The position numbers and the translations under genes were made by a program. From the NCBI RefSeq assembly GCF_006345805.1, contig NC_042997.1:127286001-127350000 (forward strand): a stretch of 64,000 nucleotides of DNA, in the 5' to 3' direction. How positions within the stretch are numbered: position 1 is the first letter of the stretch; each line of letters opens with the position of its first letter. Source of the DNA: Octopus sinensis (taxonomy: Eukaryota). This document shows, one piece after another, positions 1 to 64,000 of the stretch. Under the pieces are notes generated by a model. That model searched no databases. It was not told the DNA's origin and saw only the letters and a list, made by a program, of their open reading frames with translations.

Positions 1-381
1 TTCAGTGATATAAACACACCAGCATTGGTTGTCAAGCGATGGTAGGGGGACAGACACACAAACATATACACATATATACATAGAAGTTCATCATATATAT
101 ATATATATTTTTGTTAATGTCTCATTTATACCTGCAATATATGGCTAATATAGGTTAAATGAGACATACTTATCTGCATGGCCGAAACAGCTGTCAGTTA
201 TAATGTATATGTATTTTTATATCTTTTTATATTTATTTAGTTATATTTCATTATAATGATTGTAATTATTGTACTGTATTAATGTCTAATCTTAATGCTC
301 TTGTGTAGTGTTTTAATAAAGTATGTGATTCGGTATTATCTGATGAATGATTTAGATATATTTCTCCATTTTCTTATTTTG

Positions 382-412
<31 letters not shown>

Positions 413-571
413 ATGAACTTCTTTCAGTTTCCCTCTACGAAATCCACTCACAAGGCTTTGGTGAGCCTGATGCTAGAGTAGAAGATACTTGCCCAAGGTG
501 CCACACAGTGAGACTGAACCCAGAACCATTTGGTTGGTAAGCAAGCGACTTACCACACAGCCACTCCTGCG
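1..571 (-). mobile_element. tRNA-derived SINE (family A), interrupted by a TA-rich insert at about 100-410
   Basis: Reverse complement of the head GCAGGAGTGGCTGTGTGGTAAG...GGTTCAGTC (A/B-box-like) at 412-571; body continues at 1-70. Confidence 0.75.
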
Positions 572-825
572 TCCAGTATTCATCAATTTTATTGTAAAAC
601 TAAATTCAGAATACTCAAAGGAACAGTTCTTGTTAGGTAATGGTGACCTAGTTAATTAAGTATCTTTTGTCTTCTACCTTTTACTCAAGTCAGTCATTGG
701 ACTACAGCCATGCTGGAGCACCATCTTGAAGGATTTTACTTGACTCCAGCACTTATTCTTTAAAAGACTTATTATATTGGTCACTTTTTGCTGAAAGGCT
801 AAGTAAGCAAATAAATACAGGTTAA

Positions 826-1146
826 GCCTTGTGAGTGGATTTGGTAGATGGAAACTGAAAGAAGCCCATCATATATATTTATATATATGTATATGTGTGT
901 GTATGTGTTTGTGTGTATGTGTTTGTGTGTCTGTGTTTGTTACCCCCCCCCCCCCCAACATCGCTTGACAACTGATGGTGGTGTGTTTACGTCCCTGTAA
1001 CTTAGTGGTTCAGCAAAGAAGACTTATAGAATAAGTACTAGGCGTACAAAGAATAAGTCCTGGGATCGATCGGCTTGACTTAAGGCGGTGCTCCAGCATG
1101 GCCACAGTCAAATGACTGAAACAAGTAAAAGAGTAAAGAGTAAAGA

Positions 1147-1147
<1 letters not shown>
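826..1147 (+). mobile_element. 5'-truncated SINE family A copy
   Basis: GCCTTGTGAGTGGATTTGGTAG...CAAATGACTGAAACAAGTAAAAGAGTAAAGAG matches the full copies at 22126 and 45623. Confidence 0.8.
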
Positions 1148-1195
<48 letters not shown>

Positions 1196-1359
1196 CACAC
1201 ATATACTCACACTCACACACACACACATTTTTATACATACATAGATATATATGTTTTCTGTAGCGAGTAAATAAAATGTGGAAATCGACGATTTAAAAGT
1301 CTGTTATCAGCATATTGACAGAGAAATAATTTTCTTTAGCCCTTATCTATAAGTTGTAT

Positions 1360-1406
<47 letters not shown>

Positions 1407-2346
1407 CACCTGCTGCACTCTTGGAGTGGTTGGTGCTAGAAAGGGCATCCAGGTGTAGAAACTTTGCCAGATTGGATTGAAGCCTGGTGCAGCCTTCTGG
1501 GTTGCCAGCCCTCAGTCAAACCGTCCAACCCATGCCAGCATCGAAAGTGAACGTTAAACGACGACGATGATGATGATATATGAAACTTGCTTCCTAAACA
1601 CATGGCTCCGGGTTCAGTCCCACTGCATAGCACCTTGGGCGAGTGTATTTTACTATAGATTCTGGCCAACCAAAGCCTTGTCAGTGGATTTGGTAGGCAG
1701 AAACTGAAAGAAGCCCATTGTGTATATATACACACACATGTATGTATGAATTTGTGTGTCTCTGTTTGTCCCCACACCATCACTTGACAATCAATGTTGG
1801 TGTGTTTACATCTCAGTAACATAGCAGATCAGTAAAAGAGACCAATAGAATAAATACTAAGCTTACAAAGAATAAGTCTTGGCATTGATTTGTTTATATA
1901 TATATATATATATATATATCAAAGTAAAAAGTAAGAGTCAAAAGGAAGAGCAAGAACGGTTAGGCATCTTTTTAATCGCAACAAATATTTCGATATATAC
2001 AGATCCTCGTATATACAAGATTTAAAGTTGAGTTTAAATTAAATTATGTAATGATTTGCCAGATTAAGAAGATCTATATGTACCTCCTCAAGCGATACTC
2101 AGTTGCTGTTTCGGCAAGTAAATCTAGATTTCCATGCTACAACATCCATGGCTTCTTTGTTGAAACTTTTTATTTTCACACACGAGGAATACCTAAGACT
2201 AGAATTGGTAGCATACCATAAGAATACTACCAGCTACTTGGGAATTCTAAGGGTGAATTAGCTCTATTTGTACTCTTATATGTTCATAACAGAACACGCC
2301 TCAACTATATATATATATAAATAATATATATATATTTATATATATA

Positions 2347-2398
<52 letters not shown>

Positions 2399-2874
2399 TG
2401 TTGTGTCTGGGGAGAATCATTTTCTTTTTGTGGCTTATAATTTAACACACTGGTAAAATTTCCACCTATTTTCTCGAAATTTTGCATCTTGCAACCTTTT
2501 CAATAGACTTGACTCTGTCTGTTATTTACACTACGCTCCTTTTTGTTTGTTTTTGCACATGTGTGTGTTTTGCAACTATGTACCATGTTTGTATGTATGG
2601 ATGTGCATCTCCATATGTGTGGACACATGTCTCCATATGTGTCCTTGTGTGAAGTAAAGTGTGTGTGTATATATGGTCATGTGTTTCAGTCTCCATTTGC
2701 TTATGTATGCTTGTCTGTTCATATGTACCTATCTGTTTGTATGTTGATCTGTTTATTTTCATATCCATATGCTTGCATACATGTGCATATACACACACAT
2801 ACATACATCTATCTACATAACAGCCAACTAACTATTCTATTCTACACATGTAAACTGTGGGTATGGGGTACATG

Positions 2875-3347
2875 CCACCTCGACTGGCTTCTGTGCCGGT
2901 AGCACATAAAAAGCACCATCCAAATGTGGCCAATGCCAGCGCCGCCCTGACTGGCTTCTGTACCGGTGGCACATAAAAAGCACCGTCCGAACGTGGCCGA
3001 TGCCAGCGCTGCCGCGACTGGCTCCAGTGCTGGTGGCACATAAAAAGCACCATCCAAACGTGGCCGTTGCCAGCATTGCCTTGGCTGGCTTCCGTGCCGG
3101 TGGCATGTTAAATGCTCCAACCGATCGTGGCCGATGCCGGATCCCCCTGGCACCTGTGCAGGTGGCACGTAAAGAGCACCCACTACACTCGTGGAGTGGT
3201 TGGCATTAGGAAGGGCATCCAGCTGTAGAAACTCTACCAGATCAGACTGGAGCCTGGTGCAGCCCCTGGCTTCCCAGACCCCGGTCGAACCGTCCAACCC
3301 GTGCTAGCACGGAAACGGACGTTAAATGATGATGATGATGATGATGA
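2875..3347 (+). mobile_element. SINE family B with internal ~57-bp tandem repeats and (GAT)n tail
   Basis: Repeated GACTGGCT..GTGCCGGTGGCACATAAAAAGCACC units, then GGAGTGGTTGGCATTAGGAAGGGCATCCAGCTGTAGAAAC...GGACGTTAAA(TGA)n. Other copies near 1404, 14424, 20220, 27465, 40430, 44015, 47837, 54930 (+) and 38088, 50430, 56485 (-). Confidence 0.8.
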
Positions 3348-3399
3348 TTTCCTATTTAGTATTGGGGAAGTTTCATTTATAAGGACGTACTCCTGTATT

Positions 3400-4052
3400 T
3401 GTTTGAGTGTTGGGTCTTTTGGGTGTTTGGATAATATGCGGATGTCAAGTTGACCCAGGTTGCCTCCATGTTGGTAGAGTATGGAGGACTGTTTTGTGTT
3501 GTCATATTGTCTCAGATGTTCATTTAGTCATTTCGCAGTGGTCCTAGATGTCTTCCCTATGTATGTCATGTTCATGTCTTTACAAACAACTTCTATGCAC
3601 CTTACACTGTAAACTACATTTCTAGTTCTACAGTTAATGTCAGGGCTAATCCTACATACCCTGCAGTTATTATTGGTGCATATGGTATTCTCAAAGGGGT
3701 ATGTCCTACATAGTTGTGATCTGACAGAGTTCCCTGGCTTTTCAACAATCTTAATGTTGAGTTTGGTCTCCTTCAGAGCTTTTCTAAATCTATGGGCTAG
3801 TTCTCCATGGGCTGTGGCCTCTACAAACATCACTCCTTGATATTTGTCGGTTTTATACCACGTGTTTGCCCTGTTTGCTTTGTCACAAGTTTTTTGTATC
3901 CTATTCCATTCTTTGTTTCTAAACAACTTGTATCATTACGTATAATGTTATCTAATTTCTTTTTAGCACTCCTGTATACTCGAACCCTATTTTTCTGATC
4001 AAATCCAGAGAACTGCATGTGGTGCATGAAGTTCTGTGTAAGTTTTTTGTTA
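3400..4052 (-). pseudogene. Penelope-like element fragment: RT C-terminus, Cys-rich linker and GIY-YIG endonuclease
   Basis: Frameshifted ORFs read ...VMFVEAT..GELA...KIVEKPG.S..SQL...PF....C....CRVC......NCRTRNVVYSVRC....C......YIGKTSRT, the VVY/YIG layout of Penelope-like endonucleases. Confidence 0.8.
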
Positions 4053-4065
4053 TATATATATATAT

Positions 4066-4335
4066 ATCTATCTTTATATATATAAAACTGAGAATGTGTG
4101 TGTGTGTGTGTGTGTGTGTGTCTGTCTGTCTGTCTGTGTGTTTCCCTAAAACTTGAGAATTGCACAACCAATTCCATTCAAATTTTACACATGCCTTACT
4201 TAGGGTCCATGTAGTTTCATGGGCAAAAAAAAAATGTTCAACTTCTTGCCTAGAGCGAGCCCATAGCAATATCATATCTTCTCCACTATTTCAGTATTAC
4301 GTGTTAAAAGTGAAACAAAAACGTTTCTCTATTTT
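4066..4335 (+). mobile_element. Probable non-autonomous Helitron-like repeat
   Basis: ATCTTTATATATATAAAACTGAGAAT followed by (GT)n(CTGT)n and AACTTGAGAATTGCACAACCAATT..AAATTTTACACA, the usual 5' layout of short Helitron-derived repeats. No 3' CTAG end confirmed. Confidence 0.4.
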
Positions 4336-4488
4336 ATGTCAGATACTTTCATTTTAACAATAAAAATAATAATAACAATTGAATTATATGTAGTAAGTAA
4401 TAATTGAAATCAAACTAAAGTAACATGACAAAAGTAAAAATAGCAATTGGTATTTTACTCAAGAAACAGTATGCACTCATAGCTTTCT

Positions 4489-4631
4489 TCAATTAGTTGT
4501 CACCACATCCACTGATGAACCATTTGTGTGTACATAAAATAAACTGAAAATGTGAAGGCTGTTTAAATGACTAAGAACAAAATCATCGATCTTTGCGTTA
4601 TTTAAAACTATTCTGTATGGATTTCCAGTGG
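4489..4631 (-). CDS. Possible terminal coding exon of the minus-strand host gene
   Basis: Acceptor CTCTCTCTAG|, phase-1 frame (A)TGNPYRIVLNNAKIDDFVLSHLNSLHIFSLFYVHTNGSSVDVVTTN*. Phase fits the 13766 exon. Could be chance. Confidence 0.2.
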
Positions 4632-4925
4632 CTAGAGAGAGGCATGTTAGGCGTGGTTTGTTTGATGTGCCATGTTAACTTAAAAGATGTCGTTGAGGAC
4701 AAGAGAGATGTGACAGTGGCTAAGTATTAAAGATATGTCTAAAAGCAACATCTAAAACACTTGAAAGATACAATTATGTGGTATGGACATGAAAACATGA
4801 GGTTGTAATGAGTTAATGCTGGAAGGTAACTGTGACAGAGGTAGATCAGGAAAGACATGATGGCATTACACCAGAGAGCATTGGGCCTCAAAGATGAGAT
4901 GATGCAGAATTATAAACCCATTTAA

Positions 4926-5088
4926 CGATTCCGGGGATCGAGTGGGCATTTACATCTCATTGTAAATATTCTTTCATATGTCATTTTTTACTTTTATTTT
5001 TTCCTTTTCTTGTCATTCGCTTTCTTATTTTAAGTTCCCCGATTGTATTGTCCCCTCTATGTTCGCCCCTTGTGGGTAGTAATAAAAT
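4926..5088 (+). mobile_element. 5'-truncated copy (3' UTR only) of the ORF1-only element
   Basis: Matches the last ~163 nt of each unit (CGATTCCGGGGATCGAG...GTAGTAATAAAAT); abrupt 5' edge against an RTE remnant. Confidence 0.85.
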
Positions 5089-6861
5089 CACGTGTCGGAA
5101 ATCTATGCGTGTTGTTATCTGTGACTAGACGGTGAAATTTTTTTCTGTGTAAATTGATTAATATCGCGCGAGGCGTTTGCCTCCACGTGTGGAAACGTTC
5201 CGAAGAAGGTGAATTGACCCTCTAGTCATGGCGACTTACGCGGGGGTCACGGGAAAAAAATAATGATTCGTCGATATCATAAGGATGTTTTCTTTGAGAA
5301 GGATAAACTCAAAGAATATGAAAAGCTCTTCAAAAGGGAGGTGATAGCGTGAAGCTAATCCCCCCCGAAAGCAAAAGAGGACAAAGAAAGCAAGACAGTG
5401 ACATACAGAACCCAAGACAAAAATACGAAGAAACTGGCAAGAGTGGAGATAGCTGAAATTGAAAAATGTCTGGGAGACATAATGGGGAAAACAACCTACG
5501 TGAGTAGAGGCAAGAAATTTGGTACGGTGGAGGTGAGATGTGCAACGGAAGAAATTGCAGCCTCACTGGCTACCACTGTACTAAGAGCCGAAAAATTTAC
5601 AATGTGGCCCTCATACAAGGGAAGAAGAGGGGTCCGGGTTAAAATCCCGAATATACCCCCAGAAGTGAAAACAGAATGGCTGGCAACAGCTATTCTAGGA
5701 GCAGCAGAAGAGGAAGTGGAGGTGGAATCCTTTAAGGAGTCCAACGCGGTAAACTGGAGAGGATATGGGGTAGAACTGTGTTTGATGGCCACAAAAGAGG
5801 ACATTGAAAGGTTCCCCTACAGAATTGAAATTGAAGATGAAAAAACCCTCAGTGTAATTGTAGAGGGAAGAAAACCAAACTGTTACTTGTGCGGGACAAG
5901 GGGGCACATTAAAAAAGAGTGCCCGTTATACGAATTCGTAGCGGAGTGCGAGCAGGAACTTGAAGAAAAGAAGAATACGGTAAATGAAAAAGAAAACATA
6001 GAAAAGGAAACAAAACAACAAGAGAAAGGAAATAATAAGTCAATGAAGGAAAAAGAAATAAAAGAAAAGAAAAGAAAGAACCAAAACAGAGTCAGGAAAA
6101 AAAAAGGAAAAAGAAACAACAGGAAAAAACAAGAGAGAGATCAGAATCAAACGAAAAGAAAAGACGGCACACAAAAAGAAAAAGAAAAGGACATAAAACA
6201 CGAGAGAAAGAGAGAACAGACAAAGAACCAAAAAGACAAGAGAAGGAAGGAGAAAGAAAAGAAGGCAAAAAGAGAGAAAGAGAGAAACAAAGAGAGGAGA
6301 ACAAGAAGAAATAAGCCCGAAAAGAAAAATGAAGGAAAACGTAGGACGGAAACAAGATTACTGCTTCTACAAGTTAGTAACCTTCCATTTCTGCCCTGAA
6401 ATGAAAGACTTGACATGTAATACGGAGGGACATATATGGGTCAACAGGATGACCGATCAGTGGCAGGAGACTGCTGTAATCCCCGAAGAAAGAGTCGCTG
6501 AGTTCCTCAGAGCTGCCGGAGAGAGTGTAATATTTTACACGAGTGTTCGAGTGAGAGAGCGGCTGCCTGAGGGCTCAGTGATGGACTTTAGAGAATTGAA
6601 AGCTATTATGGAATATGTATAGAATTGTGAGAAGAGAGAGAAGAAAGAAGAGAAAAAAGAAAATATTGTGAAATATATGTGACGAAAATGTAACCTCTCG
6701 ATTCCGGGGATCGAGTGGGCATTTACATCTCATTGTAAATATTCTTTCATATGTCATTTTTTACTTTTATTTTTTCCTTTTCTTGTCATTCGCTTTCTTA
6801 TTTTAAGTTCCCCGATTGTATTGTCCCCTCTATGTTCGCCCCTTGTGGGTAGTAATAAAAT
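5089..6861 (+). mobile_element. ORF1-only non-LTR-type element, unit 1 (~1.77 kb)
   Basis: ~140-nt 5' UTR, ATG 5228, TAG 6620-6622, T-rich 3' UTR ending AATAAAAT; near-identical to units 2 and 3. Confidence 0.85.
5228..6622 (+). CDS. Gag/ORF1-like zinc-knuckle protein (~460 aa consensus; this copy is frameshifted)
   Basis: Consensus of the four units: MATYAGVT...VSRGKKFGTVEVRC...RVKIPNIPPEV...IVEGRKPNCYLCGTRGHIKKEC (CX2CX4HX4C), a K/E-rich stretch, then a ~90-aa C-terminal region ending ...MDFRELKAIMEYV*. Resembles L1/Tx1-clade ORF1. Confidence 0.75.
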
Positions 6862-8641
6862 AACGTGTCGGAAATCTATGCGTGTTGTTATCTGTGACTA
6901 GACGGTGAAATTTTTTTCTGTGTAAATTGATTAATATCGCGCGAGGCGTTTGCCTCCACGTGTGGAAACGTTCCGAAGAAGGTGAATTGACCCTCTAGTC
7001 ATGGCGACTTACGCGGGGGTCACGGGGAAAAATAATGATTCGTCAATAATTATAAAGGATGTTTTCTTTGAGAAGGATAAACTCAAAGAATATGAAAAGC
7101 TCTTCAAAAGGGAGGGTGATAGCGTGAAGCTAATCCCCCCTGCGAAAGCAAAAGAGGACAAAGAAAGCAAGACAGTGACATACAGAACCCAAGACAAAAA
7201 TACGAAGAAACTGGCAAGAGTGGAGATAGCCGAAATTGAAAAATGTCTGGGAGACATAATGGGGAAAACAACCTACGTGAGTAGAGGCAAGAAATTTGGT
7301 ACGGTGGAGGTGAGGTGCAACGGAAGAAATTGCGGCCTCACTGGCTACCACTGTACTAAGAGCCGAAAAATTTACAATGTGGCCCTCATACAAGGGAAGA
7401 AGAGGGGTCCGGGTTAAAATCCCGAATATACCCCCAGAAGTGAAAACAGAATGGCTGGCAACAGCTATTCTAGGAGCAGCAGAAGAGGAAGTGGAGGTGG
7501 AATCCTTTAAGGAGTCCAACGCGGTAAACTGGAGAGGATATGGGGTAGAACTGTGTTTGATGGCCACAAAAGAGGACATTGAAAGGTTCCCCTACAGAAT
7601 TGAAATTGAAGATGAAAAAACCCTCAGTGTAATTGTAGAGGGAAGAAAACCAAACTGTTACTTGTGCGGGACAAGGGGGCACATTAAAAAAGAGTGCCCG
7701 TTATACGAATTCGTAGCGGAGTGCGAGCAGGAACTTGAAGAAAAGAAGAATACGGTAAATGAAAAAGAAAACATAGAAAAGGAACAAAACAACAAGAGAA
7801 AGGAAATAATAAGTCAATGAAGGAAAAAGAAATAAAAGAAAAGAAAGAAATAGAACCAAAACAGAGTCAGGAAAAAAAAAGGAAAAAGAAACAACAGGAA
7901 AAAACAAGAGAGAGATCAGAATCAAACGAAAAGAAAAGACGGCACACAAAAAGAAAAAGAAAAGGAACATAAAACACGAGAGAAAGAGAGAACAGACAAA
8001 GAACCAAAAAGACAAGAGAAGGAAGGAGAAAGAAAAGAAGGCAAAAAGAGAGAAAGAGAGAAACAAGAGAGGAGAACAAGGAAGAAATAAGCCCGAAAAG
8101 AAAAATGAAGGAAAACGTAGGACGGAAACAAGATTACTACTTAGCTTCTACAAGTTAGTAACCTTCCATTTCTGCCCTGAAATGAAAGACTTGACATGTA
8201 ATACGGAGGGACATATATGGGTCAACAGGATGACCGATCAGTGGCAGGAGACTGCTGTAATCCCCGAAGAAAGAGTCGCTGAGTTCCTCAGAGCTCCGGA
8301 GAGAGTATAATATTTTACACGAGTGTTCGAGTGAGAGAGCGGCTGCCTGAGGGCTCAGTGATGGACTTTAGAGAATTGAAAGCTATTATGGAATATGTAT
8401 AGAATTGTGAGAAGAGAGAGAAGAAAGAAGAGAAAAAAGAAAATATTGTGAAATATATGTGACGAAAATGTAACCTCTCGATTCCGGGGATCGAGTGGGC
8501 ATTTACATCTCATTGTAAATATTCTTTCATATGTCATTTTTTACTTTTATTTTTTCCTTTTCTTGTCATTCGCTTTCTTATTTTAAGTTCCCCGATTGTA
8601 TTGTCCCCTCTATGTTCGCCCCTTGTGGGTAGTAATAAAAT
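6862..8641 (+). mobile_element. ORF1-only element, unit 2 (ORF 7001-8402, frameshifted)
   Basis: Direct repeat of unit 1 with the same CCHC motif. Confidence 0.85.
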
Positions 8642-10412
8642 ACGTGGAGGAATCTATGCGGTTGTTTTATCTGTGACTAGACGTGAAATTTTCTGTGTAA
8701 ATTGATTAATATCGCGCGAGGCGTTTGCCTCCACGTGTGGAAACGTTCGAAGAAGGTGAATTGACCCTCTAGTCATGGCGACTTACGCGGGGGTCACGGG
8801 GAAAAATAATGATTCGTCGATAATTATAAAGGATGTTTTCTTGTAGAAGGATAAACTCAAAGAAATAAGAAGCTCTTCAAAAGGGGGTGATAGCGCAAGC
8901 TATCCCCCCGCGAAAGCAAAAGAGGACAAAGAAAGCAAGACAGTGACATAACAGAACCCAAGACAAAAATACGAAGAAACTGGCAAGAGTGGAGATAGCC
9001 GCAATTGAAAAATGTCTGGGAGACATAATGGGGAAACACAACCTACGTGAGTAGAGGCAAGAAATTTGGTACGGTGGAGGTGAGATGTGCAACGGAAGAA
9101 ATTGCAGCCTCACTGGCTACCACTGTACTAAGAGCCGAAAAATTTACAATGTGGCCCTCATACAAGGGAAGAAGAGGGGTCCGGGTTTAAATCCCGAATA
9201 TACCCCAGAAGTGAAAACAGAATGGCTGGCAACAGCTATTCTAGGAGCAGCAGAAGAGGAAGTGGAGGTGGAATCCTTTAAGGAGTCCAACGCGGTAAAC
9301 TGGAGAGGATATGGGGTAGAACTGTGTTTGATGGCCACAAAAGAGGACATTGAAAGGTTCCCCTACAGAATTGAAATTGAAGATGAAAAAACCCTCAGTG
9401 TAATTGTAGAGGGAAGAAAACCAAACTGTTACTTGTGCGGGACAAGGGGGCACATTAAAAAAGAGTGCCCGTTATACGAATTCGTAGCGGAGTGCAAGCA
9501 GGAACTTGAAGAAAAGAAGAATACGGTAAATGAAAAAGAAAACATAGAAAAGGAAACAAAACAACAAGAGAAAGGAAATAATAAGTCAATGAAGGAAAAA
9601 GAAATAAAAGAAAAGAAAGAAATAGAACCAAAACAGAGTCAGGAAAAAAAAAGGAAAAAGAAACAACAGGAAAAAAACAAGAGAGAGATCAGAATCAAAC
9701 GAAAAGAAAAGACGGCACACAAAAGAAAAAGAAAAGGAACATAAAACACGAGAGAAAGAGAGAACAGACAAAGAACCAAAAAGACAAGAGAAGGAAGGAG
9801 AAAGAAAAGAAGGCAAAAAGAGAGAAAGAGAGAAACAAAGAGAGGAGAACAAGGAAGAAATAAGCCCGAAAAGAAAAATGAAGGAAAACGTAGGACGGAA
9901 ACAGATTATTACTGCTTCTACAAGTTAGTAACCTTCCATTTCTGCCCTGAAATGAAAGACTTGACATGTAATACGGAGGGACATATATGGGTCAACAGGA
10001 TGACCGATCAGTGGCAGGAGACTGCTGTAATCCCCGAAGAAAGAGTCGCTGAGTTCCTCAGAGCTGCCGGAGAGAGTGTAATATTTTACACGAGTGTTCG
10101 AGTGAGAGAGCGGCTGCCTGAGGGCTCAGTGATGGACTTTAGAGAATTGAAAGCTATTATGGAATATGTATAGAATTGTGAGAAGAGAGAGAAGAAAGAA
10201 GAGAAAAAGGAAAATATTGTGAAATATATGTGACGAAAATGTAACCTCTCGATTCCGGGGATCGAGTGGGCATTTACATCTCATTGTAAATATTCTTTCA
10301 TATGTCATTTTTTACTTTTATTTTTTCCTTTTCTTGTCATTCGCTTTCTTATTTTAAGTTCCCCGATTGTATTGTCCCCTCTATGTTCGCCCCTTGTGGG
10401 TAGTAATAAAAT
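8642..10412 (+). mobile_element. ORF1-only element, unit 3 (ORF 8775-10173, many small indels at the 5' end)
   Basis: Direct repeat of unit 1. Confidence 0.85.
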
Positions 10413-12192
10413 CACATGTCTGAAATCTATGTGTGTTGTTATCTGTGACTAGACGGTGAAATTTTTTCTGTGTAAATTGATTTGATATCGCGCGAGGCGT
10501 TTGCCTCCACGTGTGGAAACCTTCCGAAGAAGGTGAATTGACCCTCTAGTCATGGCGACTTACGCGGGCGTCACCGGGAAAAATAACAATTCGTCGATAA
10601 TCATAAAGGATGTTTTCTTTGAGAAAGAGAAACTCAAAGAATATGAAAAGCTCTTCAAAAGGGAGGGTGATAGCGTGAAGCTAATCCCCCCCGCGAAAGC
10701 AAAAGAGGATAAAGAAAGCAAGGCGGTGACATACAGAACCCAAGACAAAAATACGAAGAAACTGGCAAGAGTGGAGATAGACGAAATTGAAAAATGTCTG
10801 GGAGACATAATGGGGAAAATAACCTACGTGAGTAGAGGCAAGAAATTTGGTACGGTGGAGGTGAGGTGTGCAACGGAAGAAATTGCGGCCTGACTGGCTA
10901 CCACCGTACTAAGAGCCGAAAAATTCACAATGTGGCCCTCATACAAGGGAAGAAGAGGGGTCCGGGTTAAAATCCCGAATATTCCCCCAGAAGTGAAAAC
11001 AGAATGGCTGGCAACAGCTATTCTAGGAGCAGCAGAAGAAGAAGTGGAGGTGGAATCAATTAAGGAGTCCAACGCGGTAAACTGGAGAGGATATGGGGTA
11101 GAATTGTGTTTGATGGCCACAAAAGAGGACATTGAAAGGTTCCCCTACAGAATTGAAATTGAAGATGAAAAAACCCTCAGTGTAATTGTAGAGGGAAGAA
11201 AACCAAACTGTTACTTGTGTGGGACAAGGGGGCACATTAAAAAAGAGTGCCCGTTATACGAATTCGTAGCGGAGTGCGAGCAGGAACTTGAAGAAAAGAA
11301 GAATACGGTAAATGAAAAAGAAAACATAGAAAAGGAAACAAAACAACAGAGAAAGGAAATAATAAGTCAATGAAGGAAAAAGAAATAAAAGAAAAGAAAG
11401 AAATAGAACCAAAACAGAGTCAGGAAAAAAAAAGGAAAAAGAAACAACAGGAAAAAAACAAGAGAGAGATCAGAATCAAACGAAAAGAAAAGACGGCACA
11501 ACAAAAGAAAAAGAAAAGGAACATAAAACACGAGAGAAAGAGAGAACAGACAAAGAACCAAAAAGACAAGAGAAGAAGGAGAAAGAAAAGAAGGCAAAAA
11601 GAGAGAAAGAGAGAAACAAAGAGAGGAGAACAAGGAAGAAATAAGCCCGAAAAGAAAAATGAAGGAAAACGTAGGACGGAAACAAGATTACTATTACTAC
11701 AAGTTAGTAACCTTCCATTTCTGCCTTATAATGAAAGACTTGACAAGTGAAACGGAGGGACATATATGGGTCAACAGGATGACCGACCGGTGGCAGGAGA
11801 CTGCTCTAATCCCCGAAGAAAGAGCCGCTGAGTTCCTCAGAGCTGCCGGAGAGAGTGTAATATTTTACACGAGTGTTCGAGTGAGAGAGCGGCTGCCTGA
11901 GGGCTCGGTGATAGACTTCAGAGAAGTGGAAACAATTATAGAGTATGTATAGAATTGTGAGAGGAAAAAAAAAAAAAAAGAGGAAAAAGAAAATTTTGTG
12001 AAATATATGTGGCGAAAATGTAACCTCTTGATTCCGGGGATCGAGTGGACATTTACATCTCATTGTAAATATTCTTTCATATGTCATTTTTTACTTTTAT
12101 TTTTTTCCTTTTCTTGTCATTCGCTTTCTTATTTTAAGTTCCCCGATTGTATTGTCCCATCTATGTTCGCCCCTTGTGGGTAGTAATAAAAT
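10413..12192 (+). mobile_element. ORF1-only element, unit 4 (ORF 10552-11952, in-frame TGA at 10891; most diverged unit)
   Basis: Direct repeat carrying many substitutions relative to units 1-3. Confidence 0.85.
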
Positions 12193-12500
12193 CACATGGA
12201 GGAAAGCACCTTCGAAAAGTGTCTTGGTGCGACTATGAAAGGTATCTAGTCAGAGGCGGTAAATTTGCCACAATAGAAGCAAGGTTCGAGTCAACGGAGC
12301 ATGCAAGGGAGTACTCGACTTGAACTTGCAAAGTGGAAATATTTTATTTTTACCTTTATATCTGGGATGTAGGACGTCCCAGAAAAAAATTTAAAATGCC
12401 TCCCCCCCCACCACCAGAAGTAGAGGTAGGCTGGATTGTAGCCACACTTCTATACAAGAGGGAGGACAAGATACAATTGATCGAAATTACAAGAGACGGG
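12193..12500 (+). pseudogene. Decayed fragment of a diverged relative of the same ORF1
   Basis: FEKCLGATMK / VRGGKFATIEARFESTEHA / PPEVEVGWIVATLL align in order with IEKCLGDIMGK / SRGKKFGTVEVRCATEEIA / PPEVKTEWLATAIL. Confidence 0.7.
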
Positions 12501-13712
12501 CTAACAATCAATTCCAGTCTGTTATATATTTTGAGTATTGTTATCACTAGCGATATCAAGATATAACTTTGTATTTTGTTTTTTATGTGTAGATGTATAT
12601 ATATATAGATGTACATGTAATATGTACACATATATATATACATATATACATGCACTAGAACTATGACCCGGCAACAACAGGTCTTTAATGCTAGTATATA
12701 TATATATACACACACTTTACTTCACACAAAGACATATATGGAGACATGTGTCCACACATATGGAGATGCACATCCATACATACAAACACGATACATAGTT
12801 GCAAAACACACACATACACACACACTCAAAAGACATGAACACACAAGAAGACAAGTGCATACATATATAAACACATGCACACACACACACATACATAAAA
12901 AACACACAAACAAGGACACGCAAGCTCATTAATATGCAGAATGCATACATACAGATGCACACACATACATACATATATACATATGCATACACACACATAT
13001 ATACATACACACACATGCATACATATATACATACATCATACATGCGTACATGCATCGACACACACACACACACTCACTGACCCACACACATGCGCACAAA
13101 CAAACAAAAAGGAATGCAGTGTAAATAACAGACAGAGTCAAGACTATTGAAAAGGTTGCAAGACGCAACAAAAATTTCAGGGAAATAAAGATAAGAAAAA
13201 AGTGGAAATTTTACCGGTGAGTGTGTTAAATAATAAGGTGCAAAAAGAAAATGACTCTCCCTAGACACAACAGAATATGCTTCAACACACGAATTCACAT
13301 AAAGAATCTTGCAAACCAAATCCAAAAACATAATATATATATATATATATATATATAAATGTGCACATATACATATATGTAACAAAGCAGGAAGCTGGAA
13401 GATTTTTTTGGTATTATATATTCACCATTACATATGTCTCATTTTTTTAATATAATAACTCTGCAAACAATATTTCCAGAATTGATATGTACCTTACATC
13501 AATTCAACAATGGAACAAATAAAAACAGGATCGTAATACTGGAATAAGTAGAGTGCTTCAAGAGGACACAACTTAGATTTTACCCTACTTACATCGTATG
13601 TATGTCTGTATATATCTATGTATATATATAAATATACACGAACACACACACATATATATATACACAAACATATATATATATATACACTTTATTTAAAGCA
13701 GCAGAAAATTCA

Positions 13713-13743
<31 letters not shown>

Positions 13744-13765
13744 AAGGAAAGAAAAATACACAAAC

Positions 13766-13865
13766 CTTTAATTTGAAATTCACGTTTCCTCTTTACTTCT
13801 TCAAGTAGTTTTTTCTCTTGCTCTATATCTTTTGTAAAATTCCTCTGAATTTTGATAATTCCTGT
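13766..13865 (-). CDS. Internal exon of unidentified host gene (coiled-coil-like)
   Basis: TTTTCCACTTTCTATTGCAG| 100 nt |GTTTGT; open frame TGIIKIQRNFTKDIEQEKKLLEEVKRKREFQIK, phase 0 to 1. Confidence 0.55.
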
Positions 13866-13967
13866 CTGCAATAGAAAGTGGAAAATTAACTATGAAATGG
13901 AACTTGGTATCTCTGAAGAAGTCGCTTGATCTCCTAGAAATCACATCTAACTGACTTGGAAATGGAG

Positions 13968-14425
13968 TGACATATTTAGAACGCCTTACATCCCTGGGCA
14001 TGGATACATTGAAACTCCGACGTCTGGCAGCTGACTTGGCAGACACCCATAAAATTATTAATCATCTTACTAACAATAAACTCTGAACACCTTTTCAAAC
14101 TCCACCTGTCTAACACCCGTGGACATGTTTACAAAGTCAGAAAACAGCACAGCTCCCATGACTTTTGGAAACATCTTTTCACGCTAAGAGTTGCTGAAGT
14201 ATGGAACAAACTACTGGCATCAGTTGTTAGTTGTCGGAGCACTGCATCCTTCAAAAGTTCCATGCTTCCTGAGATTCGCCAACACTACACCTCCATACAC
14301 ACGCAAGCATGTATCTGACTCATACACTGTTCACTTCCCAGATGTTTGTACATTATCTCATATGCTTTATACACACTTTTGACAAGTTGTGGTGCACCTG
14401 AGCACTATATACAATAATTTCACTG
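13968..14425 (+). mobile_element. CR1-clade LINE 3' fragment
   Basis: Translates as YLERLTSLGMDTLKLRRLAADL..THKII...NTRGHVYKV...FTLRVAEVWNKL..SVV...STASFK, the typical CR1 ORF2 C-terminus. Confidence 0.75.
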
Positions 14426-14711
14426 CCAGATCTGACTGGCCTGGTGCAGCCTTCGGGCTTCCCAGACCCCAGTTGAACCGTCCAACCCATACTAGCATGG
14501 AAAGCGGACGTTAAACGATGATGATGATGATGATATTATATTATATTATATTATATTATATCATATTATATTATATTATATCATATTAATATTAAGTTCT
14601 GATAAAGGACAGAAGGGCCATGGCTTAAATGCCATTGATCATATGTATGTATATAAAGGTATGTAGCATATTGGTTAGAGTATTTGACTCATGATCATAA
14701 GGTCATTTACT

Positions 14712-15128
14712 ATTTTACTCTTTTACTTGTTTCAGTCATTTGACTGTTGCCATGCTGGAACACTGCCTTTAGTCGAGCAAATTGACCCCAGGACTTATTC
14801 TTTGGAAGCCAATTACTTATTCTATTGCCCTCTTTTGCCGAACCGCTAAGTTACAGGGACATAAGCACACCAGTATCGGTTGTGAAGCGATGTGGGGGGG
14901 GGGGACAAAAAAGACGCACAAATATATACACACTCACATACATATATATATATATAATATACATATATACGACGGGCTTCTTTCAGTTTCCTTCTACCAA
15001 ATCCACTCACAAGGCTTTGGTCAGCCTGAGGCTATAGTAGAAGACACTTGGCCAAGGTGCCACACAGTGGGACTGAACCTGGAACCATGTGGTTTGTAAG
15101 CTACTTACCACACAGCCACTCCTATGCC
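14712..15128 (-). mobile_element. SINE family A, near full length
   Basis: Matches the 22126 copy in reverse. Further minus-strand copies near 39750-40112 and 42836-43216. Confidence 0.8.
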
Positions 15129-15582
15129 TAGTGGTACATTGTATTCTTGAGCAAGACCCTTTATTTTATGTTGCTCCAGTTCACTCAGCTGGTGAAAGCG
15201 AGTTCTACTAGTGATTCAAAATGGCCAGCTTTGTAACATTCTGTGTCAAGCTGAATTTCCCTGGGAACTACATTAAGTGTATTTGTATCTGAGGAATACT
15301 CAACCACTTGCATTTTAATTTCACAAGCAGGCTATTCCATTGATTGGATCAGCTGGAACCCTCATCACTGTAACTGATAGCATGCAGTTGATGTGCCTGT
15401 ATGATCAAGGCCAACCCAGGGTTAAAATATAACAACATATATTTCAGCAAATAAAATCAACTGATTTCGTTTTAAATTTATTTTGACCAACTGTAAAATC
15501 CCAGCACCACCACCACCACCACAATCACCACTACCAAAACAACTCTCATTTTTACTACCTTTATCAACACAGCTATGATCAC

Positions 15583-15827
15583 CAGTGGTGGACTGGGCCT
15601 AAAAATATTGGTTGCCAGGAGACTAAAGCGACCCACCTGCATTTACAATTAATTATTTCAGCCAGGCTGAAATAATTAATGCATTCTTCCAAGAGTGAAT
15701 AAAAAAATTTACAAACTTGATGGGATGGGCCCCTTAGATACTAACATGGGCTCCCATATATGGATTCTAATGGCGCAGGGGCCCACTTGCTATCGGGCAA
15801 GCTGGCAACCTGGCCAGTCTGCCACTG
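15583..15827. mobile_element. MITE, hAT-like
   Basis: TIRs CAGTGGTGGACTGG / CCAGTCTGCCACTG; imperfect 8-bp flanks ATGATCAC / ATCATCAT. Confidence 0.6.
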
Positions 15828-16814
15828 ATCATCATTACCACCCCCACCACCATTACTACAAGTACCACTACCAATAGTACTAACACCACTGCTGCTAGTA
15901 CCATCACTGCTACCACTATTACCATCAACATCTATTTTCCTACCAACACAATCATATAAAATCATCACCATTATTACGAACACAACTGCAACCTGTACTA
16001 CTATTACTACAACTATCACCTAAACTACAACATGATAACAACCACCATTATCACAACCAACATCACTACTGTACTGCAAGGTTTTTCCTTATGATGAAAT
16101 GGTTGCAGTAAAAGGCAACTCATTACTTGTTAAAAAGGTCAATTATATCAGATATATGCCCTGGCACTTGCCACTATCTATATCTCTCTCTCTTCCTTTA
16201 TGCAACCATTTCATTTATACTACTTAGTGCTTTCAATCCATATTTTATTTATGGTGAGCTGCTGGCTAGTGCAACCAGTAATAGTACTATGATTAAGAAT
16301 ACATTAAGAGTGACTTGTCTCTCTTGTCATTTCACAACATTCTGATTTCTGGTGCGGAAGAGGAGATAACCACTCCAAAATGCATGCATCCATAGTCTGG
16401 TTAGGGACACTGCAAGCTGGCTATAGCAAAAAAAATTTTAGGTGACAAAATACAGTAAATGGTTTTCTTATGGGCTTGAATATACCACAAGCATATTTGA
16501 ACTGCTTACTACTTTCATACAATATTATATCAGATATGGTATGTTCTGAGAGCCTCTACATGGTCACTAGATACACTAGACACAGCAGTCAAATAATCCT
16601 TAAATGACACTTTGTTCATAACAGAAGGTCTCTTCATCAGAATGAAAGGCATATTATATGATGCCTGTGTACAGACATATTATGCTACATATTATTGAAT
16701 CATGGACTGTGAATGCAGAGGATATGTGAAGGCTTGGAAGAAATGAAGCCTGCATGCTCCCTTAGATGTTCAATGTCTGTGTGCATGTGCAACAAAGTGT
16801 AAATGTTTCAATAG

Positions 16815-17090
16815 AAAAAATGGCCATAAGATGCATCAGATGTAGTGTGCAAGAGAGAAGAATGCACTGATATGGTCAAGTGATGTATATGGATGACGAC
16901 AGCTGTACAAAGAAGTGCTGATCTTTAAAATTGGAAGAAACTTTAAATTTTGAGGGAGACCTAGGAAGATGTGGGACAAAATAGTGAAAGATAATCTTCA
17001 GATGTTGTTCCTCACGGAGGTGATAACAAAATATTGAGATAATTGACAATTTGCTGTACTTGAAAAGATACGTCCAGTTAAGTATAATTG
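16815..17090 (+). mobile_element. Decayed RTE-type LINE 3' fragment
   Basis: Degenerate form of RCGVQ.RRL.WYGHV..MD.DSC.KKC...GRPRKTW; relatives near 4770, 44290 (+) and 44770, 57012-57225 (-). Confidence 0.6.
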
Positions 17091-17477
17091 AGGGCATAAA
17101 AAGCATGTTCTTTATGTCCCTCCAAACCCTTGCACATAATCTATCCAAGACAAACCTCTTCCCCATATACCATCTTGCCAACACATTCCTGCTTCCACCC
17201 ATGTTCTCCACTCTCTGTATCCCTCTTCCTTCTATCTTCCGCTCTCCCTCAGGAACTTACCTTTACACAATATGTCCCTGTCAAATCTTTTTCTCCACTA
17301 CATAATCCCCTAACACACCCTCTCCTTACCTGTGTCCACACACTACATTCCCCTCCCCTATCCTCTATCATACACTCTCCTTTCACAATCTTACAAACTT
17401 ACACACCCATTCTACTCAAACCCTGGTTCACTTCACTATGTGCACTCCCCCATAAATTCATCAGAGCTTCACCATCT

Positions 17478-17894
17478 TATTTCTTTACTACCCACAAGGG
17501 GCTACACATAGAAACGACAAACAAGGACAGACAAACGGATTAAGTCGATTATATCAACTCCAGTGCATAACTGGTACTTATTTTATCAAGCCCAAATGGA
17601 TGAAAGGCAAAGTCAACCTTGGCAGAATTTGAACTCAGAATGTAGTGGCAGACGAAATACCTATTTCTATTTCTTTACTACCAACAAGGGGCTAAACACA
17701 GAGGGAACAAACAAGGACAGACAAACAGATTAAGTCGATTACATCGACCCCAGTGCGTAACTGGTACTTATTTAATCGACCCCAAAAGGATGAAAGGCAA
17801 AGTCGACCTCGGTGGAATTTGAACTCAGAGCGTAGCGGCAGATGAAATACTGCTAAGCATTTCATCCGGTGCGCTAACGTTTCTGCTAGCTTGC
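17478..17894 (-). mobile_element. SINE family C dimer
   Basis: Two head-to-tail units with central GCCTTTCATCCTTT.GGGGTCGAT..ATAAGTACCA and tail ...GCCCCTTGT.GGTAGTAAAGAAATA. Confidence 0.8.
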
Positions 17895-20120
17895 TGTTTC
17901 TGTTGCTCACAACTTCACCATCTTGTCCCACCTCTCTTTCTGTCCCCCTCCACTCACTCTCTCTCTCTCTATCCCTCTCTACTCACTCTCTCTTTCCTCT
18001 CTCTCTCTCTCTCTTCTCTCCAACTGAGGTAGCCTTGTATCTCCTCTCCTGCATGACACCAGTTTCTGTTCATACTCTGGCCTCTCATAACCTGGCACAA
18101 AACCACCTCCCTCAGTGCTTCTCCCCACCATTAATTGAAAAGCTTTGTCCTGCAAGTTACTTGGTCACCTCACTGTGGCTGGTGCCACATGCACATCTCT
18201 CAGTCCACTCTGCAAAATGGTTGCTGTTAAGAAGAGCATCCGACAGTAGAAACCCTGCCAAAGCAGAAAGTGCAGCTTGGTACACCCATCAAACCGTCTT
18301 GGAGCACCCCATCTTGATGCACCCATCAAATCATCCAACCCATGTCAGTGTGGAAAACGGGTGTTAAATTTCGATGATGATGATGAGGAGGATGATAGTC
18401 TACCATTTTAAATGAAAAGAACACATCGAGTCAAATATTTCTTGATAAACTATGTTTAACAGTAAGGTAAGATTATTGGACTGACCCACAGGGCTAAAAT
18501 ACAGCAATAATGTAGATTAGGTGGATTTGCCCATTGACAAATAAATATAATGGCTATAAAAACATGTAGCAGCTGCAACAGAAGATGAACCATGAACCAT
18601 TAACCATTCTGTTGACTCTGGTTCCTTGTCAACTTGGCCATCTGTTTTCTCATTTTAAGCAAAAAATATGTGTTTGTTTTTCTAAGATCTTACAGGAAAT
18701 TCACCAACCTCTTCCACAATGTACCAAAGTTTGCTATAGTTTGAATAACATTTTTTATGTTTATTGAAGAATGAACTCCAATTATTCTGAGGATCCTACA
18801 AAATCTTCGGCACAATGTAGTTTTGACACCATTCTAATAAATCTATTTTATTGAAGGAGAACAGCAAAATGAAAAACCAGAAATATCAATAGTAGTCATC
18901 TCGTGCTTGTGTAGAATATAGTTAAGTGTCCAAGCTGTTCTAAGTGCATCAGTTTGCTTTTAACTGTTAATCACTGCTGTGTTGGAAGAATGTAAACTAC
19001 AGAAAATATTTAAATATTTCTTCAACGCATAAACATTTTATAGTAAGATACAGCGACTGGGAAGTTTTCCTAAATGTTAGTCTTTCTGGTTTTCCTCCAC
19101 CAGAAATGGCCAGCCTCTCGCTTTAATGGCATACATAACTGATTTGTATTTTTGTAAATGTCTACATTAGACTATTATTAAAATTGACATTTTTTGAATA
19201 CATTAGAACCTCCCAGGAGGACAATTTCATTGTTTCCTATTCTCAATCACAATCTACACATCTCCTTTGCAATTTCTATTGCATAACTAGAAAAAATCAT
19301 GCAAGAAATTTCATTAGTAATGAGATGTTGTGAAATCCACACCGCTGAAATGTTATAATCACAATAGATTGATTTGGAGCTGTGCAAATTTTCGTCTTTT
19401 CTATTTTTTTTCTCTCTTCAGATTAAATTAATTTTTATCACAAAAGAGAAATTGAACAAATAAAATAGATTCTTTACAAAATCTTTCCTTCACTTGTTGT
19501 TGTTATTTTTTGTCTCCCACCCTTCCCTCCCCTTCTCTCTAACCGTATCTCTTTCTCTCTCTCTCACTGCATTTCCCTCTCTCTCTCTCTCCCTCACTGC
19601 ATCACTTACTCTCTCTCTCTCACTGCATCTCTTTCACTCTCCCTCTCTCCCTCTCTCCCGTCTCTCCCTCCCCCTCTCTCCATGTTTCTCAGATACAGGA
19701 AATAAATATGATGTGATAGTTATTAAAATATTGATTTTTTTTCCATCAGCACAAAACTTCTGATTTGTGAAGGTGAAAAGTAAGATTATGTGATATTCAT
19801 GCCTTTCTTTTGAAATAAATAATGAGGATGCATATTTCATTGCAACCCTGGGTCTTACAGAGACCATTGATAATCTTGTTTCTCTGAATTATATCTAATA
19901 TAACTATGCACAGTGGAGCACTTCTGCTTCAAAGATATAATTCCAAGAAGAATTGAACTTGGTATTCTTTCACAACTCTATAGTTCCATATACCCCCCTG
20001 CTCATCCTCCTTCTCATGATGATGATGATGATGATATGATGATGCTGATGATGCTGATGATGATGATGATGATGATATGATGATGCTGATGATGCTGATG
20101 ATGATGATGATGATCATCAC

Positions 20121-20158
<38 letters not shown>

Positions 20159-21185
20159 ACATCATCATCATCATCACCATCATTTAATACCTATGTTCCA
20201 TGCTGGTTTGGGTTGGACGGTGGCACATGAGAAAACATTCAAGCAAGGTCATTGCCAGTGCCGCTGGACTGGCTCCTGTGTAGGTGGCATGTAAAAAACA
20301 CCATTTGAGCTTGGCCATTGCCAGTACCGCTTGACTGGCCCTGATGCTGGTGGCACATAAAAGCACCCACTACACTCTCGGAGTGGTCGGCGTTACGAAG
20401 GGCATCCAGCTGTAGAAACTCTGCCAGATCAAGATTGGAGCCTGGTGCAGCCATTTGGTTCACCAGTCCTCAGTCAAATCGTCCACCCCATGCTAGCATG
20501 GAAAGCAGATGTTAAACGATGATGATGATGATGATGATGATGATCAGCCCCAAAAATGGCCTCATACTTCAGTGCCTGCTTTGGCATGTTTCCTTTGACT
20601 GGATGTTCTTCCTAACACCAGACTTTGGATCTGGAAATGTAAGCATATGGTCAAATTTCTTTTGGTAACTGCAGGACACCACTCTCTCCAGATTGGGCAG
20701 CTATCTCAAAGACTCTGGACCCCTCATTGTTGAATTATTTTACTACAACTAGTTAAATTATGGCTTCTAGTGTCAAAGGGGACATAACTCTAATTTTCTT
20801 TTCTTTTTCTATTTTTTTTCACCTTCTCACTTTTTTAATTAATCTTTTTTGTTTTCCATGTTCTTTTATTTCTCATAGTTTCTGATGTATCAGCATCTTG
20901 ATTATTTTCAATTAGAACAGACCATGTGCTGAGAGCCAGAAGGTTGCTTGGAGATACAAGGCATGGTATAAAGACTACCTAGCCACATGTCTTCACAGTA
21001 ATGAACTATTAGTAGGTCTTATCTTTACCCTGTGCACATTGAATAACATTTATCTCTCATTGGATGGAGTGCTTTTTTTTCTTGATCTTACCATAGCAGA
21101 ACAGTAAACTGTATATATACATAGACATGTAAATATACATACATACAGACAAACAGACAGATGCATGCACACACACACACACAGA

Positions 21186-21216
<31 letters not shown>

Positions 21217-21217
21217 C

Positions 21218-21303
21218 ATAGAAAATAGTAAAAAGTGAAAAAACTACAGAAGGCTTTTAAAACAAGCCTTCTGTAGGTTTTTCACTTTTTACTATTTTCT
21301 ATA
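21218..21303. repeat. Near-perfect hairpin (39-bp arms, 7-nt loop) beside (TA)n
   Basis: ATAGAAAATAGTAAAAAGTGAAAAAACTACAGAAGGCTT-ttaaaac-AAGCCTTCTGTAGGTTTTTCACTTTTTACTATTTTCTAT, one mismatch. Confidence 0.9.
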
Positions 21304-21378
21304 TATCAACCACGTGCTTTCACAAACCAACTTTCTTATCTATATATATACATATATATATATATATAATATATATAT

Positions 21379-21489
<111 letters not shown>

Positions 21490-21515
21490 CATGTATATAT
21501 ATATATACATGTATA

Positions 21516-21550
<35 letters not shown>

Positions 21551-22125
21551 GAATCTGGGAATGAAGAGTTAACAGTAGTCGACAGCAATTGCAGATATAA
21601 CGATGTGTTTCAAAATCTATTGTTGACATTGCTTTCTTACGGTCAGAAACATTTCCTTATGGCTTCAGTGAACCTTAATAGTTCCTGACATTCAGGAATC
21701 TACCACAGTGAAAGACTTAAAGACATAACAAATGTCATATCTTGTCAAATCTAGATGTGCTACAGTAAATAAATCGGAGAAGTATACCTTCAGCAGAATA
21801 ATAAAATGATAATAACTTCTAGGTGATGGAGGAGGAGGAGGTGGTGGTCATGCACTGCAAAAGTGTGTAGCTGCGGCCACAATTTGTTGGTTATTTGCTG
21901 GTGGATAATACCTTTGCACCACACAGGCCACTGTCCTCTGCCTTCATGGGTCTGTTTCATTCAGTAATTGCTGGTGAGGGTTTTATGAAGTCAGGGGGCG
22001 AATCTTACTTCAAACTATTTTATGTCCCCTTTTTTCAATGGAGGAAACATTGGGTCTATTCTTTGATGTGCTGGTCAGCACAAAGAACTAGAGCAATGTG
22101 TAATGAATTGTTTTGTTCAAGAACA

Positions 22126-22351
22126 GGCGCAGGAGTAGCTGTGTGGTAAGTAGCTTGCTTACCAACCACATGGTCCCAGGTTCAGTCCCACTGTGTGGCA
22201 CCTTAGGTAAGTGTCTTCTACTATAGCCTTGGGCCAACCAAAGCCTTGTGAGTGGATTTGGTAGATGGAAACTGAAAGAAGCCTGTCGTATATATGTATA
22301 TATATATATATATATATAATAATAAATATTAGGGAATAAATCCCTAATTTA

Positions 22352-22406
<55 letters not shown>

Positions 22407-22640
22407 ATGTGTGAGTATATGTTTGTGTGTCTGTGTTTGTCCCCCCAACATTGCTTGACAACCGATGCTGGTGTATTTACGTCCCTGTAACTTAGCGGTT
22501 CAGCAAAAAATACCAATAGAATAAGTACTAGGCATACAAAGAATAAGTCCTGGGGTCGATTTGCTCGACTAAAGGCAGTGCTCCAGCATGGCAGCAGTCA
22601 AATGACTGAAACAGGTAAAAGAGTAAAGAGTAAAGAGAGT
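22126..22640 (+). mobile_element. SINE family A, full length
   Basis: Head GGCGCAGGAGTAGCTGTGTGGTAAG..GGTTCAGTCCC, central TA/TG tract, tail AAAGAGTAAAGAGTAAAGAG. Similar copies at 41495-41910 and 45623-46040. Confidence 0.85.
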
Positions 22641-22772
22641 AACATATCATGATACCTGGTTCAAGATTTGAGCCTTTGATCTGGCAATTGTGAATACAAC
22701 ACCTTAACCACTTGGCCACACGTCTTCACATATGATTAATCTGTTAAACTAATGTTTGGTGTGGTAAATAAT

Positions 22773-23110
22773 GAAGGTGCATGGCTCAGTGGTTAGAGCA
22801 TTGAGCTTATGATAGTGAGGCTGTGAGTTTGGTTCCTGGACTTGGCTTTGTGCTGAGTTCTTGAGCGATACACTTGATTTCATGTTGCTCCAGTTCACTC
22901 AGCTGTAGAAAGGAGTTGTGACACCACTGGTATCAAGCTGTATCGGCCCCCTTTGCCTTTCCCTTGGATAACATCAGTGGCATGGTGAACGGGAGGCTGG
23001 TATGCATGGGCGACTGCTGGTCTTCTATAAAACAACCCTCCCTGGACTTGTGCCTCAGAGGGTAACTTCCTAGGTGCAAACGCATGGTCATTCATGACCA
23101 AAGGAGGTCA
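22773..23110 (+). mobile_element. tRNA-derived SINE (another family)
   Basis: Head TGGCTCAGTGGTTAGAGC plus CTTGAGC...TTGCTCCAGTTCACTCAGCTG block also seen near 15145 and 51325. Confidence 0.6.
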
Positions 23111-23159
23111 CCTGGTATGGTAAAATAGTGATTAATGTTTAGAGTTATCATTGTATTGG

Positions 23160-23470
23160 TGGAGGTGCAATGGCCCAGTGATTAGGGCAGCGAACTCATG
23201 GTTGTAGGATCGCAGTTTTGATTCCCAGGCTGGCTGTCGTGAGTGTTTACTGAGCGAAAACACCTAAAGCTCCATGAGGCTCCAGCAGTGGGGTGGTGGT
23301 GATCCCTGCTGTACTTTTTCACCACAACTTTCTCTCACTCTTTCTTCTGTTGGCCTGCTTGCTTAGCCAGTGGGGTGGCATCATTGAAGGCTAAAACAAT
23401 GTGAAGCACATTGTGACCAGTGATGTGTAGCAACATCTGATAGCCTGATCGGTCATGTGATCACATGATC
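23160..23470 (+). mobile_element. tRNA-derived SINE (another family)
   Basis: TGGCCCAGTGATTAGGGCAG...GTTTTGATTCCC A/B-box-like head and a short repeated tail (CATGTGATCACATGATC). Confidence 0.55.
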
Positions 23471-23864
23471 ATCATATTGGTGTTGAAGCAAAACTTGAGT
23501 AAATGGTTTTAAAAACAATAACAAAAGAAACTGTTGATAGAGACAATGAATGAGGATGGTGTAAAACTGACAGAATATGTACAATGCAAATGTTCTCTTT
23601 TATTTTTTCTCTTATGCTTTTACTTGCTTCAGTCATTAGACTGTGGCCATGCTGGGGCACTGCCTTGAAGAATTTTAGTCAAATGAATCTACTCCAGGAC
23701 TTGTTTCTATTTCTTAAGCTTGGTACTTATTATATCGGTCTGTTGTGCCAAGCTGCTAAGTTACAGAGATGTAAACACACTGGTGGTGAGGAACAAACAC
23801 AACACAAAGACAGACAGACAGACACACACACACAAACACAAACACACAAACATACGCATGCACG

Positions 23865-23895
<31 letters not shown>

Positions 23896-24644
23896 CACAC
23901 ACACACACCACACACACACACACACACACACTGAGTTCTTTCAGTTTCTTATTTCTTTATAGTCCACAAGGGCTAAACATAGAGGGGACAAACAAGTACA
24001 GACAAAGGGATTAAGTTGATAACTCGACCCCAGTGAGTAACTGGTATTAATTTATCGACCCTGAAAATATGAAAGGCAAAGTCAACCTTGGTGGAATTTG
24101 ATCTCAGAATGTAAAGACAGACCAAATACCACTAAGCATTTCACCCGATGTGCTAACGTTTCTGCCAGCTCGTTGCTTTTCAGTTTCTTTCAGTTTTTGT
24201 CTACCAAATCCACTCACAAAGCCTGGTCGGCTTGAGGCTATGATAGAAGGCTCTTGCCCAAAAGTGCCACACGGTGGAACTGAACTGAAATCCATGGGGT
24301 TGGGAAGCATACTTCTTACCATACACTCCCACCTGCACCTGTTATACTGAATCCTTGTGCAGTTTGATGTAGTATGATGCACATCATTATATCTCCTTTA
24401 CTAACCACCCTTCATAATTTCAGAATTCAGAGTCTAAAGGTAGTCTCTATGACCTAATGAACTTATGATGTTTGATATTGTATTTATACAGTGCAGATCA
24501 ATAACTGCAAGAAAAATCTGGCAGAGAATGATTTGAAGAAAACTGCCCTTCTAGGGAGATGAGATTGGAAGAAGGGTTTAGTGCAGTATCTGGGATAAGA
24601 AACATAATAGGTGTGGTGATGTATGGTGATAGAAGAAGAGTATA

Positions 24645-25147
24645 CTCTTTTCTACACTAGGTACAAGGCACAAAATATTTGGGGAGGGGGCCGGTCAATT
24701 AGACTGACTCCAGTATGCAACTAGTACTTAATTGATTGACTCTGAAAGGATGAAAGGCAAAGTCAACCTTGGCAGAATAATGCTTATATTCTTTTCTACT
24801 CTAGGCACAAGGCCCAAAATTTTGTGGGAGGGGCTGGGTCCAGTCAATTAGATCGACACCAGTATGCAACTGGTACTTAAATTATCAACCCCGAAAGGAT
24901 GAAAGGCAAAGTCAACCTTGGCAGAATAATGTTTATATTCTTTTCTACTCTAGGCACATGGCCCGAGATTTTTGGGGAGGTAACCAATCGATTAGATCGA
25001 CCCCAGTATGCAACTGGTACTTAATTTATTGACTCTGAAAAGATGAAAGGCAAAGCCAACTTTGGCGGAATTTGAGCTCAGAACATATAGACAGTCAAAA
25101 TACTGCTAAGCATTTCACCCGGCATGTTAACGTTTTTGTCAGCTTGC
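24645..25147 (-). mobile_element. Three tandem copies of a family C variant with a different tail
   Basis: ~149-bp units sharing the junction GGCAGAATAATG.TTATATT; tail GCCTTGTGCCTAGAGTAGAAAAG. Confidence 0.7.
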
Positions 25148-27270
25148 CCCCTCGGAGGAAGAGTATACTTATATATAATATATCGGAGTAGTAGATGCCA
25201 TTGTAGTGATGATTGAAGAGGAAAAGGGAGTAAACCAGGCATCTGTAAGCCTCTTGTTGTAAAGGGAGTTTGTCATTGATTTTTGTGAACCAGTTGTAAG
25301 ACTTTGTTCTAGATGTAGTCTGAAATGTTTATGCAGGCAGTAATGGGAGTAGCAGCAGCAGTAGAAGCAGCAGTAAAAATAACAGCACTGTCCATGATGT
25401 GGTCTCAGATGTTTCTGTGTATAGAAGCAGCAACAGCAGCAATGGCAGCAGTGTCCCAGATGAAGTCAAGCATGTCAATGTATGTAGTAGTGACAACAGC
25501 AGCAGCAATGTTCTACATGTGGTCAAGGATGCAGCAGCACCAACCCAGATGGGATCAGCAGCATGTATGTTTGTAGCAGCAGCAGCAGCAGCAGCAGTTG
25601 TAGCAGCGTCCCATATGTAGTTTAGAATATCTATGCATGTAGTAGCAGTAGAGGCAGCAGCAGCAGTGTCCCAGATGCATGGGTAGAGGGATATGTAGAA
25701 GGTCATTGATTTCTTTGAGCTGAAGTACATGTTGACCTTGAAGAAAAGGCTTAATGTTTAGCTTGTAGTTTTGGTAGAGTTGGGCTTAAGCGATGACCAC
25801 ATTATAGCATCAGTGCTTACAGTGTCTAACATAGGCGCAGGAGTGGCTGTGTGGTAAGTAGCTTGCTTACAAACCACATGGTTCCAGGTTCAGTCCCTCT
25901 GCGTGGCATCTTGAGCAAGTGTCTTCTACTATAGTCTTGGGCCAATCAAAGCCTTGTGAGTGGATTTGGTGCTCCAGCATGGCTGCATTCAAAAGACTGA
26001 AACAAGCAAAAGAGTAAAAGAATAAAGAGTATACGTGGTACCTTCAGTGGCTCTACTTCTTCGTTCTGATTCCCAACTTCTAATCTAGTCAGTTGCTTCA
26101 TCCAGTAATGTCCTGTTGACCTTTGTCAACATATATTGGTTTCAAATTTGGGTACAAGGCCAGCAATTTCAAAGTAGGGGATAAATTGGTTACATCAACC
26201 TCCAGTGTTTGACTGATACTTGTTTTATCGACTGAAACACTAGTTGGGAATCTTTCAGTTTCCATCTACCAAATCCACTCACAAGGCTTTGATTGGCCCA
26301 AGACTATAGTAGAAGACACTTGCTCAAGATGCCACGCAGAGGGACTGAACCTGGAACCATGTGGTTTGTAAGCAAGCTACTTACCACACAGCCACTCCTG
26401 CGCCTATGTTAGACACTGTAAGCACTGATGCTATAATGTGGTCATCGCTTAAGCCCAACTCTACCAAAACTACAAGCTAAACATTAAGCCTTTTCTTCAA
26501 GGTCAACATGTACTTCAGATCAAAGAAATCAATGACCTTCTACATATCCCTCTACCCATGCATCTGGGACACTGCTGCTGCTGCCTCTACTGCTACTACA
26601 TGCATAGATATTCTAAACTACATATGGGACGCTGCTACAACTGCTGCTGCTGCTGCTGCTGCTACAAACATACATGCTGCTGATCCCATCTGGGTTGGTG
26701 CTGCTGCATCCTTGACCACATGTAGAACATTGCTGCTGCTGTTGTCACTACTACATACATTGACATGCTTGACTTCATCTGGGACACTGCTGCCATTGCT
26801 GCTGTTGCTGCTTCTATACAAAAACATCTGAGACCACATCATGGACAGTGCTGTTATTTTTACTGCTGCTTCTACTGCTGCTGCTACTCCCATTACTGCC
26901 TGCATAAACATTTCAGACTACATCTAGAACAAAGTCTTACAACTGGTTCACAAAAATCAATGACAAACTCCCTTTACAACAAGAGGCTTACAGATGTCTG
27001 GTTTACTCCCTTTTCCTCTTCAATCATCACTACAATGGCATCTACTACTCCGATATATTATATATAAGTATACTCTTCCTCCGAGGGGGCAAGCTGACAA
27101 AAACGTTAACATGCCGGGTGAAATGCTTAGCAGTAGTTTGACTGTCTATATGTTCTGAGCTCAAATTCCGCCAAAGTTGGCTTTGCCTTTCATCTTTTCA
27201 GAGTCGATAAATTAAGTACCAGTTGCATACTGGGTTCGATCTAATTGATTGGTTACCTCCCCAAAAATCT
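24966..27270. repeat. ~1-kb inverted duplication (arms 24966-25970 and 26268-27270, 297-bp spacer)
   Basis: Arms are reverse complements with only scattered differences; mirrored ORFs 25329-25730(-) and 26508-26831(+) confirm this. Confidence 0.92.
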
Positions 27271-27371
27271 AGCAGCTCACCTGCGATGGACTGGCGTCCC
27301 ATCCAGGTGGGTAACCTATACAGCAAGGGACTGGGAAACTGGCCCTATGCTCCACAAGGGGCAAAAAGGAT

Positions 27372-27402
<31 letters not shown>

Positions 27403-29068
27403 AAGAAGAAGAAGAAGAAGAAGGAGAAGGAGGAGGATAAGAACAAGAAGAAGATATATATTTGCAACCAGCCAGGATCCCTGGTCTGGTGGTACGTAAA
27501 AAGCACTATCCGACTCGTGGCCGTGGCACGTAAAATACTCCAATGCGACCGTACGACAGGCACCCTTGCCAACCCCCTTTGCTTGTGAAGACATGTTGGG
27601 GCAAGCGAAATCGAAATCGAATTGAACCAGCCAGGATCCCTGGTCTGGTGGTACGTAAAAAGCACTATCCGACTCGTGGCCGATGCCAGCACCGCCTCGA
27701 CTGGCTTCCGTGCCGGTGGCACATAAAATACACCAATCTGACCGTGGCCGTTGCCAGCCCCGCCTGGCACCTGTGCAGGTGGCACGTAAAAAGCACCCAC
27801 TACACTCACGGAGTGGTTGGCGTTAGGAAGGGCATCCAGCTGTAGAAACATTGCCAAATTAGACTGGAGCCTGGTGCAGCCTTCTGGCTTCCCAGAACCC
27901 CGGTCGAACCGTCCAACCCATGCTAGCATGGAGAACGGACGTTAAACGACGATGATGATGATGATGACATGGAAATACTGATGTCATCTTTACCATTTGT
28001 TGGTATCTAAGATGCCATTGCTACATCTATGGATATGGTGGGCCCTGGGCTTCTGTTGTCACTTCTCACACAGATATGTCTCTTGGTGCTGTCAACAGCA
28101 TTGGTGGAGTCATTAGCGTATTGGAAAAAAATACTTGAAAAATTTTTTTCCTGGCTCTTTACATTCTGAGTTCAAACCCCATGAAGGTCAGCTTTACCTT
28201 TCATTCCAACTGAGTTCAAAATAAATTAAGTACCTGTTAATGAATGGATTTGATGCAATCAAGCAATCTATTTTGCTGCAAAATTGCTGGCTTTGTGCCA
28301 AGATTCACCATCATCTTCATCATTATGATGAAGCAGCACCACCATCACCATCACCACCAGCACCACCATCACCACCAGCACCACCAATACCACCAGCACC
28401 ACCACTATCACAACCATCACAACCACCACCACTGCCACCATCATCGTCATCATCATCATCATCATCATCACTGTCATCATCATTTGATATCTATTTCCTG
28501 TGCTTGGTTGGACAAATTAGGAAGCATCACTTTTCTCCAGGTGCAGGTATCATAGTTTAAAATCACCACCTATTATTATATCTCTCACTACACTATCAAC
28601 AAGACTGTTATCTAGCAACAAGTAAGGCTTTTCAATAGAAATACTTGGACTTTTATTGCAGTTGAGGTATGTCTGTTGCATATTAATTGAATAAGTTGAG
28701 CTCTTATAGTTAAGGCTGACTAAAACTATCCTCAATGTCATCACATTTATCATTATGCTCTGCTTCTACCTCTCGTCTTCACCTACCATGACCTCCACCA
28801 TTAACTCTTACCTAACACCACTGGCGTCTATGGCTATCATTTCATTGCAAATAGCCTTTTCATGACAAATGCAACCACTATAACTATTCCCGTTTCTGCA
28901 GTGACCATCACCACCAGCTTCAGATGAACCACCACCACCACCATCACCACCACCACCACCACTGCAACTGCAATGTATTTTAGCATAAAACTCTGAAATA
29001 ATCAAGGAAGCATAAGTTCATTTTGGACGTTGGTCTCACTCATAATTATTTGCATATGTACAGTACAG

Positions 29069-29227
29069 TATAAAAGTGGTAATTGATGCTTAAGGAGGGT
29101 CAACCAGATATTAAAACTAATGCATATTGTGAAATATACCATAATCTACCATATGCACGAGTTTCATTAACATTGAGATAGCAGAGTCCCAAAACATTGG
29201 GGTGGCCTAATACTTTTGGCCAAGCCT
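29069..29227 (+). mobile_element. Second copy of the Tc1 3' end and TIR
   Basis: Direct repeat of about 30268-30424 (GTAATTGATGCT...TACTTTTGGCCAAG). Confidence 0.8.
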
Positions 29228-29584
29228 TTATATGTATAAATATAAAAATGAAACAAAAACGCAATAGAGTGCAATAAAACATTCAGACAGATAGATGATA
29301 CAAAGCGAACAAGAGAAACACCAATTAGAAGGACAGGCAAAAAAAGATGGGTCATTCGTGGCCCTCTTTCTTCAGTCAAGTCCCAGAAGTCACGACCGTT
29401 TCGGGCAGTTACACTTGAGACGGTTTGATCTGGTTGCCCCCCAAAAAAGTCTAAGCTATGAGCATTAGACCACTTTTTTTAGCAAGCTGGTGAATGTGTA
29501 TGGCAACAAAGACAAAAAACAGAGAACATGGTACACAATTATGAATACAAACAAGAAAATAACAACAGGTGTCTTTCAACATCT

Positions 29585-30427
29585 CAAATTGGACCAGTCA
29601 ATGGTCAAAAGTCATATGGTCTGATGAAATTAACTATGAGGTAAGATAGCACATGTATTCAATCAACATATGAACTTAATGTAACTGGCTTGTTGCCCAA
29701 AATATATAAAAAAGTATCCAACATAAAGCTAATTCTATTTTTCATGTTTTTACTCAGGTTTTCGGTACATTTAGTGCAACTTTCATGCATTGCAGAGTTG
29801 GGGAAGCATTTAAGGCTGAATGCCTAGTACCAACCATAAAACATGGAGGTGGTTCTATCATGGTGTGGGCCTGCATGTTTGCCACAGGACCTGGAAAAAT
29901 GTTTTCATGTCAGGGAAGGATAAATTCAGCTACCTATGTTTCTATGTTATCATGTTTTCGAGCCATCAATTACTAAATTGCATCCAGGACTGTCAAAAAA
30001 CGGTGTTATCTTTCAACAGGATAACGCTACATGTCATACAGCAAAGAATACTCATCAATGGTTTGAGATACAAGGTATTGTTCCCATGGACTGGCCAGCT
30101 CAAAGTCCCAATCTAAATCTGATCAAACAGTTATGAGAAACATTGGGTGAAGTTATCAGGAACACAACAATTAAAAATAAAGAGCATTTGTACCAAAAGT
30201 CGAGAGAAGAATGGAGTAAAATTGCTCCTAGCACCTGCAATAAACTAGTTGATTCAATGCCTAACCATATAAAAGCGGTAATTGATGCTAAAGGAAGGTC
30301 AGCCAGATATTAAAACTAATGTATATTGGGAAATATACCATAATCTACCATGTGCACAAATTTCATTAACATTGAGATAGCAGAGCCCCAAAACATTGGG
30401 GTGGCCCAATACTTTTGGCCAAGGTTG
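29585..30427 (+). mobile_element. 5'-truncated Tc1-family transposon, defective DDE transposase with a probable intron
   Basis: WSKVIWSDE, PTIKHGGGSIMVWAC, FQQDNATCHTAK, WPAQSPNLNLIKQL, VIDAKGRSARY*; right TIR ...CCCAATACTTTTGGCCAAGGTTG followed by TA. Confidence 0.9.
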
Positions 30428-30462
<35 letters not shown>

Positions 30463-30951
30463 CTATATATGTCAGACTTCTTTCAGTTTCCCTCTACCAA
30501 ATCCACTCACAAAGCTTTGGTTAGCTCAGGAATATAGAAAACAAGTATCTTCTACTATATCCCTGAGCTAATCTAAACCAATTGGTTTGGAAGTAAAGTT
30601 CTTACTACACAACCAACAGATTCTTTCAGTTTTTGTCAATTACATCCACTCACAACGTTTTTGTTGACCTGAGGCTGTAGCAGAAGTTACTTGCAGTGGT
30701 GGTTGAACCTGAAACTATGTGGTTGCGAAGTAGACTTCTTAACCATTCAGCTTTTACCATTACAAGCATTTCCTTTTGCCCAAGAGTTATGGTTTCTTAA
30801 TACCCAATCTCCAAATTCTTCTCACTCGTTTTACAAACATTAAATGGGTGTTGTGTGCCGTCCTTCTATCATGACAAAGCCAAAAAATAAACAAATATAT
30901 AAATAAATAAATAAATAAATGAATAAATGCAAATAAAAAAAACAAACGTAC

Positions 30952-31051
30952 CTCCAACCGTTGAAACTTTCTCAATGAACAACTGGCATTTTCCCAACAG
31001 TTACGTTCGTAAGATTTTATTTCTTCTCTCAATCGTACACCAATCTCTAAT
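30952..31051 (-). CDS. Internal exon of unidentified host gene
   Basis: TCTTTCTTTAACATTCAAAG| 100 nt |GTACGT; (R)[33 protein letters not shown], phase 2 to 0, compatible with the 13865 acceptor. Confidence 0.6.
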
Positions 31052-31342
31052 CTTTGAATGTTAAAGAAAGACATTTATGTAGATGTGTGAACATATATAT
31101 ATAGCAAAGAATTTCATGTGCATATGATGATGATGTGTATGTATATATATATATACGAATGTATACATAACACATATTTATATATGTAAATATATGTGTG
31201 TGTGTGTATATATATATACACACATATATATATATGTGTTTATACATTATATATATATATATTATATATATATATATATAATATGTATATATGTGTGTGT
31301 ATAAATATATAAACATATGTATATATGTGTATGTATAAATAT

Positions 31343-31373
<31 letters not shown>

Positions 31374-31408
31374 TATGTATCTCTGTCTGTATGTATATAT
31401 ATATATAG

Positions 31409-31444
<36 letters not shown>

Positions 31445-31453
31445 ATATATGTA

Positions 31454-31549
<96 letters not shown>

Positions 31550-32363
31550 AGCACACACACACACAAACAAACACACGCACACACATATACACACATATAC
31601 ACACACATATACATATATATTCATCACTATTCATGTGTTTATTCTTATGTCACTTGGCTGAATTCATTTTAGCAGAAACTCAAAAAAAAAAAAAACACCA
31701 AGCAAATAGGAAGTAAGGAGAGAGACAAACATAAACAAGTAAATAAAAGTAAATAAAAGTAAATAAAAAGTAAATACAAGTAAATAATGTTTTGTGTGAA
31801 ACGAGACAATGATTAACTGGTTGTTACTGTTGTCTTGGTAGTGGAACAAATAAGAGAAAACAGAGAAACAATAAGTCTATGAGATGAGGTAATTAAACTA
31901 AAGAAAATAAAGTAAGTTTTCCTAGTGTTTAGCCCTGTCTGTTAATGGTCAGAGTAACAAAGTAATGGTTAGACTTTAACAATTAACTCCCCATTTATAT
32001 TGTTATGTGTGAACTTTAGGAATTAGAAGACGTAATTGGTTAAATTTGCTTCTTCCTTTCGGAATCTTATCAATAAAAGGTTCAGATGATATCTTCTGAG
32101 AAAAGTCTAAGTGCAATTCCAAATATAGTCCATTGGGTGAAAGAAAAAAAAAATCGTGTTTTTTCCTATATCATATATATATATATATGTATGTATGTAT
32201 GTATGTACGTATGTATGTATGTATGTATGTATGTATGTATGTATGTATGTATGTATGTATGTATGTATGTATTTATACATGTATGTATGTATGTATGTAT
32301 ATATATGTATATATGTTTGTATATATATATATATGTATGTAAATATATGTATATATATGTATG

Positions 32364-32430
<67 letters not shown>

Positions 32431-32566
32431 CTGGAGCCTGGTGTAGCCTTCTGGCTTCCCAGATCATGGTCGAACCGTCCAACTCATGCTAGCATGGAAA
32501 ACGGACTTTAATCAATGATGATGATGATGATGATGATGATGATATATATACGTGTATATATATATA

Positions 32567-32609
<43 letters not shown>

Positions 32610-33699
32610 TATGTATATGTATATACATATACATATATATATATATGTGTGTGTGTATATATGTATGTATATATATATGTATGTATATCCGTATATATAC
32701 ATATATATATTATGGCCATTTTACAATAGTCTTCAGTTTGCTTTTACTCAAAGTTCTGTGTGACCAAAGTTCCATGTGACTTCCTAGCTATGTTGTTTTA
32801 TGTTCAATCCCATTGCACAGTAACTTGAACAAGTACCTTCAGTTATGACTCTGGGGCTGACCAAAGTCTTGTGAATTGCTAGTGACATGTAAAATCCACC
32901 CATGCCAGTAACACATACAAGGAACCAACAGCACCCTTGGAGAAGCTGACATTATGAATGGCATCCAACTATAGAAACCAAGCCACAATATGACTGGAAC
33001 CTGGTACAGCTCTCTGGTTTATCAGTTCCAGTCAAACCGTCCAACCTTTGCCTACAAGGAAAACAGATGCTAGATGCTAATGGTGGTGCTGAAAGAAGCC
33101 TGTCATATATTTGTATATACATTTCTACTCTAGGCACAATGCCCGAAATTTTGGGGGAGGGGGCCAGTCGATTAGATCAACCCCAGTACACAACTGGTTC
33201 TTAATTTATCGACAGCGAAAGGATGAGAAGCAAAGTCGACCGCGCTGGAATTTGAACTCAGAACATAAAGACAGACAAAATACCGCTAAGCATTTCACCC
33301 AGCATGTTAATGTTTCTGCCAGTGCACTGATTCCTGTCAAATATTTGTATATAAATACATACATACTGTCACACCTGTCACACAATGTCTTGACATGTGT
33401 GATAGATGTAAATAAGTGTTTTCATTAGACAAACATTTCTAATCTACCTAGAAAAACATGTTTTGGCCATGGAAAAATATTACCTTGCTTGGAAACAAAT
33501 AAAGGTTGGCAACAAGAAGGGCATCCAACCGTAGAAAATCTGAATCTGAATTTTGTCAGACCCTTGCTAGCATGAGAAAGTGGACATTAAAATGATGACA
33601 ATGACGACGACGACGACGACGACGACGATGATGATGATGATGATGATGATGAGGAGGAGGAGGAGGAGGAGGAGGGGGAGTGTAGCCTCTACGTCCTTT

Positions 33700-34640
33700 T
33701 ATTCAAAGTTGCCATAATTATGCCTGTAAGATTTTGGGTGGAGTATTCAGAATTCCATCATTATTTTCTTGTTTTCCTGTCTAGCCTTGCTAATTCATTT
33801 AGAGTCTTATTGGAGAACAATATAACTTGTAACTTATTCTGGCACTATTAATGCCTATTTCTTTGTTTTTGCATTTAGCTCTGTTTTAAGTATTTATCTA
33901 ATGTCCTTGTGATATTCTTTCTTAAACATTTTCTTTCATTTGTGTGTGTTACACTCTGTCTAGTTCATTAAGTCATAACTATTTGTAAGCTTGTATTTGG
34001 GTTAATTCTCTTATCTCTATTTTATCTAACATAACATTAGTGTTTTTAATTAATTTTCTTTTCTTTGAGGTTGCCTTGGGACATAATTTTTAATCTGAAT
34101 TTCATATTAATTCCACTGGCAAATCTATGTACCGTCTGTAACAGTGCTGTTAATTGTTTATCAGCAGCAACATACAACCTGCGGATATCCATAGATACAA
34201 GATAATTGATTCTCCTTCCATTCCATAGTATTTGCATCTGAGTCCAGTCTGGTTCCACATATTGACTAAAGGTTTTAACACTGAGCAGAAAAGGAACGGA
34301 GAGAAGGAGTAATGTTGGAATATTCCTCTTCTAATAGAGATGGGACTTGTTTTTCTAATTTCCTCTTTAGAATGCATCAACAGAATTAATTGCCATTTAT
34401 CAATGAAATGTTTGATGTACCAGCTTAAGGTGCTACATTATTTATGGCTAATGTTTACAGAATTCACATCTAGAGAACATTGACAACAGCTTTCTGGTAG
34501 TCAATTCTTTTTATTATTTTTTCGTTTTCCTTCTCCTACTGTTTTTGATTTGTTGATCAGAAATTGATCTTTACAACCATGAGTCTTTGCAGTGTCCATT
34601 TTGTTCTTTTGGAAGTACATGTTTTTCTACTTAATCTTTC
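33700..34640 (-). pseudogene. Highly decayed R4/Dong-like non-LTR reverse transcriptase fragment
   Basis: ISIRRGIFQHYSFSPFLFC..LKPL and INYLVSMD..RLY..DKQL..LLQTVHRFASGINMKF resemble RGIFQGDSLSPLLF / HLLYMDDLKLY / FS.DI.M.FG of that clade. Confidence 0.6.
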
Positions 34641-36479
34641 AGTCAGAAGATAAGGCAGTACCTGTGGAATAGTTAATTGTGGAATAGCAAGGGGAATGGC
34701 TATTGACCCCAATCAACACATCTTTCAGATTGGTGCCTCTCTGACAATATTTTTTAAAACTCTTTAGTTCACTTGTGCGATAAAAGTTGAATCTCTGATT
34801 TTTTTGTTAATCGCAAGGCCTTGGAAGAACTTTCTAGAGTCATTACTTTATTTGACCAACTTCCCATATTTTTGAACTTCCTGCACAATTTCCTGTGATG
34901 TGTGTATGACCATTGAAATCTGAAGAACCTAAACAAACCCTGACATCATAACTCTTTGACACTGGACGATCCCATGGAGTTTCATCTTTTTCACAACACA
35001 CCTATATCAGTTGTTCAAAGTTTCATAAATAATCACATCGTACAGAAAAACGAAATTATTGACTAATGAAATATTTCATGGAATATAAGAGAAACGAGAT
35101 AAAAATTGTTTGGTATGTGTCACAGTGCCTTTTTTATGTGCTCGCTCCCACTAAGTTTAGAGCCTGACTACACAACTGGGGAGCACCCACAGTACTTTTA
35201 CAGAGACTCTGATACTGGTGATAGGAGGGAAGGAGAGGGAAGCAAGAAAGTATCCCCAAACTGGAGACCTGGAGTGAATGTTTGAAATGGAGTAGACTCT
35301 GCTAGTGGCACCAAAAGTGCCAAATGGCAGGCAAAAACCGAAGTGATAGATTAAATTTACCATCCATTTCAGAACTACGGCAGGATTTGAACTCATAGCA
35401 CAAAGAACCAAAACAAATATCTCAAAGGCTGATACTCTTACACTTCTGTCAATCCATCTTCCTGGATAATAGTTTTGTACAGATTAATTCTCCCTTGTAT
35501 TGTTGTGGTTAGGATTTAATAAGAATTATGTTGGCAGGTTCATGGGTCTGTAGTGTTTTTATCTTGCTATTTCTTTTAGCCTTGCAAGTTTAACATGATT
35601 TTCCACCCTCTGAGCCATTCAGCTGTTGTTTTTGGATCTCTCAATCAGTTGGTAAATATACACGCCAGCACTTTATGTGTATGTACTTAATGTTTCAACC
35701 AAAAGTAGGGTGGTAAGCTGGCAGAATCATTAGCATGCTGGGCAGAATGCTTAGGAGCATTTCGTCTGCCACTACGTTCTGAGTTCAAATTCCACCGAGG
35801 TCAACTTTGCTTTTCATCCTTTCGGGGTCAGTAAGATAAGTACCAGCTGAACACTGGGGTTTGTATAATCAACTTACACCCTCCCTCAAAGTTGCTGGCC
35901 TTGTGTCAAGATTTGGAAAGGTGGCAAGCTGGTGAAATCATTAGCACACCAGACAAAATGCTTAGCAGCATTCCATTTGTCCTTATGTTCTGAGTTCAAA
36001 TTCCTCTGAGGTTGGCTTTGCCTTGCATCCTTTTGGGGATGATAAAATAAGTACCATTTGAGCCATGGGGTCGATGTAATCAACTTATCCCCTTTGCTGA
36101 AATTGCTGGCCTTGTGCCAAAATTTGAAATCGATACTTCAACCGAAAGTTTGGAACTTTAATACTTCCTGGTTATTATCTTTATTATTGGGGGTAGTTCT
36201 AAAGTTGGTGCTTCAGAATAGAAATCTTACCCCTCGTGGGGATAGAAAAAGGTTGCTTTTCTTTTCTTTTATCTTTTAGTATTCTCGCATTTCATATATT
36301 GGTAATTACAATTCTTTATATAACTTTCCATATAATACATAATATCTCTTACACTCATCATTCATTTTGGTAAATATGATATTTTTTTAGATTCCACATT
36401 AACTTTTATTTCGTTGATTCCTCATTGAAAGTTTCATATTTTTGGTATCTCTTCTAGCCCATGTGACTAGTAAATGAAA

Positions 36480-36518
<39 letters not shown>

Positions 36519-37015
36519 CATCATCATCATCATCATCATTATCATTGTTGTCATCATTGCTGACATCATTTTTGTTGTTGTTGTTGGTGGTGGTGCTATT
36601 GATGCTGTTATTGTGAATTTTAGAAATTTCCATTTAGGTTTATAAAACTAGTTTTTAATGATTTATATATAATATAGAGATTTGGAGATTTGCACAGTGC
36701 TAGAGATATTGTTATTACATCTAGAGACCCATTGTTGTGTTAACCTATCAGCTGTGAAGTAGTCGTAGAACTATTGTCAACCAAGGTAGACTAAAGCAAA
36801 CATAATTATGTACCTTGCACAGGAGTACAATACAACCGTCATCATACATTTTAAATAAACAGTCATCTATTGGGTGTTCAGAATATAAACATTTGACATT
36901 TTAAAGCAATGAATTCTTTCATTAGTTTAACTTAACCAAGGCATGGTATGACTGAATGGTTAAGAATTTAGCTTTCCAGCCATAGACTTCTGGGTTCAAT
37001 TCCTCTGTGTGATAT

Positions 37016-37200
37016 GTGGTGGTATCAAAAAGTTCTTGGACTAGTTTTGTAGCACACCAACAGATGGCAGCACATGCTTGTGTGCACAGTGAGAGCTAGC
37101 AGTGACCTTCATGAAGCAGTGGGCCAAATGACATCGCTGTGTTTACTTTGCAAGTTGTGAAATGTGTGTTTTTGTGATCACATGTATGCTCAAGCCTATG
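37016..37200 (+). mobile_element. 5' end fragment of the mariner family seen at 58429-59268
   Basis: Reverse-complement match to about 59110-59268 (GTGCACAGTGAGAGCT.GCAGTGACCTTCATGAAGCAGTG). Confidence 0.7.
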
Positions 37201-37679
37201 ATTTTATGATGTTCACCAGAAAAAACATCGCATTGAAGTCTGTCAAGATCTCTGTCAGCTAGACTCCATCCTCTGAATAGTATGTCAGTAGATCACATGA
37301 TTAACCAACAGATGCTAAAGGGCTAATTTTCAGGGGGTGTACAGGAGCAATGAAGTGCCTGGTTCAAGTTCAACATAATCCTCAGTTCAAAAATCAAAAC
37401 CATGACCCTGTGATCTGGAGTTCAATCCTCTAACTTCTAAGCTACACGCCTTTCACCATTATCCCTTTCATCAACATTAATATCTGAGCATTACTGTCTC
37501 AAGTCGAAGGACTCATAGAGTTGGTTACCTGGTTCATATCAGGTACAAGTGACTGAGATCACAATATTCCCACAGATCCGCAGGCTGATCCATTGCAAGT
37601 TTACTTTTTTAACAACTGAGTGAACTGAAGGAGTGTGAAATGGAATCTTTTGCTCAAGAACTCAAATCCACTGCCTGGT

Positions 37680-38085
37680 CCACCACCATCACCATCATCA
37701 TCACCATCAGTACCACCACTTCCAGCATCATCATCACCACCACCACCACCTCCAGCATCATCATCACCACCTCCAGCATCATCACCACCACCACCAACAA
37801 CAACAACCACCAGCACTACCAGCACCACCACTACCTCCACCTCCAGCATCATCATCACCACCACCACCACCTCCAGCATCATCATCACCACCACCACCAC
37901 CTCCAGCATCATCATCACCACCACTACCTCCAGCATCACCACCACCACCACCACCACCAACAACCACCAGCATCACCCCCCCCATCATCATCATCAGCAG
38001 CAGTGCCGCCACCACCACCACCACCACCACCACCACCACCACCACCACCACCATAACCATCATCATCATCATCATCATCATCATC
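37680..38085. repeat. (CAC/CAT/CAG) compound microsatellite
   Basis: Direct observation; similar tracts at 20016-20183, 28340-28480, 50270-50430, 51484-51715. Confidence 0.9.
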
Positions 38086-38405
38086 ACACTTAACGTCTAT
38101 TTTCCATGTTGGCATAGTTAGGGCAGTTTGACAGGAGCTGGTCAGCCATGGAATTGTCTGTTTTACCATGGTTTCTACAGCTAGACACCCTGTCTAATGT
38201 CAACCACTTTACAGAGTGTGCTGGGTGCTTTTTATGTGCCACCGGCACAGGTGTATTTATGCAGCACCAGCACGAGTGCATTTCATGTTGCATCAGCACC
38301 TGTAAAGAGCAAGCATTTATGTATGGATCACAGCGAGTTTTTTCCAGGAATTGAAACCATGATCCTGCAATCATGAGCACAACAACCTAACTACTAGGCT
38401 ACAAA

Positions 38406-39002
38406 CCTATTTCTTTACTACCCACAAGGGGCTAAACACAGAGGGGACAACCGAGGACAGACAAACGGATTAAGTCGATTACATCGACCCCAGTGCTTAA
38501 CTGGCACTTAATTTATTGACCCTGAAAGGATGAAAGGCAAAGTCGACCTCAGCAGAATTTGAATTCAGAACATAACGGCAGACGAAATACCTATTTCTTT
38601 ACTACCCACAAGGGGCTAAACACAGTGGGGACAACCAAGGACAGACAAACGGATTAAGTCGATTACATCGACCCCAGTGCTTAACTGGCACTTAATTTAT
38701 TGACCCTGAAAGGATGAAAGGCAAAATCGACCTTGGCGGAATTTGAATTCAGAACGTAAAGGCAGACGAAATACCTATTTCTTTACTACCCACAAGGGGC
38801 TAAACACAGTGGGGACAACCAAGGACAGACAAACGGATTAAGTCGATTACATCGATCCCAGTGCATAACTGGTACTTAATTTATCGACCCCGAAAGGATG
38901 AAAGGCAAAGTCGACCTCGGCAGAATTTGAATTCAGAACATAACGGCAGACGAAATACCGCAAAGCATTTTGCTCAGCATGCTAACGATTCTGCCAGCTC
39001 GC
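38406..39002 (-). mobile_element. SINE family C trimer (~184-bp units plus a single head)
   Basis: Units start near 38406, 38590 and 38773; one head (reverse complement GCGAGCTGGCAGAATCGTTAGC) at the right end. A monomer lies at about 52168-52388. Confidence 0.85.
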
Positions 39003-39648
39003 TGCTACATGCCTTTAGATCTAACACTTTGAAGTTAATATAATCACTACCAGTGTCACATTAGACCCATTGACAACTCCTCTGGCTACAACACTTACCT
39101 TTAAATCCGTGGCTTTGTGTCCATGTCAGAAATCTTTATTACAAGGTTAAATTTACAACAAAAACTTCTCAGAAAATTATGTTCTCATGTTTTGGTCTAT
39201 TGGAATTTCAGAAAATAACAGCCACTAACTTTTCAAATCTGTATATTAAAAAACATGAGTTGTGTAGGCTGCTGACATCACAGCTTAATCTCCATGACAA
39301 CTACAGGTCTGACTTATTCTAAAAAGCAACAGAGTAATGGATGACATTATCTTTTAAACATATTAATTCTGTGTATATATTCTTTAAATTTTTATTCTAA
39401 TATAATTTATTTTGTAAAAGTGAAAAGTCTCTAAAAGAATGATAATTTTCAATAATATCTCCATAACTACCATATCATCTTTAGAATAGAGCAAGTAGGC
39501 AACGATAAGTCCATCATCATAAAAAGGGTGATAATTTTGATTGTATTAAATACTTCTCTTCATTCGAACATTACGTACAATATTTTTATGGTGGTTGACT
39601 AAAAGTATCATTAATAATAATGAAATCAACCCACCTAAATATCTTAAA

Positions 39649-39692
<44 letters not shown>

Positions 39693-40112
39693 GCACTCTC
39701 TTTTGCACTTCTACTGTAAAAATACACACACACATACAGAATTTATTCTTTTATTTGTTTCAATCAGTTGATTGCGGCCATGCTGGAACGACGCCTTTAG
39801 TCAAACAAATAAGACCCCAGCACTTATTCTTTTTAAGCCTAATACTTATTCTATGAGTTTCTTTTGCCAAACCACTAAGTTACGGGGACAATGTTGGGTG
39901 GGGGGGACAAACACAGACACACAAACACACACACATACATACACATATATGACGAGCTTCTTTCAGTTTCTGTCTGCCAAATCTACTCACAAGGCTTTGG
40001 TCAGCTTGAAGCTATAGTAGGAGACACTTGCATAAGCTACCACGCAGTGAGATTGAACCCAGAACTATGTGGTTGGTAAGCAAGCTACTTATCAGACAGC
40101 TACTCTTGTGCC

Positions 40113-40155
<43 letters not shown>

Positions 40156-40709
40156 ACTATATACACAGACATGCAGGAAGTAAATAGACACCTTTAATTT
40201 TCAAAATTTCTAATCTAAGCATCTTAATATATTTTCAGCAGTGTAGAATTTACAACGTAATTATTTTTTTTTCATCCCAGTTTCCATTATATTAAACATT
40301 TGCAAAGAGTAACCATGCAACACACAAAATATTCAGCAGAACAATCAGATTTTCAAAGAGGTTGTATTGTTAAGCAATAGTTTTTGTAACCAACAGAAGT
40401 AACAGCTCTGAATTTTCTCCATCCTATTAATGGTCGTTGCCAGTGCTGCTGGACTGGCTCCTGTGCAAGTGGCACATAAAAAACACCACTTGAACATGGC
40501 TGTTGCCAGTACCGCCTGACTGGCCCTCATACCAGTGGCATATAAAAGCACCCACTACACTCTCGGAGTGGTTAGCGTTAGGAATGGCATGCAGCTGTAG
40601 AAACTCTTCCAGATCAGATTGGAGCCTGGTGCAGCCATCGGTTCACCAGTCATCAGTCAAATCTTCCAACCCATGCCAGCATGGAAAGCGAATGTTAAAC
40701 GATGATGAT

Positions 40710-41330
40710 GATATTCTTATTCTAGCTATCACACTCTCCATGCATCCTCCCCTACTACTAATTTGGTCCCCTAGGTAGCAGAAATTATCCCCTACCTATA
40801 ATGAGTCACCAGGACATTGGAGAGAATCAATTTCCTGAGTCTCTAAAGTTTTTATGGATCCTGTGCATCTTTCACATACAAAAACTATCTTCTCTGATAA
40901 CCTTCCTGTTGTTCCACTGCACCTCTTGTGTGTCCTTAGCTTACACTGGGTACACCATATGGAATTCCTGTTTACACCTTTCCTACAAATGGAACAGTGC
41001 CAGCTTCCTGAAGTGGGTAGGGTCATCTCTGTTTTCTTGCTTATTAGAACCTTAGTCTTTGCTAAGTTAGCCTTAAGGCATTTAGATTCCTGGGTTTGCT
41101 TCCACACCTGGAATTTCTCTTCTAGCTCTGATATGAAATCTGCTATGAGGGCAAGATCATCATCATATAGTAGTTCCCAGGGGCTGTCAGTCTTGAATTC
41201 TTCTGTTATGGTCTAGAGGACAATGATGATAAAGAGGGGACTGAGCCTTGATGAACAACTACCTGTACACCAAATTCTTCACTTTACTCATGGTCAATTC
41301 TTATCTTACCAGGAGCATCTCTGGACATGG
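40710..41330 (-). pseudogene. RTE-type LINE reverse transcriptase fragment
   Basis: PWELLYDDDLALIA (YADD-like), then W...ESK.LK.NLAKTKV and a Cys-rich CSICRKGV..NSI.C..C...THKRCSG insert. Confidence 0.7.
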
Positions 41331-42041
41331 TCTGTGCAGCTTTCACCAACTACTCATCCACCTCTAACCACCTCAGAGTCCTTCATATTACACAACGGAA
41401 TACTCTATGATCAACAAATGCCATGCATAATGGATTATACTAGTATGTATGTATATATGTATATATCTATATGAATTATATATACATATATATAGGCATA
41501 GGGGTGGCTGTGTGGTAAGTAGCTAGCTTACGAACCAAATGGTTCTGGGTTCAGTCCCACTGCGTGGCACGTTGGGCAAGTGTCTTCTACTATAGCCTCA
41601 GGGCCAACAAAAGCCTTGTGAGTGGATTTGGTGGACAGAAACTGAAAGAAGCCCGTCGTATATATGTATATGTATATATGTATGTGTATATATATGTTTG
41701 TGTGTCTGTGTTTGTTCCTCCAACATCGCTTGACAACAGATGCCGGTATGTTTACATCCCTGTAACTTAGCGGTTCAGCAAAAGAGACTGATTGAATATG
41801 TACTAGGCTTACAAAGAATAGGTCCTGTGGTCGATTTGCCCAACTAAAAGCGGTGCTCCAGCATGGTCACAGTAAAATGAGTTAAACAAGTAAAAAAGAA
41901 AAAGAGAAAGATATATATATATATATATACATATATATACACACACACACAACATACACATGCACATGAATATACACATACATACATACATACAAACACA
42001 CATATACACATGAATAAACACATACATACATGCATACATAT

Positions 42042-42236
42042 ATTTGCAAAAATGAATAGAAATGGCTTTTCAGATAATTTCTCAACTTCAGTAATTAGAT
42101 GTCTATAAGTTTACAAAAGGTGTGCATGCTGAGGGCAAGGTAAACTTATAAACATCTTTTGTAAATTTATAAACATCTAATTATTAAAGTTGAAAAATTA
42201 TTAAGAAAAGCTGTTTCTATTAATTTTTTTCCAAAT
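42042..42236. repeat. Imperfect palindrome, ~78-bp arms
   Basis: AATAGAAATGGCTTTTC...TAATTAGATGTCTATAAGTTTACAAAAG pairs with CTTTTGTAAATTTATAAACATCTAATTA...GAAAAGCTGTTTCTATT. Confidence 0.8.
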
Positions 42237-42611
42237 ACATATTACTATACCAAGGACTTTCTATTTCTTATTCTACTATACATCCATCCATCCATCCATA
42301 CATACATATATACATGCATACACACATACATACATACATAAATACATACATACATACAAACATAGATTCATACATACATACATACATACATACATGCATA
42401 CATACATACATGCATACATACATACATACTACATACATACATACATACATACATACATACATACATACAAAATATGGGGGTTTAGTTCACAGATGACCTA
42501 AACAACTAGGTATGCTGGGTAAGTGCTGTAGCAGATTACCAGGGCTCCAAGGTCATAGCTGATATGGGAGTTATGGAACCATTGTAGATTTCTGATATAA
42601 CGGATATATGA

Positions 42612-42761
42612 TTGTTAAAGAGGACAACAAACGTTAAGACAAGGCAAACATCTCAAGTCATGTACGTTGTTATTATTGGTTATTACTATTGGAAAAATAA
42701 TAATAATGTATATGATTTGAGATGTTTGTCTTACCTTAACGTTTGTTGTCCTTTTTAACAA
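42612..42761. repeat. Imperfect palindrome, ~65-bp arms
   Basis: TGTTAAAGAGGACAACAAACGTTAAG... pairs with ...CTTAACGTTTGTTGTCCTTTTTAACA. Confidence 0.85.
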
Positions 42762-42778
42762 CCATACATACGTACATG

Positions 42779-42809
<31 letters not shown>

Positions 42810-43318
42810 GTATATACATATTTATATTTTCTCTTTCTCTTTTTTCTTTTACTTGTTTTAGTCATTTGACTGTGGTCATGCTGGAGCACCGCCTTTAGTC
42901 GAGCAAATCGACCCCAGGACTTATTCTTTGTAAGCCTAGTACTTATTCCATTCATCTCTTTTGCCGAACCGCTAAGTTACAGGGATGTAAACACACCAGC
43001 ATCGGTAGTCAAGTGATGTTGCAGGGGACAAACACAGACACACAAACATATACACACACATAAACACACACTCACACACACACACACATACATATATACA
43101 TATATACGATGGGCTTCTTTCATTTTCCGTTTACCAAATCCACTCACAAGGCTTTGGTCGGCGCGAGACTATAGTAGAAGACACTTGCCCAAGGTGCCAT
43201 GCAGCCACTCCTATGCGTATATATATATACATATACGTATATATATATTATATATATATACTCCTATATATAAATATATGAAATATCTATTTATTTATTT
43301 ATTTACATTTATATATAT

Positions 43319-43354
<36 letters not shown>

Positions 43355-46300
43355 GATATTATAGGCACAGGTGTAGATTTTATGTGTAGGTGTGATTAAA
43401 AGGTTCCTTCAGGTTCAGTCTCATATTGTCAGATCAGATTGTTTGTCAATTATACTGACATAATGACTCTCCCTAGATAGACAAGGAATCTTACAAATCA
43501 GATGCAAAAATAAAGTTTATATATATATATATATAAATATGTATCTAAATGGTGTTGAATTTTATACTTCTGTAAATAATAAATAGAAATATTTTTTTAT
43601 AAGTTTTAAGCTTATGAAAAATATTGTATATATATTCAAGGTACATCACACTGACATCTGAATGGTCAACCAGCTGACTGAAAATGCCTGAGAGACCTGC
43701 ATGATGTGGATGTAGGAGTCTTCAAAAGAAAACGGGATTGCCTCCTGTCAAGGATTCTAGATGTACCTACCTCATGGCAGGAAACACAAACAAGAGCAGC
43801 AGCATCAACCTCCCTCATTTACCAAATGCCACATATCAGAGGGGGTTTCAAATAATGGTGAAGCACAGTCAATGTTGGTGCCCCAGCATGACCACAACTT
43901 TAAAGCTGTAACAATTTAAAGAACTTGGAGAGTGTACACACACACACACACACACACACCACACACACACACACATGTATACACACACACATATGTATAC
44001 ATACACACACATACACGGTGGCATGTAAAAAGCACCATTCAAGCATGGTCGATGCCAGTACCGCCTGACAGACCCTCATACTGGTGGCATGTAAATAGCA
44101 GCCACTACACTCTCAGAGTGGTTAGTGTTAGGAAGGGCATCCAGCTGTAGAAACCTTGCCAGATCAGATTGGAGCCTGGTGCAGCCTTCTGGTTTGCCAG
44201 TCCTCAGTCAATCTGTCCAACTCATGCCATCATGGAAAGCAGATATTACATGGTGACGATTATGATGATGATGATCACACACACACACATATAAATGCTG
44301 AAAGTGGATGGAACTTCTGGAAGTGAGAAACTCAGGAAGATGTGTGATGAAGTGGTGAGGACTGATTTACTGATTTTAAGATGATGAGCCTTATTGGAGA
44401 GATGGCAAAGAAATAGGATGTTTGGCAATGTAAGTTACTTGAGGAGATGCATCTACCTCAGCAAAACCATGTTCTGGAAGCACTGCTCTCCAAACACGTT
44501 ACATTAACTCACACACCCTAATGATGAATCAGACAACCTCTCCCCATGACTCCTGCAGCCTATTCCCACCTTATAACCTCGCTTGTCATCCCCCCATCTC
44601 GTCAACTGTATCAGTATTATCCTGCTGCTATCCACCCCCCATCTGCTCTCTTCTGCATCCCTCTATTCTCTCCACCTCATGACTCATCAGTCTTCACCCT
44701 TCAACCCTACCCAACTTCATCTACAATTGTAGGATCCTCCACATCCTCTCATCTCCTGCATCCCATACAAACTTGTGAGGCCCAACGTTCGAAGGTCTTG
44801 CTTGACCACCTCATCCCATGTCTTCCTGGGTCTACCTCTACCCTAGATTCCTTAAACAGTTTGAGAAGCATTATTATATAGGTGATGAAATAGCAGAACT
44901 CTTAGAAGACAAAAAGGCCTTGTGGTATTTGTTCAATCCCACCAAGGTGGTCATCATTGTCTTTCAATCATCTGAGGTTGATAAAAGAATCATTATAGTC
45001 TCAGACAAAATACCTTGTTGTATCATATCTGATACCAGCTGTGTATTGAGGTCAATTTATATCGCTATAATCTATACAATATGTTAATTAGATTCATAGA
45101 AGAACATAGAAACAAAAGACAGACTGCACCTACCACCCGCATCATATCCTTACACTTCATTTAAAAATTATTCATATAATTTAGTATTATCAGTGTTCTA
45201 TCATATGTTATCAAATGTTATTACATGGTTGTTGTTTTAAGATGTTTGAATCAATATTATTACTTAAGCTTCAAAGAGATTTTCATTGTAAAAATACAAT
45301 GACAATAAATTGTATTGAACTGAATTAAATTGAATATGGAATAGTGATTGAGAGATCATAGATGTTCAGTTCTGAGTATAATTTATAGTAAGGGGAAGTT
45401 TTAATCAGGAGGTTTGCTAATACCAAATACAACTGTGTTAGATTCATTGTGATTTTTCTAAAAATCGAGGCCATTTATGCGGAAAATAGGAAAAGTTCCA
45501 GTGGAGCCAGCTTTCAGAATATCCATTTAATGAGCTTATTTACATACATACATGCAAGCTACACACACACATGTTTTATTTTATATAATGAATTCGAGCA
45601 AGAGTACTCAATATTTGTTGTAGGTGCAGGAGTAGCTGTGTGGTAAGTAGCTTGCTTACCAACCACATGGTTCCAGGTTCAGTCCCACTGTGTGGCACTT
45701 GGGGCGAGTGTCTTCTTTTATAGCCTCGGGCCGACCAAATCCTTGTGGGTGCATTTGGTAGATGGAAACTGAAAGAATCCTGTTATATATATGTATATAT
45801 ATATATATATATATCTGTGTGTGTGTGTGTATTTGTTGTGTATCTGTGTATGTCCTCACAACATCGCTTGACAACCAATGCTGGTGTGTTTAGGTCCCCG
45901 TAACTTTGCGGTTCGGCAAAAAGGAGACCAATAGAATAAGTACTAGGCTTACAAAGAATAAGTCCTGAGGTCGATTTGATTCGACTAAAGGTGGTGCTCC
46001 AGCATGGCCGCAGTCAAATGACTGAAACAAGTAAAAGAGAGTTACTACAGAGAAAGAGTTACTCTACCAACATGCTTACTTTGAATGACCTAAAGTAAAT
46101 TATGCCTACTTTTGCATTACATTCAGTACAACCCTCATAAATGTCAACTAAAATGGAAATGTTACCTACATCTGGAAAAATAAACTCTTTCAGACTTCTA
46201 ATTCTTATGAACAATCCTTGGCTTCTAAGATCTCCCATCGGTATACAAATAAGGACCATCACAATTGTCCATGTTTTGAAATATGGCTATTCTTTACAGG

Positions 46301-47445
46301 GAGTCATTTTTGGTGATTTCCTTTTTTATACATTCAGAATTAACGTCATTATTCTTTGATTAGTTAATACTTACAGTCGACTATCACCACTCGAGGGAGC
46401 CACTTTATGGTTACTCAACCTGTTAGAAACAGCAACTAAATCTCTGTCTTATCACACTTATTAAAAAAAAAATATAAAGGACACTCTGGATAATTCATGA
46501 TGTAACAACTAGTTTCTGAATTTATTGGTTCTTTTTCAGATTCCTGTGTGCCCTACTCTATTATATATCAAAAGCAGTATAGAATCATTATTGGTAAGTA
46601 CTATTGTATAGTACTAGACATAAATCAGCTATAGGAATATCTCTAATAAAATTATTAGTAACACCATACGGTATAATTATCAACATAGTTTTGTTGGTGA
46701 AAGTAAATTTCATGTTTATTAAAATTAAGTATGTAAGCCCTTGTGGTTGCAAGTCAAATGATAAACTATATTCCAGTCTCTAATGGGACCAAGAAGCCTA
46801 GACTTAAAGTTGCTGCTTATTCTACTGCTCTGGTCACATAATGAGCAGGAAATATTTTAGGATGATAATATAATTCGAGTAGTATTGTTACTTTACTGCA
46901 GTATTGATTTAAATGTACTAATATCATTTATCTTTTACTTGTTTCAGTCACTGAGCTGCAACGATGCAGGGATAGAACATGGAAGAGTTTTAGTTGAACA
47001 AACTCACCCTAGTACTTTCCCCTTTTGTAAGTCACTTTTGCTGCACACACACGCACATGTGTATGTGTAGAATTAGCAGATGAAATCCAGAGATGCTCAA
47101 TATAGAAATCAGTTTGTAGTGCTGAAATGATTTGAACATACACTCTTGAACATACACTCAAAATCTGTGGGTTAAAGAGTGACTGTAAAAGGAATTCAAG
47201 TGAGCTGTTATGAAGATAATGATGCAAATAAACAAATGAAACTGCTTGGGCTACATCATCATATATTAAAATATACACTAAAGCTATTTTTATTCTCTCG
47301 CTGTTTATTTTCTTGTGTTCCTTTCTGTTGAAGAGCATAGACTCGAAACGTAAAAGACTTTCTCACCTCCCCGAGCATTAAACTAATACACTTGTTTCTT
47401 GTTTATACACCTGTCTTCCTCTTTTATTTTTTTTGTAAATCCAAC

Positions 47446-47478
<33 letters not shown>

Positions 47479-48964
47479 ATAGAGCAAGACAAAGACTGAA
47501 GATATTCAGACAATGAACATTCATGTATAGATATATAGACTATTTATATATTAACAGAATAGACTTACACAGAGTACAAAGCCACAAAAAATTAAAGAGA
47601 GAAGATAAGCTGTTTCTGGGGACTCAGAATTACTTCCTAATGTTGGCAGATGTAGTTTACAAAAAGACAAGGATATGTAACCAATAATGAAAGCATATAA
47701 ACATTAGGAAAATCCAGCCTCTGTCTTCAGCGTGGGGAAATAAGTATCTAATATGTATATGTTTTTGTGTGTGCATGTGTGCGTGTGTGTGTGCGTGTAT
47801 GTGTGTGTGTGTGTGTAAATATATTTATACACACATCCCGTGCCGGTGGCACGTAAAAAGCACTCACTACACTCATGGAGTGGTTGGTGTTAGGAAGGGC
47901 ATCCAACTGTAGAAACACTACCAGATCAGACTGAAGCCTGGTGCAGCCTCCTCACTTCCCAGACTCTGGTCGAACCATCCAACCCATGCTAGCATGGAAA
48001 ACAAATGTTAAACGATGATGAAAATAATGATGATGATGATGATGACACACACATACACATATAAATACATTCATATATATATATATAAACACACACGCAC
48101 ATACATATCTATGTACAATGGACGTCCACACAGTTTCCATTGATCAAATTCATCCTCAAGGCAATAGTCAGCCTGTGGCCTCAGTAGAAGTCGCTTTGCC
48201 AAAGTGCTACACAGTAGAACTGAAACCAAAACCCTGTGTTTGCCAAGCAAGCTTCTTAACCACACAATAATAAAATTCAAAATACTCTTTTAAAAAACTG
48301 AACTGCTTAGAAAGAGAATCAAAACCCCACCTTCTAAAGAAGAGAGGAAATGAAAATGTTTAAAATTCATGATTTCCTTGGCAGCAGTAACAGCAACAAG
48401 TGAAGTACATGTAACCAGGAATTGAAAATGAGTTTCTCACTTGGCTGTTTAGTAGCACTTGTTCTCTCCTCAATAAAGCACTTAATGGTTCTTAGCGATT
48501 GCATTTCCTTTATCTGTTAAGTATTATTATATGTTAACCAAGCAGAACTGTTCAACATGGCTTGTGTAGTTATAAACCAATACAATTCACAGTCTGTATG
48601 TTTCATTATTCTTCAACAAGAAACAACGTATTAAAGTTGTATCTCCAGCATAGATAATACTTTACTTCACTCTCTCTCTCTCTCACACACACACACATAT
48701 GTACACACATGCACACACACATACTCATGCTTACACACATGCACACACACACACACATACGTACACACATACACACACACATACTCATGCTTACACACAT
48801 GCACACACACACACACACACGTACACACATACACACACACATACTCATGCATACACGCATGCACACACACACACATGCTCATGTACACACACAATCTTTA
48901 ATGAAAATAATCAACATCAATCAACTAATAAATTCTACCCTCCCCACCTCACTCTCTTCGTCAC

Positions 48965-49055
48965 CTTTGCATGTGTTCACAACACAAAAAAGATACTGAT
49001 GTTTCTCTTGTTCTAACATATTCTTCAGAGACTGGTCAGCAAACTTTAACTTGAG
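48965..49055 (-). CDS. Internal exon of unidentified host gene
   Basis: TTTTGTTTTCTATTTCCAG| 91 nt |GTGACG; LKLKFADQSLKNMLEQEKHQYLFCVVNTCK, phase 0 to 1. Confidence 0.6.
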
Positions 49056-49102
49056 CTGGAAATAGAAAACAAAATATATAAATGCAGTAAAAAAAGCAAA
49101 AG

Positions 49103-49698
49103 TCAGTAACTCACAGCTGAGCTCAAACAAGCGATCAATCAGTAGATGACAGTGGCTCATAGCTGATCTCAAACAAGGGATCAACCAGTGCAAGGCAGTG
49201 GCTCATAGCTGTGCTTAAACAAGGGATCAGCCAGTAGAAGACAGAAGCTCATAGCTGAGCTCAAACAAGGGATCAACCAGTGGAAGGCAGTGGCTCATAG
49301 CTGTGCTTAAACAAGGGATCAGCCAGTAGAAGACAGAAGCTCATAGCTGAGCTCAAACAAGGGATCAACCAGTTGAAGGCAGTGGCTCATAGCTGTGCTT
49401 AAACAAGGGATCAGCCAGTAAAAGACAGTGGATCATAGCTGTATTTAAACAAGGGATCAGCCAGTAGAAGACAGTAGCTCACAGCTGAGCTCAAACAAGG
49501 GATCAGCCAGTAGAAGACAGTGGCTCATAGCTGTGCTTATACAAGGGATCAGCCAATAGAAAACAGTGGCTCATAGTTCTATTTAAAGAAGGGATTAACC
49601 AGTAGAAGACAGTAGCTCATAGCTGTGCTTAAACAAGAAGTCAATAAGTAGAAGGCAGTGGCTCATAGCTGTGTTCAAACAGAGGATCAGTCAGTAGA
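49103..49698. repeat. 46-bp minisatellite, ~13 copies
   Basis: Unit AAGGGATCA(A/G)CCAGT(A/G)GAAG(A/G)CAGTGGCTCATAGCTG(T/A)GCT(T/C)AAAC. Confidence 0.92.
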
Positions 49699-50270
49699 AA
49701 GAAAAATGAACAGTTAAAAGAATCATAAAGAGGAAAGGGTGTATAGACCCATAAAGTTGTTTTGTTGAATTTTGGGAAGCATGGAATTTTTTAAGGATGC
49801 AGTGTCCTCATAGCTAACAACCAATAAAAGTAGTTCATTCCATGCTTTGACAATTTTGAGGTTCAAAAGTATTTCTGAAGGTCATATAGGTACTGAACTA
49901 CGTTTTGATTTTGTAAACATATCCATGAGTGGTAAACATATTGAGTTAGAAAAAGGTGCTCAAAGTTGTTGGAAAGATGATGAATAGTCTTGTGGATTTC
50001 TACTTAGTCAGCTGCTAGTTGTCAAAAGCTTTTGAGAACTATTACTTATCATTATTTATTAATCTTACTTCCATATAACAAATTAACGAACATTATGTTT
50101 TCCAAATAGATATTTTTATGCATTAAAATAATTCCGTATGTATCTGAGGTTTGTGTCATAAGGGGCGACTTAAAAGAGATGGTCACAGGAAGGGGATCTG
50201 GCTGGAAAACACTGTCACAGATAACCGCTTCCAAAACTCATGTAAGCATGGAAAGAGAGTACATAAAACA

Positions 50271-50326
<56 letters not shown>

Positions 50327-51136
50327 GGTGGTGGTGGTGGTAGTGGTGGTGGTTGTGGTGGTGGGGGTGATGAAGGTGATTTGTAAAGCATTCATCACCA
50401 TCAAGATCATCATGATCATGATCATCATTTAGTATCTGCTTCCCATGCTGGCATGGGTTGGACAGCTTGACTGAAACTGGTAAACTGGAGAGTTGCACCA
50501 GGTTCTAATCTGACTAGGCAAGGTTTCTGTGGCTGGATGCCCTTCCAAACACCAAATTAAATTATATTTTTTTAAAATCAGCAAATAACCCAGCTACCCC
50601 TTGTGGTACATTAAGAACCACTGGTCTTAGGATTTAGTAAGGATACTTACATGAACATGCAATTGAGAAATATGGCAAAGCCATTCTCAGAAGAAGGGTG
50701 TTTTCCTGCTACATTGCTTGACAACCAGTGCTGGTTTGTTTATGTCCCTGCTACTTAGTATTTTGGGCAGAAGAAACCAAAGAATTTTTCAAAAAATAAA
50801 AAGCAAAGGAACCCTTTGAAGTGATCTTCCTGCATGGTTGCAATCCAATGATTGAAACAAGTAAAAAACAAAAGATAAAACTATAAGAAACACATAAGGA
50901 ACATGAGTGGATTAACAAAATTGGTAGAGCATCAGAGGAAAGGCCTTGTGTTATTACTTCAGGCTTTTGTGTTCTGAGTTCAAATTGCATCAAGACGTCA
51001 TCTTTGCCTTTCATCCCTCCACGGTCGATAGGATAAAGAACTTGCTAAATACTGGGATAGAAAGGTATGGGGCTTAGTAGTTAGTGTTATGCATTCATAA
51101 TCGCAAGACTATGGTTTCAATTCCTTGAGTAGGCAG

Positions 51137-51306
51137 CACTAGTGTAGTTAGAGTTTGTACTGCCTGGGGTAGCACCTCAGTTTGCCACCCCTGGGTACCC
51201 ACAAAAAATACATATTGCCTACAGCAGGCCTGAAAGTGGTGTCACCCCTATAAAAGTGTCACATGGGGTGCACTGCCTCCTCCACTCCTTTCTAGCTTTG
51301 CTAGTG
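51137..51306. mobile_element. hAT-like MITE inserted in a SINE
   Basis: Ends CACTAGTGTAGTTAG / CTAGCTTTGCTAGTG; 8-bp flanks GTAGGCAG / GTAGGCAA. Confidence 0.65.
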
Positions 51307-51507
51307 GTAGGCAATGGCTTGTGTTCTTGGAGCAAAGCACTTCATTTCATGTTGCTTCCAGTCCACTAAACTCTAAATGAGTAACCATGTGAGGGACTGG
51401 CATCCCATCCAGGGGGAATGTTGGAAACCAGGAAACTGGCTGTATGAGTCTTAGAACAGGAGACAATAATGTTCAGGGATCAGTAATGATGATGATGTAG
51501 ATTGCGG

Positions 51508-51557
<50 letters not shown>

Positions 51558-52569
51558 ATGGTGATGGTGATGATGGTGATGATTATGATGGTGGTGATGG
51601 TGATGATGATGATGATGATGATAATGATGATGATGATGATGATCATGATGATGATGATGATCATGATGATGCTGATGCTGATGATGGTGGTGGTGGTGAT
51701 GATTATGATGATGAGGAAATATTGGTGTGATTTCAATGACTAACTCCCACCCTCCACCAAATTGCAAGTCTTGTTCTGAAATCAAAACAATTATTAAGGA
51801 CTATGGATTAAATGTTTGGAAGTATCCAGAGTAAAAAAGTATGACTGGAGTTAAATTGTTTCCCTCTTTCCTCCCACTGGGTCAATAAAATAAGGAGCAG
51901 TAATATATTAGGGTTGATTCAGTAGCTATACATTTCTTCTATGAAATTATGAATTTTTATCGACAAGTTTAAAAACAGTTCTCCTCCTCCACCTCCTCTT
52001 CAGCATCATCATCATAATCAAAATCATCTTTGTCATCATTGTCGTCGTTGTCGTCTCATCTTCATCATTCTCATCACGATTAGCTTCATTAACATTTCCT
52101 CATCATCATTGTCATTATCCTCTTCCTTCTCTTTGTAACTATCAGCATCAACATCACCCCTTCCTATGTCTTTACTATCCACAAGGGGCTAAACACAGAG
52201 AGGACAAACAAGGACAGACACACGGATTAAGTTAATTATATTGACCCCAGTGCGTAACTGGTACTTATTTAATCGACCCTGAAAGGATGAAAGGCAAAGT
52301 CAACCTCGGCGGAATTTGAACTCAGTACATAGCGGCAGGCGAAATACCGCAAAGCATTTCGCCCGGCGCGCTAACGTTTCTGCCAGCATCACCCCTTCCT
52401 TCATCTTCTCCTTTACCACGACCACCACGACCACCACCACTACCATCATCATCATTGTTGTCATCAAGTGGTGGTGAGAGGAGATGAGTTAATCTTGGCA
52501 ATGTTAATCACCATTCTAATTACCACTGCTCCACCATTAAATCAAGCTCTCTTTTTTTGTTTGTCTTAC

Positions 52570-52637
52570 CTGTTCTGATAGCGATAACCATTGGTTGAAA
52601 ACTGTTGGTGTGACAAGGCATGTTTTAGTGACTTGTT
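52570..52637 (-). CDS. Internal exon of unidentified host gene
   Basis: CTCTACTGTATTTAG| 68 nt CAG|GTAAGA; QVTKTCLVTPTVFNQWLSLSEQ, phase 1 to 0, joins in frame to the 49055 exon. Confidence 0.55.
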
Positions 52638-55381
52638 CTAAATACAGTAGAGGGCAAATGATGTTGACACCTTTTCCATTTTGCTATTTCAGTCTCTACA
52701 ATAATTACAAGCTACAAAGTCAATCAACCCCTCTCAGACTATTCTCTCACCTTAATCTTTGTTAACCTCTTTAGCTAGTATGTCCCTTCCGTTCCATTTC
52801 TCTGTCTTATAATAATAATAATTCATTAAAAGCAAGTGGCATCAAGCAGTGAGATTACTAAGTTGAGACTGGATTAAAAGTTAATTAAAAGTGCCATCTT
52901 CATACTGGCATCAAGAATTCTATTAAGAAAGAGTTTGTGAAAGTTAGTGGAATACCTGCTGCTCTTTACAATTAAATAGTTCAGCATTTATTTGTATCAT
53001 TGCCAGGTTTACACTGTGTGTTGATGCAATTAAGATCATGTCAGTAGCCTTCTACTGTTATCTGCTTTCAAACACCACATTAAGACAATTTTCTGTTCAA
53101 CACCGTGTAAACTCCATTATATATGAGACAATTTCAATTTAAAAGCCCCATAGATGTATTGAAATCTTTTTCATTTATATTTTTCTTACTGATAATCTTT
53201 CTAATTTCTTTCTTTCCTTCCTTTCTTCATTCTTTCTTATTTATTAGTGTATTTATTCCAGCATTATTCTATATCAAAATAGTCCTGAAAACCTATATAT
53301 ATCCTTTCTACAATAGGCGCAAAGCTTGAAATTTTGGTAGGAGTTAGGTAGTCAAATTCATTGACACCTGTACTCAACAGGTACTTATTTTATTGTGCTC
53401 TCCCTCCCAATTGGCTGGAAGGAAAAGTTGATCTTGGTTGCTTTTACACTTAGAACATAAAGAAGGGCCATATGCTGCTAAGCATTTTGCTTGTGTTAGT
53501 GATTCTGGTGACTTGCTGCCTTCATCCAGAACATACAACAACAACAACAAGCAGCAACAACAACATCAATAATTAATTCGATTATTAGCCACAAGGGCTT
53601 ACAGAAAATTACATTAAGAGACATACAACATAAAAGACAAAAACAGAACGATACAATGGGTTTTACAACATGTAGACAATACAATAGCAATTAAAATTCA
53701 ACAATTTAAAACTCCCAATAGGGGAGGCACATTAAGGACCTCAAGAAAAAAAACCCACTGGTGCCTGAACAATAGGGCAAAGAGCCCTTCTTTTGTTTAC
53801 AGGTGCACGCTCAGAATTGGTCCTTTCACACTGGTACAACAACAACAATAATAATAACAATCCTGTCTACTAAAGGCACAAGGCCTGAAATTTGGGGAAG
53901 GGGACTTGTTGATTGTATTAACCTCAGTGTTTTACTGGTACTTAATCTATGGACTTCGAAAGGATGAAAGGCAAAGTTGACCTTGGCATAATTTGAACTC
54001 AGAACATAGTATCAGACAAAATACTGTTAAGCATTTTACCCAGCGTGCTAACAATTCTGACAACTCACTGCCTTGACAACAACAACAACAATAATAATGG
54101 TTTCAAATTTTGCCACCAGGGCAACAGAAAATGTTTAGTGATATTTCATCTGTCTTCACATTCTGTGTTCAAATTCCACTGAGGTCAACTTTGCCTTTCA
54201 TTCTTTTGGGGTCGATAAATTAAGTATCTTTTGGGGTCGATAAATTAAGTACCAGTTGCATATTGGGAGGAGGGGTGATCTTATCGACTGGCCCCCTCAC
54301 CAAAAGTTTCAGGCCTTGTACCTACAGTAGAAAAGAATAAGGGGCAGCAAGCTGGCAGAATTGTTAACATGCAGGGCGAAATGTTTAATGGTATTTTTCA
54401 TCTTTATGTTCTGTGTTCAAATTCCACCGAGGTCGACTTTGCCTTTCATCCTTTTGGAGTCGATAAATTAAGTACCAGTTGCATACTGGTTTCGATCTAA
54501 TCGACAGGCCCTCTCCCCCAAAATTTTGGGCCTTGTGCGTAGAGTAGAAAAGAATGTGCTACCCAGTCCAGGAATTGTATTCATTATTTATGATCAAAAG
54601 ACCAACTCCCTAACTATTAGGCTATATTTTTTTTACTACTCACCTTACTAAGGCAGTTAAGTGTACAAACTTTTGCAGCTGGCATTTTATGTTGTGAGAT
54701 ATTGATTGAAATATGTAGTTATATTCTTCTACTAGTTTCAGTCATTTGACTGCAGCTATGCTTGAGCACTGCTTTTAGTCAAACAAATCCACCCCAGGGT
54801 TTATTCTTTATAAGCCTAGTACTTATTCTATCAGTCTCTTTTGCCAAAGAGCTAAGTTACGGGGATGTAAACACACCAACATTGGTTGTCAACAGACACA
54901 CACAAATATATACATATGTATATCAAATTCGATGACTGGCATCCATGCTAGTGGAGCTCTAAGAGTACCATCCAGGTGTGATCATTGCCAGAGCAACAAA
55001 CTGGCTTCCGTGCTGGTGGCACGTAAAAAGCACCATTCAAGCGTGATCTTTACCTGCGTCACATTACTGGCACTTGTGCTGGTGGCACAGGAAAAAACAT
55101 TTGAGCATGGCCGTTGCCAGTACCACCTGACTGGTCCTCGAGCCGGTGGCACGTAAAAGCACCCACTACACTCTCGGAGTGGTTGGCATTAGGAAGGGCA
55201 TCCAGCTGTAGAAACTCTGCCAGATCAGATTGGAGCCTGGTGCAGCCATCTGGTTCACCAGACCTCTGTCAAATCGTCCAAGCCATGCTAGCATGGAAAG
55301 TGGACGTTAAACGATGATAATGATGATGATGATAGAATGGGCTTCTTTCAGTTTTCACCTACCAAATCCACTCACAACACT

Positions 55382-55533
55382 TATTATGGCTTTAGGTTTT
55401 ATATTGTAATCAAGTAATTATCAAGTAACATAAACATTGCTTTTTGCAATAAAAACAAATTCAGATTTTTGATGCAGGTGACAATGTACACAGTTATGTA
55501 TGTATGTATATATATATATATATATATAATATA

Positions 55534-55565
<32 letters not shown>

Positions 55566-55583
55566 CATCATCATCATCATCCA

Positions 55584-55622
<39 letters not shown>

Positions 55623-56433
55623 TATCATCATCATCATTTAATGTCCATTGTCCATGCAAGCATTGGTTGGACAGTTTGACTGGGCTGGTATGTTGGAAGG
55701 CTGTGCCAGGAAAACACTTGCCCAAGGTGCTATTCAGTGGGACTGAACCAGGAACCATGTGGTTGGTAAGTATGCTTCTTACCACACAGCCACCCCTGCA
55801 CCTTACCACACAGCCACATCCAGCGCCTAAGTTTCCCAAGCTGTCACCCACTTAAGTACTCACTAGGCTCGATGTTGCTTAACTTCAGTGACTGGATGAG
55901 AACCAATTCATTCAACATGATATGGCCAAATTTGTGTAGCAACTATTCATGTATTATTAATGTACTTTACTTACAGTCGTACAGAAAATATGAAATGTTG
56001 ATCGAGTCAAATGCACTTTCCTGGCACAAAATTTCAATAAGTAATTAAATTATTCTATTTGAGAAGGACATAAAGAGAAAGAAATTTTTGAAGATTCTTT
56101 GAAATTGAAAGAATTTCTTGAAGCGAGGTCAATTATTTTCAGTCTCAGAGCAGACTTGTTCTCTATGGCAATATTTGCAAAAAAAAAAAAGAAAAAAAAA
56201 AATTACATACTTTCACTTTTGGCCTCAGGTTCTATATATTATACAGTTAATTGTCTTCAATAATTACAACCATATTATGGCTTTAGGTTTTATATTGTAA
56301 TCAAGTAATTATCAAGTAACATAAACATTGCTTTTTGCAATAAAAACAAATTCAGATTTTTGATGCAGGTGACAATGTACACAGTTATGTATGTATATAT
56401 ATATATATATATCATCATCATCATCATCATCCA

Positions 56434-56469
<36 letters not shown>

Positions 56470-56557
56470 TATCATCATCATCATTTAATGTCCATTGTCC
56501 ATGCAGGCATTGGTTGGACAGTTTGACTGGGCTGGTATGTTGGAAGGCTGTGCCAGG
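55382..56557 (+). repeat. Local direct duplication (55382-55710 and 56273-56557)
   Basis: TATTATGGCTTTAGG...GGAAGGCTGTGCCAGG occurs twice, differing mainly in microsatellite length. Confidence 0.88.
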
Positions 56558-57302
56558 GTCCAGTCTGACTTGATATAGTTTTTCTACAGCTGGATGCCCT
56601 TCCTAATGGCAGCCACTCCAAGAGTGTAATGAGTGCTTTTATGTGCCACTGGCACTGGTGCCATTTGCTCTACACCGGTATCTGTCACAACTGTTATGTT
56701 GCTCGACTTGATAGGTCAACTTCTCAAGCTTGACATAATGCGAAAGATCTTGGTCATTGCCTCTGTGAAGCCAACACTTAAAAGGAACTCAGTCACTTTG
56801 ACTCCTTCAGGCTAAAGGAACTCAGCCACCATGCTTCCATGAGGCCCAATGCTTAAAAGGCACTCTGCCACTTGGCCTCTGTGTTCAAAGATTGACTTTT
56901 TTTATGCATCACCAGCACAGGTGCACTTGGCTTGATGGGTCCTTTTAAGCACAGCACATTGCCAAAGGTTTCAGTCACTAGTCATTGCTTCTGTGAGATT
57001 CAAAGTTCAAAGATCATGTTGCACCACCTCGTCCCATGTCTTCCTGGGTCTACCTCTATCACAGGTTCCCCCCACAGTTAGAGATTGACACTTCTTTACA
57101 CAGCTGTCCTCATCCATATGCATCACATGACCATACCAGTGCAGTCATCTCTTTTGCACACCACATCTGATTCCTTTTATGCCTAACTTTTCTCTCAAGA
57201 TGCTTACACTCTCATGAACATGCACACATACATATATTTATATATAATATATATATATATATATATATTATATAATATATTATATATATATATATATATA
57301 AT

Positions 57303-57342
<40 letters not shown>

Positions 57343-57361
57343 TAGATATATATATATATAT

Positions 57362-57398
<37 letters not shown>

Positions 57399-57484
57399 AA
57401 GATGGATGGATAGATAGATGGTAGATAGATAGATAGATAGAGACAGATAGATAGATAGATAGAAAGATGGATGGATAGATAATG

Positions 57485-57562
<78 letters not shown>

Positions 57563-57579
57563 GGATGGATAAATAGATA

Positions 57580-57612
57580 TGTTTCTTTATTAGCAACCAC
57601 AAGGCTGCACAC

Positions 57613-57643
<31 letters not shown>

Positions 57644-58385
57644 CAGACAGATAGATAGATAGATAGAAAGATGGATGGATAGATATGTTTCTTATTAGCC
57701 ACCACAGGCTGCACACAGATAGAACAAATACAAGGTAGAGCTTTTCTTTTGAAGGTATTAAAAACAAAAAAAAAAAAAAAAAAAAAAAGGAAGGGGAGGT
57801 TCGATCAAAAGGGATCGTAAAAGGAGAGAAAGAGGACAAAAATAAGGGGGTGGGTTAAAAAAAAAAAAAAAAAAAAAGGGGGGGGAGAGGAAAAAAAAAT
57901 GATCAATAGGATCGTTATCACAGAAATGTCAATATGAGAATGTAAAGGGGAGGACAGGTGAGGTTTACCCGTGGAAAGAAAAGCCTGCGGAAAAGACCAC
58001 GGTAACTCGGTCAATGAAGTCACATTTTATATTTCTTTTTTTTTTTTTTTTTTTTGGCAAATAAGCAACTCTCTGTTTTCGATTTCTGGGTTCATAGGAC
58101 TATGCTCAAGGTGGCTTCGTCATTCATACGTGCCATTCTTGCTACATTCACCCATCTTTTTTTAAAAACATTCGCTAGACAAAACTTGCCTCTCTACTCT
58201 CACTTTCCTTTTCAAGTGGTACTTGAAGAAGTTGATGAGAGAGATTGACCAGAGAGGAAAGTGTTTGTCTCCAATCCTTTCAGACGCGTCCACCAGATAC
58301 ATTCTTTCGCCATAGCCACAAGGATGATGAAAATAGCTCTTCCTTCCCGTTTGAAGGAAGGAGGCGTGACAATATTGACGATAAT
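57580..58385 (-). mobile_element. Tx1-like LINE 3' pieces (57580-57612 tail only; 57686-58385 ORF2 C-terminus plus 3' UTR) in (GATA)n
   Basis: About 58060-58380 is a close reverse-complement match to 63673-63990. Confidence 0.85.
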
Positions 58386-58386
58386 G

Positions 58387-58428
<42 letters not shown>

Positions 58429-58429
<1 letters not shown>

Positions 58430-59268
58430 CCCAGACTAGTTATGTTCAACAAAAAATAAATTATTTACCCAAGTTTTAACATCATATCCTTTGAAATAGT
58501 TACCTTACACAGCAAGACAGTGGTCCCAACATTCTTGTCACTTTTGGAATCTAGCCTGGAAGTTGTTTCCTCTAACTAAGTTGATGACCTTCTATAATTC
58601 GCTTTGGATCTTAGTAACAGCTTTAAAACAGTGACCTTTGAGCAGCATTTTCATCTTGGGAGAAGAGATGCTAAATCTGACAGATGTGGAAGTGATACCA
58701 TGTTGTTTTGGTGAGAAATTCTTGAGTGAGGAGAGCTTGGTGACGAATCCAGTTCTTTGTGCTCCACAGATCTGATCGCTTTCATTGAATGCCCTTCCAC
58801 AAACACTTCAAAGTATCACAGTAGAATTCTTGAATAATGGTCTGGCCCTGGGGGACAAATCCTTAATGCACAATACTACATTTCCATGGAAGACACACAT
58901 GGCAGGTCTTCCAGATTGCTCATTGCCTTCAAGGGATGTTCTGTTGTTTTTGAAGCATGTATGCCATTCAGAACATTACGTATGACTCATTGTCTCATTG
59001 CTGTGAGCTTGGTAGAGCATGCTCAGTGTCTCTGTTACAGACTTCTCAAGTTTAACGCAAAATTCCATGCTAGCTCTTTGTTTCTTTCTATGACAAAATC
59101 ACAGACAACAACATATATGTAATCACAAAAACAAATTTCACAATTTGTGAAGTAAACACAGCGATGTCACTTGGCACACTGCTTCATGAAGGTCACTGCA
59201 AGCTCTCACTGTGCACGCAACCATGTGCTGCCACTTGTTGGTACACTGCAGAACTAGTCTGGGAACTT
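58429..59268 (-). mobile_element. Internally deleted mariner-like transposon
   Basis: TIR cores TCCCAGACTAGTT / AACTAGTCTGGGA; remnants EFCVKLEKSVTETLSML...EWH..FK....SLE....SGRP and PKMKMLLKGHCF...GNYFKG. Confidence 0.8.
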
Positions 59269-60057
59269 GCACACCACATCTGATTCCCCTTATGCCTAAC
59301 TTTTTTCTCAAGATGCTTACACTCGGGTCAACATGCATATATATATATAATATATATATATTATATATATATATAATATATATATATATATAGATAGAAG
59401 AGGGCTAGATAGAATCTTAAAATGAGGTTAAGGAAATCGATTTACCCCCCCCCATCCCCAATTCTGCTGACCTGGTGCCAACATTTGAAACCAATATTTT
59501 AACTTTTATCTTAGCACAAACTGGGTCTATCACAGTTTTACTACCATTTGTCTTGAACATTCTGTTATGTATTCCCAAGCATCCTGGTATTTGACTATCA
59601 TCTTTGCTTCCCATTTCTTGCTCAGCCTCTCTCTCTCTCTTCTTCTACGGGTTGTTCTCCATTTACATCATTTGCTACTTCACCATCTCCCACTTAACAC
59701 CCACTCTTATATTATCTGATTAACTTAGAAGAACTCTTGAAGTATAGAAGCCATAGATTTGGTTGATAACTTCAATTTCAAGTAGACATTATTTAACCCA
59801 TGGTATCTGACTGAGAACAATTATGCTCAATATACATTCTACCTATGGATACAAAGTAGTGGCTTATGGGCACAGGTGTGGCTGTGTGGTTGAGAAGTTT
59901 GTTTCTAAACCACACAGTTTTTAATTCAGTCTAACTGGCATCTTAGGCAAGTGTGTCCTACTAAAGTCCAGAGCCAACATAATCCTTGTGAGTGGATTCA
60001 GCAGAGACCTCTCACTACCTACCTTTCTATCAACCTACATACCTATCTATCTATCTA

Positions 60058-60137
<80 letters not shown>

Positions 60138-60139
<2 letters not shown>

Positions 60140-61160
60140 AAGGGCGAGGAAGGGCGAATGGCACTGTGAGTGTCACGTTGCTCTCAAGCAACTATGCCGT
60201 CCTGGGTTGACCTTGAGCGAATTCAACACAACCAAAGCATTCTATAGGGGATTAGTGGAAGGGAGGAATGACAACGACCTCGGGGCGAACCTGGGCTTCG
60301 ACGAGGAATACCTGACCCACCTGTTCAAGACGACTTTCGGCCTGGGACCTATGGACAGTTTCCAGAAATACCTGGCCTGGCAGTGCTATTGAGAAGCGCT
60401 ACCCATTCGGGACAAACTCTACAGGCATGGCTTGAGAAACACAGGGCCAACCTGCCCGAAATGTGGTCAGAGTGACAAAACCGTTCTGCACGCACTTGTA
60501 CAGTGTCCAACCACTTCCAAACTGTGGACCTATGTCAAACAACTGCTATTGCATGTGGGATGAGTCAGCTTATCAACCGAGTTTATCATGAATATCGTTG
60601 CACCTCCTTCCTTGAAACGGGAAGGAAAAGCCATTTTCATTGTGGCTATGGTAAAAGAATGTGTCTGGTGGACATGTCTGAAAGGGTTAGAGACAAACAT
60701 TTTCCTCTCTGGTCAACCTCTCATCAATTTTTTCAAGTATCACTTGAAGAGGAAGGTGAGAGTAGAGAATGAAGTTTTGTCTAGTGAATGTTTCAAAGAC
60801 AGATGGGTGAATGCAGCAAGGATGGCATGTATGAATGACGAAGCCACCTCGGGCATAATCCTATGAATCAAAAAAAAAAGGAAGGGAAAAATGAGTCATT
60901 TACTGTAATGCATTTTTTTGCATGATATTATTGCCCGAGGTTACTGTGGTCTTTTCCGTAGGCTTTTCTTTCCACGGATAAACCTAATCTGTTCCCCCTT
61001 TTACACTATGACATTTCTGTGATACACGACCCCTATTGATCAGCCTTTTTTTTAATGATCCCTTTTGATCGAATTTCTACCCCGCCTTTTTTTTCCTTTT
61101 CTTCCTAAAACAAAAAGCTCTACTGTGTATTTTGTCCTCTGTGTTGACAATAAAGAAGCA
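60138..61160 (+). mobile_element. 5'-truncated Tx1-like LINE (ORF2 C-terminus with CCHC finger plus 3' UTR)
   Basis: Paralogous to 63225-63957; CPKCGQSDKTVLHALVQC; ends AATAAAGAAGCA then TATC repeats. Confidence 0.85.
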
Positions 61161-61204
61161 TATCTATCTGTCTATCTAATTGCCCGTCTATCTATCTATC
61201 TATC

Positions 61205-61340
61205 TTTTTTTCCCAATCCCTTTTGATCGGAATTTTACTTTTTTTCTTATTTTCCCCTTTTTTTTCATTTTCAAAAAGAAAAGCTCTATATTTGTATTTG
61301 TCGCCTCTGTGTTCAGCCCTGTGTGGCCAATAAAGAAAGT
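61205..61340 (+). mobile_element. Tx1-like LINE 3'-UTR-only insertion
   Basis: ATCCCTTTTGATCG...AAAAGCTCTA..TTGTATTTGTC..CTCTGTGTT shared with the UTR at 61054-61160. Confidence 0.75.
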
Positions 61341-61360
61341 TATCTACCTATCTACCTGCC

Positions 61361-61420
<60 letters not shown>

Positions 61421-61571
61421 GATCGATCTATCTATCTATCTATCTATCTATCTACCAGCCTACCTCCCTACCTACCAATCTACCTAATCTACCAATCTAC
61501 CAATCTACCTACCTACCTACCTACCTACTTACCTACCTACCTACCTACCTACCTATCTATCTATCTATCTA

Positions 61572-64000
61572 GCTGTCAGAGCTAGGATGCGTGCTCTAAG
61601 GAACGAAGGTGTTGGAGCCGCGAGAGAGGCCCGGGTGGCAGAGGCGCAACAGGGCAACAAAGCCACCATTCGGTCTCTGGTAGATGAACAAGGGCGCGAA
61701 TTGATCGAGCCAAGTAAAATGTGTGAGGCCTTTCAACAGCACTTTGCCCGACTGTTCGGGACGAGTGGCGGGAAAGAACGTAGGGTGGACTTCAGTGCCT
61801 ACCTACACAGCCTACCCTGTCACAAGAGAGATAGGGTGCTGCGAAGGTGCCATCACGACGGCGGAAGTGCAGGACGCGATGGCAGAATGCTCGAGAGACA
61901 AATCACCGGGTTTGGATGGTCTACCCTACGAGCTTTACAATTGTATGTCAGACTTGTTTGGAGATGTCTTGGCAGCAGTGTACTGCAACTGGCAGCAAAA
62001 CGGGAGCATTCCTGGTTTTGTGAACCGAGGAGCCGTAACACTGCTGAAGAAAGAAATGTAATAGATAACTTTAGGCCCATCATTCTGCTTAATGCAGACT
62101 TGAAAATTTTGGCCAAGGTGCTAGCCAAGAGGTTGGCGCTTGTCATCGAGAAACTGGTCGACAAGGCGCAAACATGCGCCGTGCCGGGCCGGACCATCCA
62201 TGACAACCTCCACCTGATGCGCTACATCATAGACAGGGTAGTTAACGAACCTGGCATGGGTGGGGCGCTGATCAATTTGTATCAATCGAAAGCTTTCGAC
62301 AGGGTGGACCATCGATACTTGAAGGCAGTCCTCAGAGCGGCTAGCTTCGGTCCCGTCTTCTGCGGCTGGATAGCCGCTTTGTGCAGAGGCATCCGTTCGG
62401 TAATTCGCGTGAATGGACATTTATCGAGACCTTTCGACATCGCACGTTCGGTCCGTTAGGGATGCCCCCTCTCGTCGCTTCTATACGTATTGACTCTCGA
62501 GCCATTATTGCGGAAGCTGGCAACTTTGAGGGGCATCCCGCGAGAACTGGGATGCGGGACGAGCGTGTCTGCATACGCGGACGACGTCACCGTCGTAGTG
62601 TCTAGCCACGAGCACATCGAGCAGGTCGGCGAGACACTGAAAAACTACGAAGCGGTGACAGGAGCGAAAATCAACCGGGAAAAAGCAGTGGGCTTGCGAC
62701 TAGGCACCTGGAGAAGCAAGCCCATGCCGTCCACCAGCGCTCCGTCGTGGGACGCTGGACCGACGGCCCGGTCGAGTTGCTCGGGGTCCGGTTCGGTCCG
62801 GACCTACAAGTGGAGAAGAACTGGAACGAGATAACGAGTAGGGTGGTCACTCTCGCCCGGTAATGGGCCGAGAGGAAACTGGCTCTAAAAGGTCGGGCGG
62901 AGGTGGCGAACACGTACATCGCGTCCGTCATCTACTACCACCTGACCGTCGTACCTTGTCCCGACTCTACCATCACCAAACTAGAACACATTCTCTTTCG
63001 CTTCTTGTGGAAAGGATGCATCCCGATGGTCAGGCGATCCATTTGCTGTCAACACCCGTTAAAAGGAGGACTGGGCATTCCGTGGTTGATGATGCGCAGT
63101 CACGCGCTGAGACTGCGACATCTCAGTCTCTTCGTAGACGACGGTGAACAGGTGTGGTCGCCGTTTGTGAGGCACGCTTTCCTGCAGCTCGTCTCCATGA
63201 CCGAACTGCAGTCGTGGATCAAAAAGAGGCCGAGGAAGGGCGAATGGCACTGCGAATGTCGCGTTACTCTCAAGCAACTATGCCGTCCTGGGTCCACCTT
63301 GAGTGACTTCATCACAACCAAAGCATTCTATAGGGGATTAGTGGAGGGGAGGTACGACGACGAGCTCGGGGCGAACCTGGACGTCGACGAGGAGTACCTG
63401 ACCCGCCTGTTCGGGACGACTTTCGGGCCAGAGCCCATGGACAACTTCCAGGGATCCCTGGCCTGGCAGTGCTACCGAGAAGCGCTACCCGTTCGGGATA
63501 AGCTCTACAGACACGGCTCGAGAAACACGGGGCCGACCTGCCCAAGATGCGGTCAGAGCGACGAAACCGTTCTGCACGCACTCGTGCAGTGTCCAACAAT
63601 TTCCGACCTGTGGGCCTATGTCGAACAACTGCTGTCACGTGTGGGACGAGTCGGTTTATCAGCTGAGTCTATCGTCAACATTGTCACGCCTCCTTCCTTC
63701 AAACGGGAAGGAAGAGCTATTTTCATCATCCTTGTGGCTATGGCGAAAGAATGTATCTGGTGGACGCGTCTGAAAGGTTGGAGACAAACACTTTCCTCTC
63801 TGTTCAATCTCTCATCAACTTCTTCAAGTACCACTTGAAAAGGGAAGTGAGAGTAGAGAGGCAAGTTTTGTCTAGCTAATGTTTTAAAAAAAGATGGGTG
63901 AATGTAGCAAGGATGGCACGTATGAATGACGAAGCCACCTTGAGCATAATCCTATGAACCCAGAAATTGAAAACAGAGGGTTACCCACTTGCAAACAAAT
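61572..64000 (+). mobile_element. 5'-truncated Tx1/L1-clade LINE, disrupted ORF2 (RT plus C-terminal zinc finger); runs off the window
   Basis: KSPGLDGLPYELY, NFRPIILLNADLKILAKVLAKRL, QTCAVPGRTIHDNL, KAFDRVDH, SVR*GCPLS, SAYADD, CPRCGQSDETVLHALVQC; several frameshifts and stops; terminal TGA near 63955. Confidence 0.92.

What the first reader, a model, noticed from the sequence alone, without database searches (positions are those of the whole stretch)
5043..5088. One 3' tail is shared by the ORF1-only element, SINE family C and the Tx1 LINE
Seen by manual alignment: ORF1-element end TTGTCCCCTCTATGTTC-GCCCCTTGTGGGTAGTAATAAAAT versus SINE C end (reverse complement of 38409-38450) TTGTCCCCTCTGTGTTTAGCCCCTTGTGGGTAGTAAAGAAAT gives 37/42. 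SINE C versus the Tx1 end (61298-61338) TTGTCGCCTCTGTGTTCAGCCCTGTGTGGCCAATAAAGAAA gives 34/41. All three can form a short GCC-stem hairpin with a UGU-containing loop before the A-rich end. Known: many SINEs share 3' tails with partner LINEs whose RT recognises that tail, whereas mammalian L1 relies on poly(A). Inference: a Tx1-clade RT with tail recognition mobilises two kinds of passenger, one non-coding and one supplying its own ORF1.
Basis: partly seen in the sequence, partly recalled or inferred. Interest (0 to 1): 0.85.

Follow-up and report, generated by a model that had tools for sequence, protein, structure and literature searches.

The report
Octopus retrotransposons share a Tx1-type tail
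In an octopus genome, a jumping element that encodes only an RNA-binding protein and a short non-coding jumping element (a SINE) end in nearly the same 42 bases, which also resemble the ends of Tx1 retrotransposons, so both likely borrow the copying enzyme of a Tx1-type element, probably a sister family of the copies seen nearby, a partnership rarely reported for this group in animals.

Summary
In detail: 37/42 (ORF1 element vs SINE C) and 34/41 (SINE C vs the Tx1 end at 61298), far above shuffles, and all 15 matches in the window are element 3' ends. The window is Octopus. The ORF1 element is a head-to-tail array of four 1.77-kb units (two RRM folds plus a CCHC knuckle, no ORF2, pN/pS about 0.3); relatives lie on six chromosome-scale scaffolds of O. 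vulgaris. A 4-bp hairpin with a CUUGU loop covaries across three sister SINE tails, although it is not unusually stable. The 61298 end is a 134-bp orphan, the two ORF2-linked Tx1 ends match much worse, and these Tx1 copies sit in TATC microsatellites while neither passenger does (SINE C has 12-13-bp target duplications at A[AG]G sites). Best reading: both passengers carry the 3' signal of an unseen sister Tx1 family. SINE/LINE tail sharing and ORF1-only elements (HAL1, HeT-A, Ag-Sponge) are known; a Tx1-type tail on an animal SINE and an ORF1-only Tx1 derivative were not found in my searches. The partner LINE and the need for the tail are untested.

The parts
5043..5088 (+). Shared 3' tail (first of five copies on the ORF1 element): pyrimidine-rich stretch, GCCC/GGGU stem (5065-5068 with 5074-5077) around a CUUGU loop (5069-5073), AATAAA at 5081-5086
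4926..5088 (+). Leading 163-bp 3' fragment of the ORF1 element (a 5'-truncated unit); no target-site duplication with the far end of the array
5089..6861 (+). ORF1-only unit 1: 140-bp leader, ORF1 (ATG 5229 to stop 6622, broken by small indels here), 239-bp 3' UTR ending in the tail
5359..5943 (+). ORF1 core: two tandem RRM-type folds and a CCHC zinc knuckle (type I ORF1p), followed by a Lys/Glu-rich linker and an ~85-aa C-terminal part
   Evidence: Pfam zf-CCHC; model pLDDT 91; Foldseek and VIA-align hits to RRM proteins; ESM Atlas CCHC and ZCCHC3-RBD clusters
6862..8641 (+). ORF1-only unit 2
8642..10412 (+). ORF1-only unit 3 (indel-rich 5' part)
10413..12192 (+). ORF1-only unit 4, the most diverged (about 4%), with one nonsense codon; last tail of the array
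12193..12500 (+). Right flank: decayed internal piece of a different ORF1 of the same protein family; its first 13 bases match unit starts at 9-10 of 13
   Evidence: tblastn, 35 of 168 stored proteins hit it, best E 2e-17
38409..39001 (-). SINE C: full copy plus two tandem 184-bp head-truncated units, each ending in the shared tail (no AATAAA)
17479..17896 (-). SINE C full copy plus one head-truncated unit; a 12-bp flanking repeat lies 16 bases from the head
23951..24177 (-). SINE C copy with a 12-bp target-site duplication
52166..52387 (-). SINE C copy with a 13-bp target-site duplication
61205..61338 (+). Short 5'-truncated Tx1 3' end, no ORF2 attached, in (TATC)n; the closest Tx1 match to the tail
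60140..61159 (+). 5'-truncated Tx1 copy (ORF2 C-terminus plus 3' UTR) in (TATC)n; lacks the GCC-stem segment but can fold a different 5-bp hairpin before AATAAA
57688..58406 (-). 5'-truncated Tx1 copy (ORF2 C-terminus plus 3' UTR) in (TATC)n; tail 30/41 to SINE C, AGCC/GGCU stem
57582..57622 (-). Further short Tx1 3' end in (TATC)n, 6-bp stem with UUGU loop before AATAAA
61572..64000 (+). 5'-truncated Tx1 ORF2 (RT and zf-RVT), preceded by (TATC)n, running off the window before its 3' end
53575..53830 (-). Unassigned element end with AGCC-CUUGU-GGCU followed by AATAA: Tx1-like stem with the passengers' loop
   Evidence: upstream part not significantly like the other 3' UTRs
24795..24823 (-). 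Example of sister SINE tail D (same head and core as SINE C): GGGC/GCCU stem around CUUGU
36099..36127 (+). Example of sister SINE tail E: UGGC/GCCA stem around CUUGU

Best explanation
An ORF1-only element and a tRNA-type SINE in Octopus end in the same ~42-nt sequence, which is likely the 3' signal of a Tx1-clade LINE family whose reverse transcriptase would copy both in trans, and that family is probably an unseen sister of the TATC-targeting Tx1 copies in this window rather than those copies themselves. Shown: shared terminal tail, no ORF2 in the ORF1 element, ORF1 under purifying selection, a dispersed family, SINE target-site duplications, a covarying CUUGU hairpin, Tx1-like RT nearby with related ends. 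Inferred: the ORF1 element arose from a Tx1 LINE by loss of ORF2 and is transcribed by polymerase II (it keeps AATAAA); the SINE took the tail by template switch onto a shared head and core and is transcribed by polymerase III (it lacks AATAAA); ORF2p binds the hairpin and starts target-primed reverse transcription; the element's own ORF1p coats its RNA; arrays grew by insertion next to earlier copies and by local duplication.
For: Tail identity and terminal position, 15 of 15 matches; similarity upstream of the tail is not found between the SINE and either partner (181-198 of 200 shuffles score as high). No ORF2 match in 4900-12300 and only 239-240 bases from stop to end in 4 of 4 units. Unit 4 vs units 1-3: pN/pS 0.27-0.30, p 1.5e-4 to 2.6e-5 (the three comparisons share unit 4). 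ORF1 core folds as two RRMs plus CCHC, the type that Ivancevic et al. tie to Tx1-clade elements in non-mammalian animals (PMC5203782, passages). 18 of 31 related proteins examined end in the same C-terminal residues and lie on O. vulgaris scaffolds of 225.7, 182.4, 128.6, 118.2, 73.6 and 50.8 Mb and one of 1.3 Mb, with runs of consecutive accessions at five places. LINE ORF2: best PDB match L1 ORF2p, E 3e-50; nearest Atlas cluster 'Transposon TX1 149 kDa protein family', 0.97; both were run on the 67%-identical relative P0164. Hairpin: 55 of 60 cells paired, 3 of 4 pairs with two-sided changes, 0 of 500 shuffles, slid controls 27-53% paired. SINE C duplications of 13 and 12 bp abut both ends at 2 of 4 loci (0 of 400 controls each). 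O. vulgaris holds 80 L1-Tx1 families, 13 recently active (PMC13282606), so a sister family is available.
Against: No autonomous LINE with the passengers' exact tail was seen, and no ORF2 was linked to this ORF1 family (search for longer forms found none among 457 candidates, weak evidence). The two ORF2-linked Tx1 ends match poorly. The covariation comes from about four lineages, the rows were picked by the loop motif, and the set holds no certain Tx1 end; Tx1 loops differ (CUGUGU, UGUGGU, UUGU, none). Sister SINE tails D and E carry the same loop but no other Tx1-like sequence, so the motif may not be Tx1-specific. Type I ORF1p also occurs in other clades. The array has no target-site duplication. 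The three named ends fold no better than shuffles.
Confidence: 0.55

Rival explanations
1. The TATC-targeting Tx1 family seen in the window is itself the driver of both passengers.
For: 34/41 identity of SINE C to the 61298 end, 0 of 200 shuffles; all four Tx1 ends can fold a hairpin just before AATAAA.
Against: These Tx1 copies have TATC runs at their junctions (5-10 TATC in 45 bases upstream of the three measured; such runs fill 16 of 1422 window 45-mers), while 0 of 4 SINE C loci and the ORF1 array have any. In crocodilian SINEU/Tx1-Mar the passenger shares the driver's target (PMC4494074, section read). The passengers are closer to each other (37/42) than to any Tx1 end (28-34/41).
Confidence: 0.12
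2. The tail is shared by descent or capture only: the SINE picked up the 3' end of the ORF1 element or of a Tx1 RNA by template switch, and the RT is relaxed, as in mammalian L1; the sequence is kept for 3'-end formation or by chance.
For: One ORF2-linked Tx1 copy lacks the GCC-stem segment yet ends at AATAAA in TATC; folding energies are ordinary; Ohshima notes that L1-clade LINEs rarely give tails to SINEs (PMC3747384).
Against: The SINE keeps the hairpin and lacks AATAAA, so a polyadenylation role does not explain its retention; stems covary around a fixed loop across three SINE tails; the similarity stops about 42-47 bases from the end.
Confidence: 0.15
3. The true partner is a LINE of another clade (CR1/L2-like, R4/Dong or other), and the Tx1 likeness comes from tail exchange or a motif common to several octopus LINEs.
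For: Tails D and E share the loop but not the Tx1-like flanks; type I ORF1p is not confined to Tx1; mollusc SINEs swap tails among at least four LINE clades (PMC11481361, passages).
Against: The only LINE ends in the window that match the tail are Tx1; the ORF1 element and Tx1 both put AATAAA straight after the hairpin and share TTGTA(T)TTGTC upstream.
Confidence: 0.12
4. The ORF1 array is not a retrotransposing unit: it is a tandem gene family grown by DNA recombination, or an LTR-like array in which the 163-bp piece is a shared terminal repeat.
For: The array begins and ends with the same 163-bp piece, has no target-site duplication, and units 1-3 are nearly identical apart from indels; the sequence just upstream of the piece in full units starts TGTAAC.
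Against: The leading piece lacks that TGTAAC start and fits a 5' truncation; the protein is a non-LTR type I ORF1p, not a capsid Gag; relatives are spread over six chromosome-scale scaffolds; the end is shared with a SINE that has target-site duplications.
Confidence: 0.06

Closest known systems
Stringent SINE/LINE pairs with a shared 3' tail (eel UnaSINE/UnaL2; bivalve SINEs with CR1, L2, Nimb; 58 pairs in Ohshima 2013, PMC3747384, Table 1 read)
   Same: Short LINE-like 3' end on a tRNA-type SINE, 35-61 bp at 72-95% in bivalves (PMC11481361, passages); small stem-loop with compensatory changes; sister SINEs with swapped tails.
   Different: The tail is Tx1-like. Ohshima's table has three L1-clade pairs, in maize/sorghum and Chlamydomonas, and no Tx1 or animal L1-clade pair. 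The partner here is not identified.
ORF1-only non-autonomous LINEs: HAL1 (L1), HeT-A (Jockey), Ag-Sponge (CR1) (Kojima 2018, PMC5786205, Discussion read)
   Same: One ORF1-type protein, no ORF2, LINE-type 3' end, purifying selection on ORF1; head-to-tail arrays as in HeT-A (PMC5537684, passages).
   Different: Likely Tx1-derived, a clade not on that list; arrays lie amid ordinary repeats with flanks on both sides; the 3' end is shared with a SINE; no parent with the same ORF1 found.
Crocodilian SINEU mobilised by Tx1-Mar (Kojima 2015, PMC4494074, passages and one section read)
   Same: A SINE assigned to a Tx1-clade driver.
   Different: There the link rests on shared targets and snRNA-derived heads, and no Repbase LINE matched the SINEU-1 3' half; here the link rests on a shared tail and the targets differ from the Tx1 copies at hand.
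Microsatellite-targeting Tx1 families Kibi (TC)n, Koshi (TTC)n, crocodilian (TTCC)n/(TTTC)n families (PMC4494074, passages)
   Same: The window's Tx1 copies are nested in one microsatellite type at both junctions.
   Different: The repeat here is (TATC)n; no full-length copy or RT tree was available.
Octopus tRNA-derived SINEs OK, OR1, OR2 (Ohshima and Okada 1994; paper not seen, named in PMC4758252, PMC4824008, PMC5804259)
   Same: Abundant octopus SINEs with a tRNA-type head; SINE C and its sisters share head and core and differ in tail.
   Different: Identity with OR1/OR2 could not be tested: no sequence was available in the papers or supplements searched.

Membership tests
Stringent SINE/LINE tail pair | Shared 3'-terminal sequence beyond chance | tested here: met
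Stringent SINE/LINE tail pair | Tail lies at element termini, not internally | tested here: met
   15 of 15 matches in the window are 3' ends
Stringent SINE/LINE tail pair | Conserved stem-loop with compensatory changes | tested here: inconclusive
   Covaries across SINE tails C, D, E and the ORF1 element; Tx1 ends have other loops and were not in that alignment; energies ordinary
Stringent SINE/LINE tail pair | Intact autonomous partner carrying the same tail | not testable with these tools
   No genome held; collection scans empty; no read evidence
Stringent SINE/LINE tail pair (with the window's TATC Tx1 as partner) | Passenger shares the partner's target preference | tested here: not met
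   Tx1 copies in TATC; 0 of 4 SINE C loci and not the ORF1 array
Stringent SINE/LINE tail pair | Tail required for mobilisation | not testable with these tools
   Needs a retrotransposition assay
ORF1-only non-autonomous LINE (HAL1/HeT-A/Ag-Sponge type) | Encodes a non-LTR ORF1-type protein | tested here: met
   Two RRM folds plus CCHC
ORF1-only non-autonomous LINE (HAL1/HeT-A/Ag-Sponge type) | No ORF2 between ORF1 and the 3' end | tested here: met
   239-240 bases from stop to end in 4 of 4 units; no ORF2 match in the array
ORF1-only non-autonomous LINE (HAL1/HeT-A/Ag-Sponge type) | Dispersed multicopy family with ORF1 under selection | tested here: met
   Proteins on six chromosome-scale scaffolds (their 3' ends were not seen); pN/pS about 0.3
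ORF1-only non-autonomous LINE (HAL1/HeT-A/Ag-Sponge type) | Retrotransposition hallmarks (5' truncation, target-site duplication) | tested here: inconclusive
   Leading 5'-truncated piece present, no duplication at the one locus seen
ORF1-only non-autonomous LINE (HAL1/HeT-A/Ag-Sponge type) | Autonomous parent with homologous ORF1 and 3' end | tested here: inconclusive
   No longer fused form among 457 candidates; none of 24 proteins scanned (23 homologues and P0001) carried an RT or endonuclease family; no genomic context for homologues
Tx1 clade (window LINE copies) | L1-group RT with C-terminal zinc-binding region, nearest to Tx1 | tested here: met
   Pfam RVT_1 and zf-RVT; for relative P0164: L1 ORF2p best in PDB, Atlas TX1 149 kDa cluster 0.97
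Tx1 clade (window LINE copies) | Placement in an RT tree with reference Tx1 families | not tested
   No reference Tx1 sequences were fetched
Tx1 clade (window LINE copies) | Target-sequence preference | tested here: met
   (TATC)n at both junctions of the three copies measured
tRNA-derived SINE (SINE C) | tRNA-type head with A and B boxes | tested here: inconclusive
   Box-like motifs seen by eye against a recalled consensus; no ARAGORN or Rfam tRNA match
tRNA-derived SINE (SINE C) | Short, non-coding, dispersed, with target-site duplications | tested here: met
   ~230 bp, 4 loci, 82-89% identity between loci; 12-13-bp duplications at 2 of 4 loci
Octopus OR1/OR2 CORE-SINEs | Sequence identity to the published consensus and CORE domain | not testable with these tools
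   Not found in the supplements searched

The most novel reading that the evidence does not exclude
Octopus holds a Tx1-clade LINE lineage with stringent 3' hairpin recognition, the first such animal member of the L1 group in the literature searched, which drives a three-tier system: autonomous LINEs, a HeT-A-like ORF1-only element that targets its own 5' end or related ORF1 genes and so builds internal head-to-tail arrays on many chromosomes, and several of the most abundant octopus SINE families, whose tails C, D and E are compensatory variants of one CUUGU hairpin tuned to different sister RTs.
Probability: 0.25. Interest if true: 0.72.

Novelty: new variant of a known kind. Interest (0 to 1): 0.5.

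Why it matters
The L1 group is the textbook exception to tail recognition: a 2013 survey found only 3 SINEs with L1-clade tails among over 800 such LINEs, all in green plants or algae, and left open whether stringent or relaxed recognition is ancestral (PMC3747384, passages, section 1.4 and Table 1 read). A Tx1-type tail on an animal SINE, with natural compensatory variants of a 4-bp hairpin, would add an animal case and give a small, directly testable signal. An ORF1-only Tx1 derivative would add a fourth clade to HAL1, HeT-A and Ag-Sponge. SINEs make up 11.6% of the O. vulgaris genome and most recently active families are unclassified (893 of 900; PMC13282606), so naming a driver is useful. 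The mechanism itself is familiar, and Repbase, Dfam or the authors' Zenodo library, none searchable here, may already hold these families.

Tried and rejected
No whole genome was held, so the genome-wide tail search could not be run. Tail pattern in metagenome and viral contigs: 0 matches each. Tx1 ORF2 alignment in the same collections: 66 and 18 pattern matches, none confirmed; the ORF1 alignment had no stretch conserved enough. Twenty of 24 listed public runs hold the ORF1 unit or part of it; no RNA holder listed; no reads were laid, so termini, copy number and expression are untested. Thermodynamic stability as evidence for the hairpin: rejected (z -1.0 to 0.84 for seven ends; the eighth stretch, z -2.9, was cut short of the tail and is not used). 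Homology of 3' UTRs upstream of the tail between the ORF1 element and Tx1: only T-rich matches (2 of 200 and 81 of 200). A first pN/pS count lost the frame after 41 codons and was discarded; one search replaces it. In the duplication test the Tx1 copy at 60140 was given a 3' end about 30 bases short, so only its upstream count is used. The 89-aa O. vulgaris protein fused to ORF1 in three gene models is not in the window and not significantly like the ORF1 C-terminus; 7 such short proteins were dropped from the scaffold count. No L1 ORF1p appeared among the fold matches shown; this excludes nothing. LTR or domesticated-gene readings: kept as a low rival. Not in print, as far as searched: searches found no paper on an octopus SINE with a Tx1 tail or an ORF1-only Tx1 element; Bao and Jurka 2010 was not held; Ohshima and Okada 1994 and Kojima and Fujiwara 2004 were not seen. 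Earlier findings by place, by sequence (2 calls) and by two word sets: nothing.

Full report
1. Observation. Scanning both strands with each tail at up to 11 edits gave 15 places: five ends of the ORF1 element, seven SINE C ends at four loci and three Tx1 ends. All are 3' termini. Thirty locally shuffled windows never came closer than 13 edits. Against 200 dinucleotide shuffles the local scores were reached 0, 0 and 1 times. Upstream of the tail the SINE shows no similarity to the others, and the ORF1 element and Tx1 share only T-rich runs.

2. Host. ORF1 relatives at 96-100% identity are annotated Octopus vulgaris proteins; more distant ones come from O. bimaculoides (52%), O. sinensis and Argonauta. 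No genome was held for the window.

3. The ORF1 element. It is a head-to-tail array: a 163-bp 3' fragment (4926-5088) and four units of 1771-1780 bp up to 12192. Each unit has a short leader, one ORF and 239-240 bases from stop to end; three ORF2 relatives find no match in the array. The core folds with pLDDT 91 into two RRM-type domains and a CCHC knuckle; the Atlas lists CCHC and ZCCHC3-RBD clusters. This is a type I ORF1p, described as consistent with Tx1-clade elements in non-mammalian animals but also present in other clades (PMC5203782, passages). All four units are broken here by small indels (9-16 gap-free blocks per pair) and unit 4 has a nonsense codon, whereas O. vulgaris relatives read through (P0001); some indels may be assembly errors (inference). 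Unit 4 differs from units 1-3 mostly at silent sites: pN/pS 0.27-0.30, p at most 1.5e-4. Of 31 related proteins examined, 18 end in the same C-terminal residues; these lie on scaffolds of 225.7, 182.4, 128.6, 118.2, 73.6, 50.8 and 1.3 Mb, with consecutive accession numbers at five places, which I read as further arrays. Their DNA ends were not seen. The array has no target-site duplication. Its right flank is a decayed piece of another ORF1 of the same family (best E 2e-17), and the flank's first 13 bases match unit starts at 9-10 positions, a level met at 11-59 of 63,987 window positions, the unit starts themselves included. That hints at insertion next to its own kind, from one junction only.

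4. SINE C. About 230 bp, with box-like motifs in the head (recalled consensus; no tRNA hit), 82-89% identity between loci, and 13- and 12-bp duplications abutting both ends at two of four loci (0 of 400 controls each); a third has a 12-bp repeat 16 bases off and the fourth none significant. All four 3' flanks begin A[AG]G. Sister SINEs share head and core but end in other tails, D and E. SINE C lacks the AATAAA that the ORF1 element and the Tx1 ends carry straight after the hairpin.

5. The LINE. RT and zf-RVT domains; for a 67%-identical relative the best PDB match is L1 ORF2p and the nearest Atlas cluster is the TX1 149-kDa family. No RT tree was built. All copies are 5'-truncated. The 61298 end is a 134-bp orphan assigned through UTR similarity to two ORF2-bearing copies. 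Those two match the passengers' tail poorly (30/41 and 28/41 for one; the other lacks the GCC-stem segment). The three copies measured have TATC runs at their junctions, a repeat that fills 16 of 1422 window 45-mers; neither passenger touches one.

6. The hairpin. Energies are ordinary and the ORF1 and SINE C ends have competing folds. The support is comparative: in 15 tails (one ORF1 element, four C, six D, three E, one unassigned end) a 4-bp stem round CUUGU is paired in 55 of 60 cells, three of four pairs change on both sides, 0 of 500 shuffles reach this, and slid controls give 27-53%; RNAalifold predicts the same stem. Limits: rows were chosen by the loop motif; of the 21 core matches, 13 were used, the rest being tandem duplicates or lacking a clear loop; they stand for about four lineages; Tx1 ends were not included because their loops differ. 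In shuffled windows 6% of such loops have a stem of 4 or more. All four Tx1 ends can fold some hairpin directly before AATAAA, which short sequences do easily.

7. Mechanism. Best reading (0.55): the tail is the 3' signal of a Tx1-clade family; its ORF2p would bind the hairpin and copy both passengers in trans. The ORF1 element is likely a derivative that lost ORF2, is made by polymerase II and supplies its own ORF1p; the SINE likely gained the tail by template switch. Because target choice follows the endonuclease (PMC4494074, passages and one section), the driver is probably not the TATC-targeting family but a sister; O. vulgaris has 80 L1-Tx1 families, 13 recently active (PMC13282606, parts 1-2 of 3 and supplement search). 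Rivals: relaxed recognition with a captured end (0.15), the window's Tx1 itself (0.12), a partner from another clade (0.12), a non-retrotransposing array (0.06).

8. What is known. Shared tails are standard (58 pairs; PMC3747384, abstract, passages, section 1.4, Table 1), but only three involve L1-clade LINEs, none animal or Tx1. ORF1-only elements are listed for L1, Jockey and CR1 (PMC5786205, passages, Discussion, supplement search; also PMC5753468 and PMC5537684, passages). SINEU is tied to Tx1 by target, not by tail. Mollusc SINE papers name CR1, L2, Nimb and other partners; the main texts of PMC11481361 and PMC4824008 have no occurrence of Tx1, and PMC4758252 mentions it once, for crocodilians (passages). 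PMC3531059, PMC8967140, PMC4640811 and PMC5804259 were read in passages. Nine searches found no report of this octopus case. The original octopus SINE paper, the HAL1 paper, Repbase, Dfam, the Zenodo library and one supplement file of PMC4824008 were not seen and may bear on novelty. Earlier AI notes from other genomes describe similar tail sharing as ordinary; they were not checked.

9. Verdict. A real shared terminus on two non-autonomous elements, Tx1-like in kind, with the driver unidentified: a new variant of known kinds, interest 0.5.

Noticed in passing
window 12193-12500 (+): Decayed internal piece of a different ORF1 of the same family directly after the array; its upstream half is not at the array's left side. 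Possible preferred target.
   Followed up: partly
window 57582-58406 (-), 60043-61571 and 61572-64000 (+): Five Tx1 pieces nested in (TATC)n runs; looks like a Kibi/Koshi-type microsatellite-targeting family with a TATC target.
   Followed up: partly
window 17478-17850 and 38405-38959 (-): At two separate loci SINE C forms tandem units truncated at the same point of the head; either a tandem master copy or self-insertion at a fixed site.
   Followed up: no
window 24641-25071, 33124-33322, 53866-54071 (-), 54128-54555, 35709-36127, 28164-28308 (+): Sister SINEs with the same head and core but tails D and E; their partner LINEs are unknown.
   Followed up: partly
window 53575-53830 (-): Unassigned 3' UTR-like stretch ending in AGCC-CUUGU-GGCU and AATAA, then TTA/TTG repeats; may be the end of another Tx1/L1 family.
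   Followed up: partly
O. vulgaris proteins P0169-P0179: A repeated 89-aa ORF (identical on 9 contigs) is joined by gene models to downstream ORF1 copies at three loci, so the ORF1 element may often sit just behind another repeated element. Not present in the window.
   Followed up: partly
window 55815-55933 (-): Single full-length 5S rRNA match (71 bits) amid repeats; gene, pseudogene or 5S-headed element.
   Followed up: no
window 3528-3932 (-): Open frame with a cysteine and YIG pattern that recalls the GIY-YIG end of a Penelope-like element (recalled; no Pfam support).
   Followed up: no
window 2393-2674 (+) and 12700-13278 (-): An inverted pair of a repeat (up to 96% over 116 bp) lies on either side of the ORF1 array; may be two copies of a common repeat.
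   Followed up: partly
window 454, 828, 15013, 22245, 25953, 26285, 39993, 41615, 43150: A frequent repeat ending (AAGCCTTGTGAGTGGATTTGG type, RTE-like by recall) holds the same CTTGTG letters but does not form the 4-bp stem.
   Followed up: no
window 55380-55710 and 56274-56560 (+): A block of about 300 bases appears twice, about 900 bases apart, on either side of the 5S match; local duplication or assembly artefact (seen by eye).
   Followed up: no
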